Source: Bispira polyomma (Eukaryota). Taken from it: 64,000 nucleotides of DNA. Shown here in pieces: positions 1 to 64,000 of this stretch (within the stretch, counting starts at the first letter, position 1; every line of letters starts with the position of its first letter). The stretch lies in contig OZ287750.1 in the NCBI GenBank assembly GCA_965649765.1, positions 52,142,001 to 52,206,000 of the forward strand. The letters run 5' to 3'. The notes under the pieces were generated by a model. That model did not search any database, was not told the origin of the DNA, and saw nothing but the letters and a program-made list of their open reading frames with translations. A program made the position numbers and the translations under genes.

Positions 1-2229
1 TATGTATGGTCAATATACGGGGTAGCTAGTTGACTGTGTGATAGTCTCATATCAAACCAAGTGTCCATAATCTTAAATTGTCATCAGGGCTTGCGAGGTC
101 TGCTATGGTGGCCATCTTGAACTGTACTTTAATTAGAGCTATTACTGAGCCATTGGAAATGTGTTAATAAAGATTCTAGGCTTATCTCTTGTAACAATCT
201 TATTCTGCTTAAACTTATATGGGTTTAACTGTATGTGTACTTCACCTGTCCGTAAGAAAACTGAGACTGAATAACTACACTATTTTTAGACCATAAGATA
301 TTCGACATAAGTATATTAATAAATTCAATATGAGATGTTTTTATAAATAAATTAATGACAATTTCCCTGCAAGTAAGACTGTGAAGTCTGACTCAACCGT
401 CTTTGTAATGAAACCGGCGTGTCAGAAAGTGTTGTAGGAAATTGGAGTCAATACTACAAAGGCAAACAAATAGGAAATACTTGGACCTAATCTGTACAAA
501 CCAAAAACTTAGGGAAACATGAGTGCGGCATATTAATAAAACTCCTAGTCATTTGAAGTGTAGGCCAAAGTAAAAATGTGTTAAGTGGTCCTTGTGGTAA
601 AATCACAGATCTTGTGTAATTTCCGTCTGTAACCGGATGATTTATTATCAAAGTGTACACGCCCTGTTTTTGCTGTATTTGTTTTGTGTTATGTGTGCAT
701 ACATATATTAGACATGATCTCATTAGTTATGTAACTGATATATTGTAACGAGCATCATGCACTAGACTTGCAGTAGGCGATTAAATTAGTTCTAAATGAA
801 AACAGAGAATGTTGAGGTAGACAGTTAATTAGGAAGTTTGGTTGTGTGGAGTGGTGGTGCTTCTATGTGGTTAGATTTTCTTGTATATTGTTAGTCAGAA
901 ACTTTTAAATGTGGAGCTTTAAATAAGCCAAGAATGTTCTTGCACTCTAAATACAGTAGTTGAATAAATAAAGATGAAACAAATATGAAGATACATTATT
1001 CATGCACTGTTAGGAATTATCTCGCAACTTGAGTTTTACCATTTTTTTTGGTATTGTGGATTTTTTTAATGCGCCTTATTGATGCAAGGCAAGAAATTAA
1101 AGTCTGACATCAGAATCGATAAAATATTATAATAACAAAGATCGTAATACATGGCCAATTGGTTGTCATCAGTAGACAATAGCGTGTTCACATCTTGCCC
1201 CAGGATGTTAATCCCCAATGACCATGATGTTGTTACCAGGAGTCAAACTGGGGAATTTCTGATCACCAGCCCAAGTCTCAGGAAACCACATTTTGTAAAC
1301 TTTAAACATTTAACAAGTTTAAGCTTGATATTGCATGCACTAACTTGAGCCCATGTATCCATGTAACAAACTGCCAATACCAATATGTGACAACTGTTAC
1401 AGATAAATGACCCCTGAGATCATGTATCACAATATTGTGATATCATCAAGGTACAAATTTAAGTATCGTAATTAAAGTTTGTGATATACTGAGGAAAGTG
1501 ATGGAATCGGCTATGGTCTGTCAACCATCTGCTACAGGGAATCACAAGTTTAGTGTGCATGCAGTCAATTGGGCCATTATCTGTGCTGTGGTAGTCTTTC
1601 TACACCCAGACAGTACACATAAGCCTGATTCTCAGAACTTCAGGATTAGTAGACTGCTATGGTGGCAGCAATTTGTTTCCACTTGAGTATTATCTGTGAT
1701 TAGATTAGATTGCCTACTTGGTATTTTAGACAGTTTAGCTGGTACCCAGTTTTCCCAATACAACAACTCACTGCTGGGATGTGAGAGTGATTTCTAGGGG
1801 CCAGATAATGCTGCTGTCCTCATTCTTCACAGAGACATGTTTACTAAACACATTTATAGACACCATAATTTATAGACACTATAGTGAGGAATGGATTTGT
1901 ATAAGTAGCCCAAAAACTGTGCAGTATCCAAACATACTCCTAGTATTACACAAAAAACACACCCTATATCCCATCAGCAAAAAATGTTACAGAAGTTTAG
2001 ACAAGTCTAAGTTTTAATAATTATATAACAAGCACAAGGAAAGTATGCCCAGTTTTTTTCCCCGAAAGGTTGTTTTGTAATTGTCCATTATTTAGGATAT
2101 AAGTTGGGAAATCACCAGAGCAAATCATTTTGTGTTTATTTTTTGGAGTAAAGGTATGAGAACAGTAGACAGTTGTGAAGTGTACATAACTAATTGGAGC
2201 TGATGGTAAGGTGTTTACTGTAACTTAAT

Positions 2230-2850
2230 AATCAGGCCCAGTAACAGACCAGTGAACCATATATTCAAACATACAGGCATCCATACAGTAAACCATACCC
2301 TCAACCATATAACCAACCCTACAGATAACCATATAACCAACCATAGACAATCATATACAGTGAAGCATACAGTTAAGCTTATAACCAACCATACAGACAA
2401 ATTGTCAAACAGTAAATTATACAGTAAAACATAAAGCCAATTAGCCAACTATACTGTAAAATTGACTGAACTATACAGTACACCATATAGCAGTAAGTCA
2501 GCCCTATTGCTAACCATACAGTCAGTCATATAGCCAGTTATATAACCAGCCAGTCAACCATATAGCAATTGTCAAAGATACAGCCAACCATAGTTAGTCA
2601 TATAGCCAATCAGTCAACCATAAAGCAATTGTCAAAGATACAGCCAGCCATACAGTTAGCCATATTGGTAACCATACAGTCAACTATACAGCCAAACATA
2701 CAGTAAACCATATACCAATAAGTCAACCACATACACTCAAGCATACAGTCAACCATACAGCCAAACATATAGCAAACCACATACAGTTAAGCATATGGCC
2801 AACCAGTCAATCATACAATCAACCATAGAATCAATTATATAGTCAACCAT
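2230..2850. repeat. Degenerate minisatellite (AACCATACAGT-like core)
   Basis: Many aaccatacag/aaccatatag units with variable spacing. Confidence 0.8.
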
Positions 2851-3267
2851 ATATAGAAATAGTACAGGAGTACTGTGTGTCATATACTATGAGTTACCTA
2901 TCCAGGTAGGACCAAGTTAGTATGGGATTGACCATCTTATAATATGGCCTATTGAGTAACACTTTCTAACCTGGGTTTGAACCTTAGCCTGAGATTCCCA
3001 GTTACCAAGACATACTACAGGACTTGCTTTTAATGACCACCTAAAATAATGATATAATCCCTCAATGGGTCAATTATTAACCCAAGTGACAGGCTAACAA
3101 AAGTTTGGGGATATTTATAAATGATTACATCCTTAAGCCTATGTCTGCAGTTAACGGGATTAACAGTTACTAGTGCTGGTTGGCTCTACTTGTACAGTCA
3201 AGTGAAGGTTAATTAGCACTTTGAGTCCCAGACTAAGGGAGATACTATGCTAAAATTAGATTAGACC

Positions 3268-3588
3268 AAGCCTATGTTCTCATGTAAGTGACTTCCGACA
3301 ACCGTTTTGCGATTGCGAAGTTTTCGGTCATTATAAATTTTCTTTATTTGTTCTCATGTGTGCTACTGCGAATTGCAACATTCTAATGTGCGGCGGGCAA
3401 ATTAATTTTTTTTGTGCTCATATAGCAAAAAAATTGTATTTGGATAGGTAAATCCCATTTTCTAGATTCCTAGGGCTATATATTTGGTAAATATAGCATT
3501 CTGGCATCATTATTATGAGACCAACAGCAAAAGCAATAGCAAATGGTACTTCTGATGTTGCAAGCCACTTGCATGAGAATGTAGGCTT
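3268..3588. mobile_element. MITE with about 23-bp TIRs (PIF/Harbinger-like)
   Basis: AAGCCTATGTTCTCATGTAAGTG ... CACTTGCATGAGAATGTAGGCTT. Confidence 0.65.
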
Positions 3589-4397
3589 AGGTTATGGGTT
3601 GATAATGCCTAGATGTTGAAAAACCTCGGGTGTCAAGAGCTACTTCCTTGTAAGATAAACCATGTCACCTATCTGACACCCCCTCCCCCTACTCCTATAC
3701 TGTCGTTTTCTCTTGACTTCCTGGATTGATAAGAACTTCCCTTCACTCAGGGGCAGTCTGGATATATGTTTTTTGGCCTCATCTCTATAAATAACATTTA
3801 TCACCACAAGTCCACTTAACCTGTATAGCACTGTATTGGTCTAAGTGGGGGGGGGGGGGGGGGTTGTAATATAAGAACAGCCAAGCTATTGAGGAAGGGC
3901 TGTGACCCCCCCCCAGTCTTGACAGAGTCAGGGTTGTGTGTGACAGATAACCTGTGCTTGACTACATCAAGTGGCACCTAACAGCATTTCAGTGTGGAGG
4001 TTCTACACCATGACACTTGTATTATATAATGATAATTTTTGTCTCATTTTTCATGAGTTACACCACAAAGTGTATAGTGACAGAAAGCTTATAATCTCTA
4101 AAACACTGGTCTATTCTTTTAAAAGTAGTTATGTACAAAAAGTCCATTTCTGAAACTTTAACAGTGTGTATATTCCAATGATTGAAAATGATATTATATG
4201 TTTGTAGATTGGTATAGGAGTTCTATTTTTATGCTGATATAGTTAGTTCAGAATAAATATTCCCACTATAGTAATGCCTCCATTAATTGTGATTTAAAGT
4301 AGTCTATAGGGAGTGCTTGTCTTCTACTTAAAGGGGTTTGATTGTATCTTTACTCTGTGTGTTTCCCCTAACAACCTCCATGTTTGGTGTATTATAG

Positions 4398-4460
4398 GGT
4401 ACCCCGGGCAAACCTGGATCTCCAGGGTTACCAGGAGCAAGAGGTCCACCCGGCAATGTG
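4398..4460 (+). CDS. Collagen exon 1 in window (63 nt) GTPGKPGSPGLPGARGPPGNV
   Basis: tatag| ... |gtaagt; 7 triplets. Confidence 0.95.
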
Positions 4461-5620
4461 GTAAGTTATAAACAAATCATTTAGCAGGTGATTTACTAAC
4501 CAATCTTAAAAAGTAACTAAATGCTATGCTAGAAATAGTTCTGTATTTATATTATTTTTGTTTTACGTGTACATAACTTTTGTTTTTGAATGTTAAAACT
4601 TTGAATTTTCATGTATTCTCAGTAGCTGATACTGTCACTATGACATTAAAGGCCCTGCAGTAATATGCAGTTTGAGCTTTACCCATACTATCTTTCCAAG
4701 GTCAGTGGATGTATTCTGAAAAAATTTCAAGCTGAAATTTTCTCAATATTAAATCTTACCTCGTTATATCTTTGGCTAAGGTGTAGTTAACTAAATCTGA
4801 TTGCGGGTTTGAATTCAGTACTGAAAGAGTGTCTAAAATCAAAAAGTCAAAAGCATTGGTCATTTCCCAATACAAGTACTTTGTTTTGAGTTGCGTCTGA
4901 GTTGGGATTTGAGTTTCCTTGGATATATCACCAGTCCTGATTTACCATACAACTAAGCTTGGTAGAACTATTAAGGTTATTGTGGTAAAGCAAGGGTAAC
5001 GGAATAGCAGTCCAAGAAATCCTGCAAGTTAGCCACAAACGATGTTGAAGGTGACTTTATCTTTGGTTGTTCTAATCAGTAACCTAATGTAGAGATATTT
5101 GTTGTCCATTGGAATTCAGGTGAGATCTCTAAGCAACTTAATCCTGCGACCTTTAAGGTCATCCTGTCACTTGAGGTAGAGGTAATCTGAATGTTACCAA
5201 GGGTTTTTACATACTGTATTAAATACACACAAGTTTCAACAAATTCTCAAACATAAACTCAGTTCAACCGCACACTCAGCACTAATCTAAATTTGCTATA
5301 ACTCTGGTTTATGTAAACATATTTAAAAACTGACTGCATATTTGAATTCAGTGGTAAAAGCTCTATTAAAATGAATGGTCAAAAGTATAGGTAATTTCCA
5401 TGTACGAGGATTTCCACATTGCCTGTATTTGAGTTGAGTATGAGTTTGAGCATAAGCTTATTTTGAGAAGACCACCCGGAATCTTTACTCTTAATATATA
5501 ACAGATAGGACTAATGTAGTTTAACAAAGGGTATTAAACGTTTCAACCCCAAGGAAAAACTATTGCCAGGAACTGAAGTAAATTTTTGTATAATAGGTTA
5601 CAGATAATTGGAGTCATTAA

Positions 5621-6163
5621 GGTTGTTCGCTACCATTTTTTTTAAACCATAGATTTTCAAAAAAAACTTTTTATGAAAAGCTTAATTAATGGGTTGAACA
5701 AAAATATCAAAAAAACTATGTCACACCAGCTGTTTTTGCACCTACAGAGCTTTGAATACGGTATGTATTTCCATTTATTTGCCTATTGTTTTCAATAAAA
5801 AAGCCTATTTTGGGAAGAAAAATTCCATAAAAAGGTACTTTAAAAAAATTTCAACCTACAGAATTTAATTTTGTCTCCCCAGTTATGGTAAATTACAAAC
5901 TAACTAAATATGAGAAAAAAACAAGGGGTCACTGCGCATTTTTTTTTAATCTCAGTTTGTTTAGAATTTTTTAGTGCCCAAAACTTTATGTTTCTATTGA
6001 AATAATAGGAAACATCTCCAATTTTTCCAAAGATAAACATAATATTTATAGCAGAGTAGCTTATAAAAAGGCAATGTGTTTGACGCATCATTCCCAATAG
6101 ACAATTTAACAAAGCACATTTTTTGAACTTTTCATGAAAATATATTGAAATTTGCAAACAACC
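5621..6163. mobile_element. Non-autonomous DNA transposon with TTAA TSD (Kolobok-like)
   Basis: TTAA|GGTTGTTCGC ... GCAAACAACC|TTAA; internal part recurs inverted at about 11983-12270. Confidence 0.7.
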
Positions 6164-6302
6164 TTAAATCACACAGCACAGACAACTCAAGTCTGCCATG
6201 CAATAACGGCCTCATGTATAATGTTTTAAATAGGGAATTTTGCTGTAGTTACAACATCCTACTGCGAGGAACTGAAGGAAAATAAAACAATAGTATAGGG
6301 GT

Positions 6303-6462
6303 GTTGACTGCTTGCTTGACAGACATATATGTTCTGGGAGTTACAACTCCTGTTGACTGCTTGCTGACATATATGTTCTGGGAGTTACAACTCCTGTTGA
6401 CTGCTTGCCGACAGACATATATGTTCTGGGAGTTACAACTCCTGTTGACTGCTTGCCAACAG
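6303..6462. repeat. Tandem repeat, about 43-49 bp x 3+
   Basis: gttgactgcttgc..gacatatatgttctgggagttacaactcct units. Confidence 0.85.
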
Positions 6463-7024
6463 TTACATAAGGGGTTAGAAAGGTTAAAAGTAGAGTAAAG
6501 ATGTGTAGATTGAGGGATAACTTTTCCTCTGTTGTTTCAGATCAAGGCATTGTAAAATTGTCACTCTTGTATAAAGAATACAGGGGTAGGGGGCCCAGGG
6601 TGCTTTGAGCTGGGAAAAGTCTATAAGTTTTAAGGATAGTGTATTCTGAAAGACATGTAACCAGGGTCATTGAGGACAAAACACAGCAGTGAGACCTGTT
6701 GAAGCAGTAAATCCTTTGCTGGCTCTCCATTGTTTGTACCGAGTGACCTCCACAGAGGGTGAGAACTTCACAGTAGGGACATACTGCAACTTGTATTACT
6801 GGAAGACTGATAATATAGTACCATTGGGTAGGGATTTCACAATGGGAGTTTCTTTATGTGAATAAAATGTATCAAGGTTGAAGTAGGTCACATCAAATAT
6901 TTAAAAAAAAACATTTTAAGTATTTATTTATCTTGAGTTTACATCAATAATGATTTTTTCTTGGTGTTTATAAATTTGTCAGTAGGATTTGTCAGTTCTT
7001 ATGTTGAGCTTTTTGATATTTCAG

Positions 7025-7075
7025 GTTGATGGTATAGCTGGACCCCCAGGGTTGCCAGGTCAACAAGGGAAAAAG
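7025..7075 (+). CDS. Collagen exon 2 (51 nt) VDGIAGPPGLPGQQGKK, GC donor
   Basis: tttcag| ... AAG|gcaagt; phase 0, in frame with both neighbours. Confidence 0.88.
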
Positions 7076-7684
7076 GCAAGTTAACACGTATATAGAGAAA
7101 ATATATAGTGTAGTATATGGTATTATGCATACTTAAAAAATGTCTGCAATAATCATTTTAGCCTAAATAATTGATTCCATACATCATCATACACATTGGT
7201 TAATTTCCGGGCAGTCTGGTATATTCTAGCCATGTGGTTGTTAGTAAGAGCAAGTATGTATTAAGTTTTAAGAGCGAGTATTGCATATACTAATATACCT
7301 TAGATATCAACAGATTTTGTAAACAATTAAATATGTAATAGTTGTTTAAGGAGTTAGTCTTGTTTTCTAACATTAATTATTGGTTATGTGATCAATTCCA
7401 TCACTCAGCCAATTAGTAGACATCTGTTGTAATTTACACAGACAAAAGCAAAGACATTTATCAAAGCATAACCTTTCCCAGCAAAGAGTTCTGTATACTG
7501 AGTACTGAGTAGTACTGAATCCTTATACATGGCAATGTGTTCAATATTTATGTAGGGCATTTTATTATGTAGGAGACTGAAAGTCTGTTCATATGATCAA
7601 ATATTTGGTTCATATATGGGTTGGATGACTTTTTTCACCTGTGAACATCTTTTACTCCTAATACATAGCTATATATATCTGCAG

Positions 7685-7855
7685 GGTGTCACTGGGGCCC
7701 AAGGCTTGCCCGGTACCCCAGGGACTCGTGGTGTGGCAGGAAGTAAGGGTGAGAAGGGGGATGATGGAGAGAAAGGATCTCGTGGCTTTAAAGGAGACAG
7801 AGGCAGTTCTGGGCAACCAGGCAATGATGGGACAATTGGCCCTGCAGGACCACCG
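7685..7855 (+). CDS. Collagen exon 3 (171 nt) GVTGAQ...GPAGPP
   Basis: ctgcag| ... |gtaagt; 19 perfect triplets. Confidence 0.96.
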
Positions 7856-8003
7856 GTAAGTAACAATTGATGGTTTTATTAGACAACGGTAGGTACCACT
7901 GAATGGCAGCCATGCAACAAAGAAAGGATGAGACAACTAATGATCATAGGGCAAGCGGGCCAAGATGGGCCATTCAGCCTGCAGAACCACTGGTATATAG
8001 CAG

Positions 8004-8110
8004 GGCCCGTATTCACAAAGGGACTTAGCCCAGTCTTAAGCTTAAATCTAGCACAAAAGTATACTGATTTAAGCCTAACATTTGGCTAAGTCTCTTCATG
8101 AATACGGGCC
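8004..8110. mobile_element. 107-bp MITE, perfect 12-bp TIR, CAG TSD (Harbinger-like)
   Basis: CAG|GGCCCGTATTCA ... TGAATACGGGCC|CAG. Confidence 0.8.
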
Positions 8111-8534
8111 CAGGTGATATCGTGTTATTGAACTACAGTCGGTATTAATGATAATCTTACAATCTGATAGATATATATATGTGTGTGTGATATTTTTGAT
8201 TTAATTGTATTACCTGACTATAGTAGGATATATCACATGTGTCTTTTATGCATGATGTCTGTAATATCAGCCCAGGACATCTAAAATTAGTTTGTAACAC
8301 CTCACATCTATATGGTATACATTGCATCATCAAATCTGTGTGTGCTTACTGTCACAATAGTGTGTGATAACACACTCAACTTTCACCTCTGCATTTGTGG
8401 CTTTTAATCCCAGACTCGGCGTGTATATGTGGGGGAAAGTTGGCAGGATACTTTCTGAAAGGTGATAAGGTTTTTTCAAAGTAGAAAGAACAGTGACTGT
8501 CAACCCGGCTCTGATATCCTCCACCAATGAACTG

Positions 8535-8794
8535 GGGGCTGCTGTGGCCTAGTGGTTAGCAAGCATTGCACTTCACAATCACTGGTCTCTCACCTCTGGA
8601 ATCAGCTGGCTTGAGTTGACTCCCATCGAAGCCTATTTGGGAAAGGTGGTAGTTCCTTACTGTGGGCCACTGGTTTCAGTACAGAACCTTGATCAACTGT
8701 ATGCAATGTTTCCTCCAGCGTTTACAACTACCCGTCCCAATATAACCTAAACAGGTACTAGAGTGGACGTCAAATATCCCAATTCAAATTCAAA
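8535..8794 (+). mobile_element. tRNA-derived SINE family A, nested in an older SINE (about 8380-8870)
   Basis: A-box TGGCCTAGTGG, (AAATTC)n tail, 15-bp TSD TCCACCAATGAACTG (8520-8534 / 8795-8809); homologous to the 30472 and 35977 copies. Confidence 0.9.
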
Positions 8795-8965
8795 TCCACC
8801 AATGAACTGCCTGCATGATGTGACACAACCATTGATGCTTGAAGCGATGTTAAACCTAAACTAAACAGAAGTAAGCTGGTAATATGACATATTATAGTCT
8901 GATATGTGTGTGTTTATGTGTGATATGTGTGAAGTGTTACATTCCCCTGTATTTGTGTATTTCAG

Positions 8966-9007
8966 GGACCACCTGGCAGTGGAGTTTCTCCTGATGGGGT
9001 CGTGTCT
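8966..9007 (+). CDS. Collagen exon 4 (42 nt) GPPGSGVSPDGVVS (helix interruption)
   Basis: tttcag| ... |gtaagt; phase 0. Confidence 0.9.
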
Positions 9008-9149
9008 GTAAGTAGGTCATATCTTGTGTAATATATCCTATTGTGATGTGTTGTAAATTACCGGGTATACACAGAGAATAGTGGACATCAGCAACATAAA
9101 TTATGATATGATGACGTAAAGTTTGTAGTTAAAATAAATAACTTTACTG

Positions 9150-9315
9150 TATTTATCACCTACACAAGGAGGTTATGTGTTTGCCCAGTTACATCTGTTT
9201 TATTCTTACCAGGATTATACAAAAAACTGCTAAACTGATTACAAGAAACTTGGTAAGAGAAATGGGCTTTGGGCCAAGGTGAATGTGTTCAACTTTGTAG
9301 CGGATCTAGGTAAAC
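9150..9315 (+). mobile_element. Fragment of a Helentron-associated (HINE/DINE-like) element
   Basis: caaggaggttatgtgttt ... ggattatacaaaaaact ... gaaacttggt ... gcggatc motif order recognised from memory. Confidence 0.4.
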
Positions 9316-9503
9316 ATATCATAGGATACAACCACTGGTTTCAGAAATCATCTCAAAACTTACCCTCTCAGAATGGCCTACCCCCTACTTAGTCACCCTT
9401 CCCTCCATTTTGGATATCAGCATCTTAGAGGATGTTCTCATCAATTTGGCGCTCTACAAATGCTTTAATTATTAATATAGTTATTATTGTTCTGTGTTTC
9501 AAG

Positions 9504-9563
9504 GAAGTGGGTCCCCCTGGCCTTCCAGGAGCAGCTGGCCTGCCAGGGTTACAAGGATCTAAG
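9504..9563 (+). CDS. Collagen exon 5 (60 nt) EVGPPGLPGAAGLPGLQGSK
   Basis: tttcaag| ... |gtgagt. Confidence 0.9.
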
Positions 9564-11487
9564 GTGAGTACAGTGTCCTTATATCTACTGTATGTATCCA
9601 AAGAAATGCCCTGGAACGACATAGTTTTGTCACTATTTGAGACTTGAGCTGAGTCTGTGGTTGAGAGCAAATGTAATGTTACATCTCCTACTATATCTAA
9701 AGCAAACCCATGCTAAGTAATGGGTTTCATCGTGCATGTTTCTTTTTTTATTAACAATAAAATCGTCTATATTTTGTGATTATTATATTGAATACATATT
9801 TTCAAAGTATATTCACTGTTTTCTCTGGAAGTTGTCATTTTGTAGAGTTCATAATGGCTGATCGGAATATTATAGTATATTAATCCAATTATGATATTGA
9901 TAACAACTTCGGGAGCATTTATTAGGTGAGGGTATTTATTGGTATGATTCAGTCTGGAACCACCGACTCGAATGCCATAGCTGCTGTTACAGGATACAAT
10001 TGGTTTATAGATGCAGTTATTCTTTTATAGCTGTTGTTACAGCTCATTTGTTTGGTCAATGAACCCATAAATGCCCCCATTTGGTGTTGACCTATAGGAC
10101 TTACAACTGGTCCATAGACGCAGTAATTCTTTTATAGCAGTTGTTACAGCTCATTTTTTTGGTCAGTGAACCCACAAATCCCCTAAACAGGTATTGATCT
10201 ATAGGATATATAATTGGTCAATGGACATATATTTTGTCTAAGCCAAGTCATTAGAGGATGATGTTAAACCCAAAATTTATGTACACATCTGAGCCCAATT
10301 AGTCCCTATGGTTGAGCTTATACCATTTTGGAGATACCATACAAATAATAATACTGCAATCTCTCTGGAAACAGCCCATCCGTACTTTGTGCAAATACCA
10401 ATGAAAAACCATATTCTCATAACAGCCATCCACTTCTTGTTTGTAAGTCTTGCAGTATTTAAATTTATTTTGGTTTTTGTTCAGAGTTTTAAGGGTAATC
10501 CCACATAAAAATCACCATTTTATTATTAATATTGTGCATTTGTAATGAGTTTTATTGATGCAGGCAGCTTCTAAAAAAGAAAAGGGCAAAGGAGTGTTAA
10601 AGTATAAATGAAAACTGGCTGGCTTTTATCGACTGGGGCCGTTTATAAACACTTTTTAAGGGAGAGATTTGAACTAGTACATTGGAATGTGATGTTTCAA
10701 GGAATTCTAGAGCTTTTTTTTCATGTGGTGTGTGCTGTTCACTGACATATTCAGGGTCTCTGCCCATCCATATTTCCCCCCAACGATTGCCGACCATATT
10801 CTTCCATGGTGTGTGGAGATTTAAGTGGGCCGTGCGTACAGACATGTGAACCTTTGATTACACAGACTGTAGTGCAGTACGGCAGTCGGCTGACCAGTAA
10901 TTTAAAGCTTGTCAGAACTGATAGATTTCCGTGTTGGATCTGCCGGATTCTGTGGATCTGACAGCTTTATAGAAATCCAGAAGGCTTGTGAGTTTATAAC
11001 AGAGAAGGATTTTAAAGGAGAATCGGTGTGGAGCTGGGATTGGCTGGGGCTGGGTAAACACTATTAATTGGTGTAGTACAAGTCCATATGGTTTGATTTG
11101 GCACAGCCACATGAAAGGGGGAAGAAAATATGTATGGGTGTTAGTGTATGGCCAGCTGTGTGGTCAAATGTCTGGCTGTGTGTGTCAGTGTATTGGTGTT
11201 TTCTGTAGTAATACTGGTACCGAGTTATGGGTTCAACACTCAGGTTTTAGTGATGCTATGTGTACACCATGTATGGGTGTTGGACTGTGTTGCTTTTAGG
11301 CTAAAAGTCTACAATTGCTCGATAAAATTAATGGCATGCTACTCTGTGAGTGTCACATTGAGACAAAAGAATAATGGTGACACCAAGCATGGTGATAGGT
11401 TTGGTCACGTCCCTGACATGTCAATCATTAGGGTAAATGTCCAGTGTCTTTTGAAAAAAGATGTGTAATTGTCTACTCAGATATCAG

Positions 11488-11706
11488 GGACCATATTCTC
11501 TAAACAGTCAAGCTCAAATCTATTAGGTACACATATTTATCTTTGGCTACCAGAGTAAAAGTAGGTCAAATCTGACTACACACTTGAAATCCAGTGCTGA
11601 AAGCTTTTTTGAAATGATTGTTAACAAGTGTAACGTATTTACATGAACATTGAATAACAAGCCTAGCCTCATTCAAGTTTTAAATCTTTTTTTGAGATTA
11701 TGGCCC
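11488..11706. mobile_element. MITE with CAG TSD related to 8004-8110
   Basis: CAG|GGACCATATTCTC ... GAGATTATGGCCC|CAG (11/13 TIR match). Confidence 0.6.
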
Positions 11707-11841
11707 CAGCTCTCTTCCTAGGTTTTACTAGGTCACTGTAATTACATAATAAGTCTTAGATAACAGCCTTCACTATATTGTCACGGTTCATTTGCTATAA
11801 TGTATAGTGACAGTGTCTTATTTCTGTTCTATTTGTTTTAG

Positions 11842-11895
11842 GGTGAGAAGGGAGACAGTGGGCAAAGAGGAGTCCGGGGAATCCAGGGGGCCAAA
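11842..11895 (+). CDS. Collagen exon 6 (54 nt) GEKGDSGQRGVRGIQGAK
   Basis: ttttag| ... |gtaagt; classic 54-nt collagen exon. Confidence 0.95.
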
Positions 11896-11983
11896 GTAAG
11901 TGTGACATCATTGTATAGAGGGCCAAACTAAGTGTGACATCATTGTACAGAGGGCCAAACTAAGTGTGACATCATTGTATACT
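11888..11983 (+). repeat. 32-bp tandem repeat x3 spanning the exon 6 donor
   Basis: gggccaaa(g/c)taagtgtgacatcattgta units starting at 11888, 11920, 11952. Confidence 0.9.
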
Positions 11984-12270
11984 GGGCACTAAAGTAATTT
12001 TTTCAAATTTAGTTACAGTTTGTAATTTACCACAACTGGGGAAAAAAATTAAATTCTGTAGGTTGAAATTTTTTTAAACTGCCTTTTTATGGATTTTTTT
12101 CTTCTCAAAACAGGCTTTTCCATTGAAAACACTAGCCAAATAAATGGAAATTCATACCATATTCAAAGCTCTGTTGGTTTCAAAAGAGCCTGGTGTGACA
12201 TAGTTTTCTTTTATATTTTTGTTCAACACATTAATTAAGCTTTTCAGAATTTTTTTTTTAAAATCTATTG
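11983..12270 (-). mobile_element. Partial inverted copy of the 5621-6163 element
   Basis: Reverse complement aligns by eye to about 5650-5980. Confidence 0.8.
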
Positions 12271-13259
12271 ATATATAATGTAAACACCATAACTACATAA
12301 ATTCATGCTTTTCTTTACTGGGGGACCTAACTCTGCTCTCGTACAAAAACCTGTGTTTAAAGTTGTTTAAGGCTGATGTCAACACTTTGACTAGGTTTTT
12401 TAAGTGGCTAATAACTCATTATTGGTTATTAGTGGATCACAAATGATAGTTAACTGTTCCAGGTGTTCTTTCATTGAAGCTTTCCCTGTTAAAAAAATTT
12501 TGCTTACATCATAGTAAAGAATTGTATGGAATAATGGGTGTATGGTAAAATGTGTTACTAATTCTCCACCATTTCTCAGAAAGCTGTTGAGTTATTACCA
12601 CTATTAGCTCATGGCTCAGGAACGGAATGTTTTATCTTCAGATTTGGGTTCTGCTTTCGGGTTTTTTTCTGTGAGAATAAAATAAGCATAGGATGTAATG
12701 GATGAGCCAGTCAATTTTAACAGTGGTGATTTTCACCCAGGTGATGGGTGGAGCTACTACCATTGATTGACAGCCACACAAATCCAATCACTCATTCCCT
12801 CCCTTTCACCGAGTTCTAAGTGAGGAAAAGCTTTTAAAAAAATTCCCTTAGAAAAATAATTGCATTGTAAAATGGCAGCAGGGATGGTTCTTAACACTTA
12901 GAACAAATGCTAAAAGTAAGTAAAGTTAGTGATGGTGTGTTTTTATTGGCGCTCAAGTCAAAACTATGCTGTAACTATTTGCTGGAAAAGCAATTCAGCT
13001 ATAAACATACACATAGATAAACCTTACATTATAAAACAGTGGTTTGTGATAGGGGGTAAGTGATATACTGAACAAATGGACCTGTTGTCAAATATACCAT
13101 ATAACTTGATTCAGTAAAGAGCTGAGTACATGTGACGGGCTTGTCAGGGATGCATACATATGTAGTGCTTCCAATATGGTCAGATAATAGGGGTTCTACT
13201 GTATTATAACAATTATCATTTCATGTAACGCAGATATGAACATCACTGTACTGTAATCT

Positions 13260-13510
13260 AATGCACTTTGAGATTATTACCAGCTCCCGCACAAAGCATA
13301 CTTATTAAGCCATGCTGCCACATACAGAGCATACAGACTGACACCCATTACTAGCTAGGTACCCATTAATACACCTGGGTAGACAGAGATAACTTTGTGT
13401 AAAGTACCTTGTCCAAGGGTATAATTAATCACCAGACCATCAGTGAGAATCGAACCAGGATCCTCAGATCTTTCAGATCCAAGGTCCGACACTCTAATTG
13501 TTAGGCCAGA
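13260..13510 (-). mobile_element. tRNA-derived CORE-type SINE
   Basis: Minus strand shows B-box GGTTCGATTCT, CCCTTGGACAAGGTACTTTAC and ACCCAGGTGTATTAATGGGTACC. Confidence 0.65.
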
Positions 13511-15544
13511 GAGACAAAAAAGTATTATATAAAGAAAATATATGTTGTCATTTCTGAATTACACGTATTTGGAGCCTAATTGTTTGGAATTAGTGTCAAA
13601 TCAGGTAAAATGCTTACTATTGGTTAGAAATGAGAGTGTGATAAAGTCAAGGGTTTTCAGCAGGCCAGTTTAGTAAACTACTGCAATCGTGTGTGTAGTT
13701 TGAGGTCATTATTTTTACACATAAATGAAGTAACCTGAAAGAGATATACACCCATTGAAGTCAGCAGATGAAAATACATATACAATTATGTAATTAGGGT
13801 AGTGGTTTAAAGAACCCTTAGTGAACCCAGCAGAGGATAGAGAGGTAATTTAACGGTGTGTCAAATGTGGTAGTGTTCTACTCAACCAGAAAATAGTGTG
13901 TAACAAGCTGTAATTGACCGGAAACATTACGTTTTACAGTTGGGGGATTTAGTGGAATGGGAGTGAAGTTAGGAATGGCCAGGTTTAAAACAAATACACA
14001 AACTTTACAGAGAACATCTGTGTGAAATAAAAGAATATTGAGGTGTAAACGAAACCCGCTTATCCAAACAGTTAGGGAGTGGAAAAGTTTTTCTTCTATT
14101 AATAGCAGGTGGATCAAAATACAAATTGAAATCTATGCAAAACCATGCAGAGCACATCAAAGTTTTGAGAGAATATGTAATAGGGTTTTATAAAATGAAA
14201 TACTTAGATAGTAAATTGTAATATACACATAGGTCTCACATAGCTCTTATTTACACAAATGGCCACTACAAATCTATCACAGATTTTTTATCCGTGAGGG
14301 ATAGCCATCAACATCTCCATACCCACCATTAAAAACTGAATCTCATCCATACACTCACTGAGCGATAGCTATTATCACCAACGACTCAGCCACATAGCTA
14401 TTATAACCATAGACACAGCCACATAGCCAGGATTTTCATATCAAGGCTTTCACAGTATCTTATGGCTGCACGGGAAAACACATATTGGGAATATTAAGAG
14501 CATATTATGTGAGGCGTAAAATTTTAATGACTGGAATTCTGTAACTTAAAATTAGTTTGGATGATTTCATTAACATTGGAGCCTTGTACCAAGCTAAGTG
14601 GACTCTGGTGTAAATTGTCTATAACCCACACATTTCCTGCCCTGGTATGATAGCTACATTTCTTTGGAGAGGTAATCAGTCCTATATCTCTAGATGATAA
14701 CTACACACCATCTAATATAGTCTGATTTTATGATTGTATCATTAGTTAGAAAGTCTTATTCTCATATGTGGAATTAGTTCTAAATTAAACATGTGTACAT
14801 TGAATTAAGCATAATTTACTCATATATGTACCAGCTCCTCTACTTTTGGACAGTAAAAATGCCATGACTGTAATGAATACATTATCTTAAAGATCTAATA
14901 TGTTGAGATTGTGTCTTTGATTCTGATTGGTTTAATAGTATGGTTAAATCTAGAACTATACATGACCAAGACTGTTTTTTTCTCCATATTGTATTTGGTT
15001 GCCATTATTTATATATTCCAGAAATATATAGGTAATACAGTGACTGTGTATAACTAGAACCTCCAATATTCACAGGATTTGGTTCTAGTTATAGCTAACT
15101 TCCACTTATACCGACAAAAATACAGCATTTTCTAATTTTGGGACCTCAAAACTTGTTCCACTTGTACCTAAATTTGACTTACACTGGTTCTACTTATACC
15201 GAGTCTGCTGTATATATTTAATCTCTCATGTTAGTATAGAAATACATTCATCTAAAGCAGGGATGTACACAGGCAATTTGATGACTCTTTAAATGGAACG
15301 TGGACGTAGGCTTCACTGTTATGTTTCTCAACACCTCGAATCATGTTCAAATTTCCAAGTACATCTGTATCCGTAGTATTAGTTTATCATGGGTTAATAT
15401 TGCTTAATTAAATCTCTACATATTTAACTTAAATTTGTGCCAAATATAATAAGACTCTCTGACACACTTTAAGCCTCAATCAAGGCTGTGTATACACACA
15501 TGTAATCTCTTTATAATAAAATGTGCCTGTGTTATTTCTTCCAG

Positions 15545-15598
15545 GGCAGTAAAGGAGACATGGGAGAGGCAGGCATTCCTGGCGTGGATGGAATTTCT
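15545..15598 (+). CDS. Collagen exon 7 (54 nt) GSKGDMGEAGIPGVDGIS
   Basis: ttccag| ... |gtaagt. Confidence 0.95.
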
Positions 15599-16324
15599 GT
15601 AAGTATTTTGTTGTCATGGTGTTAGGTTGCCATGGTTTCCGCTGTGTGTGTGTGTGTGTAGTTTTTAAAAAAAAATTTCCAGATTTGGTTCCAGTGTGTA
15701 GGAGGATCAGTCTAGATTGCCACTGATAATCCCATTATTTAGTCGTGTTATATCAAAGAATAAATCTAGCGTTATCGGATCCCACGTTAAACATTGGCCC
15801 AGTTATGACATCCTATCTAGAAAATTTTGAAGGGAAAGGGAATGTTATATATATATAGACAACATTCCTGTAGATTCTAACTAGAAGGCGTGCAGTACTT
15901 AATAATAACCAAGTTTCTTGTCTTACGAACAGTCAAAAATACTAGGTAAACATCCATTGAAAAATAGCGCTTATTTTATGCTTTTGGGTCAGTTTTTCTG
16001 GCTGCCGTCAACAAATTATGGTCTGCCTTTAATCTCTGTCTTAATATTAATGATATCAAAATGATTTTTGGCAGCCTTATTTTCTTTAACCTTGAGAAAA
16101 ATTGTTCTACATGTATAAATTTAACCTATATGAACTTTATGTACTACATAAGATTATATATAATTTGAAGTTATTCCTTTATTTATTAAAATGAGAGACT
16201 TCAGTATAGGGTTGTCAGTGGGGGCTTGTGAGGAGGGGTTAGGATATATCTGAGCCCACACTATATAAATACACTGTGTATATTATGACTGACCTACAAA
16301 GTTATCTGCTCAATTAGAGGTGTA

Positions 16325-16946
16325 AAGGTTTAAACACACACAGCCGTATGCGGATCCGGATCGCCAATCCGGTTGTACATCATGAAGACTGTAGGGGGAC
16401 ACACTGGGCCGAATCCGGATGCGGATCTATAGATCCCACCCGGATTTTATTTACACGGATCTTTTTTCTAAATCCCTGACTTATATATTCAGCGGATTTT
16501 ATGTATAGAGTAAACTCTCTATATAAAAATCTAACCTTGTATGAAGCTACAAGAGGTAATTTTATATATATATATATATATATATACAATAAACTCTAAA
16601 TAAATCAACCTTGTAAAGTCACTTTTTGACAGCATGACTTCAACCAAAGATAAGAACGTATTTGTTTGACAAAGAATTAATTGTTTTGTTTACCAGTACA
16701 CTGGTGGGTCTCTTACTTCAATGTGGCTTGTGTTAAAAGACTGTAAAATGTATGATTGCAATCTTCTAAACAGTTATTTTAAAGGTACTTTAAAAAAAAA
16801 TATGGTAAAGCCACTGATCTTCTTCATTACACAGGATTCCCCCGAAAAATTTGTGTCAGTATAGCTGCAAAGAAGATAAATCCCATATGGGATTTAAATC
16901 CCATTCCGCCAAAAAATCCGGATGCGGCTGTGTGTGTTTAGACCTT
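16325..16946. mobile_element. MITE with about 30-bp TIRs (TA or TWA flanks)
   Basis: AAGGTTTAAACACACACAGCCGTATGCGGAT ... ATCCGGATGCGGCTGTGTGTGTTTAGACCTT; internal CGGAT/ATCCG repeats. Confidence 0.8.
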
Positions 16947-18401
16947 TAGACTCGGAGAGTGTTTGGTCACATGACCAAATCTGTCTGGAATCAGGGGTCT
17001 TCCAGTACAACCCTACATGTTTTTAGTTTGTAAGGTGTAAATTACCCAGCGTGATAGAAAACCATGGAAGATGGTTAAAATTAAGAGAAATAGAGTCTCT
17101 CATGATGTTGTGTCATCTTATATTTTCATTCGTATATGTTTTTGGAAATGATTGATTTGTGTTTTACTGATAAAAAGGACAACACTAAGCGAGGTATTTC
17201 AACCTTATTACTAGTTTTACTAATTATTACTGTAGTTATCCAAAAAAATGCCTCCTCTCTTTTAAGCGACCCATCTACATCCACTTGTACATTTGTCATG
17301 TTGGGCTGGTTTGTGGTGTTTATTGTCTTAGTATGTACCACTATTATGACTTATGCTTTTTACAAATTGAAAATGGTGATGTTTTTATATATGTACAGAA
17401 ATATGTCGTATCTCTCAAAATATACAGTATAATTAACAAAAAAAAAAAGTACATTAAATGATATAATCTATTGGTTTAAACATATTTTATTGGCAATTAG
17501 GCAACAATTGATAAATACTATTATATTAAGCCCTTTTGCAAGGTGAGGTATTTTTAGATGTAATATATATGATGACCAAGTAATACAATGTGATATGGCT
17601 GCATAAATAGGTCACTGAAGGCAGTCCAAGCTTAAAAGCAATTCAATTTAACAATGAATTTATGGACTGCTTCAAATATTTTTATATTGTTGTCAAGGTT
17701 AAGGTTAAGGTTCCCAAATAACAGCAGGTCAACTGTTTTCAAGTGTAGGTATTGCATTGAAGAGGTCATCCCTGAATAAAACTTGTTATATAGCATGAAT
17801 AGTTAGATATGAGACAGGTGATGTTACAGTATATTTGTTCCACACCTTTACAATCCTCGTGTACAATTGCATTGCTGCAGGTCATTTATATATAGGTATA
17901 ACTAATAGCAGCTGTGTCCAATTTGGTGTGAATTACCCACCCTAATGTACTCATACACTACAGTTAATATGTCCTCATGTAGGATGTACGGAAAACCGAA
18001 AAAACACTAATATTTTAGGAGAATTTTGTCATAACACTGTGTATCTGATGAAGTGATGAATACAGATGGACACTTTTGATGGATGATGTTACCACTTAAA
18101 TCAAAAGCAGACTACTGAGCCTCATTACTCAAAGAATAACGTGTCTAAACAGAGGTCGGCATTCTCATTTACTTAGGTGTGCCGCCCTTTGTTTGTTTAT
18201 GTGAGTGTGTGTGATGTCTGAGTAATATATACTCATACAAAACACTTTATGTTTAACTTTCACACTATAAAGGCTTCTTCTCTGCCGCCAGAATTTTGTG
18301 TCAATTAACCTTCAGGATCTGTGAGAAAAACCACAAACGAAAAAAAAAACGAGATTTTGTGCAGAGAAAAGCAATGAGGCAGCTGGTGTTATTTAGTTAT
18401 T

Positions 18402-18829
18402 AGTGAGCATTTCCATGCAAGCAATTTTCTGAGGCGATCAGTTGATGGCAATTCCATCAGTTTTATTGATTTAAAACTAAGTGTTTCGATGTGAGCAACG
18501 CCGTCAGGCGGCAGGTAATGCAAGGAAATTTTTTTCGATTCTCAGGAAGCAAAAAAATTGCATGTTGCCGTGTAAATATTCCTGATTCTAGAGTTAAGAA
18601 CTCAGAAATTACTGAAGGTAAAAATTTTGTGAAAATATGGAGAGAAAGCTTATTTGATTGGGTTTATTGTGCTTTTTGTTGCATCAAAATTGGTCGAGAA
18701 ATAGCTAAAATATTTAACTTTAAATAGGGGTATCCATTTAAAAAAAAATAATACTGTGGAAACATAAAACTGATGGAATTGCCGTCAGCTGATCACATCA
18801 GCAAAATTGCCTGCATGGAAACATTCACT
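18402..18829. mobile_element. Element with about 65-bp inverted repeats (MITE-like)
   Basis: 18402-18468 is the near reverse complement of 18763-18829. Confidence 0.7.
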
Positions 18830-18834
18830 CAGAA

Positions 18835-19202
18835 GGAAAAGCTGAGGGAACAGGGTTTTATATAGTGGGGGGACTAGGTGTGTGAGTAAGTCCATGTCTC
18901 CACTTATTAGAGAGGTCAGCTCAGGAACAGGGTTTTATATAGTGGGGGTGGGGGGCTAGGTGTGTGAATAAGCCCAGGTCTCCACTTATTTGTGAGGGAA
19001 GCTCAGGGAACAGGCTTTTACACAGGGAAGGGCGGGCTAGGTGTGTGAGTAAGTCCATATCTTCACGTATTAGTAAGGGAAGCTGAGGGTTTTATATAGG
19101 GGGAGACTAGGTATTGAATAAGTCCACATTTTCACGTATTAGTGAAGGAAGCTCAGGGTTTTTTATAGGCGGAGACTAGGTATTTGAGTGAGTACATGTC
19201 TC
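18835..19202. repeat. Minisatellite, about 70-80 bp x 5
   Basis: Repeated gctcagg(gaacagg)gttttatatag..gactaggtgtgtgagtaagtcca..cacttattag. Confidence 0.8.
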
Positions 19203-19497
19203 AAAAAGTACAAGTTACTAATACAATTTGTTTCCTCTTTGTAAAGTATGTATAACTGTCTCTATACGCAAGAACCCACTGTACTATTAGTGACGGTGAT
19301 AAAAGATTTCACTCATGGAAAAAGAAAAGCTTGATACTTTATAAAAGGATACATTTACAAGATTACAGATTGTTGACACTATTTCAGCATTAATTAAAGC
19401 TGTGTGTGTTAAGCTGCTGCTTTGTGTGTGTATGTATTCCCATGTGTCTCCCTCCCTATCATGTGTTATACAGTGTGTGTGATATGGTGTATTACAG

Positions 19498-19551
19498 GGT
19501 TTACAGGGTACAGATGGGGAGGACGGCTCACCTGGCCAGCGTGGACCAATG
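19498..19551 (+). CDS. Collagen exon 8 (54 nt) GLQGTDGEDGSPGQRGPM (possible alternative start at 19507)
   Basis: ttacag| ... |gtaagt. Confidence 0.92.
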
Positions 19552-20060
19552 GTAAGTCACTTATACATGTATATGTGTGTCTGTATGGCTACAGAGTGGC
19601 TCATATACAGTGAGTCCTACAGGTACATGTGATAAGTCAGTTATACACTAGATGATGTCATAGTAAATTTGTATAAATACAATAAGTTCAACATAAGTAA
19701 GTCTTACAGGTACATGTGGTAGGTCAGTTATACACTAGATGATGTGATAATTATTTCGTATATAACGTCAACATAAGTAAGTCTTACTGGTAGATGTGAT
19801 AATTAAGACATACAGGTACATAATTAATCATACAGGTGCATATCATAAGTAAACCATACAGTAGATGTGATAATTAAGTCATATAGGTAGATAAGTAATT
19901 CATATAGGTACATAACTAATCATAGAGTAGATGTGATAAGTATGTCATAGAGGTACATAAGTAGGTCCCAGAGGTACATGTGATAAGTAAGTTCTACAGG
20001 TAGATGATGTAATAAATAAGTGATAGAGTAGAAAATGTGATAAGTAAGTCATAAAGGTAA
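19552..20060. repeat. Degenerate minisatellite rich in TAAGTAAGTC/CAGGTAC, starting at the exon 8 donor
   Basis: Recurrent ataagtaagtcatacaggtacatgtg-like units. Confidence 0.7.
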
Positions 20061-20063
20061 ACA

Positions 20064-20246
20064 CAGTAGAACCTCTATTATCCAAACATCTATTGTTCGA
20101 ATATTCAATTTTCTTGTCACATTTTCACTCTCTCAAGCTATATTTTCCTATTGTTATATACTAGAATGACCATTGGATGTCATGACCCTTCTAGTATCCA
20201 AAGAAAAGCTTTCTCTCCTAACATATCCAGATAATAAAGGTTCTAT
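20064..20246. mobile_element. Tc1/mariner-type MITE; related ends near 13180, 23310, 28170, 53100
   Basis: CAGTAGAACCTCTATTATC ... GATAATAAAGGTTCTA. Confidence 0.6.
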
Positions 20247-20599
20247 ATCGTATTAGAATTAAGTCATATAGTTAAATAATAGAAGTAAGTTATATAGATA
20301 AGCTAAGGAATATGTTATATATACAGTTAGTCGTACAGGTAAAACAAAAATGTTAGTTGTACAGGTAAAACAAAAATGTAAGTAATTTACAGAGGTACGC
20401 TTTTATATTTCTACAAAGAAATAGTAACCAAATACAGAAGCATTAATAACAAGGAACATATGTTGATCACATCTTTTTGCACTGTTAATTAAATGAGTTA
20501 GTATATTACTTAAAAAGGTACATTATGTATATATAATAGCCTATATTGTATGACACTAGCCACACTGGTCATTATAGTTTGTACTGTTTGTAATTGTAG

Positions 20600-20653
20600 G
20601 GAGATCCCGGACCAATTGGACCTCGAGGTTTTACAGGCACAGCAGGTGCTACG
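20600..20653 (+). CDS. Collagen exon 9 (54 nt) GDPGPIGPRGFTGTAGAT
   Basis: ttgtag| ... |gtaagt. Confidence 0.95.
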
Positions 20654-20956
20654 GTAAGTGTTTTACCTTTTGTATAAGGGGCAAATTGGTCTTTACAGTC
20701 AGCTGGTTTTTACAGGTACAAGTGAGGGGCCTTGCGGTGTAGAGGTACCACTTTTACCTCCCACCTCTGCGGTCATGGGTTCCAATCTTGGTCACAGTAT
20801 GTATATATAAAAAAGTTGAGGGGAAATAGTGTAGCTGTTTCAAATGTTTTTGCCATTTTCTTATTTTAAGCAAAGTTGGCATTATCGTTATCAAATTCTT
20901 ATTATTCTGTGAGGTATATATTGTATTGTTTTGATCACATATTTCTGTGTTACTAG

Positions 20957-21019
20957 GGTAATCCTGGGCCAACAGGGTCACGTGGGCCTAAAGGAGATCA
21001 AGGTCAGCCAGGAATCAAG
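20957..21019 (+). CDS. Collagen exon 10 (63 nt) GNPGPTGSRGPKGDQGQPGIK
   Basis: tactag| ... |gtaagt. Confidence 0.95.
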
Positions 21020-21035
21020 GTAAGTCAACACCATC

Positions 21036-21725
21036 TGTATATCAAGTATGGCTAGCATACCTCAGCCCTGATTGTGTATCAAGTACGGCTAGCATACCTC
21101 AGTCACTTGTATTTATCAGGTATGACTGTCCCTCTTTAGCCACCATGTGTCTATCAAATAGGGCCAGAATACCTCAGTCCTGATTGTTTTTCAAGTATGG
21201 CTACCATACCTCAGTCCTGATTGTTTTTCAAGTATGACTACCATACCTCAGTCCTGATTGTTTATTAAGTATGACTAACATACCTCAGCCGCCCCTCGGT
21301 ATATCAAGTATAAATGTCCCACTTTAGTCATCTTGTGTATATTAAATATGCTCAGCATACCTCAATATTGAATATCAAGTATGGCTAACATATCTCAGCC
21401 CCCTATGTTTAATAAGTCCCACTTTAGCCACCTTTTGTTCAGCATACCTCAGCACTGATTGTGTATCAAGTATTATGGCTGTCATACCCCATCCCTCCTG
21501 TGTGTATAAAGTATGGCTGTCATACCCCATCCCTCCTGTGTGTATAAAGTATGGCTGTCATACCTCAGGCCTCCTGTTTGTATAAGGTATGGCTGTCATA
21601 CCCCAGGCCTCCTGTTTGTATAAGGTATGGCTGTCATACCTAAGCCCTCTTGTGTGTTTAAACTATGGCTGTCATACCCCATCCCTCCTGTGTGTATAAG
21701 GTATGGCTGTCATACCCCAGGCCTC
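21036..21725. repeat. 38-bp minisatellite
   Basis: gtatggctgtcataccccatccctcctgtgtgtataaa; period 21481 to 21519. Confidence 0.85.
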
Positions 21726-21759
21726 TAGTTTTCACAGACTTGTCATTTTGTCATTACAG

Positions 21760-21816
21760 GGACCTCCAGGGGACAGTGCTCAAGGCCCTGGTGCTACTAC
21801 AGTAAAGGGTCCACCG
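21760..21816 (+). CDS. Collagen exon 11 (57 nt) GPPGDSAQGPGATTVKGPP (interruption)
   Basis: ttacag| ... |gtgagt. Confidence 0.92.
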
Positions 21817-24187
21817 GTGAGTGTTATCTAATCTACAGAAGATCATAATGATCTACACTAGCCCCCCCCCCACCCCACCCCCACCCCAGTAGTCTACAGC
21901 AATGATAGGATACACAACATACAGTCATTTACTGTCTAAAAATGTACAAAGCCCCCTAAGAAAGTAGGCTTTAGTTATTTTTACCAAAGATATGAACACA
22001 GACAAAATTAGCTGAGTTTTTGGTAAAAATTAGAATGTCAAGAAGGGGGCTTCAACTTTAACCAAAAACACTTTAACCTAATTATTGAAGTTCTTTGCAT
22101 CTTCTACATTCTTATTTTCAGTAAATGGCTGCAATTCAGCATCTTGACATTCCTTCATTCAGTACATGTTTTCATGTCGGTGTTCGACAATTCGGCAATT
22201 GACAATTTTTATGTTTTCGCTACTAGGAGCAAAAAAATTGCCCGCTGCCTATCGGCGTTATTCACATGGAAACAGATACTTAATAAATCAATGAAACTGA
22301 TAATTTTGCTGTCCGACAATTGGTTGATCCCCTCAGAAAATTGGCTGCATTAAAACATAGACTGACAATAAATGGGCTCAGTGTGTTGAAGACGTTAAGA
22401 TATAGAGATAAAGATACAGTTTCCATTCATTGAGAGTCTTGTGTAATAGTCTGGTAAAAAAGTGTACAAACATAGACATTATCTCTAAACAAAAAAAAAT
22501 AAACCAACACATGTAATAACCCAACAACAACAGAAAAAAAACTGTAATGGTTGCTTCAGATTCCTGCTAACTTATGGCATGGAATTCTTTGTTGGGAGGC
22601 AAAGTGAGGGGATGGGGGGGTGGAGGTTGGGGGGAGAATCGGTCACATAATCAAGTGGGAAAAACCAGCAGCTAGATAAATAGAATCTCTTCATGTGTGA
22701 GACAGAAATCAGTGAGGAACGCTTGATGGAGTTGTCTGTCTGCTCTAATTCTGGGATAGTACATATACATATGATATAAATAAATCACTGAATGGCTTCT
22801 ACAAATAGACAATCTTCTGGGGGGGGGGGGGGAGTTTCTAGACATCTCAGTGAATGAGAATATACCCCATAGTGTTTTATAACAAGTACATCTCCTATTT
22901 ATTGTAGGATCAGTTATTGATATGTTAGGACCAAGTTATCATCAGTTCTGATTGATTAACCATAACTTGTGTGTAAATGGCAGTCAGACATTGAATTTAT
23001 TTATTAATGAAGAAGAACTTCTGTTGTCTAAATTTCTGTTACACAAATATTTGTAGAGTTATTGAATTGTACTTTCTACGTTTCACTTTCCAGCTATTGT
23101 TTAGAGGTAAAACTCCCACCTTTGCAGTTTTGGGTTTAAATCAATCACAGTCATGCATATATATGTGGTCAAAAAACAGTAGACTTGCTGAGGTCCTGTG
23201 TGTTTCAGTGCCAAAATTTGGATCAACCACAGCTTTCCTCATACATTTAACATTTAACAGACAACACCAATTTGCTCCCAAATATACATTTGCCTATTAT
23301 TTTGTATACTAGAACGCCTCTTAATTCCGTCTTTTAAGCCTTCTATTACCAAAACAAAATTCCTGTTGTCTCAAGTTGTTTGGATAATCAAGCTTCTGCT
23401 TTATAAAATGATTGGCAGTGATGTTGTTAGACATGGCAATTCACGTTATGAGTCCTGGGTTATGGGTTATGTACACAAATCTATTCTGTCTGTGCATGAT
23501 TACAAGCTGTGATGCATCTATTGCTCAGTCTGGGAAATCTACTACTGTGAACTTTTGTGCCATATTTGTACTACTCTCCCACCACCCGCCCACCCACACA
23601 CAGACACACAAACCTCCACACCCTCCTCACTTTTAAGTTCTTCCCAAGTTGGTAATTTAAAAAATCAACTTTAAACAGTTTAAGCATTGCCGGAGGAAAT
23701 GTTTGCTTTTGGCCTGTTTGCATTCCAGGGTTTGATAAACTCTGTGTGTGTTAACTATTTTAAAACCAGGTGAGGTTTTTGTTTTATTTGCTCACTGAAT
23801 CTTGGGAGGGCTAATCAGTGGGGTTAACTGGCTCAAAAGAGTTAAGGTACAGTTCAATGGAGTGAGTGATATATACATATTAGCCAGTCAGAGACTGGTA
23901 TCTCAGTTTAAGGTTCTAACAAGTACAGACTTTTTAACAGATCTAAAGGTCTACAATGTACTCATTTAGGTTTTTAGTGCATTGTGTACACCTGTCAGTC
24001 TCCAGGAAGGAAATTTAAAAAGAAATTTAAAAAAATAAAGCTTTTTTTCACAGCAACATTTGGACATACTGCTTTGTTGTTAGTGTTTGATTCCTTTTGT
24101 GATGATACTGTATATATTTCAGTATGTACTGAAACTCTTTACAATTTAACAGTATATATAATGTAATGAGGCCTTAACTTCAGATTT

Positions 24188-24403
24188 GGGAGCCGCTGTG
24201 GCCCACTAGGCCTAGTGGTTATATGAGGGCATATTTCACAATCACAGGCCTCCCACCAATGTGGGTTTGAATTCTGTTTGTTCTTACATGTGGAGCAGTT
24301 TGTCAGGTACTATCCGTAGGTCGGTGGTTTCTTCCACCATTAAAGCTGACTCTCATGATATGACCTAAGCTGTTGAAAGTGATGTAAACCCAACTAAATT
24401 CAA
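24188..24403 (+). mobile_element. tRNA-derived SINE (Meta-SINE-like); related copy at 51445-51680, 3' fragment at 26225-26395
   Basis: ggcctagtggtta head, cgtaggtcggtggtttc core, gttgaaagtgatgtaaac tail. Confidence 0.75.
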
Positions 24404-24467
24404 AATCTCTTTACTAAAGGAAATTTATATAATTTATGGATAGTACATACTTTTTGTATAATCTCAG

Positions 24468-25003
24468 CGGATGTAGGACAAAAAGTATTTGGACAAAAAG
24501 TATTGCACAAAAAAGAACCTAGACAAAAAGTATTTGGACCAAAAGTATCACACTTAGGACAAAAAGTATTTTATTTTTTTATTAGGTGTGAGTTTTATTT
24601 TTGATATCTCTTTCAAATCATAAATATAGTGTATTTTTAATAAATATTTTCAGTATGCTCTTGTAAGTTGAAGCAGTTAAGGTGCACAAAAAATTCAGAG
24701 CATAGATTAAAGATACAAACCTGCTCACGAAGATTAAGATTTACATCTATATAAACTGGATAAATTTGTTCTGTCATTATTCAAATTATTTTCATCATGA
24801 AGATAATTACAAGCAACATGTTTATGTTCATACTAATTTTGGTTCAATTGGGGAGTACCAAATGAAAAATCCTGGCTACTTCTCTGAATATTCATATAAT
24901 AACAAATCTTTATCAAAAAAATAAAAATACTTTTTGTCCAAATACTTTTTGTCCAGGTTCTTTTTTGTTTCATACTTTTTATCAAAATAACTTTTGTCCG
25001 TGT
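24468..25003. mobile_element. Foldback-type element with modular GGACAAAAAGTAT inverted arms
   Basis: Tandem ggacaaaaagtat at 24476-24580 mirrored by atactttttgtcc at 24915-25000. Confidence 0.7.
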
Positions 25004-25633
25004 TTTTCACCATACAAGTGAATACAGTGAGTGTTTTGTTTAACATGACCATGCAGTGTATTTGTTTTGAGTAATAACAAGGCAAAAGTGGTCCGAACAC
25101 TTTACACTACACGTGTGGACAGTCAGTGTGACCATGCTTAATTGATCTATATATAGAATATCATACGCTGATGTCTTCTTGGTGAAGTATCTATCTTATA
25201 TCCAGTTCATTGGAATAATTTCACTGAAAACCAGTGGTTGTAGTTGGGGTGACTGTGTCATTAATGTTGTGACATCACGAAACAATGGCATTGGACTGTT
25301 CTAGGTTGTTTATGGCCATGTACCATGAAATGGATGCCAGTATATGGCTTTAAGTTCACATATGTGCCATTAAACCCCAGCTAGTCCACATTAGTGATAA
25401 TCTATAATACTTTAATGATAAAAAATGGCCAATGAGTGATGTAAGTGTAAACTATAAGAAGGAAAACACTGCAATCTTTGGGATTTATTCTACACTCTAC
25501 AATAACGCATACAACATATAACTACAGTTAAAAGGGTTAATTCTATATGTATACAGTACCCTAGCCACACATTGTTTTTGTAATTGTCACCACACACGCT
25601 ATCTATGTAACCAGGTTTTGTTGTTATTGCCAG

Positions 25634-25777
25634 GGCCCCAAGGGATCCCAGGGAGAGGAGGGCCCAGCAGGACGTGGGGGGAAACCCGGCCCACAAGGGG
25701 TTCCTGGCACACCCGGATTGGATGGCGTGCCCGGCATTGTGGGTCCTAGGGGAGAAATCGGGCTTCCAGGAGAACGG
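25634..25777 (+). CDS. Collagen exon 12 (144 nt) GPKGSQ...GLPGER
   Basis: tgccag| ... |gtaggt; 16 triplets. Confidence 0.96.
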
Positions 25778-26728
25778 GTAGGTGAAAGCCGGAGATATAA
25801 CCAATCTAATCAATTCTGTTATGGTCCAATCATGTTATGGTGGACAGAAGAAATGGTTGTTACAAGGGAGAGAGTCAGTGATGGTAAAAACTTGTCGGGT
25901 GGGACAAGCTTTTTAATAGAGATGTGTCTTGAGCTTGCTTGTAAAAGTTGAAAGAGAAGGTCAGCATCTGATATCTAATTTAATACTGGGTTTGTATTTA
26001 CTAATAGACTTTTAGCAAAGTCTTAGCCTCATATAAAGCAGCACAAAAGAGGCTTGCTACTGCTGGGATTTGATCCTGTGTTGTCATGGATCTTGAGATA
26101 AATAGTCGAGTACAACAGTTGCGCTAAAGTTGGAAACTCCATAAGCTATTTTATGTGCTGATATACACTGATATTACATGCACAAAGGTATACTAGATTT
26201 AAGCCTAATTGCTTAACTAAGTCTGTCAGTGAGTACCGCCCCTGAGTAGGTGGATGTGTAGTACAAGTAGTTTCTACTGTCAAATCTTGACCAACTAGAA
26301 CACACTGGTTTTCTCCAGCTCTTAAATTGTTCGTCATGATATGACCTATACAATCTGTTGAAAGTGACTTTGAACCCAAATAGAACAATTCAAATGATGA
26401 AATATATAGTAGTAAGTAGGTAGGTGCAAGGATGGTATATATTTTTCACATGTTCTCAGGCACAAGTGTTTAAGTTTTTGGTAATTGCTACTTGTTTTCT
26501 CATACTGATAAAGTATCATGGGGTCATTACATGTACATAGTTTATAGTGTTATACTCTAATAAAGAAAAACTAAAGAATACTTAGAGGTGCCATATGTGT
26601 CACATTAATCTAGTTATCTCAATTCTTTACTATATTTGTGATTCCTGATCAAGCTGTCCGCTATTATGTACACATTTCTACAGTTACAAGGACTTGATCA
26701 TCATAACCTGTGACATCTGTATTTGTAG

Positions 26729-26782
26729 GGAGCCAAAGGAGATGAGGGAAAAGAGGGCAAGAAGGGGAGTACAGGAACTCCT
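26729..26782 (+). CDS. Collagen exon 13 (54 nt) GAKGDEGKEGKKGSTGTP
   Basis: ttgtag| ... |gtaagt. Confidence 0.95.
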
Positions 26783-26804
26783 GTAAGTATATAGTGTACT
26801 AGTG

Positions 26805-27822
26805 CTTGTGGGTCTGGGTGTGTGTGTGTGGGTCTCTAAGTGTGTGGGATATGTATGGGTCTATGTGTATGGGTGGGTCTGTGAGTGTGTGGGTCTATGG
26901 GTGCAGGTGTCTGTATGAGTGTGTGTGGGACTGTGAGAGTGTGTAGGTCTGTGTGCGTGAGGGTCTGTGGGTGCAGGTGTCTATGAGTTTGTGGGTCTAG
27001 GTGTGTGTGTGTGTGTGTGTTCATGTGTGTGTGGGTTTGTGTGTATATGGTAGGTAGGTCTGTGAGTGTGTGGGTCTGTGTGTGTGTGTGTTTATGTGTG
27101 TGTGGGTTTGTATGTACATGGTAAGTAGGTCTGTTAGTGTGTCGGTCTGTGTGTGTGAGTGTGTGTCGGTGTAGTTCTGTGGTGTGAGTGTGTGTCGGTG
27201 TAGTTCTGTGGTGTGGGTCTGTGTGGGTCTGGGTCTGTATGAGTGGGTGTGGCTATGTGAATGAGTGTGTCTATGAGTGTGTGTGTCTATGGGTCTGGGT
27301 CTCTGTATGTGTCTGTTAGTGTTTACGTATGTCTGTGTCTGGCTGTGTGTCTGAGTGTACATGTTTGGTCTGTGAATGTCTGTGTTCATGGGTCTGGGTC
27401 TGTATGAGTGTGTGTGTGTCTGTGAGTGTCTGTGGGTCTGTGAGTGTCTGTTGGTCTGGGTCTGTATGAGTATGTGGGGTTGTGAGTGTATAAGTGTGGG
27501 TCTGTGGATGTGTGGGTCTGTATGAGTGGGTTTGCGTCTGTGAGTGTGTGGGTGACTGTGTGGGTCTGGATGAGTGTGTGAGTGTGTGGGTGTCTGTGTG
27601 GGTCTGGGTCTGTATGAGTATGTGGGGCTGTGAGTGTCTGTGGGTCTTGGTCTCTATGATTGGGTCTGGGTCTGTATGAGTGGGTGTAGGTTTGTGAGTG
27701 TGGATGGGTCTGTGAGTGTGTGTGTAGGTCTGGTCTCTATGTGTGTTTGTGTGTGGGTATGTCTGTGTCTGGATGTGTGTGTGGGTCTGTATGAGTGGGT
27801 GTTTATGTGAGTGTCTGTGTAT
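26805..27822. repeat. (TG)-rich low-complexity / complex microsatellite
   Basis: gtgtgtgggtctgtatgagt-like units; source of the spurious His/Thr and Val/Cys ORFs. Confidence 0.9.
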
Positions 27823-27916
27823 GTGTTGTTAATCAGTACATTTCTCTATGGGTCATTGTATCAGATTTATTGTCTCATGACAACCTTTACCATCCTCCAC
27901 ACTTTGTTAATTACAG

Positions 27917-27970
27917 GGAGACAAAGGAGTCAGAGGTCAAACAGGATTGCCTGGACTCATTGGGATAAAG
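27917..27970 (+). CDS. Collagen exon 14 (54 nt) GDKGVRGQTGLPGLIGIK
   Basis: ttacag| ... |gtgagt. Confidence 0.95.
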
Positions 27971-28410
27971 GTGAGTCTGGATTAGCAGAATTAAAGATAA
28001 TAATGATTGAAGCATTTATAGAACACCAAATTAATGAAAACATCCCCTAGGCGCTAATATCCAAAAAAGGATGGTCTAGCAATAATAAGAAGATCAACAG
28101 TGAGTCTTGATAAACAGGTTGTTTGCATTGAGCGGCACAAGCTAGACATATTGCAATGTCAGAAAAAGTACAGTAGAACATCTAGTATCCAAACACGTTG
28201 GAGTGATCATCTGTTCAGATACGAGAATGTTTGTATTTTCACATATAGTTAATTCATCATAATAACAAAACATGTGCTGCCGTGCTGTCAGTAACTCTTG
28301 AGGGATGATTTTGATTGAAGAAACCACATCATGAAAGCTTCTTATGATGCAAGTGATAACATTTGCTGTAATAGGTACCTTGACCTCTATTGACTTCTTG
28401 TTTGTTCCAG

Positions 28411-28473
28411 GGTGATGAAGGTAACGAGGGAGCACGTGGGGAGAGAGGTCCAATCGGTCCTAGAGGGGCTAAT
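28411..28473 (+). CDS. Collagen exon 15 (63 nt) GDEGNEGARGERGPIGPRGAN
   Basis: ttccag| ... |gtaagt. Confidence 0.95.
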
Positions 28474-28862
28474 GTAAGTATTTGACACACGCATACAGGG
28501 ACACACATATACATACACACAGGGAAATACAGGGACACACATACACATACAGGGACCACGTGGGCAGAGATCCAATCTGATATAGGTGGGGCTAACATAA
28601 GTATACAGACACACGCATATAGGGACACACACACACATACACACAGGGACAGACAGGAAGGGACATTCACACATACAGGGTCCAATATGACCTAGGGGGC
28701 CTAATGTAAGTATACAGACACACACATATAGGGAAACACATGTATATACACACAGGGAAATACAGGGACACACACATGGGGAGAGGTGTAGTCTGACCTA
28801 GGGGGGCCTAACATAAGTATACAGACACAGGGACACACAGGCATACATACAGACACATACAT
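28474..28862 (+). repeat. Three degenerate copies of exon 15 3' end + donor + (CA)-rich spacer
   Basis: ccaat..cctagggggcctaa(tg/ca)taagtatacagacac at about 28570, 28682, 28795. Confidence 0.85.
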
Positions 28863-29185
28863 AGCCCTTTGCTTATTGCCTGGAAGTGCAAGGCATTATA
28901 ATATATGACATTTGATCGTTGCTTATTACTACATCGATCATGAAAGTAAACAATGACAGTTGTGAAGATTATTCTGAATGACTTTTTTAGTGAAAGTTTA
29001 TTATTTCAGCTTCCCTAGTATATAACTTTAACAATAGAGTGGATCATGTTTTTGTTACTGTCTAAGTTCAGTACATTTTCATATTTGTTTTTTATAACTG
29101 GACTCTCAGTGCCTTCTTACTTTTGATTTGTTGTGTCATCAAATCCCCTACACAGTGTCTCACTTCAATCTCTGTGTGTTTCCAG

Positions 29186-29257
29186 GGTAATCCAGGTATT
29201 CCAGGACCTCCAGGTGTGATGGGACCAATGGGGCTGAGTGGACCACCAGGACCAGCG
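29186..29257 (+). CDS. Collagen exon 16 (72 nt) GNPGIPGPPGVMGPMGLSGPPGPA
   Basis: ttccag| ... |gtaagt. Confidence 0.95.
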
Positions 29258-29289
29258 GTAAGTATTGTAAAATTACCATGATTCTAGAC

Positions 29290-29690
29290 TGATTACACGT
29301 TCTTCAAATGTCAACCTAATCACACCTCAACTTCAAGAGACTCCTTCAGCTCCCAGTTAAAAAATTTGAATTTAATTCAAAATTGGCCTGGTTACATACA
29401 AAGCTCTTAAATATAGTCAACCAGTATATTGTTAAAGATACGTTCAACTCTTACACATCTCTCAGGAACATATCAGGCGCAGTTGTCCAAATACAAGTGT
29501 CCTTAGTACTTTACCAAGTCTTGTACCTACTATTTACTCCCTCTTTTTGGGGAATTATTTACCTTTTAGTTGATCCTATCTCTTAGTTACTTCAATCTTT
29601 TTTGCATCAGCCTTCCATACATATTATGCCGTCCCTCCTTTGTGGTAACATTTCTTTGGATTGCTGATGATTGTAATAAAAATGTATAGG
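29290..29690 (+). mobile_element. Degraded L2/CR1 LINE 3' end
   Basis: Broken reading ITPQLQ..LQLPVK..IQNW/FKIGLVTYKALK resembles the L2 ORF2 C-terminus. Confidence 0.55.
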
Positions 29691-30073
29691 TAAAAGTGGT
29701 TGGGTGATAAATGAAGTTTTATTTGGGGGTATTGGTGCCAAAGAATAGGATTTGAGTACCATTGTGTCATGAGCGGGTACCCAGCAGACCGGGGTACTTA
29801 ATTGTTGAGATCTCTTGTCAAAATAAATTTGTGGATCCCCAGAGTTTCAGTGGTCTGTCTGTCTCTGTATAACCATTGATCCCCCATGGTTTTAGAAATA
29901 CCGGAAGTGCGCATCGAACACAAAAGCTGTGCGTGCGCAATTCGTAGCCATACTTTATCTGGGAAAACAGATCACATATAAATAGTTCCGTCAGTAGCTA
30001 CAAATATAGTTCACAGTAAGTTTGAAAATATCTTATTTTTTTGCTTTAAAATATACTGTTGTCAATCTTCTAA

Positions 30074-30226
30074 TAGAAATAAAGTACACAGGCTTGTACT
30101 TTATTGGCGAATAAAGAACAGCCTGCCGGCATAATGAACTCGGGCCTATCAGCCCTGGTCCATTATTCCGCCCTAAGTGAGTCCTTTATTTGTCAATAAA
30201 ATGCTCGCTCTTTATCTTTATTTCTA
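30074..30226. repeat. 153-nt imperfect palindrome (hairpin MITE-like)
   Basis: tagaaataaag/ctttatttcta, tttattggcgaataaagaac/gtcctttatttgtcaataaa, ataatgaactcgggc/gccctggtccattat pair symmetrically. Confidence 0.75.
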
Positions 30227-30229
30227 CAG

Positions 30230-30802
30230 GATATTGGTCTGATGATCGGAAGCTACACCAGGTTCAATTCCCGGTACCGACCACTAGGTTCATTTGGTGG
30301 TATAACATCCTTGGGCAAGATGTCAATACCAGTTTGCCTAGTGGCTTGGATGACCACATAAAATGGCAGTCTTCTGTCACTAAGTACTATCTCCAATGGC
30401 AGATTAAAGGTATTTAGGGACGTCGATAAATGGTCATCCTCAAGTAAGCCTCAGCGTCCACAGTGGCTGCCGGGGGCCGCGGTGGCCTAGTGGTTAGCAA
30501 GCATGGCGCTTCACAATCACTGGTCCCTCACCTCTGGGCAGCGTGAGTTCGAATCCCGTCGATGCCTATGTGGGAAAGGCGGTAGTTCCTTACTGTGGGC
30601 CGCTGGTTTCTCTGCAGAACCTTGACCGACTGTATGCAGTGTTTCCCCCAGCGTGTCCAACTACCCGTCCCAATATAACCTACTAAAAGGTACTAGAGTG
30701 GACGTTAAATATCCAAATTCAAATTCCACAGTGGCTGCCCATGAAGAAGCGCATTTGAAATGACCCTATGCTGTATAAGTGTGCTATAATAGATGTCATA
30801 TT
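30230..30802 (+). mobile_element. tRNA-derived SINE family C (host), interrupted by a family A SINE
   Basis: Matches the reverse complement of 52530-52836 on both sides of the 30472-30724 insertion. Confidence 0.8.
30472..30724 (+). mobile_element. tRNA-derived SINE family A, best-preserved copy
   Basis: A-box TGGCCTAGTGG, B-box GTTCGAATCC, (AAATTC)n tail, 15-bp TSD TCCACAGTGGCTGCC (30457-30471 / 30725-30739). Confidence 0.92.
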
Positions 30803-30831
30803 TTAACTGCTGATGTTGTTGTGTATTTCAG

Positions 30832-30858
30832 GGACCCCCAGGACCTGCTGGCCCAGCT
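30832..30858 (+). CDS. Collagen exon 17 (27 nt) GPPGPAGPA
   Basis: tttcag| ... |gtaagt. Confidence 0.92.
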
Positions 30859-31401
30859 GTAAGTACTGATCTGTGGCTGTATACTCTCTATAATAATCAC
30901 GAGCTCTACTCACACTTAGAGCTCAAATAGAAGATGTCACTATCTTAAAGGAAGATACATACATTCTTACTACATGTATTCGAGTTGAGCACTGAAAGCT
31001 CTATTAAAATGAATGGTCACAAGTATGGGTTATGTACATGTACAGGAGTTACATATAGTCTTCATTTAAGTTATTTCTCTGTTTAATCTTTAGTTTCTTT
31101 GAAGAATATGTGTTTCTGAAGACCATCAATACTACTTTGAGGGATTTAAAATATAGAGAAATTGAATCTGGTTGAGTCTGTAGAAATGCTTTAAAAGAAA
31201 TCAAATATAATTCAATCAGTCATTTGGACCACAGATATACACTAACTTCAAGATATTGTTTAATTTTCTGTATGTAATCCCACACACACATACACAAAAA
31301 AATAATTAAGATAAGTTTTGAAAAAAAAATTGCTGCAAGTAAAACGAAAGTTTTCTGAAAGTACTACACACATATACCCTTTTGTTTACTGTTTTGTTTA
31401 G

Positions 31402-31464
31402 GGTGAGATTGGTAATATCAACAATCCATCTGATGGCGGTAACTTTGGACCACACGGACCCCCA
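31402..31464 (+). CDS. Collagen exon 18 (63 nt) GEIGNINNPSDGGNFGPHGPP (interruption)
   Basis: gtttag| ... |gtaagt. Confidence 0.92.
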
Positions 31465-31624
31465 GTAAGTAACGCTAAATCATGTGACAGGAAGTAAACA
31501 TAGACATTAGTCAGAGTGCAGTTGTACTATTATTTCATGTACAAAACGTTCTATATTTAATGTTTCACAAACTGACATGGTGGAAATTTCTGTTAAACTT
31601 AAACATACATAGGTTATCAGGTAG

Positions 31625-31848
31625 TTTTTATCAGGTTCAGCCTGATTTTGTTTTTATTCTAAAAAGTACGCCGCCATTTAAAAGGGTGCTGCCATTTTAG
31701 AAATAATATGTAAAATCTTCATGGCTTAGTTGGAAGCAATCAACCCAGTCCAAACTGAGCTGTGTCAGTTCTACCTGAGTATATAATGGCCACATCAACG
31801 TCAGTGTATTTCACACTGTGCACCTGTGGCTTTTTAAAAAGACCGTTC
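31625..31848 (+). repeat. Dispersed repeat; second direct copy at about 34973-35266
   Basis: tttttatcagg..cagcctgat..ttggaagcaat..ccaaactgag..tttttaaaaagac shared in order. Confidence 0.8.
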
Positions 31849-31944
31849 ATGTTTCCCTTAGCATTTGTAATCTAGCATTTGGATGTTGTGCCTTAGAATC
31901 CGTCAGTACGGAGATTAAGCGCTTTGTATACTGAATAACTCTTA

Positions 31945-32105
31945 GACTAGTGGTAAAACACTCGCCTCCCACCTCTGTAGTCACGTGTATATAGGGAAAG
32001 ATGGCAGTATAGTTGCTGAAGGCTGGTTTCTGATTTCTTCCACCAGTGAACTGCCTGTCGTGATATGACACAAGACGTGTTTAAAGAGATGTTAAACTCA
32101 AACTA
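31945..32105 (+). mobile_element. tRNA-derived SINE family B (internally deleted); related copies at about 8380-8870 and 43665-43810
   Basis: tagtggtaaaacactcgcctcccacctctg ... ttgctgaaggctgg ... ccaccagtgaactgcctg ... gatgttaaac. Confidence 0.7.
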
Positions 32106-32220
32106 TTCGATTAAAGATACAGTCAACCTGTAAATCTTGTATTACTCTTGTGTGTGTGTTCAAAATATGTGTACAATAATGTGAGACAAAGGTGCTGTAC
32201 AGTGATACTCTGCTCAAATG

Positions 32221-32578
32221 ATAGAAGGTACTGAAAATAGAATAGGCATTTGAGTATAATAGAAGGTACTCAAAATAGAATAGGTATTTGAGTATAATAG
32301 AAGGTACTCAAAATAGAATAGGTATTTGAGTATAATAGAAGGTACTCAAAATAGAATAGGTATTATGTATAATAGAAGGTACTCCAAATAGAATAGGTAT
32401 TTGAGTATAATAGAAGGTACTCCAAATAGAATAGGTATTTGAGTATAATAGGTACTCCAAATAGAATAGGCATTTGAGTATAATAGAAGGTACTGAAAAT
32501 TGAATAGGTATTTGAGTATAATAGAAGGTACTCCAAATAGAATAGGTATTTGAGTATAATAGAAGGTACTCAAAATAG
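32221..32578. repeat. 38-bp minisatellite x about 9
   Basis: atagaaggtactcaaaatagaataggtatttgagtata. Confidence 0.92.
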
Positions 32579-32764
32579 ATAAGTTATTGTAATAAAAACA
32601 TCATCCTGCAATAAAGTTTATGAAATCAAATGTACAAATATTAGAAGGTAGAAGGATATGACAGAGGTTCTGAATTACTAAATTTCCAGTGCTAGGTTAG
32701 ATACTGTTGCCTTACATTGCAGATAACTATGGGTTTTACCATGTCCCATCATTTTGTGTTTTAG

Positions 32765-32797
32765 GGTCCAGCAGGAGCTTTGGGACCTCCAGGAATG
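32765..32797 (+). CDS. Collagen exon 19 (33 nt) GPAGALGPPGM
   Basis: ttttag| ... |gtatgt; ends mid-triplet and is completed by the P that opens the next exon. Confidence 0.94.
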
Positions 32798-33519
32798 GTA
32801 TGTACATCTATGTGGTTTAAATGAATATAAATATTCAAGTGTTTTGTAACATAGCCATTAAAACTCAATGTCAAGATAGTGTACTTAATTCACGAGAGTT
32901 TGCTTTAGTCTATATAACCACTGCAGCTTCTAATGACCTTTTGATCAGACCTTATTAAATATTTATTTTTATACAAACATTAACAATGGTAAACTTTAAT
33001 ATTAGACAAAAATAGTGTTAACACAGCTTTTAAAGATATTCTTTTATGGTAACATCACACAAATTTGATACCTTTGTACAAGCATCCATATATATATATA
33101 TATGAATAATGGTAAGATGGAGCGTCTCTTATATTATGGCCATAATAATACTAATAGACCTGGCACAAAATACAATCTCTATAACCACTACTTTAGAAAA
33201 CATGTTTTATTATCAATGACTGTTTTCCAAGATGTTCTTTTACTGTATATAAAGTGGGAAAGCAACACAAAACATCCCTCTTAGATAGTTCCACTTGAGT
33301 ATCTTTTCTAAATTCACCGGTTAAGTGTATTTTATGGGAAAACTAAATTGTACAAAATAACATTAAATTCTTTCCTTTTTTTCAGTGGTGTATTTTGTAT
33401 GTACCTTTGTGTTACATGACTGCTGTCTACTTATCATCTATTTTATCTCTTAGTAATCTTAACAGAGAAAATCATCTCTCCACCTCTTAAGCTTCTTACC
33501 CAAAAAGCTGGCTGCTTTA

Positions 33520-33790
33520 AAAAACATCAAAGTTGCAGCATCTGCTGAAAGGAATAGTCTTCCTACTAGTCTTCACACTGAGACAATGATCACAGGCTTT
33601 AGGAAATAGTTCAAAACACATCTGTATCAACTCGCTTTTCCGCTTAACATTCGTTTGCTGGTCATGACTGAAATTCTGATCATGAACCATTTCTCCTATG
33701 GAACTATTCTTTTGCATACTGATTGGAATGTGCATAACAGAGGATGCCTGGTCATCGATTGTGGCACTATAGAAGTAAAAACATTAATTA
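33520..33790 (+). mobile_element. Degraded L2-like LINE 3' end
   Basis: VAASAERNSLPTSL ... GFRK*FKTHLY resembles the WNSLP...FK..LKT.L terminus. Confidence 0.5.
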
Positions 33791-33823
33791 CCAGTTATAC
33801 AGTATTTATTTGCTGTTTTTCAG

Positions 33824-33970
33824 CCTGGTGTCCGAGGGCCACCTGGTGAATCAGGCCCTTCTGGGGTGCCTGGAAATCCAGGGGTACACGGAAACCAGGG
33901 ATCACCAGGTCCCCCCGGATCCAGGGGGTTAACAGGACAGCCAGGGAAACCAGGGATGCCGGGCTTACCT
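33824..33970 (+). CDS. Collagen exon 20 (147 nt) PGVRGPP...GMPGLP, end of COL2
   Basis: tttcag| ... |gtaagt; P plus 16 triplets. Confidence 0.96.
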
Positions 33971-34530
33971 GTAAGTTGTCTTGAAGTATTTGGAGGGCTG
34001 CTTGTTCTAACAATAGAAATCAGATGGAAATCTTTGTGTGTCAGAATCAATATCATTTGGCTGTTGACTGTTCAATAAGGGTATTAGTCACGCAAACACG
34101 ACTATTTTCTGTTTGAAGATGTGTTCTCTTGGCTACAAGTGCTTATATTTTTAAGGCAGAATATTGGAATAAGGACGGATTTTCAAAAGCAGAATCCTGG
34201 GGGTAAATTTTCAGTACTGTCTCATCCTTAGTTTTTATGATTCAAAAAATATGTCACCCATAAATGTTGTAACCATAACTACTGAACAATGATGTTCAGT
34301 TAAATTCAGTTTGAATTGGTAAGACTTCTAGCTTTATATTACCTAGATTATATATGTTGCTTTGTTGCGCCTTAAAATCTGGTAGTACAAAGATTGAGTG
34401 CCATTACAAAATTGATTAGATTAGATGACGGTTGCATTTGTTAATTAGATTAGATAACGGTTTGAATTGGTAAGACTTCTAACTTTATCTCACTAAGATA
34501 ATATATGTTGCTTTGTTTCTATGGTAATAG

Positions 34531-34585
34531 GGACGTAGCGTACCACTCTCCAAAGTCAGGGATATCTGCCGTGAAATACTCAGAG
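34531..34585 (+). CDS. Collagen exon 21 (55 nt) NC2 helix GRSVPLSKVRDICREILR(E)
   Basis: taatag| ... G|gtaaga; supplies the phase 0 to phase 1 bridge required between exons 20 and 22; amphipathic with one Cys. Confidence 0.9.
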
Positions 34586-35402
34586 GTAAGATCACATATA
34601 CTTCACAAATTATTTATTTATTTATATATCAGACATATTTATATGACTTACAAAACAATTGGAGGAAAATGGAATATATTTATTCAAAATTTATGCGAAA
34701 ATAAGAAGCATTTTATGAATATCTTTTTTGATTCACATAGTTCGTCTAATCATTGTCAAACCTAGAGAAGGAATAAAATACCAAGAAAGTCTAATACATT
34801 CTACAATTAACAAGTCAAAGTGAACATGGTTTCACTTTGACAATAGCTTGACTCACAATGGTCCAATGGCTTGACAAAACTCTAGAATAGATTACCCTCT
34901 TTTGTAAAGGGCCTCTAATAAAACACTTTAATCTATTTATAGCATGTTGAAAACCAATCTCTTCCTCTGTGATTTTTATCAGGCACAGCCTGATGTTGTT
35001 TTTATTCTGAAAAGGGCGCCACTATTAAAATGGCGCCACTATCTTAGAAATAACATGTAATGTCTTCATGGATTGCTTGGAAGCAATTGACCCATCCAAA
35101 CTGAGGGGTATCAGATTTGCCTAAGTACCCTGCCATCCTAGAAATAATATGTAAGGCCTTCATGGATAGCTTGGAAGCAATCGAAACTGAGAGGTGTTTA
35201 TAGTAGCCATATCAACGTTAGTGCTTTTCACATTTTGCGCCTTTGTCTTTTTAAAAAGACAGTTCTTGTTGGGCTGATTATATTTTGTTGTCAATCTTTT
35301 TATGTGTCTGGATTTTGGAGAAAAAAAAAACACTGATTTCAGAATTGTCTGTTAGAAGTTAGAATTGTGTACTTGTTGATTGATGACTTTGTGTACCCAC
35401 AG

Positions 35403-35504
35403 AACAATTAGAGGAGTTAACACGGGATCTCATAGGCCCACCCGGACCCATGGGGGTGGGCAAACCTGGCAAACAAGGTCATCCGGGGATGCAGGGTATT
35501 CCAG
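35403..35504 (+). CDS. Collagen exon 22 (102 nt) (E)QLEELTRDLIGPPGPMGVGKPGKQGHPGMQGIP(G)
   Basis: ccacag| ... G|gtgagt; phase 1/1. Confidence 0.94.
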
Positions 35505-35976
35505 GTGAGTAGGGTGGAGGCATCACTAACTGGTCAATCTGTATGTGACACTAATAGTATGTGTCTTCAAAATCTTCATTTCAGTTTCCCCACCTTTAAA
35601 ATCTCTACATTATATTGTAAAAAATTACTTTTAAAAGCCTTTACTTTTAGATTCAAGACCTTTGTTGTAGGTATTACCAATCTCTGCGTGACATTGACTG
35701 TGTACTTTATAAAGTGTAAGTCTTAAAGCCACGGCGATTAGCCTAGAAATTGATGCATCAGTCGACCATATGGCGTTGAGTCTGGATGTATTATTCCCAA
35801 ATAGGGTCAAATTTTAGTATGCACCCGAACACTCATTGTTGCCCATGAAAAATATCAATAATAGATATAATTGTAACTTTAGGTTCATATTACACTGAAA
35901 TACGAAAAATATAATTAATAGATAAAATTGTAACTTTATGTTTATATTACATTTAAATTTGAAGTTATACTGTGGG

Positions 35977-36231
35977 GGGGTGCGCGGTGGCCTAGTGGTT
36001 AGCAAGCATTGCGTTCACAATCACTGGTCTATAACCTCTGGGTGGCGTGAGTTCGACTCCCATCGATGCCTATGTGGGAAAGGTGGTAGTTTCTTACGGT
36101 GGGCCGCTGGTTTCAGTGCAGAATCTTGATCAACTCTATGCAGTGTTTCCTCCAGCATTTCCAACTACCCGTCCCAATATAACCTAAACAGGTACTAGAG
36201 TGGACGTTAAATATCCCAATTCAAATTCAAA
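35977..36231 (+). mobile_element. tRNA-derived SINE family A
   Basis: Homologous to the 30472 copy; 11-bp TSD TATACTGTGGG (35966-35976 / 36232-36242). Confidence 0.9.
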
Positions 36232-36748
36232 TATACTGTGGGAAAGATCAAACACAGCTGAGTTTAGGTATGTATTAGGACTTAATTTATTTGAGAGTAG
36301 GCGATCATCAAAGCCTTACTTCAGCTTGCGGCTCTGGTAAATCTAATCTGCAGTTAAAAACATGTAGTATTTTGATTATATTTGTAAATACAATGGCAGA
36401 GTAAAAATGTTAAATTTAGTGAAAATACCTGCAAATCTTGTACAAAAACTCAGCCGTACAAATTATAACTTGCATGGTTTCAGTTAATTTGAGTTTTGTA
36501 CATGTTATATAACTTGTACAACTTTGGGCTTGTCAAAACAATAATTTTTCAGTCTATTTTGTGCTCAGTTTTTGTACAACAATCAAAAATCCTAACTTGT
36601 ACTTCACACATATATGAGAAAGAAATTACCATGTAACTGCTCTAGATTTCATGTTACAGAACACATATTTTACTACTTTTCACATGCTAAGTGTACAGTA
36701 CATCTGGTGCAACCTATAAGTCTTGACCCCCTTCTATTTTTGTCTTAG

Positions 36749-36838
36749 GTGACCCTGGACCAGCAGGCTTGCCTGGAGAGCGTGGTCTGATGGGTATTCC
36801 TGGACCCCCGGGCCCACTTGGACCCCAAGGAAGGATAG
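36749..36838 (+). CDS. Collagen exon 23 (90 nt) (G)DPGPAGLPGERGLMGIPGPPGPLGPQGRI(G)
   Basis: tcttag| ... G|gtgagt; phase 1/1. Confidence 0.95.
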
Positions 36839-36859
36839 GTGAGTTGATTGTCTTATCTA

Positions 36860-37170
36860 AATGACAGGTATCCCTGAGATCAGGCAAGGACAGGTAAGTT
36901 TATTGTATCAGTTTTGATGGATATTCTTAATATACCCCTGAATTCCCGGTCCAAAGAAGGATAAGGCAGTAGGCTATTCCTAATGATACGCCTGATAACT
37001 TCAGGCCCTCTGAGACCCCAGGGAATGACAGGCATGTTGGTTGTCATATTGGTATGATGTATTTCCCAACCCCTTAGCCTTACAGGACCCCTGAGAATGA
37101 CAGGTTAGTTTGTTGTATTTGTCTGATGGGCATGCCCAGACCTCACATTTATCTGGTATGCCAGGGAACA
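36860..37170 (+). repeat. Degenerate copies of exon 23 3' half + donor
   Basis: Recurrent tgatgg.tattc..gacccc.g.gaa.gacag|g(t/c)..gt. Confidence 0.7.
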
Positions 37171-37532
37171 AAAGGTTTGCAGTTCAACAGTTCCATTGTT
37201 CCTTGAAGGTTTTTTTATATTCTAATGACTAGTGTTTGTCATCAAAATACTTATGCGGTTCCAAAGTACAATGCTGTATGGTCAAAGATTAAACATAGTT
37301 TTTAACATAAAAAATATGCACAATAGTGATAATCATAATTTAGTCAGTCAATTTGTGACACACAAGAAACAGAAAAAGTTTACGGTGTAACAATGTGATG
37401 CTGTCTGTGGAATGTCTTGTGAATAATTTAGAGAACCTTGTTACTAGACAGTGTAAATAAATCCTGAGCCCTTCCCCTCCCCATCCTTTGCACATGTAAT
37501 TAGACCCTCACACCCAAGCCCTGTGTTTTCAG

Positions 37533-37610
37533 GAGAGCGTGGGGACAAGGGTGAGCGTGGACTGACTGGTTATGGGGACGAAGGGCCGCGTGGTATCCAG
37601 GGACCTCCAG
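37533..37610 (+). CDS. Collagen exon 24 (78 nt) (G)ERGDKGERGLTGYGDEGPRGIQGPP(G)
   Basis: tttcag| ... G|gtataa; phase 1/1; contains RGD and the GY imperfection. Confidence 0.94.
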
Positions 37611-39818
37611 GTATAACTATGACAACTGTTATCCTTAGTAATGCTCTCTGCATGCCTTGACGCGTGTCACCACTCATGAATGTATATAGATATATATTTA
37701 GTGTTATAATGCCTGTTTGTGTTTAGTTTTGTGTTACAGTATGGTTAATATGGTGTGTTGGTTTCAAGACATCTAATCACATGATGGGTTATTTCTTTCT
37801 TGTTATTTATAAATATTTCGCTAATTACTTGTTTATGTTGTGTCCACTCCCCGGGGGTCCTAAATGCCCCTTAATACACGCACAACCTTATACTTAATGT
37901 GTGCTGTCACCCCCCATTGCACAACTTTATATATGTATATACATAGATATTTATGCACTGCTAATTTCCCCGCTGTGATGTGTAGAGAAATATATACAAG
38001 TTTATTTACAAGCTTGAAATATAATTGTTTTTTTAAATGGCATTCTAGAAATTCACTTGCACATGTACATTCAATTTGATAAAAAAATTGTATGAGCGCA
38101 TGTACATGTGCAGTGTCATGCCTGACCTTATTTTGACCTTTGACCTCAGAGTAGGACCTTGACCTGAAAAATCGATACTAGACTATATCCCAGTAACTAT
38201 ACTTTCCGCATGATGAAAACATAATATTGTTAGAGGCAGTCGATGTAAAGCATATCCTATTCGGCTTTGATTTTGACCTATGACGTTGCAGTAATAACCT
38301 TGACCTTTTTCGAGTCTATACGTGTGTACCTACACACAAATCTAAAGTTGGGAACTCAGATGATTTCCCTTACACTTTTTCATTGTTCACCAGTTTCACC
38401 TAAAGCCTATCGGCTTTCGGCATCTCTGATATTATTTTCTGCCATTTTGCCAATCTTTATAATATAGTCCCAGATATATAGTAAAGCTATGATTTGCAAA
38501 CCGACAGGAATTTAATGCACCAGTTTTTATGTTGTGCTTTTATGTTAATTCATCGAGTATGGGTGATTTATTGATGAATTTGATATAAAAAAGTTAGCAT
38601 TGAGTAGATTTGAGAATTTGCCCGATTTCTCTACAACTCACAATGCCCTACTTTATGTATCTCACTAGTGCCTGTATGATGTGTCATTATATCCCCATAT
38701 AGTACACATACAGACATACAGGAGTACTGTATTAACCTTGTTTTTCCCACATATCTGTGTTTGTGAACGTCATCAAAAAGCTTAGCTTGTCTGAGTTTTA
38801 TTTCTTTTCGTATTTGGTTCACTAATTTTGCTCTCCCCGTTTTTTTCAGGGTGATTTCTTTTTGGTGTATGACATTTAACAAAGTCCATTCAGTTTATAT
38901 TTGGGAGTATGTTTGTTGTAATAGTGTAATCACATGATTGGTGTGTCAAAATCATGTGATTAAGTCGCCACATATTGCACGCCAACATTTTAGAGATTAG
39001 AGTAACTTTAGATATCATATCAATAATATTTAAAACTTTCTTGTTGAGAAATAAACTGAGCCACATGTTAAATAGTTTGTCAGATTTCCTGTAATGTATA
39101 GTCATATTTATGTTAAATTTAAATATATAAATCTTAAAGTTACTTGCACTAATGTTAATCATCTTCTAACTATCAGTGATGTTCCCATAATAGTATCAGT
39201 TAAGTTTATCTATATGTTTTATTCAGTCACTCTTCTATATGGTCACATGATTTAGTAAATCAAGCCAGTATAATCATTTGACCATGTCTGCAGGTAACTT
39301 CTCAAAAATCAGTGATTGTTTAGTTATTACTAGTTAAGTTATTGTATGTTTTCATAATTTGGGGATATTTACAATAATAAAACAAATATATATGAGGTCT
39401 TTATTGTCCACAACTATTATAATAATGAATTCTTATGGTACTTCAATTTGGACGATAACTTGTAGGATATGTATTATATGTCACATATGTGATCACACAT
39501 AGTATATCATGGGTACTTTTTGTATTAGCCCTTGAGACAATAATAATAACAACTGGAAAATATTATCCAATATTAATGTAATATCTGCAGCACTTCACAA
39601 ATGTAGTTTTTTTATATGGTTGGGAGGAGGGCATAGCTATATATAGTGTTTTTGTCACTAAGTTATGTGCATCACTTAACTGTAACAGTGACTGCAGTTG
39701 TCATGGTTACCAAATGTTAGCATCCTTGTCTGAAGAGAGTGACTGTCTTTAAAGCTCAGTAAATTCCTGTAAGTTTCTCTCTGGTGTCTATTTTGTCTTG
39801 CTCTGTGGCTTGTGGTGG

Positions 39819-41787
39819 AGTGATACTTGATCCAAAGTCATACCCTAGGAAGTAGAGGTCATACTTTGTTCAAGGCCATACCCTAGGAAGTAGAGGTGAT
39901 ACTTGATCTAAAGGCATACTCTAGGAAGTAGAGGTTATACTTGGTTCAAGGGCTTACCTTAGGAAGTAAAGGTGATACTTGATCCAAAGGCATACTCTAT
40001 GGAGTAGAGGTCATACTTAGTTCAAGGCCATACCCTAGGAAGTAGAGGTGATACTTGATCTGAAGGCATACTCTATGGAGTAGAGGTCATACTTTGTTCA
40101 AGGGCTTACCTTAGGAAGTAGAGGTGATACTTGATCCAAAGGCATACTCTATGGAGTAGAGGTCATACTTTGTTCAAGGGCTTACCTTAGGAAGTAGAGG
40201 TCATACTTGGTTCAAGGGCTTACCTTAGGAAGTAGAGGTGATACTTGATCCAAAGGCATACTCTATGGAGTAGAGGTCATACTTTGTCCAAGGGCTTACC
40301 TTAGGAAGTAGAGGTCATACTTGGTTCAAGGGCATACCTTACGAAGTAGAGGTGATACTTGGTCCAATAGCATACCTTAGGAAGTAGAGGTGATACTTGG
40401 TCCAAGAGCATATCTTAGGAAGTAGAGGTAATACTTGGTCCAAGGGCATACTTTAAGAAGTAGAGGTGATACTTGGTCCAAGAGCATACTTTAGGTGCAG
40501 AGGTGATACTTGTTTAAAGGGCTTACCTTAGGAAGTAGAGGTGATACTTGGTCCAACAGCATACCTTAGGTAATAGAGGTGATACTTGGTCCAAGGGCAT
40601 ACTTTAAGAAGTAGAGGTGATACTTGGTCCAAGAGCATACTTTAGGAAGTAGAGGTGATACTTATTTAAAGGGCTTACCTTAGGAAGTAGAGGTGATACT
40701 TGGTCCAACAGCATACCTTAGGTAATAGAGGTCATACTTAGTCCAAGGGCTTACCTTAGGAAGTAGAGGTCATACTTGGTTCAAGGGCATACCTTAGGAA
40801 GTAGATGTGATACTTGGTCCAAAGGCATACCGTAGGAGGTAGAGATCATACTTGGTTCAAGGGCTTACCTTAGGAAGTAGAGGTGATACTAGTTCAAAGG
40901 GCTTACCTGAGGAAGTAGAGGTGATACTTGGTCCAACAGCATACCTTAAGAAGTAGAGGTGATACTTGGTCCAAGAGCATACTTTAGGAAGTAGAGGTGA
41001 TACTTGGTCCAACAGCATACCTTAGGTAATAGAGGTCATACTTGGTTCAAGGGCTTACCTTAGGAAGTAGAGGTCATACTTGGTCCAAGGGCATACCCTA
41101 GGAAGTAGAGGTGATACTTGGTCCAAGGGCTTACATTAGGTAATGGAGGTGATCCTTGGTCCAAGGGTTTTACCCTAAGAAGTAGGGGTCATACTTGGTC
41201 CAAGGACATACCCTAAGAAGTAGAGGTCATACTTGGTCCAAGGGCATACCCCAGGAAGTAGAGGTCATACTTGATCCAAGTGCTTACCCTAGGAAGTAGA
41301 GGTGATACTTGGTTTAAGGGCATACCCTAGGAAGAAGAGGTGATACTTGGTTCAAGGGAATACCTCAGGAAGTAAAGGTGATAATTGGTCTAAGAGCATA
41401 CCTTAGAGGTGATACTTTGTTTAAGGGCATACCTTAGGATGTAGAGGTCATACTTGATCCAAGGCCTTACTTTAGGAAGTAGAGGTGATAGTTAATCCAA
41501 GAGCATACCTTAGAAAGTAGAGGTGATACTTGGTCCAACAGCATACCTTAGGTAATATAGGTGATACTTGCTCCAAGAGCATACCTTAGGAAGTAGAGGT
41601 GATACTTGGTCTAAGGGCTTACCTTAGGAAGTAGAGGTGATACTTGGTCCAATAGCATACCTTAGGAAGTAGATTTGATACTTGGTCCAAGGACATACCT
41701 TAGGAAGTAGGGGTCATACTTGGTCCAAGAGCATACCTTAGGAAGTAGAAGGGATACCTGCTCCAAGGGCATACCTTAGGAAGTAGA
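39819..41787. repeat. 38-bp minisatellite, about 50 copies, with higher-order alternation
   Basis: Consensus ggaagtagaggtgatacttggtccaagggcatacctta. Confidence 0.95.
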
Positions 41788-42213
41788 CTAAGTTTGTCTG
41801 TGTATTGAAAGGGGTGTTGGAGGGAGAATAGGTATTGCTGTAAGTTTTTATGTAGGAATTTCAGAATATGAAGGGCGTGGGTGAGGGCGAGACAGGTGAA
41901 CAGGTGTTTAGAGTTGTTGGGGTGATAGATTTTCAATACTTGAGGTGAGTACAAGATCATCAAGCACTCACTTTTCTGTGTAAGTTTTGGTTATGGACTG
42001 GTTATAAAGTCTGACCATCTGGGAAGTCTACAGCTGTTGTGTTTATTAGGCAGAGCAGGGAATTTAGGTTAAGGGGGGGGGGGGATCAATAGTTATGATG
42101 GACTTCAGTATAAGCGGAGTAAAGACAAGTGTCCACTCGCCACAGAGCAGGTCCCCCAACCCACACACACACACATGTCTTCAGTCACCTGATTGCATGC
42201 TTATTCTTTGTAG

Positions 42214-42246
42214 GGGATGAGCTAAGCTTTTTGATTGGATCCAGAG
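42214..42246 (+). CDS. Candidate alternative 33-nt exon (G)DELSFLIGSR(G); read-through to 42260 gives ...GSRGDCL*
   Basis: ttattctttgtag| ... GAG|gtgact; phase 1/1, open, restores the Gly codon at both junctions; three TGCATG within about 130 nt. No transcript evidence. Confidence 0.4.
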
Positions 42247-43107
42247 GTGACTGCTTATAGGTTTACTCTGTCTTGGTTTTTCTGCATGCATCTAATGCTT
42301 GTGTTAGTGGGGTAGTGTCTGCATGAGATAGAAAAAAACATGACACCCCCTTTGGTGATTGCGTGTGTCACTAGCCTGTTCTTGTATGATTTTGAATATC
42401 ATCCGGCGATCTCGTTCATAAGTAGATTTGTAACAGATATTGGGGATGAAATGATTAATTTCCTTGACTAATGATACATCAGTTAACCCCTTGCTTTGCT
42501 TGTAGAGCTTAGCTTTTGTATAAACCTGGACTACTTGTCAACAAAGTGGTAATAATAGAAGTTTATTAAACACAGTTGATTGGAAACATCACAAATGTTC
42601 TAGAGGTATGTCCATAAACAAACTAGTATTGTTTACCCACGATCCCTCAAAGAACAACCCTTTGTGGCCTGATTGGTTTAAGGGTTAGTATGATGAGGGT
42701 TTCAACTTGATTTAACCCCTGGTAAAGCCATAATGGACATTGGGGGAATAGCATCCTTTGGCATGATGTAAACACTGTTGCCTTCTTGCGGTGAACAATG
42801 TCACATGTTTGTAGGACTACATCCCTTCTTGGTGAACAAATGTCTTAGAGGATGTATTTCCAATTTATCTGTTAGTTTATAAATATTCAACATAAATTTA
42901 TTAAAGCTGTACTATTGTTGTTTTGCTTATGTTGCTTTGTTGCTACATTTGATGGATAGAATTCACAGCGGCCACATTTTTCTGTGTATTCTATTGTGAG
43001 CACTATCTTTGAAGGTGTTTTCATGTTCAAGTACAGTGGCACATCAACATTGAAATTAAAAATCTAATAATGTTTTTGTCTTATGCACTTGCAATATTAT
43101 ATATTAA

Positions 43108-43357
43108 CCCTTTTGTGACTGAGGAATTAATATCACACTGTACTAACAAAGATTCTGAGGTATCAGGTTGCATATAGCTGGAGTCAAAAAAGAATACAGC
43201 ACAGACAACTGCGGCATTTCATAAGGCCTCATGAAACATCATTTGCTAGACTTAGTACTGATACATCGAATACAATAGGGAATACCGCAGTCAAAGTAAA
43301 CAATAATATGGGGAATATAAGACAGGGTGTCAATTGATGAACATTGGTGCAAAAGGG
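43108..43357. mobile_element. piggyBac-like MITE
   Basis: TTAA|CCCTTTTG ... CAAAAGGG|TTAG; interior homologous to the flanks of the 5621-6163 insertion. Confidence 0.55.
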
Positions 43358-44409
43358 TTAGTATGTCATATCTAAACAAAGTTTCAACTTTTGCTGTATC
43401 TCCTTAAGTTTTGTGAAGTCATTTTGATCCAACCTTAGACTCTGTACCCTTCAGCAAACTCACAGCACTCAAGAAACCCCATGTTAATTGATAATGGTAA
43501 TCCTCCGACATATATACTTTCCCCTTATTTAGGTATGTGTCTCATCTATCCACAATATTGTTGCTATTGCTGGTGTCTACTTTCTTTACTTAACTAATAT
43601 ATCTACCAGTTGCAGTTATTTTCCTCAAGGCCATTAAACTTCTTGAGAGGTACACCAATGTTTAGGGTCCTCAGTGGCGTAGTAGTAACACACTCGCCTC
43701 TCACCTCTGCAGCCGGGGTGTCATTCACAGCCCATACACATGCATGTGGGATGAAGTTGGAAGTAGACTTGCTGAAGGCTGGCTGATTGCAGTACAGAAC
43801 ACCTCCACAAATTACGGTGTGCTGCTTTACTCTACCAATATATACTGCCCTTCGCAATATAATACTGAATTATGGAGAGCATTATTAAATTAAAAATTAA
43901 CCAAAATGAAAAAGTTTACCAGTTTAAATGGATTGAGAGTAATTTTACATCAGCAATTTAAGTATATTGGTTACATATTCAACATAGACCACTTGTAGCA
44001 AGTTTAGATGAGCTGTTGTGTGAAGAGAACCCTTTGAGATATGTACACCAATAGTTTTCTGTGGGTTCAGTTATTTGTATTACAAACTCTAGAACTCGTG
44101 AGTAATAGTTTTTACTACAGCCATGCCTCCATTACCCTGCTGTATTTCACATGTTTACACTAACAATACCATACAACATCAGACTGGGAATGTGGCCTGT
44201 TTACTGAGATCTCTCATTTACACTGTCAACTCATTGCACAAATGGACAGTTATTCAGCTGCTCCTCTTGCTTGCTGTGTATTTTAAAGATAACACTTATC
44301 CACTAACCGTCACCCAGCTACCCACCCACCTAAACATTCCCTAATTTAGGGCCAGAGCTTCATAGAATGTGTTAAATGTACTCGATAAGTCTAGGTTTGT
44401 GGTTGCCTT

Positions 44410-45203
44410 TCTACTAGTATACAGATCTGCACCCTGCGTTTTAGTAGTGGCCGATTCCATTGGTATACAGACCTGTACCCTGGGTTTTAGTAGTTTCCCA
44501 TCCTACTGGTATACAGAACTGCAACTGGTGTTTTAGTAGTTTCCCATTCTACTAGTATACAGATCTGCACTCGGTGTTTTAGTAGTTTCCCATTCTACTA
44601 GTGTGCAGATCTGCACCCGGTGTTTTAGTAGTTTCCCATTCTACTGGTATACAGATCTGCACTCTGTGTTTTAGTAGTTTCCCATTCTACTGGTATACAG
44701 AACTGCAACTAGTGTTTTAGTAGTTTCCCATTCTACTAGTATACAGATCTGCACCCAATGTTTTAGTAGTTTCCCATTCTACTGGTATACAGATCTGCAC
44801 TCTGTGTTTTAGTAGTTTCCCATTCTACTGGTATACAGAACTGCAACTAGTGTTTTAGTAATTTCCCATTCTACTAGTATACAGATCTGCACCCAGTGTT
44901 TTAGTAGTTTCCCATTCTACTGGTATACAGATCTGCACTCTGTGTTTTAGTAGTTTCCCATTCTACTGGTATACAGAACTGCAACTAGTGTTTTAGTAAT
45001 TTCCCATTCTACTAGTATACAGATCTGCACCCAGTGTTTTAGTAGTTTCCCATTCTACTGGTATACAGATCTGCACTCTGTGTTTTAGTAATTTCCCATT
45101 CTACTGGTATACAGATCTGCACCCTGTGTTTTAGTAGTTTCCCATTCTACTAGTGCATAGAATCTGATCTGATCCTGCATTTTAGTAGTCTCCCACTCTA
45201 CTG
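44410..45203. repeat. 46-bp minisatellite x about 17 with a 3-unit (138-bp) higher-order period
   Basis: ttttagtagtttcccattctactggtatacagatctgcactctgtg; period 44531 to 44577. Confidence 0.93.
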
Positions 45204-46974
45204 TACTGGTTTTATTGACTCCATTTCTGGTGCTAATTATTCAAGATAAGATATGCAGATTCCAGTAAATGTAAATTGCTTGTCGAAATGTCAAATCTCT
45301 GATTTAGCCAAGTCAAAGCAGACCACCTCTTGTAAATTAGTACATATTTAACTTTCACTAAATGCCTTGATCAAAATTTCTTTCATGTGAACCTACTCAT
45401 GAAAGACCACCTGTTTTACAAATATCACAGTTTTGGTTGCCCTATTCTCCCTTTATCAGCAGATAAAGTCCTGTGTATCAAGTATATCAACTACCCTTCC
45501 ATCTGCGAAAGCTCAAACAGAACTATCAATTTTTTTCTTCAATAGAAAACTCTGAACCTCTTTGTTTGGACAAGGCTTATTTTCCCTAGCTGCCTTATAA
45601 TCCCCGTGTTAAGATAATTGATAAAATATACTTGGATTGTTGTACATTAGAATACACCATTACTCTATTTGCAGAGATTAAACACCATATGCAGTGAAAT
45701 TTAGATAACAGACTTATTATCTCTGACACACACACCTGTGTGAAACGTCTTTCCTTCTGTCAATCAAGAAATTTACCTAAACGTTTTTTATTTCCATTGG
45801 CCAATCAAGGTCAAATTGTATTTCACTGGATTTTGTCTTGGTAATCAGCTGCAGTCATTGCAGGAACTCCTGTGTATCGTTTACACCCGGCAAGGTTTAC
45901 CATCTGCTTACATCTTCTCTTTCAGTTATTGGATACTCTTTGATGTTTATCTCAGATATCACCACATTTGGGTCAATGAGGCTACTATATATTTGAGTTA
46001 CTCACTAAAAGCTCTATTAAATACACCTATTGGTAACTTATAGTTACTCCTCAGTTAACTCAGTTATTCCCATTAATAAGGAAATTGTTCTATGTGGTAT
46101 TTGAGTTTAAGCAAGACTTTAAGTTTGAGACTTTTGATATTCTAAAAATTTTCTATAATCTAAAACTTAAGCTTGTGCATAAACTCGGTTAGATTTCCTA
46201 CTTAACGGCTAATAATCTAGACCTATCGCCATTTCTTTTAGTGGAGCTTTCGACTGGTTCCCAATGCTATAGTTACGTATAGTTTATTTTTATTGACCTG
46301 GTTACTGATAAATAATAACAAATACACTTTCTTTGGTGTAGATGTTTACTTTTATTTGTTATTAATTAGTGCAATAATGAGTGTTATTCTTGTCAAATTT
46401 GTGTCTCTTACGCGATCAAAAACCAGCACATGAGGATACATGCCAGATTATTGGCAATACATATTTTGAGATTATGGTGAGTGTAAGTTTAAGACTTCGA
46501 TACTCACAACCCCTAGGGTCAAGGTTATGTACAATGTGTTTGAAACCAAGGTTTAAATGTGCTACAGCTTAGGGTTTCCTTTATAAATTGGAGAAATCTG
46601 CTTCATATGCTTTAAGTATCTGCTGCATGCAGTTGGTATTAGTAAAACCTGTATATGTAATTGTATGTATCAGTACAGAATATAACGTTAATCCTCCTCC
46701 TCGCGGCGGCAAGGCAATTACATTCCTGCATGTTGGTGTATGTACGTACATGTTAACACTGTTCTGTGTGTAGTTTTACTAAAAATTTACAGGAATAAGT
46801 CAACTTCCACAGATATCTAAAGTGTGAACTGTCTACCCTGCAGGATTTAATGAATCAATGATTCAGTAATCTTCTTGATTAAGTAGACATCATGGCTAAA
46901 AATATGTATATATCATACAATAATATACATGTATGTTTATCTACATCACAGTTGTAAAATAGTTTGTACTCCGA

Positions 46975-47230
46975 CACCACAGATATGAAATAGTCCATAT
47001 TCTGTAACAGCAAAGATATGAAATAGTCCATACTCTGACATCACAGATATCAAATAGTCCATACTCTGACATCACATAAAAATAGAATAGTCTGTATTAT
47101 GAGATCACAGATTTAAAATAGTTCATACTTTGACATCACAGATATAAAATAGTCCATACTACAACACCACAGCTATAAAATAGTCCATACTCCAACATTA
47201 CAGATATGAAATAGTCTGCAGTCTGACATA
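46975..47230. repeat. About 31-bp minisatellite
   Basis: cacagatatgaaatagtccatactctgacat. Confidence 0.85.
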
Positions 47231-47653
47231 TTTAAAGTATTTCTGTAAGACAATAGATATAAACTATCAGTAAGTCGACAATCATTGTTCGTTGATGTAC
47301 TCTCAAGTTTCTTTTATACAGTGGTTTAGGTAGCATACATTTGATGAAATGCTTCTTACAGTGTTGCACATAGAACTTCAAATAGCCTCAAGCTCTCACA
47401 GATTAAACAGTAATTTAATCATTTAATACAGATTTGCTTTAACTTGTGTTTCTCACTGTCAGTTGATGTGTTTATACTTTTATAACTACGGTATATATCA
47501 CTTGTTTGTCCATATCTAATCCCTTTTTATCTGTATTACCATAGCTATTCTGGGATAAAACACATATATTAAGTTCCCACCAGTCAATCATCTCTATCCA
47601 CCCCCATTTTTTTCGGGCCCTTGGTCACTCTCTATGTTTTTCTATTTTTACAG

Positions 47654-47853
47654 GAAGTCCAGGTAACCCAGGAATGGGACGACAAGGTCGGGCAGGTGAG
47701 CGTGGCCCCAGGGGTAGGTCGGGCCAGCCAGGCCCTCAAGGCCCACCGGGCAGCCCGGGAGCCCCGGGCACCTGTGACTGCGGGCTGAGCGCCCAGACTC
47801 AGTATGTCCAAATGATGGACCAAAGACAGAGGGAGAGTGTCAAGGGGCCTTAA
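47654..47853 (+). CDS. Collagen terminal exon 25 (200 nt coding) (G)[10 protein letters not shown]...[31 protein letters not shown]
   Basis: tttttacag|; phase 1; TAA at 47851-47853. Confidence 0.96.
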
Positions 47854-48194
47854 GAATCAAGCTAACTCACCCTACCCACACCACCACCACTTCTCAGCTT
47901 ACCCCCTAACCCCCAACCTCCCATTTTACCGCGTCTTTCAGCCCTCTCTCTGCTCCGTCTACAAGGTCACGTGACATAGAATTTGTTTTTATGGAGATTG
48001 AGCCTTGTAAGCTCTTCATTATATATATTTATAATTATACATATAGTATAGAATCACAGGGTATTAGTTGATATATATATTGACTTTTTTTCCGTTTTAT
48101 GAATTTAGATTTTGGGGATTTTGAATATTGTGTCACCCAGCACCTTAGAATTTGATATAATCAAAAATTGGCGCCAAACAGGTTTGATAAATGC

Positions 48195-48200
48195 AATAAA
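48195..48200 (+). promoter_or_regulatory. Candidate proximal polyadenylation signal AATAAA
   Basis: First AATAAA I found after the stop (overlapping pair AATAAATAAA). Confidence 0.4.
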
Positions 48201-49509
48201 TAAAATAATATTAGTCTCGATAAAATTTACATAGAGTACTAATTAGGAGCCATTTATAACGAATCTATCAGATTCCAGTGCAAAATTGATTTAACACCTG
48301 GTTCGCATGTCAAGCATTTTTACAGTGCGACAGTAACTATAAATACCAAACAAGCAGATATAGCGGGTTCCTGTTTCTGAGTCTAGATTAGTGTATCTCC
48401 AGTCACCAAGGAGATGACCTTGCCTTGTAGCAGAGAGGGGTCGTTGTTACTGCTCACTAAGTGTCTTTATAGTGTTTGTCGTGTTGGCTGAACATCCTGT
48501 ATATATTATACATGTAAATATCTATGTGCAAACTTCAGTGTGTGTGTGTTGTCGCTGCATGATGATAATTGTCTGCATTAGAATTTACAGCACACCATCT
48601 TTAGAGATGTGAGGAATCATAGATATAGCATAGTCTTTTTTAGTCAAATTATTATATTTGGGCCAGTCATGTGACCGTAGTGGTGTGTTAATTAATGCAT
48701 GGGTTAATGTCAGACAAGCCTACTACTACTAATGGTCTATCTCCTGTAACCGTTGCTGACTTGAGCTGAGAATTGAAAAATATGTAAATAAGGCCATTGT
48801 GACTGAAAGAGACTGCATGAGGACATTGAAGAACTATATGGGTGCATTGCTTGGTAAAAAAGCTTTTTATTAATGGCTGGCTCGTGCCCTTGCTTGTAAA
48901 CGTCTTGGCCTAATTTATATACATAGACGACCTTTCTGTGTACAGTTCTACACTTTATATACATTTTTTTCAGTAGTTTGTCAGAATCTAGCTTGTTAGT
49001 AGGTGTAATCTAACCTCTCTAGTTTGTTGTCATGGTGATAGAGCCTATATATATATATATATAGATCTGCTTGAGCTTCGTCTGTGTCTTGACTTCAGCC
49101 AGGGACATCTCATAATGAAGTGTTGTCCAGGGAGACAGACTTATAAATTATTTCCTAGAAACCAAAAAGGCAGCTAGCTCAAAGACCAAATTACCATGAC
49201 AACTGTGTCCCTTTAATGGTCTCTATGGCAACTACCTCTTGGTTTCTATGGCAACCAGTTCTTTGGCACATATCTGATATAGGTAGGTCTTATATGTGCA
49301 GGAAGTGTACAGTGCATTCAGAAACCAGAAAGTGTTCTGGAAACTTGGAAAATGGTATGAAATTAAAATTTACTGTTACCATTTTAAAGAGTTTGCAATC
49401 TGAGACTTGTTAATATGATGTGTACCATTCCAAGTTTTTTTTTTGCATGGTGCTGAATACATTGTACTAAATAGAAGACACTGTGATACAAACTGGTTGG
49501 TCTTCTCCC

Positions 49510-49670
49510 TGGTCATGTGACCTGTGTTAGTACTGTTGGTCATGTGACCAGTGTTTACATTGCTGGTCATTTACGTGACTTGTGCTTGTACTGCTGGTCA
49601 TGTGACCTGTGTTAGTACTGCTAGTCATGTGACTTGTTTTGTACTGGTCATGTGACTTGTGTTTGTACTC
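49510..49670. repeat. About 27-bp minisatellite in the putative 3' UTR
   Basis: ggtcatgtgacctgtgttagtactgct x about 6. Confidence 0.85.
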
Positions 49671-51444
49671 AATTGACCTCACTGAATGACCTCAGAGTTC
49701 GCACCCTCGGTAAAGGATACTGGTTCTGTGGAGAATATTTTAATGGAAAACAATGCTTTAACAGTATCAATCACTGATTATTTCTCATTTCAGAATGTTA
49801 TTAACCTTTATATAGTCCTTCTAAATTACAGAAATGGGTATATGGAATTGAACATTATTAACAACATTCAGTGACGTGTGTTGTGTCCAAATGTGCTTTG
49901 TTTGCTTTGCTTGTATTGTAAAATAGAGTACTCGGGTGTTGACAGTTTAGTACTGATGTACTCTGTACGTAAAGAGTACTTACGTTGGTACTTTGTACTT
50001 TGTACATGTGATGTACTTGGTTGGAAACTTTGTAGTGTACTGTGGTGAGTATAGTTTGTGTGTTGTTGCCTGTATGTGGTCAAAATATTCTAGAGACAAT
50101 GTCTGTGTTGTCACTCCTGTCTTTCTGTAGTCATATAGTCACTCTTCTCCAACTACTGCTGGTAAACTGACTGCCTGAATGACTTGTACAATCAAATAGC
50201 CTCTGCCTGTTATAGTCTGTGCTGCTCATATACATGCCTGATCGGAATGATTCGTAGAAAACAAATCCTATAGCTTCCATGTACTGCTGATAATCTCATT
50301 GCCTGAAAGACTCTTAGAATCGTGTAGATAAATATAAATACATGAATGTTAATTATATGCAGAGCACGTACTAAGTGCAAATTGATTGGCTTTTGATATA
50401 TGCTTCTTGTAAATATAGAGGTGATTGTTGAACAGCCTTCATTGTCATATTAAAACTCCCTCTCCTGTGTAAATTACCTCTGTAGATGTGCAGTAGGGTA
50501 AGGAGGATGTGTGTTCACCAAACCCAGTTATGTCATCCAACCCTTGTTTTTCTAAATGAAAAGGTTATCATTTAAATTTGTGGTACCACCTTAGAACACT
50601 ATATATAGACATCCACAGAATTCTGGTACCATTTTAGTACAACCAGAAATCAAGTTGGCTGTTCTGCAGATGATTTTACTATTGGGTTGAAGCTGCTTGC
50701 TCATGACAGTTTTATCTGGACAGTTGTTACCTGATCAGTAAAAAAACGCAAAACGTTGGTCAATGATTGGAGAATGGACAACCTTATAATCACTTAATGC
50801 ACCCAACTAATTAATGAAATTTGATTGGCTCTAGATGATGTGGTAACTTCAAACAAGTACATTTACATTGTATTTACAGATATGCTTCACAGCATAGAAA
50901 TAGTAGCACAAAAATAAATATGTAAACCTTTCAAATGAGTATGGAGTGGGAAAGACATGGATTGGTGCTAAATATATGTATAAGACATGGGTATCATAAT
51001 ATCATTGAACATTACATAGTTTTAGCACAATATCAGTCAATGTCCAAAGTTTTACATACAATAGAGAGATGTCTTAAAGATAATTTAAATACATTTCTAG
51101 ACTTCATTATTTTTCTGTTTCCAACAATAAATATCCATGGTTAATTATTTTTCTGTTTCCGATAATAAATTTCAATGGTTAATTAATGAAATAACACAAC
51201 AGATGGTATTTTGAACTGAACAGTATTATGAAAGTCTAACGTACATCTATTGATCCCTCCTGAAATAAACAAATTGATCTAATGACTATCATAAATGTAT
51301 TACTACACACAACACAAGATATTTTCTTGGAAATACCACAGTTTCAATTTTAAAGTTAAACCACATTCTCATAAAAGTCCATCCCCTATAATTTGTCTAA
51401 AGCTTGACTTCTAGTCCATTATGAGGCTTTATAAAGACTGTTTA

Positions 51445-51680
51445 GAGCTGTGGTGGCCTAGTGGTTAGAAGCGCCTGATTCACCATCACTGGTCTCTCAC
51501 CAATGTGAGGGTCAAATCTTACTTCATTACTTCATGTAGTAGATTTTGTCAGGTACTTATACTGCAGGTTAGTGATTTACAGTACTTCAGCACTGGTTTC
51601 TTCCACCGTTTGAATCTGACCCGTCGCGATATGTCCTAAGCTGTTGAAACAAAGTAAAAAAAACTCCAATAAATTAAATT
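51445..51680 (+). mobile_element. tRNA-derived SINE related to 24188-24403
   Basis: tggcctagtggttag head; tttgtcaggtact; cctaagctgttgaaa tail. Confidence 0.75.
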
Positions 51681-52390
51681 ATAAAGACAGAGTTTTAGGG
51701 TTATATATGTACATACACTATATCTCCATTCTGCTGTTGTTCATTTAGTTGTTCTGGGTTTAGTGAGCACATGTCCCCCACACACCCCTCTACATGCACA
51801 TAGAAATCCATACCTCTTCCTGTACAAGACAATAACACAGGGAGAGCAAAGCTTTGTTATTAAGGTCTCCTGGTATCACTTCTCTTTGGTCCCTGCATTT
51901 CGGGTGGGCAGTTCACACACAGATTAATCAGCTGACCAGGGCAGTCATGTGACCTCCGCAGTAATGAAGAAAAGGGGACAAAAAAGCAAGGAGAAGTACT
52001 CGGGGGTGCCGTTCATCGTCTTGTGTTTTGTTTTGTGATCATGTGACTTTTCTGTGTGTCCGGTGCTGTAAGTGAAAAAGGAAAACGCCACAAGTCTTTC
52101 TGTATTAAAAGTGCTTCTTATGTGTTTGTGTGTGTCTTCAAGTTGAAACTTTAGGGAAAGAACAATATATATATCTACACATCTACAAATATATCTATCT
52201 GTATCTACGTATACATACATCATTATTATATTATAATACTATGTTGTTAATGTAATATTTTTAGCGTTTAATGAACTTTTGTTGTGTTTTTTTTTGGTGT
52301 GTAAAATTTTTAACACTTCATCTCACTTTTACTTATGGATTTTATATGTAAATATTTAAGTCCTGTAAGCATTATATATCATATTGCCAT

Positions 52391-52396
52391 AATAAA
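52391..52396 (+). promoter_or_regulatory. Candidate distal polyadenylation signal AATAAA
   Basis: Preceded by TGTA/U-rich elements and followed by a GU/U-rich tract; repeat density rises right after it. Confidence 0.4.
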
Positions 52397-52529
52397 ATTC
52401 TTGGTGCTTAAGTTTACTCTGAGTTTTGAATTTTTGTCGCTCTTTCTCCTCCATCAGTATTACACACATTACGGTAAACTCTTTAACTTCACTACAAGGC
52501 CTACATTGAAGTGAATATGACATTTGTTA

Positions 52530-52836
52530 TGGCGCCCTTATACAACACAGGGTCATTTGAAATGCGCTTCCTCATGGGCAGCCACTATGGGCACCAACGC
52601 TTGTTTGAGGATGACCATTTATCAATGTCGCCAAGGATCTTTAATCTGCCACTGGAGATAGTACTCAGTCACAGAGGACCGCCATTTTAAATGGTTATCC
52701 GAGCCACCAGGCAAACTTATGTTCACATCTTGCCTAAGGATGTTATTCCACCAAATGATACTAGTGGTCAGAACCAGGAATAGACCCGGGAACCTTCTGA
52801 TAATCAGATCAACACCCTAACCACTAGACCACGGGG
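52530..52836 (-). mobile_element. tRNA-derived SINE family C, uninterrupted copy (fragment also at about 1190-1290)
   Basis: Minus strand starts CCCCGTGGTCTAGTGGTTAGGG; body matches 30230-30802. Confidence 0.8.
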
Positions 52837-53251
52837 ATGTATTCCACCGATTGTCCATGTAGGAATATATCTTATCATCAGATGCTATCTCCTAGTTTTG
52901 CCTAGCTGAATTTTAACAATGACTTGTATATATTCCGATACCAAATGCCTGAAAGAATTTCATTTCCTGCAGAAAATAAAGCTAAATTGCCAAACCACAA
53001 AATAAAGGTAATTATTAAGTCAGACCCTAATCCTCTACCTCATAATTCTTTGCAGCTCCTGGATCACTCTTCCATGTTAGTCTATTAAATGGTATTATAA
53101 AGTGAAACCTCTGTTATCCCATATTTTTGGTGAGAGTGGTAATGTGTTTGTATAATAGAATGTTTGTGAAAATAGAAGAAACATTATTGTATAAAAGAAC
53201 AGGAAAATATAAATTGGGGAGAGGAAAGTTCAGTTTATATATCACATAGTT

Positions 53252-53450
53252 GGATAATAGAAGTTGTGGTGTAATAAGTAATATTAGTAGTTTGTTCAGA
53301 TAATAGAAGTTGTAGTGTAATGAGTGATATTAGTAATTTGTTCGGATAATAGAAGTTGTAGTGTAATAAGTAATATTAGTAATTTGTTCGGATAATTAAA
53401 GTTGTAGTCTAATGAGTAATATTAGTAATTTGTTCAGATAATAGAAGTTT
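53252..53450. repeat. 46-bp tandem repeat x about 4 containing a MITE right end
   Basis: ggataatagaagttgtagtgtaataagtaatattagtaatttgttc. Confidence 0.85.
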
Positions 53451-55479
53451 AATTGAGTGATGTTCTTAGTTTGTTTGTTCTCTGTGACAGCTGTGTTTGT
53501 TCCCCTGTTCAGAACTTTCTTCTTGCTCTTAATTTTAGAATGTTCATAGATCAACATTAGATAGACGGGCTATCTGAAATGCATACATGACGTGTGTAAT
53601 TTTAAGTCAGCTGTCGATACATATGCGTCTGCGTACGTATCAACATTTTTTCTCCAAAACTACAAAACTGGTACTACAGACTTCCTGATAAATTTTGCGA
53701 GCATATGCCTTTACCACATATTTATTAAATCGTTTATGGCATTTTGCTCAGATTTTTAGTTTTGGATTTTTCAAAATTATTTTGTATCGTATCTCAAAGA
53801 GTATTATTTGAAATGCCACCAAACTTTCTATTTTGGGCCCAAAAGTGTAATTTTTTTTTATGGTTTTGCTTTATATCTTGTTACCCATTGACTTTTGATA
53901 CTTGACATGTATTGTGAGCCTATATTAAACAAGGCTCAGGAGATCAAATATACTGTTAAGCTGTGACCCTCGACCTTGTGTTTAAGGTCAAACTGGGGTC
54001 ATAAAGGTTCATTTCAAGTATTTTGTGTCCTATCTAAAAACTATAACTGAGAATATTACTAAACTTTTGGGTTTATCTTCCTTACTGATAAGGTTTAAAG
54101 CCATATGGAGCTGTTTCAATGTGACTTTTCTGGCCCCAGATGGTTATCATGTTTCTGTTTTATATCTCCTTAATTATTGGGTTTAGAGAATTGAATGTAT
54201 TTTGAGTGTATAGGAAACCATCATTAGGCAATCAAATATTCTGGTCAAATTTGACCTACATGTTTGACCTAATGTTAGGTTCAAGTTTAAAATGGGGTCT
54301 TGAAGGTCATTGATGAGATGAAAACTAAAAATATACCCGTTCGGCAATCAGATCTTGTTATTATTCTTGTTGAAAAATAAAAACAGAAAGGCAGTTTATA
54401 TTAAAAGGCAAAGAACCAGAATGCGAATACTTTGCCAAAAATAGAAATGTATTCGAATACGAATGCTTCAAAAAATGTATTCGAATGCATTCGAATACGA
54501 ATGCAGAATATGAATACCCAATGCCTGCAAAGAACCATGCATAATTTGATTAATTGTTCATTATTATAGTCATGAAAAATTTTACTGGTAATCTTGTAAT
54601 AATCCCAGTTCCCCCTAAAACAAATCAATAAAAAGGTTTGCCTTAAACAATCCAGTTAAAGGGCTGCTGAAAAATATTTAGGCATCTGTGGTGAAACTGC
54701 AGAAGTTTGTGGATTTTTTTCTGCACTCGATTTATAGTATTAAATGGACATAGTCTAATGACCTTTCGAATGGGTTGTGGTAATTAATAAATAATCAGGG
54801 TGCTGCAAGAAAGTTTTGCCTGAAAAAAACCACACATAACTAAAATAGACAAAGTTCTAGCAAGTAACTATGTATACTTTGAAAGTCATTTTGGGCTAAT
54901 TTTAAAAAATCAAATATTTTAAAAGGCATTTGGGGCTTATTTAAAAAAGTCAAGATGGTTACCATACACTTTAATTAACCTACACACCATCATTATATCT
55001 GCCATCTGCAGTTGGTTTTTGGTGGTTTTGGTTTTTGACACTTTCTGGCCTATCCCCATCCCTTTTGTGGACCATCAGCGCCTTCCATTAATTTTGCATT
55101 AGATACAAATATTTCTCTCATTATACCAGCACAACTTTCTTACTAACTAGTAATATATCAATTCTACCTAATGGGTAATCTCTTAGATTAAAGGGCCTTG
55201 GTGATGTACAGATAAAACTCTTGCCTCTCACTCTTGCAATGCAGCTTTCAATCTCTTCCCCGGGATGTATATGAAAAAGTTTGCAGTTATTACTTCAGAC
55301 TTTAAGGCAGCATGGGGTGCCACTATTGCTTAATTTGGACACTAACGGTGAAGTCTATTGAAGATATGTACTAAAATACATCAATCATAAGCCAGTATAT
55401 TATTTTATTGTATTTGTTTAATTTTTTTAACATGGCTTATTTAGGAAACTGGGGGGGGGGGGGGGGGGTAGTCGAGTTT

Positions 55480-55860
55480 GAAGCAATAGGTTTTATGCTT
55501 TTTCCTAAAGCTAGACAGTGTTTCAACTGATCTAAGCTCAACAGGGAGACTATTCCATAACATAGGATCATAATTTACTCCTAAAGTAATATACAATGTA
55601 TTGAAACTTGCTCCTTAAGTAATATAAAATGTATTGAAACTTACTATTTGGTCAGGCAAGTTATTCCACAAAGGTGATCCATCAAGGCAAAAAGAACTGT
55701 CAAACTCAAGCTTAGAAGAATGTATGTTGCTTTTAAAGATGGGGACCTGCAGATATTAAATGTTTGGATCTGGAAATGTCTGGTATTTGCCAATCTTTTG
55801 TAGTTACACAAAAGAGGCTCAGAATACATCGACATGCCAGAATGCACAAACGTATGAACA
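55480..55860 (-). mobile_element. Degraded CR1/L2 LINE 3' end
   Basis: Minus strand reads LWNSLPVELRSVETLSSFRKKHKTY. Confidence 0.6.
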
Positions 55861-57164
55861 ACAGCTGCACTGCGGTGTCTGTTTGCAAGCCAATGTAGAG
55901 ATTTCGAAATTGAGGTAATATGAGAAAACTTGCAAAAGCTGACAGCTTGCAGTTTAGAACACCATGACCAACTGTTTAGATTATAGACAAGTTGGCTAGA
56001 TGCATAATTGCTAGATTATAGACAAGTTGGCTAGATGCATAATTGAAATGTGAAATAAAAGGCCAGATTATATAAGTAGTTTGAGAGTTTGACTAGAATA
56101 CAATCCATCCCTGATGTTTACTGATCATGGATTCCTGCTGGATTCTTGGCCAGTGATGTAGTTTTAGGCAGATTATTTGATTCCATATTTTGTCATTTAT
56201 ATTTCCAGCTGTCTATCAATGTCACTCACCTTGACATAAGGAAGGCTCCCATTCCTAAACCTTTAATAAGCTCAGCTTAAGCTCGGCAAAATTAGAACCT
56301 CTATTTTCAAAACTTTTATGAATATACTTTCACTTTCCCAAAAAGGTGTACAGTCCTGCAATGCTTGTAAATACACCGTAAAATCAAAATGCAATAGAAT
56401 AAATTCAAGCTGTTGTATAGAAAGAGTGGTGTATTTGATAACAAAGAAGATATTTAAGTGCATGTAAAAGTATTACAAAGCAAAGTGGAGAGTGTTGGTT
56501 TCTTTAGACAACCTTATTCTATTAAAAGCTAGATTACATTTGGCATTTACAGCATTACCACATGTTTAACAACAAGACATTCAAAGGCAAAAAAAAAATT
56601 ATACACTATGCGAGTTTATTGTAAAAAAATGTGAATACTGTTAAATTTTGCACAAAGGCATTTCTCAACAACTGCCAAAACCATAAAAAGTTGGGTTGCT
56701 TTTAAGGCAAGAAATTCGTGTAAAACATCTTAATTAGACATGACATTTGCCTCACACTTTTTTATTTAAAAAATTATGCACATGGCATTGTAAGGTCGAT
56801 TTCGGTTTAAAGTTTCTTTTAACACATTATATAGGTCCTAAAAAGGAAACCAGTTGGTCAAAATTCTACACTGTAAACTATTGCAAGCAACTGACAACTT
56901 TCCCGCTTAAAGCCCTGGCCAAGATTTGAACCGGGGCCTTAAAGGGATACTTTGCAACTTTGGTTTGTTTGATCACCGTTTTATTATTTTTGTATTTATT
57001 ACTTCAAGGGCAGGATAACGTAAATAAAGAGCTTAATACCCTAAAGTGAAAGATGTATCAGAAGGCATAAAATATAAGCCAGTGCGAGAAATAGGTCACC
57101 ATTGTGTCCCAAGAAAAACAACTGAGACGATTGCAAAAAATTATAAAGGCTAGAGCATTATGAA

Positions 57165-57530
57165 AAAGAGGTGTCTTTAGTTTATTCCTAATGGACTGCA
57201 ATGTACTGACTGTTCTTATCTGACAGGGCAGGTTATTCTACAAAACCTGAGGTTTTTATTGTTTGAATCCCCACGTCTAGTATTTGCATTAGTAATTGCA
57301 AAAAAGGCTTAAAATACTTGGCATACCAAAGTGCAGAACCTTACGCACAACAGTAAGAATACCAAAAGCACTGCAGTGTTTGATTTGAAGACCAGGGTGG
57401 AGATATTTGAAAATTGGGGTGATTTGAAAAAGCTTGTTGGTGACTTGCAGGTGAGAAAACCTTGGCCAACTTCACTGTACTGTCTTCCTCCACCAATATA
57501 TAAATAGCCTGCGGCGATATAATACACAGT
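57165..57530 (-). mobile_element. Degraded L2-like LINE 3' end
   Basis: Minus strand reads ITPIFKYLH ... NNLPCQIRTVSTLQSIRNKLKTPLF. Confidence 0.55.
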
Positions 57531-60500
57531 TGTTCTATAGTTGTTGGGACAGTCATGAGATTTCAGTGAGACAAAGATAGAACAAATGACGAAATACGTC
57601 TCCTGCTTGTTACATACCGCCTATGTCGCCTATTTTAATTGGTTTGACAACTATATAAGATAATGAAAAGACAGCAAAGCAACAAGGTGGTGACTTCAAA
57701 AACGAAACACAGATGAGACAATAGGTGATTGTCTTCTCATTGTCTCCTCAAAGTTTTATCGGTGCAGTAAATTTGAACATGTTTAAATTCACCGCTACGA
57801 CAATCGAGCGGAGGCAATTACTATGGATAAGAAAGAGACAACCGAAAGACACCATAAGGAATTGTTGAAACATCAAGGAGACAATTGGGGAGTATCTTTT
57901 GTGATAATACAAACTTTCATGTCTTCACTTGTCGACAAGTCAATTCGCCTATGTGGAAAGGGGCCTATAGACCTCTGTACAAAGTTACAATAATTGAACC
58001 TGCAACTGACTATAATGTATTAACTAACTATTAGATTAATTTTTGTAACTGAATTTGGTAGTTTTGAAAGCACTATGGTGTGTGATTGGAAGCCAATGTA
58101 GACATCACAGATGTTCCTGTTAGTTTGCTTCCAATACACTTAAAGATTTGGTATTAACCCTTAGTCCTCCCCAGGCGAGTAGGTTAAGGTGGTGGTGTCG
58201 GAGGGAGGGGGGGGGGTTATTACCCCTTTAAGGGTCTCTATTTCCACTGGGCATAAGGTGGATATATATTACCCCCAGGCTGTCTACTCCAAGTCTCTTC
58301 ACACCCCAACTCTCATTTACTGATTTGGCAAGATTAGATTAGGTCTGAAGGACAACATTGTAGTTAGCACGTGACCCACCCAACTCATCTTGTGGTAAAT
58401 TGGATCCTCCAGCCAATGACTAGCTCCTCTTGGAATACCGGTATGTGAGTGGGGGACTTAACTCTTGTAACAGATATTTACCCAGCAGTGTCACATCAGT
58501 TATATATAGAAATGTATTTTTTCTGCAAGGTCGAACTGCCAAATTCCAGAGTGCTTTTAATCCTTTACTAGTTAATTTTACTGATGACAATTAACTAATA
58601 GTGTCAATGTAATTAACAAGTGGCAAGTGCAGAAATATTTACCGAAGAGAGAACTTCAACTTGAAATGTTTTCATTTTTCTGTAGTTTCTAGGCGGTCTG
58701 ACTACTAAGATAAAATATGAATTGATTTCATGTTTGCCAGTGAAGGATGATGGCAGAGCTTGGTCCAATCTTGTATAATTAGGTAATTTACTGAATCCTG
58801 GGGTTTAAAAAAAAAGGTCCTGAGTAAATGACGTAGATATCAAAGTCCCCATGCCAGGCTGTAGATCCACAGAACACTTCAGTGTCCCAGTTGTCTGATG
58901 ACACAGATCCACCCTAAAGGTATCAGCTTTCTAGCTTTCTATTTTTGCCACTAGGGCTCTTCCGGTGGGGGTGGGGTGGAGGGGGGTGGGTCTTGTTAGC
59001 ATTGACTAAGGCTCCTGTTTTCTCTATAATAGTGCAAGTTTGTGAATTGCCTGCTCTTACAATTCTTGCATTCGTCACACATACTTTCCTCCGTGTGCAA
59101 TATGACCAAAACTGAACATGACTAAACACATTAGTTATTTAGCAATGAAGGGCCATTTTAAACATGCAAAATATGTGCTGGGTGAGCGAAGATAATCGCA
59201 AGGCCAACTTGAAAGTGGGAGGCAGCCATAAGGTATAATAATATCATCCTCTTCCTTAACATGGGGGAGATATAATCTCCCTAAAAAGGAAATGCAATTA
59301 CCTGGCACAGCCATGGTAGGTGCTAAAAGCCCTCATAATGTTTGGCTCTCCACCTACAGATTAATAATTTAAAGGGCTTCTAGTTTAAAAAGTGGGTTTC
59401 AGATGGCTAGGTGATGCTCCTTGATAATGTAAATAGGTGTTTGCTGAAAGGCTACATTGATAGTGCTTAGGGCCTAAGCTGTGATTTGGTAGCTCTCTAT
59501 CGATTTAAAACACATTAAAATTGTGGAATAACTTGAATTAAATTGAAATCTGTCAAAAGTACTTTTATATAAGAAATACAGGCTCTTTAGATATGTCTGC
59601 TCGTCAGCTGCTATAAACTGGGGCCATGTTCACAAAGAATGCAATTCTTAGTATACAAATCTTGGAATTTTCTTAATTGGAGCCCTGGGCAAGGTTAGGT
59701 CCTCCTAGGAACATGAGAAAGAGTTTTGGGAATCATTAAAACTCCAACATACACAACCATCCAGCACTGCAGGTGGGGAATCTCCCCCCTCAAAAACTAA
59801 TGGGACAAGTCAAGTTGTGATGTTCCAAGAATGATAGCCATGAAATTAGCCAATTAGAGCAGCATAGAAATAGCAAAAATAGACCTAAATCTCTGGTGGG
59901 GGTGATTTTCCTCTGCGTTATTTGTACACTGGGATTAATGCCGTTAATATTTCGGAAATGAAGTATTAGATGCAGCTCCAATGAAATCCAGGATTTCCTT
60001 AAACTAAATCTCCAGTGAGAAGCCAGTGAAACAGCAATAATTACAGCAGTGCGCTTTTATTTATTTGATGGTGTAAACAACCTTTACTTCTAAAGCAGAG
60101 ACAATATGGACATTGTTCAATTCATCATTTGTTATTGGGTGTGATACCAGGACTCTGAACTGCAAAAACGAAACTGAGTTACCTGAGCAAACTTTGAAAG
60201 GGCACACATGTTCCATAGTGTAGGGCCATCATAAAAAAAGATTGTTGTTTCAAAGTAAAATTTTGATTTGTGTACTTGTCTGATACAGGTTGTAGGTACC
60301 TTTAAATAACATGTGACAGCATTGCCAATCCTGATGTAAGTCTCGTGTGGAACTAATCCTGGTAGAAGGATTTATCATGGCATTTTGTTTTTACTTTTCT
60401 TTTGCACTATAGTTGAGGTTTGTGCTTCACAACTTAACCTTAAGCCTAACCCCCCCCCCTCCCCACCACCTCCCCCCCCCCAAAAAAAAACTGCCCATTG

Positions 60501-61695
60501 ACCAAGCCTATTCGTCACAAACCCACCTAGTATCCTGGATCTTTCCTCACTTCAACCATCATCCCCAATTCTCCCCCTCTGATTGACTACTCTTTCACAC
60601 TCTTCTCACACCCTTCCAAATCGACACTACTCCATTCCCAAAGGACCCCCCTTAAGCAATGTCATACCATCTTATTGTATCATATCTTCCAAGGTATCGC
60701 AGAAAGAATACATATTGCAGATATTGGGTTGAAAGCCATTTTTATAGTTGCCATTTTTATTCGACAATATAATTTGCCACACACAACCTCAAATTGCATT
60801 TAAAATTGATTGCATTAGCTTATTTGGCTTATTAAGAATTTATTACATTGGCTTATTATGCTTATTACGAATTTATTACATCGGCTTATTTGTGAGCATA
60901 AAACATAGAGGGAGATATAAATAAAACATCGTTAAAATGAAAGGAAACATGGTCGGGAATGTGGAAACTTACAGGAATATATCAAAGCTTTTGGCTGTTG
61001 GTTCCCTCGTGTCATTTCAGTAATTTTGGTTAAGGCAAATAAAAGGTACATAGTCTGAAATATATAGATATTTAATTTATCACATTACTGTATTTTAATA
61101 ACGTTAATACCCCATTATTATATTTTACTTCACCTCACTAACGCACCCCAAGTCAACACCCAGACAAACCTAATATACAATTTTTAGCCAAGCACTAGAT
61201 TTTTTGAGATTTTAGTATTATTATTATTATTATTATAACATTTATATAACGCCTTATCTGGGTAGCACAAGGTGCCTAAAATATGTCATACCAAAGAAAA
61301 TAAACATTAAAAAATAAAAAGTTATGGATAAGGCATTTTTTGAAAGCTTAGTTTTTATTACTTGTTTTGAAAAACCCAAGACTATTGGTATTCTTTATGC
61401 AATCAGAAAGTTTATTCAACATAAATAGTCCATAATTTTTAAAATCCTGTGTATGCTCATATGGACTATGGCCAAGTATTCAATCAGAAGATGTTATCAA
61501 TAATCATACTTACGAGAGTTTCAATTTTTTTTCCTAAACTAATACAATAAGGTTTGCCATCTGCGTGTGACCACCAAGACTATTAGACACGAACAATGTT
61601 TCTGACAGGATTATCATCAAGAGATTTACATGTACTACATCTGATCAAAAGATATTGTAAATAGTATCACAGAGTATAGTCACATAGATTGCTTA

Positions 61696-62241
61696 TGTCC
61701 TGGTCACACCTATACGTTCTAGAGCTACGTTTCTGTCAGGTTGTGTGAATTTTGGAAATATTTTAAAACGTAGTAGGAAGTGAGGATGTGTTCTGGTGTG
61801 TTCGTTTCATGACGTTGATTAACGGATGGTATTGTTCCAGAAATGTCTCCATTTCGTCTTCTGCGTGTAGCGTTTCAAACTGTTTCAAACACTAGCTCCC
61901 GTTTCTCTGTTCATCCCCGAACATTTCCGAAAGTAGTATAGACGTATCAGTAAGTAGCTCTACTTAGTAGTAGGTAGTGAGGAAGTAGCAGAACAAAGCA
62001 GAATGCACCAGTACGTAGAAGTCCGTAGCTGTACATAGTAGTAGGTAGTGATATCCTACCAGTAAAGGGTCAGTTTTTTGCCCCCTCTTCGTGTGTACAA
62101 GTACCAACATCGTCACAAAACGTCACAATCGACTACCCTTTTATGTAAAAGACGTCACTTTGATACAATACTACCACGTTTTTAGTGTATATTGCTTAGG
62201 TACGTTGGGGAACGTTAACATGTGTAGGTATGACCAGGCCA
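61696..62241. mobile_element. PIF/Harbinger-type MITE with TTA TSD
   Basis: TTA|TGTCCTGGTCACACCTATAC ... GTGTAGGTATGACCAGGCCA|TTA. Confidence 0.75.
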
Positions 62242-62409
62242 TTACGGGCATGAATGGTTATATGTTCACACAACCCTTTTTTATGACAACTCTTGCTAAA
62301 CTTCCCGAAAATTTTTTTTTGTGTTTTTTAGGTGCAGATGTGGGTGAAGCTATGCATATATTTGCGAAATGTATGAATAAAAAGTACAAATATAACTGGC
62401 AAATGTACT

Positions 62410-62625
62410 TAGTAAAAGTATGGATAAACTTTGTAAAAGTATGGATAAATTGGGTAAAAGTATGGATAAACTAGATAAAAGTATGGAAAAACTGGGTAAA
62501 AGAATGCATGGATAAACATGGTAAAAGTATTAATAAATAGGGTAAAAGTATAGATAAACTTGGTAAAAGTATAGATAAACTTGGAAAAAGTATGGATAAA
62601 CAGGGTAAACGTATACATAATTTGG
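62410..62625. repeat. 21-bp minisatellite
   Basis: gtaaaagtatggataaacttg; degenerate units continue to about 63220. Confidence 0.85.
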
Positions 62626-64000
62626 GGTAACAAGATACCTTTACGGGATATAAGTATCCAGAAAGGTTTGGTTAAAGGTATGCATAGTATGTGGTTTAAG
62701 TATACTTCATGTGGTAAAACTATGCATTTAACTGGTAAATGTATAATGATTATATCAAATATATAATCCCATTTATATCGCCAAAGAAAGGCTAACTTTG
62801 TATGTGAGGCTGGTTTGTGTCCCTCACCACATTTATGTAAATAAATAATGTATATATAAGTCACTTGTGTGATGTAATCAAATTTTAAAGTATGCTTGGT
62901 TTAATATATACATTTTTGTCAGTTGAATAAACTGGCCATTTCAATCCACATCTTTTGTTTTTATCTTTGTTTATAAATATTCCTGAATTTGGGCTGATAT
63001 AAATACATTTATGAGATAAAAGCATGCACAAACCTGGTAAAAGTATGCATCAACTTTGGTAAATGTATGAATGTATTTTGGTAAGAGCAAACATTCATGT
63101 GATCAAAGTGTACATAAGTTTCACTGAAGTATGCATAATTTTGGAAAAAGGATACCTTTATGCGATGTAATTATGTATGAAACTTGACTAAAGTTTGTAT
63201 ATACCAGTAAAAGTATACACATAATTGGACAATTAGCATTGAGAAACTCAGCATAAGTGAGAATATATATATTACATATTTGTGGATCATTCTAACAGTT
63301 TATACAGTGCCAAGTACTCCAGTTCAGTATACCTACTCCTTTAAGTGAATAAGTAAATCTACTTGAAATGTCAGACCTTTGCAATAAGCCATAGATTTTT
63401 TGGGGGAGCTTTTGTTTCTAGTGACCTCTATATAATAGAACTGGCCTCATCAGCAAGCTGCTGAAAATACTGTGGGGCGGGGAGATGGGGTGTGTGAGGG
63501 GGTGGAGATTGCCTGGAGGTGACACAAGTAATGTGTCACTCCTAAGGAAAGGATAAGAGTCTCTTTTAGCTGTTTAGTACTAAAGAAACTAATCTCATCA
63601 CAGACTGTAAGAGTCAATAGACTTGACTGTGACCTGTTGTTTACTATTCCATTTGTTTCCAGCTTCACATGCAAGGGGGTGGGCGGATGGGGTGTGGTTG
63701 AACAAAGTTGATAATAAAAATACCTTTTTTTCAGGCAACTAACTTTTTATTGATAACATAGCAGAATTGAGTACGGAGTAACATGTAGAGTATACCATAT
63801 ATGTGATGATAAGTCTAACTTTGTAGTTATATAATACAATTTCAAGAATTTCAGTGACTCAAGGTGGCAAACAACATTAAGTTTATAAGTGTTTCATAAA
63901 CATAAAAACATGATATAAAAATACAATTTGTTAGTTCAAAGGAATAAGTCACATGGACAATCTATGTGTGTAACAGAACACACTTGAACGCAGAGATATC

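What the first reader, a model, noticed from the sequence alone, without database searches (positions are those of the whole stretch)
32765..47853. Collagen IX-like FACIT chain with vertebrate-type exon architecture in an apparently invertebrate genome
Seen: the last exons are 33, 147, 55, 102+90, 78 nt and terminal, with a split GM|P triplet and a switch from phase 0 to phase 1 at the 55-nt NC2 exon. COL1 has imperfection GY, 6 triplets, imperfection GM, then 11 triplets ending G-x-C, and NC1 ends VKGP*. Recalled, not searched: vertebrate COL9 genes have a 33-147-55-189-78 series, the same 6/11-triplet spacing, a Cys-bearing helical NC2 that drives trimerisation, and KGP-type ends (COL9A2, COL22A1). 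Inference: a true FACIT homologue with one extra intron in the 189-nt exon. If the host is a non-chordate, this matters for the age of a family best known from vertebrate cartilage and tendon.
Basis: partly seen in the sequence, partly recalled or inferred. Interest (0 to 1): 0.75.

Follow-up and report, generated by a model that had tools for sequence, protein, structure and literature searches.

The report
Invertebrate collagen IX-like FACIT gene
This stretch holds the predicted last 25 exons of a collagen gene, likely from a protostome invertebrate, whose tail has the layout of the fibril-coating (FACIT) collagens of human cartilage and shares two exact intron positions with human COL9A2; invertebrate relatives are already on record, so it mainly adds evidence that the family is likely older than reviews state.

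Summary
Observation confirmed. The seven exons (33, 147, 55, 102, 90, 78, terminal) end a longer gene: 25 predicted exons from 4398 to 47853 give one 634-residue frame; the 5' end lies outside the window and no RNA was listed. NC2, COL1 with its 6/11-triplet register and NC1 ending VKGP match FACIT collagens. Two introns sit exactly at the ends of human COL9A2 exon 30 (189 nt, from a paper); the other vertebrate exon sizes stay recalled. Best matches are arthropod 'collagen IX-like' proteins and a nemertean protein; a tree puts the gene with them, apart from 14 vertebrate rows, so the host is likely a protostome and the gene is not a COL9 orthologue in particular. The junction motif is C-X-C, not the vertebrate C-X4-C. 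Non-chordate FACITs are in print (sea urchin, acorn worm 2010; echinoderms 2023, with an oyster one as outgroup), and this scan noted an arthropod one on other DNA. Reviews still call FACITs a deuterostome or vertebrate novelty, and I found no paper using shared introns against that. New member of a known kind; interest 0.35.

The parts
4398..9007 (+). Predicted exons 1-4 of the window (4398-4460, 7025-7075 with a GC donor, 7685-7855, 8966-9007): collagen runs of 7 and 26 triplets and the short interruption before the long central helix. The gene continues upstream of the window.
9504..31464 (+). Predicted exons 5-18 (60, 54, 54, 54, 54, 63, 57, 144, 54, 54, 63, 72, 27, 63 nt; all phase 0): runs of 39 and 49 triplets and the start of a run of 24, broken by interruptions of 10 and 6 residues. 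Together 112 triplets, against 113 in vertebrate COL21 and COL9-like chains.
32765..32797 (+). 33-nt exon, phase 0, ends inside a triplet (GM|P)
33824..33970 (+). 147-nt exon, phase 0, end of COL2; Pfam Collagen E 4.6e-10
34531..34585 (+). 55-nt exon: first 18 residues of NC2, Cys at position 13 as in COL9A1 and COL9A3; following intron is phase 1 in a Glu codon, as at human COL9A2 c.1603|1604. No second copy of this exon in the window.
35403..35504 (+). 102-nt exon: rest of NC2, 3 triplets, an invertebrate-type imperfection, start of the 19-triplet run; followed by the intron that human COL9A2 exon 30 lacks
36749..36838 (+). 90-nt exon of COL1; following intron is phase 1 in a Gly codon, as at human COL9A2 c.1792|1793
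37533..37610 (+). 78-nt exon of COL1 with the GY imperfection; weak donor, followed by a 10,043-nt intron
47654..47853 (+). Terminal coding exon (200 nt to the stop): GM imperfection, 11 triplets ending G-T-C, second Cys two residues on (C-X-C), 25-residue NC1 ending VKGP
47854..48210 (+). Likely 3' UTR; first AATAAA hexamers near 48195-48206 (true end unknown, another AATAAA near 52391)
   Evidence: read from the sequence; not tested

Best explanation
The window holds the predicted 3' part of a FACIT collagen gene, likely of a spiralian (mollusc-, worm- or nemertean-type) animal, whose chains would be gathered and set in register by the helical NC2 segment and would likely coat collagen fibrils as collagen IX does. 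Shown: exon layout, NC2-COL1-NC1 sequence match, two introns shared with human COL9A2, grouping with protostome proteins. Inferred: (1) an N-terminal thrombospondin-type (TSPN) domain upstream of the window, as in its closest relatives; (2) three chains, probably identical, zip through NC2, which fixes the stagger of the long COL2 helix; (3) the Cys of NC2 and the two Cys at the COL1/NC1 junction form interchain disulfides, with a tighter C-X-C spacing than vertebrates use; (4) COL1/COL2 lie along fibrillar collagen and the N-terminal arm projects to bind other matrix parts. [quoted passage not shown]
For: One 634-residue frame over 25 exons. NC2+COL1+NC1 is 56% identical over 175 residues with one gap to a tick protein. 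The NC2 Cys lies 136 residues before the COL1-end Cys in the window, tick, beetle, nemertean and an unnamed protein, 135 in fish COL9A1. NC2 aligned without gaps to fish COL9A1 scores 38, reached by 1 of 10,000 shuffles; to tick, ant, beetle and nemertean 56-71, 0 of 10,000 each. The tick NC2 finds only collagen IX NC2 chains in the PDB (4 of 177,635 sequences at E up to 10; best E 0.027). NC2 of collagen IX is a helical bundle that selects chains and fixes stagger, with an interchain disulfide (PMC5126661). Both ends of COL9A2 exon 30 coincide with window introns. Tree: window with Tubulanus 94/93; invertebrate side apart from 14 vertebrate rows 97/95; window held with all vertebrates p-AU 0.032. 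The oyster FACIT in a published alignment has the same NC2 Cys and the same GVGKPG imperfection, whereas four echinoderm NC2s lack the Cys (read by eye). Relatives carry a TSPN/laminin-G domain.
Against: No RNA or protein evidence. The 5' end and TSPN domain are not in the window and no genome is held. The junction motif is C-X-C; 142 of 142 signature-positive rows in the vertebrate-or-unnamed set have C-X4-C and 32 of 37 invertebrate-type rows C-X2-C. The window's own first NC2 exon found nothing in the PDB at E up to 10 (20 residues only). The window+Tubulanus branch is unstarred, Tubulanus is a long branch, and the tree holds no echinoderm, hemichordate, amphioxus, tunicate, mollusc or annelid row. 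Window held with COL9A1 was not rejected (p-AU 0.073). Fibril binding is carried over from vertebrate collagen IX; flies that have this gene type (Bactrocera) are close to Drosophila, which is said to lack fibrillar collagen (PMC4448552), so the family need not always coat fibrils. Homotrimer is a guess from one gene per echinoderm; paralogues here were not counted.
Confidence: 0.7

Rival explanations
1. A true FACIT homologue, but from an invertebrate deuterostome (hemichordate, echinoderm, amphioxus or tunicate), where IX-like FACITs have been listed since 2010; it would then say nothing new about the family's age.
For: No deuterostome invertebrate row was in the tree. Echinoderm FACITs share the third imperfection and the 6/11 spacing. 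The acorn worm sequence in the supplement lacks NC2, so it could not be compared.
Against: NC2 Cys and the GVGKPG imperfection match oyster, not the four echinoderms read; nearest rows are nemertean and arthropod.
Confidence: 0.15
2. Same family and origin, but a different job: a basement-membrane, cuticle or skeleton-matrix organiser that does not bind fibrillar collagen, assembled as a heterotrimer or linked into networks through the spare cysteines.
For: The gene type persists in flies, a group in which Drosophila is said to lack fibrillar collagens. A homotrimer would have three NC2 Cys, one unpaired (inference). The C-X-C spacing is unusual. COL2 has two interruptions that vertebrate COL9 and COL21 lack.
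Against: COL1 register and total COL2 length (112 against 113 triplets) are kept between this gene and vertebrates, as expected if a periodic partner constrains them (inference).
Confidence: 0.12
3. A non-FACIT collagen (nematode-cuticle-like, or another interrupted collagen) that resembles FACITs by convergence, or a vertebrate COL9 gene.
For: G-x-y repeats align with any collagen; the canonical C-X4-C motif is absent; the Atlas's nearest clusters for the terminal exon were mostly chordate, but at a recognition value below its own threshold.
Against: The register signature is in 0 of 17 named non-FACIT rows; NC2 match and two exact introns; AU test against grouping with all vertebrates.
Confidence: 0.03

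Closest known systems
Protostome 'collagen alpha-1(IX)-like' proteins in public annotation (tick P0155, beetles P0161/P0210/P0274, ants P0156/P0157, mites P0214/P0275, nemertean Tubulanus P0278) and the Crassostrea gigas FACIT used as outgroup in PMC10381214
   Same: NC2 length and Cys, third imperfection after 3 triplets, 19/6/11 register, KGP-type end in most; 48-57% identity over NC2+COL1 for the 17 best
   Different: C-X-C instead of the usual C-X2-C; longer central helix than insects; their intron positions were not available here
Vertebrate collagen IX (COL9A1, COL9A2, COL9A3; NC2 structures 5CTD, 5CTI, 5CVA, 5CVB)
   Same: NC2 with Cys at position 13 (alpha1, alpha3), 6/11 spacing (COL9A1), both ends of the 189-nt exon (COL9A2), about 113 COL2 triplets, KGP end
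   Different: Heterotrimer of three genes; C-X4-C; no third imperfection; uninterrupted COL2; one exon of 189 nt where the window has 102+90
Vertebrate COL21A1 and COL22A1
   Same: Same COL1 end register; COL21 has the NC2 Cys and 113 COL2 triplets; COL22 ends VKGP. The only hit of the first search was a bird protein with a COL22-type end.
   Different: vWA domain at the N-terminus; C-X4-C; longer NC2; COL22 NC2 has no Cys
Echinoderm and hemichordate FACITs (PMC10381214; listed as IX-like in PMC3002383)
   Same: One IX-like gene with TSPN only, shortened Cys motif (GXCXXC), third imperfection, 6/11 spacing
   Different: Echinoderm NC2 lacks the Cys in the four read; Cys spacing 2, not 1

Membership tests
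FACIT collagens | Several triple-helical domains separated by short non-collagenous segments | tested here: met
   Runs of 7, 26, 39, 49, 24 triplets, then NC2 and COL1
FACIT collagens | C-terminal COL1 with two conserved imperfections (6 and 11 triplets; feature recalled, checked against supplement sequences) | tested here: met
   Same register as human COL9A1 (by eye); signature in 142 of 157 vertebrate-FACIT-named or unnamed rows, 0 of 17 named non-FACIT rows
FACIT collagens | Two cysteines at the COL1/NC1 junction | tested here: met
   G-T-C-D-C at the end of the helix
FACIT collagens | Exact spacing GXCXXXXC (PMC10381214) | tested here: not met
   Window has C-X1-C. Spacing varies outside vertebrates: 32 of 37 rows X2, 3 X3, 1 X1, 1 X0; the review accepts GXCXXC for echinoderm FACITs
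FACIT collagens | Helical NC2 trimerisation segment of about 30-35 residues between COL2 and COL1 | tested here: met
   Sequence match without gaps to fish COL9A1 NC2 (1 of 10,000 shuffles) and invertebrate NC2s; fold and trimerisation not tested
FACIT collagens | N-terminal thrombospondin-type (TSPN) domain | not testable with these tools
   5' end lies outside the window and no genome is held; present in relatives
FACIT collagens | No C-terminal propeptide (COLFI), C4, C1q or endostatin domain | tested here: met
   NC1 is 25 residues to the stop; Pfam finds only Collagen in the terminal exon
FACIT collagens | Association with collagen fibrils | not testable with these tools
   Needs tissue or binding data
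Collagen IX (COL9A1/2/3) proper | Orthology to a COL9 chain | tested here: inconclusive
   Free tree puts the window on the invertebrate side (97/95); holding it with COL9A1 rows costs 18 log units, p-AU 0.073; no COL9A2 or COL9A3 rows in the tree
Collagen IX (COL9A1/2/3) proper | Intron positions flanking the 189-nt exon | tested here: met
   COL9A2 r.1604_1792 maps to window introns after 34585 and after 36838, same codon and phase; numbering checked by hand with Arg640 and Gly565
Collagen IX (COL9A1/2/3) proper | Exons of 33, 147, 55 and 78 nt | tested here: inconclusive
   Sizes recalled; searches gave no coordinates. A synonymous COL9A3 c.1548G>A listed in a patient would fit an exon end at the start of NC2, but the paper does not say so
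Collagen IX (COL9A1/2/3) proper | Heterotrimer of three chains | not testable with these tools
   No genome to count paralogues

The most novel reading that the evidence does not exclude
[quoted passage not shown] An unnamed multi-TSPN protein with the same 39/49/24 triplet counts leaves open an even older origin.
Probability: 0.7. Interest if true: 0.5.

Novelty: new member of a known kind. Interest (0 to 1): 0.35.

Why it matters
Reviews read here list FACIT collagens among deuterostome or vertebrate novelties (PMC3002383; PMC3308698; PMC4448552). A likely protostome gene that shares exact intron positions with human COL9A2, beside arthropod, nemertean and oyster proteins with the same cassette, moves the family back to the bilaterian ancestor. 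It also offers a natural, probably homotrimeric NC2 with which to ask how the three-chain selection of collagen IX arose. The effect is limited: non-chordate FACITs are published, databases already name the arthropod ones 'collagen IX-like', and an oyster one was used as an outgroup in 2023.

Tried and rejected
No whole genome is held, so the 5' end and paralogues could not be sought. No RNA holder listed. Laying three DNA runs on 28300-38000 gave contigs identical to the window over seven of the ten exons there in the pieces listed, at low depth, with very high depth only at repeats; these runs may be the window's source, so this is no independent support. Search of the terminal exon alone gave 1 hit among 705 candidates. 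Metagenome scan: 6 loci, none with a FACIT end (L004 and L002 look like other animal collagens). An alignment of five exons on a tick scaffold was wrong and not used. PDB search with the first NC2 exon: 0 hits. Atlas search with the terminal exon: generic collagen clusters, low recognition. Rfam: 0 matches. No second NC2 exon in the window (of 11 candidate stretches only 34531-34585 fits), so the twin-exon arrangement of the earlier arthropod note is absent here. The first register parser was noisy and was replaced. Searches for COL9 splice coordinates: one search gave 2 papers, none, none relevant by title. Searches for an explicit protostome FACIT paper (listings only, 30 or fewer rows each) showed none by title; PMC2852846 has no mention of FACIT; PMC8072372 calls some planarian collagens FACIT-like only for having interruptions. 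Subscription papers are not in the library. No complex prediction was run: NC2 spans an intron and a stand-in from another animal would pass by likeness to solved structures.
Full report
What is in the sequence. The window is animal DNA, 36.8% G+C, CpG-poor, rich in minisatellites, with a high-copy short repeat. A six-frame scan found G-x-y runs on the + strand from 4398 to 47775. Reading the DNA and scoring splice sites gave 25 exons that join into one frame of 634 residues ending at TAA 47851-47853. The first 20 introns are phase 0, the last 4 phase 1. The gene starts upstream of the window; no genome is held and no RNA holder was listed, so splicing is predicted. The splice model was trained on these same sites; in its scan the only high-scoring candidates inside the 10-kb last intron was one 28-nt stretch without collagen character.

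Protein layout. Collagen runs of 7, 26, 39, 49 and 24 triplets, a non-collagenous segment of about 28 residues (NC2), then 3, 19, 6 and 11 triplets separated by three imperfections, the motif G-T-C-D-C and a 25-residue tail ending VKGP. The 39+49+24 runs add to 112 triplets; vertebrate COL21 and a COL9-like frog chain have one run of 113 there.

Family. The terminal exon alone found one protein, a bird chain with a COL22-type end. The representative search listed 150 hits, 5 of them FACIT-type ends. Four of the five (six sequences with cluster mates) read like genomic frames that enter the terminal exon at the same Gly as the window, with Ser or Thr just before it, as a phase-1 acceptor would give (inference), so this intron seems shared with other unnamed animals. 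Two wider searches brought vertebrate COL9/21/22 and arthropod 'collagen alpha-1(IX)-like' proteins and one nemertean gene. Against all 358 proteins then or later held, the NC2+COL1+NC1 part hit 353; the 18 best are 15 named arthropod rows, the nemertean and 2 unnamed rows; the best is a tick protein at 56% over 175 residues with one gap; the first vertebrate-type chain ranks 19th. For the whole 634 residues the nemertean isoforms and three unnamed multi-TSPN proteins lead. A register signature is present in 142 of 157 vertebrate-FACIT-named or unnamed rows, 21 of 33 invertebrate-type rows (4 are isoforms of one gene), 0 of 17 named non-FACIT rows and 0 of 150 hits; 2 short fragments were left out. 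The sets were fetched with this region as bait, so the positive rates are not family-wide rates. NC2 aligns without gaps to fish COL9A1 (score 38, 1 of 10,000 shuffles), COL21 (30, 1), COL22 (20, 27) and four named invertebrates (56-71, 0 each). The tick NC2 finds only collagen IX NC2 chains in the PDB, at modest E-values; the window's own first NC2 exon found none. Relatives carry a TSPN/laminin-G domain (Pfam reached its cut-off in 1 of the 5 proteins scanned).

Against strict membership: the second Cys follows after one residue. All 142 signature-positive rows of the vertebrate-or-unnamed set have four; of 37 invertebrate-type rows with the motif 32 have two, 3 three, 1 one and 1 none. The spacing is thus loose outside vertebrates, and a published review files echinoderm chains with GXCXXC as FACITs.

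Introns. A table in PMC13247170 gives human COL9A2 exon 30 as r.1604_1792, p.(Glu535_Lys597del): 189 nt, phase 1 at both ends; PMC11733291 lists the donor variant c.1792+5. Using the COL9A2 sequence in the supplement of PMC10381214 (counted by hand; Arg640 and Gly565 fall as), Glu535 is the 19th NC2 residue and Gly598 lies 66 residues before the COL1-end Cys. The window has phase-1 introns at exactly these two codons. Between them it has 192 nt in two exons, as the tick and nemertean proteins also have 64 residues there against 63 in fish COL9A1. The sizes 33, 147, 55 and 78 for COL9 are recalled and come from no call; searches did not supply them.

Host. The organism label is coded and the window holds no other gene that I could find. 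A tree of 30 rows chosen by me from the fetched set (20 triplets of COL2, NC2, COL1, NC1; 234 columns) puts the window with Tubulanus (94/93, not starred; Tubulanus is a long branch) on a side with 12 arthropod and 2 unnamed rows, apart from 14 vertebrate rows (97/95). Holding the window with all vertebrates gives p-AU 0.032, with the two COL9A1 rows 0.073. The tree has no root and no echinoderm, hemichordate, amphioxus, tunicate, mollusc or annelid row. By eye, the oyster chain in the supplement shares the NC2 Cys and the GVGKPG imperfection; four echinoderm chains lack the NC2 Cys. I put a spiralian host at about 75%, another non-chordate at 17%, an invertebrate chordate at 5%, a vertebrate under 3% (judgement).

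How it likely works. In collagen IX the NC2 segment is a three-helix bundle that selects chains and sets the stagger of COL2, with an interchain disulfide (PMC5126661); the junction Cys site is said to be needed for trimerisation and FACITs to link fibrils with other matrix parts (PMC10381214). The window keeps these parts and their spacing, so the same mechanism is the best guess. Homotrimer, TSPN arm and fibril binding are inferred, not shown.

What is known. PMC3002383 calls FACITs a deuterostome-side novelty (passages) and its supplement lists IX-like FACITs for sea urchin, acorn worm, amphioxus and Ciona, with all 14 mentions under deuterostomes or in a table head (its second file could not be searched). 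PMC3308698 and PMC4448552 treat them as vertebrate or chordate forms (one passage each). PMC10381214 reports one FACIT per echinoderm studied (passages), roots its trees on oyster or Nematostella, and its FACIT alignment holds an oyster chain with TSPN, NC2 and the same COL1 (I read 5 of the 7 parts of that file). PMC5897022 reports collagen IX in a sea cucumber (passages). PMC8072372 calls some planarian collagens FACIT-like (passages). PMC4678570 and PMC11766948 gave passing mentions; PMC2852846 none. Of PMC5126661 I read parts 1-2 of 4. Six searches (listings and abstract starts) showed no paper that argues a bilaterian origin of FACITs from introns; subscription journals are not covered, so such a paper may exist. 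This scan noted an arthropod collagen IX-like gene on other DNA.

Verdict. Real gene, true FACIT-family chain with one non-canonical motif, likely protostome. New member of a known kind. Its value is as intron-level evidence for an older origin than reviews state. Interest 0.35.

Noticed in passing
P0281, P0312, P0354 (unnamed JGI proteins): FACIT chains with several N-terminal TSPN/laminin-G-like domains and exactly the window's 39/49/24 triplet runs before NC2. Their animal group is unknown; if non-bilaterian, the family would be older still.
   Followed up: partly
window 7973, 11940, 28686, 37012, 37084: Decayed copies of an exon's 3' end and splice donor lie just downstream in 4 of 24 introns (21-23 of 30 bases alike); at 11888-11981 and 28427-28684 they form tandem arrays. 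Possible cryptic donors or a route to new collagen exons.
   Followed up: partly
window 8535-8791, 30473-30726, 35983-36228: A short interspersed repeat of about 250 bases, three copies at 87-90% identity, with depth some 10,000-fold or more above exon bins; its head looks tRNA-like by eye, but Rfam found nothing. Could help place the host.
   Followed up: partly
window 7025-7075: One exon needs a GC donor (GCAAGT) to keep the frame; the other 23 donors are GT.
   Followed up: no
window 39820-41787 and 44409-45151: Long minisatellites in the 10-kb last intron: 52 copies of 38 bases and 16 copies of 46 bases.
   Followed up: no
P0278 (Tubulanus): The nemertean FACIT model has a 608-residue Ser/Thr-rich and basic tail in place of the short NC1, and a 28-residue insert before NC2; real extension or annotation error not checked.
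   Followed up: no
P0191, P0199, P0307, P0284, P0285: Frog and shark chains named 'collagen IX-like' have a longer NC2 with three Cys and form their own starred branch apart from COL9A1, COL21 and COL22 rows: possibly a FACIT lineage absent from the mammalian set (not checked).
   Followed up: no
P0250, P0294, P0298, P0339, P0117: Junction Cys spacing varies among invertebrates: X3 in three dipterans, X1 in a butterfly model, X0 in one unnamed fragment.
   Followed up: partly
window 47854-64000: No further gene was found downstream; no frame of 120 residues or more looks coding there.
   Followed up: partly

What the first reader, a model, noticed from the sequence alone, without database searches (positions are those of the whole stretch)
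42180..42330. Hidden in-frame micro-exon or RGD-Cys alternative C-terminus in the 10-kb last intron
Seen: ttattctttgtag|GG GAT GAG CTA AGC TTT TTG ATT GGA TCC AGA G|gtgact (42214-42246) is 33 nt, phase 1/1, stop-free and rebuilds Gly at both junctions. It would insert GDELSFLIGSR into COL1. If the donor is ignored the frame continues to GSRGDCL* (TAG 42258-42260), a new C-terminus with a non-helical RGD and a Cys. TGCATG lies at 42194, 42283 and 42320. Established: TGCATG is the Rbfox element, and UGC near the 3' splice site marks Srrm3/4-type microexons. Inference: a tissue-regulated switch that kinks COL1 or swaps NC1 for an integrin-type tail.
Basis: partly seen in the sequence, partly recalled or inferred. 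Interest (0 to 1): 0.7.

Follow-up and report, generated by a model that had tools for sequence, protein, structure and literature searches.

The report
Hidden hinge exon in invertebrate collagen
A 33-base stretch inside the last intron of an invertebrate collagen gene has splice sites, an open frame and three Rbfox-type motifs, so it is likely an optional exon that would add a short break to the collagen helix in some tissues, but no RNA data were available to confirm it.

Summary
It lies in the 10,043-nt last intron of a FACIT-like (collagen IX/XXI/XXII-type) invertebrate gene. It is more than chance usually gives. Of 45 exon-like segments in this gene's introns, it alone has both end triplets (GDE, GSR) from the gene's own repertoire, and it alone has three TGCATG nearby. 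The two features co-occurred in 0 of 2000 simulated introns, but they were chosen after the fact. No RNA run, genome or close relative was available, and none of 153 homologue C-termini has such an insert (only one lophotrochozoan species among them). Best reading (0.55): a normally skipped cassette exon, likely Rbfox-activated, that adds a third break to COL1 and keeps NC1. The RGD-Cys tail is unlikely (0.05): RGD is just the donor G|GTGAC read through, there is no AATAAA for 5.4 kb, and the Cys trimer motif would be lost. The Srrm3/4 signature is only partly met. Splicing that alters collagen breaks is known (let-2, COL13A1, COL12A1), so this would be a new variant of a known kind, unproven.

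The parts
37533..37610 (+). Upstream COL1 exon (GERGDK...GIQGPP, holds the first GXG imperfection), phase-1 donor GTATAA
   Evidence: lowest donor of 23 by the gene's own matrix (1.3), but not by U1 duplex energy (-7.2)
37649..37654 (+). TGCATG 39 nt after the upstream donor
   Evidence: the only one of 23 real donors with TGCATG within 100 nt downstream
42189..42193 (+). Branch-point-like CTGAT at -25 from the candidate exon (consensus recalled)
42194..42199 (+). TGCATG (Rbfox motif; two TGC at -20 and -16) just upstream of the pyrimidine tract
42199..42222 (+). Predicted 10-bp hairpin pairing the pyrimidine tract with the AG's G and the first 9 exon bases (-10.1 kcal/mol)
42214..42246 (+). 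Candidate 33-nt cassette exon, phase 1/1, encoding GDE-LSFLI-GSR
42247..42260 (+). Donor GTGACT; if read through, GDCL and stop TAG 42258-42260
42283..42288 (+). TGCATG 37 nt downstream of the candidate donor
42320..42325 (+). TGCATG 74 nt downstream of the candidate donor
47654..47853 (+). Last coding exon: end of COL1 (second GXG imperfection), GTCDC Cys motif, NC1 ending KGP*
4398..47853 (+). 3' part of the FACIT-like collagen gene, 24 coding exons, N-terminal part outside the window

Best explanation
The 33-nt segment 42214-42246 has splice sites and an open phase-1/1 frame, and is likely a normally skipped cassette exon that Rbfox likely switches on in some tissues, which would insert GDE-LSFLI-GSR into COL1 as a predicted hinge while keeping the C-terminal cysteines and NC1. 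Shown: splice sites, frame, motifs, single-copy DNA, FACIT identity of the gene. Inferred steps: (1) default skipping, because the donor is weak and the acceptor can fold into a 10-bp hairpin; (2) Rbfox bound at +37 and +74 helps the weak donor, and Rbfox bound at -20 may open the hairpin; (3) inclusion puts 7 residues between two glycines, between the two conserved GXG imperfections, splitting a 6-triplet stretch into 5 + 3 triplets and so loosening the helix locally; (4) this tunes flexibility or partner binding of COL1, the part of FACITs reported to contact fibrils.
For: With thresholds set at the gene's weakest real splice sites, 45 exon-like segments occur in its introns: 7 rebuild Gly at both junctions, 1 (this one) has both end triplets among the 86 used by the gene, and only this one has 3 TGCATG within 100 nt; 0 of 34 minus-strand decoys reach even the in-register level. 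In 2000 simulated 10-kb introns, 6 held such a triplet fit, 1 held any candidate with 3 TGCATG, and 0 held both (with candidate-level thresholds agrees, 0 of 300). GDE and GSR each occur 3 times among 173 triplets of this gene. Motifs within 200 nt downstream mark Rbfox2-enhanced exons (PMC3967051). Hairpin: 2 of 1000 shuffles of the 25-mer and 14 of 800 intronic AG windows are as stable; freeing the -20 motif raises predicted acceptor accessibility from 0.39 to 0.68. Host intron is 2.6 times the next longest. Aphid orthologues carry a 7-residue break in COL1, and annotated Tubulanus and ant isoforms vary around NC2/COL1, so the family tolerates both.
Against: No junction read or transcript was seen. 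None of 153 homologue C-termini has a net insert above 6 residues near this junction, and 148 of 153 align better to the skipped form; the FACIT ends shown in the PMC10381214 supplement hits also lack one. The donor is weaker than 22 of 23 real donors. 39 of 594 comparable hexamers form as tight a triple. All features were picked after seeing the site, and Markov simulations understate motif clustering. The -20 motif sits where Rbfox is weakly linked to repression. The 151-nt region folds no better than shuffles (z -0.64), one real acceptor window is more stable than the candidate's, and its accessibility (0.39) is inside the real range 0.23-0.72. The +37 motif is predicted to be mostly paired (0.12 unpaired). 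A better-scoring splice pair without collagen fit exists at 44071-44097, so such scores alone arise by chance.
Confidence: 0.55

Rival explanations
1. Chance pseudo-exon: ordinary intron sequence that happens to combine an AG, a GT, an open 33-nt frame and three TGCATG; never spliced at a meaningful level.
For: Exon-like pairs are common (about 10.6 per simulated 10 kb, 1.5 with Gly at both junctions). Weak donor. Hexamer control 39 of 594. No homologue carries the insert. The scan reads very many windows, so rare coincidences will be reported.
Against: Two largely independent signals, coding fit and motif cluster, fall on the same 150 nt: 0 of 2000 simulations and 1 of 45 real candidates. The cluster is not part of a repeat.
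Confidence: 0.3
2. A real cassette exon, but driven mainly by the neuronal Srrm2/3/4 eMIC factor through the UGCs upstream of the acceptor, so a neuron-only microexon.
For: Two TGC lie between the branch-like site and the AG, seen at 27 of 2489 intronic AG and 0 of 24 real acceptors. 33 nt is close to the 31-nt median of fly eMIC exons, which also have weak donors (10.1101/2021.02.24.432780).
Against: The AG-exclusion zone is 27 nt, ordinary for this gene (12-68). No UCUC tract, no CUAAY branch point, and long flanking introns, all unlike fly eMIC exons. The UGCs precede the pyrimidine tract, whereas the tested window lies between tract and AG (10.1101/2024.09.17.613571 section 10). Both TGC are explained by the TGCATGC motif itself.
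Confidence: 0.08
3. Alternative last exon: the acceptor is used, the donor is ignored, and the mRNA ends in the intron, giving a chain that stops at GSRGDCL with a free RGD and one Cys in place of NC1.
For: The frame does read GSRGDCL*. ATTAAA occurs at 42565, 42900, 43055, 43633 and 43884. 3'-end NC1 variants exist in collagen XII (PMC10017729), annotated ant isoforms have other C-termini, and NC2 can drive trimer assembly in collagen IX (PMC12562938).
Against: RGD is forced by Arg + G|GTGAC, so it is not independent evidence. No AATAAA in 5,392 nt after the stop, against 33 in 33,073 nt of upstream gene body. The GXC..C site said to be required for trimerization (PMC10381214) would be lost. 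0 of 153 homologues have RGD after the Cys motif. Two motifs downstream of the GT fit donor activation better than a 3' UTR (inference).
Confidence: 0.05

Closest known systems
C. elegans let-2 (collagen alpha2(IV)) exons 9/10 (PMC2119826, abstract)
   Same: Regulated splicing changes a short Gly-X-Y interruption of a non-fibrillar collagen in an invertebrate.
   Different: let-2 swaps two mutually exclusive exons in collagen IV; here a single cassette would add a new break in FACIT COL1. A second paralogous exon was tested and not supported.
MACIT collagens COL13A1 and C. elegans col-99 (PMC4678570, passages)
   Same: Cassette exons that encode collagenous, non-collagenous or mixed segments while the conserved C-terminal peptide is kept.
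   Different: Transmembrane family; the exons there are shown by cDNA; no regulator was named in the passages I saw.
COL12A1 NC1 splice variants (PMC10017729, passages)
   Same: Alternative 3' splicing in a FACIT gene.
   Different: The variants are described as NC1 variants; the candidate lies inside COL1, upstream of the Cys motif.
Rbfox-enhanced cassette exons (PMC3967051, passages)
   Same: UGCAUG within 200 nt downstream of a short exon.
   Different: Binding, conservation and dependence on Rbfox are untested here; one motif lies upstream.
Arthropod, nemertean and echinoderm 'collagen IX-like' FACITs (P0003 Ixodes, P0128 Tubulanus; PMC10381214)
   Same: Colinear NC2, COL1 with two GXG imperfections, Cys motif and short NC1; the host gene is a member.
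   Different: Cys motif is CxC here, mostly CxxC in the invertebrate hits; none of the fetched sequences has the insert.

Membership tests
FACIT collagen (host gene) | Several short triple helices separated by non-collagenous stretches | tested here: met
   definition from PMC10381214
FACIT collagen (host gene) | Cys motif at the COL1/NC1 junction (GXCXXXXC in vertebrates, GXCXXC in echinoderms) | tested here: met
   GTCDC at the aligned position; spacing is CxC, one shorter, as in P0094
FACIT collagen (host gene) | COL1 with two GXG imperfections at conserved spacing (feature recalled, checked on hits) | tested here: met
   colinear with P0003 and P0128, no gap
FACIT collagen (host gene) | N-terminal thrombospondin (TSPN) domain | not testable with these tools
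   5' part lies outside the window; no genome held
Cassette exon | Usable acceptor and donor, frame-preserving, stop-free | tested here: met
   (donor weak)
Cassette exon | Seen spliced into mRNA | not testable with these tools
   no RNA holder listed; the three runs laid cover the intron in one piece like DNA
Cassette exon | Conserved above intron background or present in orthologous proteins | tested here: inconclusive
   0 of 153 homologues with the insert, but all distant and one lophotrochozoan species only; no orthologous DNA found
Rbfox-enhanced exon | UGCAUG within about 200 nt downstream | tested here: met
   +37 and +74
Rbfox-enhanced exon | Rbfox binding and loss of inclusion on knock-down | not testable with these tools
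   needs CLIP, minigene or RNAi
Srrm3/4 (eMIC) microexon | UGC between branch point and AG | tested here: met
Srrm3/4 (eMIC) microexon | Long AG-exclusion zone, UCUC-rich tract, strong CUAAY branch point | tested here: not met
   AGEZ 27 nt, no UCUC, CTGAT only
Srrm3/4 (eMIC) microexon | Very short length (fly median 31 nt) | tested here: met
   33 nt
Alternative last exon with RGD tail | Polyadenylation signal after the stop | tested here: inconclusive
   AATAAA absent over 5,392 nt; ATTAAA present, first at 42565
Alternative last exon with RGD tail | RGD as a conserved or independent feature | tested here: not met
   arises from the donor itself; 0 of 153 homologues

The most novel reading that the evidence does not exclude
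An Rbfox-operated RNA switch in an invertebrate FACIT collagen: the acceptor is locked in a hairpin, Rbfox binding at -20 opens it and binding at +37/+74 rescues the weak donor, so nerve or muscle cells secrete a collagen with a third, hydrophobic hinge in the otherwise length-conserved COL1 domain, tuning matrix mechanics by tissue.
Probability: 0.2. Interest if true: 0.6.

Novelty: new variant of a known kind. Interest (0 to 1): 0.38.

Why it matters
The stretch between the two COL1 imperfections is nearly fixed in length from arthropods to vertebrates in the sequences fetched. A regulated 11-residue insert there would be a natural experiment on what COL1 tolerates, and would link a neuromuscular splicing factor to matrix mechanics in an invertebrate FACIT, a group little studied. 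My searches found no paper on it, but the library lacks most subscription journals. It remains one unproven exon in one gene, and splicing of collagen interruptions is already known.

Tried and rejected
No whole genome held. RNA search: no RNA holder listed; three coded runs of one study. Laid on 41790-44400 they gave one contig each with 0 differences, so no polymorphism test and no exon joints; the flanking exons were not in the laid stretch. Homologue searches with the NC1 tail found nothing or one irrelevant low-complexity hit. The last exon found 6 distant collagens. The Ixodes C-terminus found 3736 hits, of which 120 were listed and used; 20 of these clusters were opened. No mollusc or annelid name appeared among the listed hits. 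Metagenome scan: 5 loci, all generic collagens or bacterial repeats. ESM Atlas: generic chordate collagen clusters, recognition score low. Alignment A1 stacked the exon fragments and was not used. A second acceptor at 42506 with a similar start (ELSF) suggested a duplicated, mutually exclusive exon: rejected, 284 of 1000 shuffles and 109 of 246 native controls scored as well. No Rfam family in the intron and no notable repeat on the exon. PDB search of the NC2 exon was uninformative (out of frame, redone). Earlier scan notes: nothing on this locus; three unrelated notes. Paper searches with no hit. No structure was predicted, because the spliced forms are not contiguous window sequence. bioRxiv supplements (eMIC exon tables) could not be seen; they would not cover this species but bear on the eMIC feature ranges.

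Full report
Host gene. The + strand carries 24 coding exons from 4398 to 47853 that join into one open frame of 613 codons. The 3' end has an NC2 segment, a COL1 with two GXG imperfections, a GTCDC motif and a short NC1 ending KGP. It aligns without gaps to tick (P0003) and nemertean (P0128) collagen IX-like proteins across COL1 and is related to vertebrate collagens IX, XXI and XXII. FACITs are defined by interrupted helices and a C-terminal Cys site needed for trimerization (PMC10381214, passages). The animal is an invertebrate; a lophotrochozoan is my guess from recalled repeat types and was not tested.

Observation. The intron is 10,043 nt, 2.6 times the next longest. Three public runs give 41790-44400 in one contig with no differing letter, and the exon's flanks show no repeat-derived depth except small bumps over 42054-42229. 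These runs behave like DNA and may be the window's source, so they only exclude an assembly slip or a dispersed repeat.

Is it more than chance? The acceptor lies inside the range of the gene's own acceptors; the donor GTGACT is weak, below 22 of 23 real donors by a gene-trained matrix and matched by 175 of 3014 intronic GT by U1 pairing energy. Splice sites alone prove little: with thresholds at the gene's weakest real sites, simulated 10-kb introns hold about 10.6 frame-preserving candidates. Two further signals single this one out. First, coding fit: the peptide is GDE-LSFLI-GSR, with in-register end triplets that each occur 3 times in this gene; 1 of 45 real intronic candidates and 6 of 2000 simulated introns reach this level. 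Second, three TGCATG within 126 nt: P 0.009-0.019 by random placement, 39 of 594 comparable hexamers after masking repeats, 1 of 2000 simulated introns next to any candidate. Both together: 0 of 2000. These features were chosen after seeing the site and the scan covers many windows, so I take this as odds of roughly 2 to 1 for a real exon, not proof.

Homologues. Of 172 fetched proteins, 153 have the C-terminal Cys motif and 19 were dropped for lacking it. None of the 153 has a net insert above 6 residues near the junction, and 148 align better to the skipped form (the middle of that output was cut, the totals were shown). The set is redundant and distant, with one named lophotrochozoan species (4 Tubulanus isoforms), so this shows the skipped form is the norm but cannot exclude a lineage-specific cassette. 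The human, hemichordate and echinoderm FACIT ends visible in the PMC10381214 supplement hits also lack an insert (only the displayed ends were seen). Aphid orthologues have a 7-residue break in place of the first imperfection, so COL1 can carry a break of this size. Annotated Tubulanus isoforms differ by an 11- and a 28-residue segment before NC2, and ants have alternative versions of the NC2/COL1 segment; these are database predictions that I did not verify.

Mechanism. Two motifs lie 37 and 74 nt after the weak donor, where UGCAUG is enriched at Rbfox2-enhanced exons in mouse; upstream motifs were weakly linked to repression (PMC3967051, passages). The third motif at -20 overlaps by one base a predicted 10-bp stem (42199-42222) that pairs the pyrimidine tract with the exon start. 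The stem beats 998 of 1000 shuffles of its 25-mer, and holding the motif open raises predicted acceptor accessibility from 0.39 to 0.68. Against this, the whole 151-nt region has z -0.64, real acceptors of this gene are as occluded (0.23-0.72), and the +37 motif is predicted mostly paired. I infer default skipping and Rbfox-dependent inclusion, with the hairpin step the least secure. Inclusion would place 7 residues between two glycines, between the conserved imperfections, cutting a 6-triplet run into 5 + 3; a local hinge is an inference from general collagen knowledge.

Srrm3/4 reading. Fly eMIC exons have a median of 31 nt, weak donors, long AG-exclusion zones, UCUC tracts, CUAAY branch points and short flanking introns (10.1101/2021.02.24.432780, passages). 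In human microexons UGC lies between branch point and AG and was tested between tract and AG (10.1101/2024.09.17.613571, passages and section 10). The candidate meets length, weak donor and UGC, and fails the rest.

RGD-Cys tail. The RGD is Arg plus the donor's G|GTGAC, so it adds no evidence. No AATAAA occurs in the 5,392 nt after the stop, against about one per kb upstream, although ATTAAA does. The chain would lose the end of COL1 and the Cys site. NC2 can select chains in collagen IX (PMC12562938, passages) and collagen XII has 3' NC1 variants (PMC10017729, passages), so it is not impossible. No homologue has RGD in NC1 (0 of 153).

Known context. Splicing that changes a collagen interruption is established for C. 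elegans let-2 (PMC2119826, abstract), and mixed cassette exons for MACITs (PMC4678570, passages). A 2012 review lists FACITs among vertebrate specialities (PMC3308698, one passage), while echinoderm members are described in PMC10381214. Searches found no paper on such an exon in an invertebrate FACIT; for papers merely listed I saw only listings.

Verdict. Observation confirmed; cassette exon 0.55 (Rbfox-led) plus 0.08 (eMIC-led); chance 0.30; RGD tail 0.05. New variant of a known kind if real; interest 0.38 until RNA is seen.

Noticed in passing
window 42460-42552: A second acceptor at 42506 with branch-like TTAAC at -23 and two TGC; in phase 1 it reads ELSFCINLDYLSTKW*, with ATTAAA at 42565. 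Its likeness to the candidate's start is not significant.
   Followed up: partly
window 37611-37660: The upstream donor GTATAA is non-consensus and is followed by TGCATG at 37649; read-through gives GITMTTVILSNALCMP*.
   Followed up: partly
window 44071-44097: Best-scoring phase-1 splice pair in the last intron (27 nt, GTGAGT donor) but no collagen fit and no TGCATG; probably a decoy.
   Followed up: partly
window 36301-36336: Weak 36-nt phase-1 candidate (GDHQSLTSACGS) in the intron before exon 36749, TGCATG 135 nt downstream.
   Followed up: partly
window 48556-48819: Three more TGCATG within about 260 nt, 0.7-1.0 kb downstream of the stop codon; in the 3' UTR only if the AATAAA at 48195 is read through.
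   Followed up: no
window 7075-7081 and 9504: One GC-AG intron (donor GCAAGT after 7075) and one acceptor ending AAG (9504) in this gene.
   Followed up: no
window 39820-41787, 44409-45151, 43660-43800: 38-nt x 52 and 46-nt x 16 minisatellites and a high-copy, tRNA-like short element (SINE-like, label recalled) flank the candidate.
   Followed up: no
window 41790-44400: No heterozygous letter in 2.6 kb across three runs of at most two samples; contigs drop rare variants, so this is only a hint of low diversity.
   Followed up: no
P0134/P0011/P0130, P0139/P0013, P0141/P0138/P0140: Ant orthologues are annotated with two alternative versions of the NC2/COL1 segment (35 or 34 residues) and isoforms lacking it, which looks like mutually exclusive exons in the FACIT trimerization region.
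   Followed up: no
P0128 and isoforms: The Tubulanus orthologue has an NC1 extended by about 600 residues in all four annotated isoforms.
   Followed up: no
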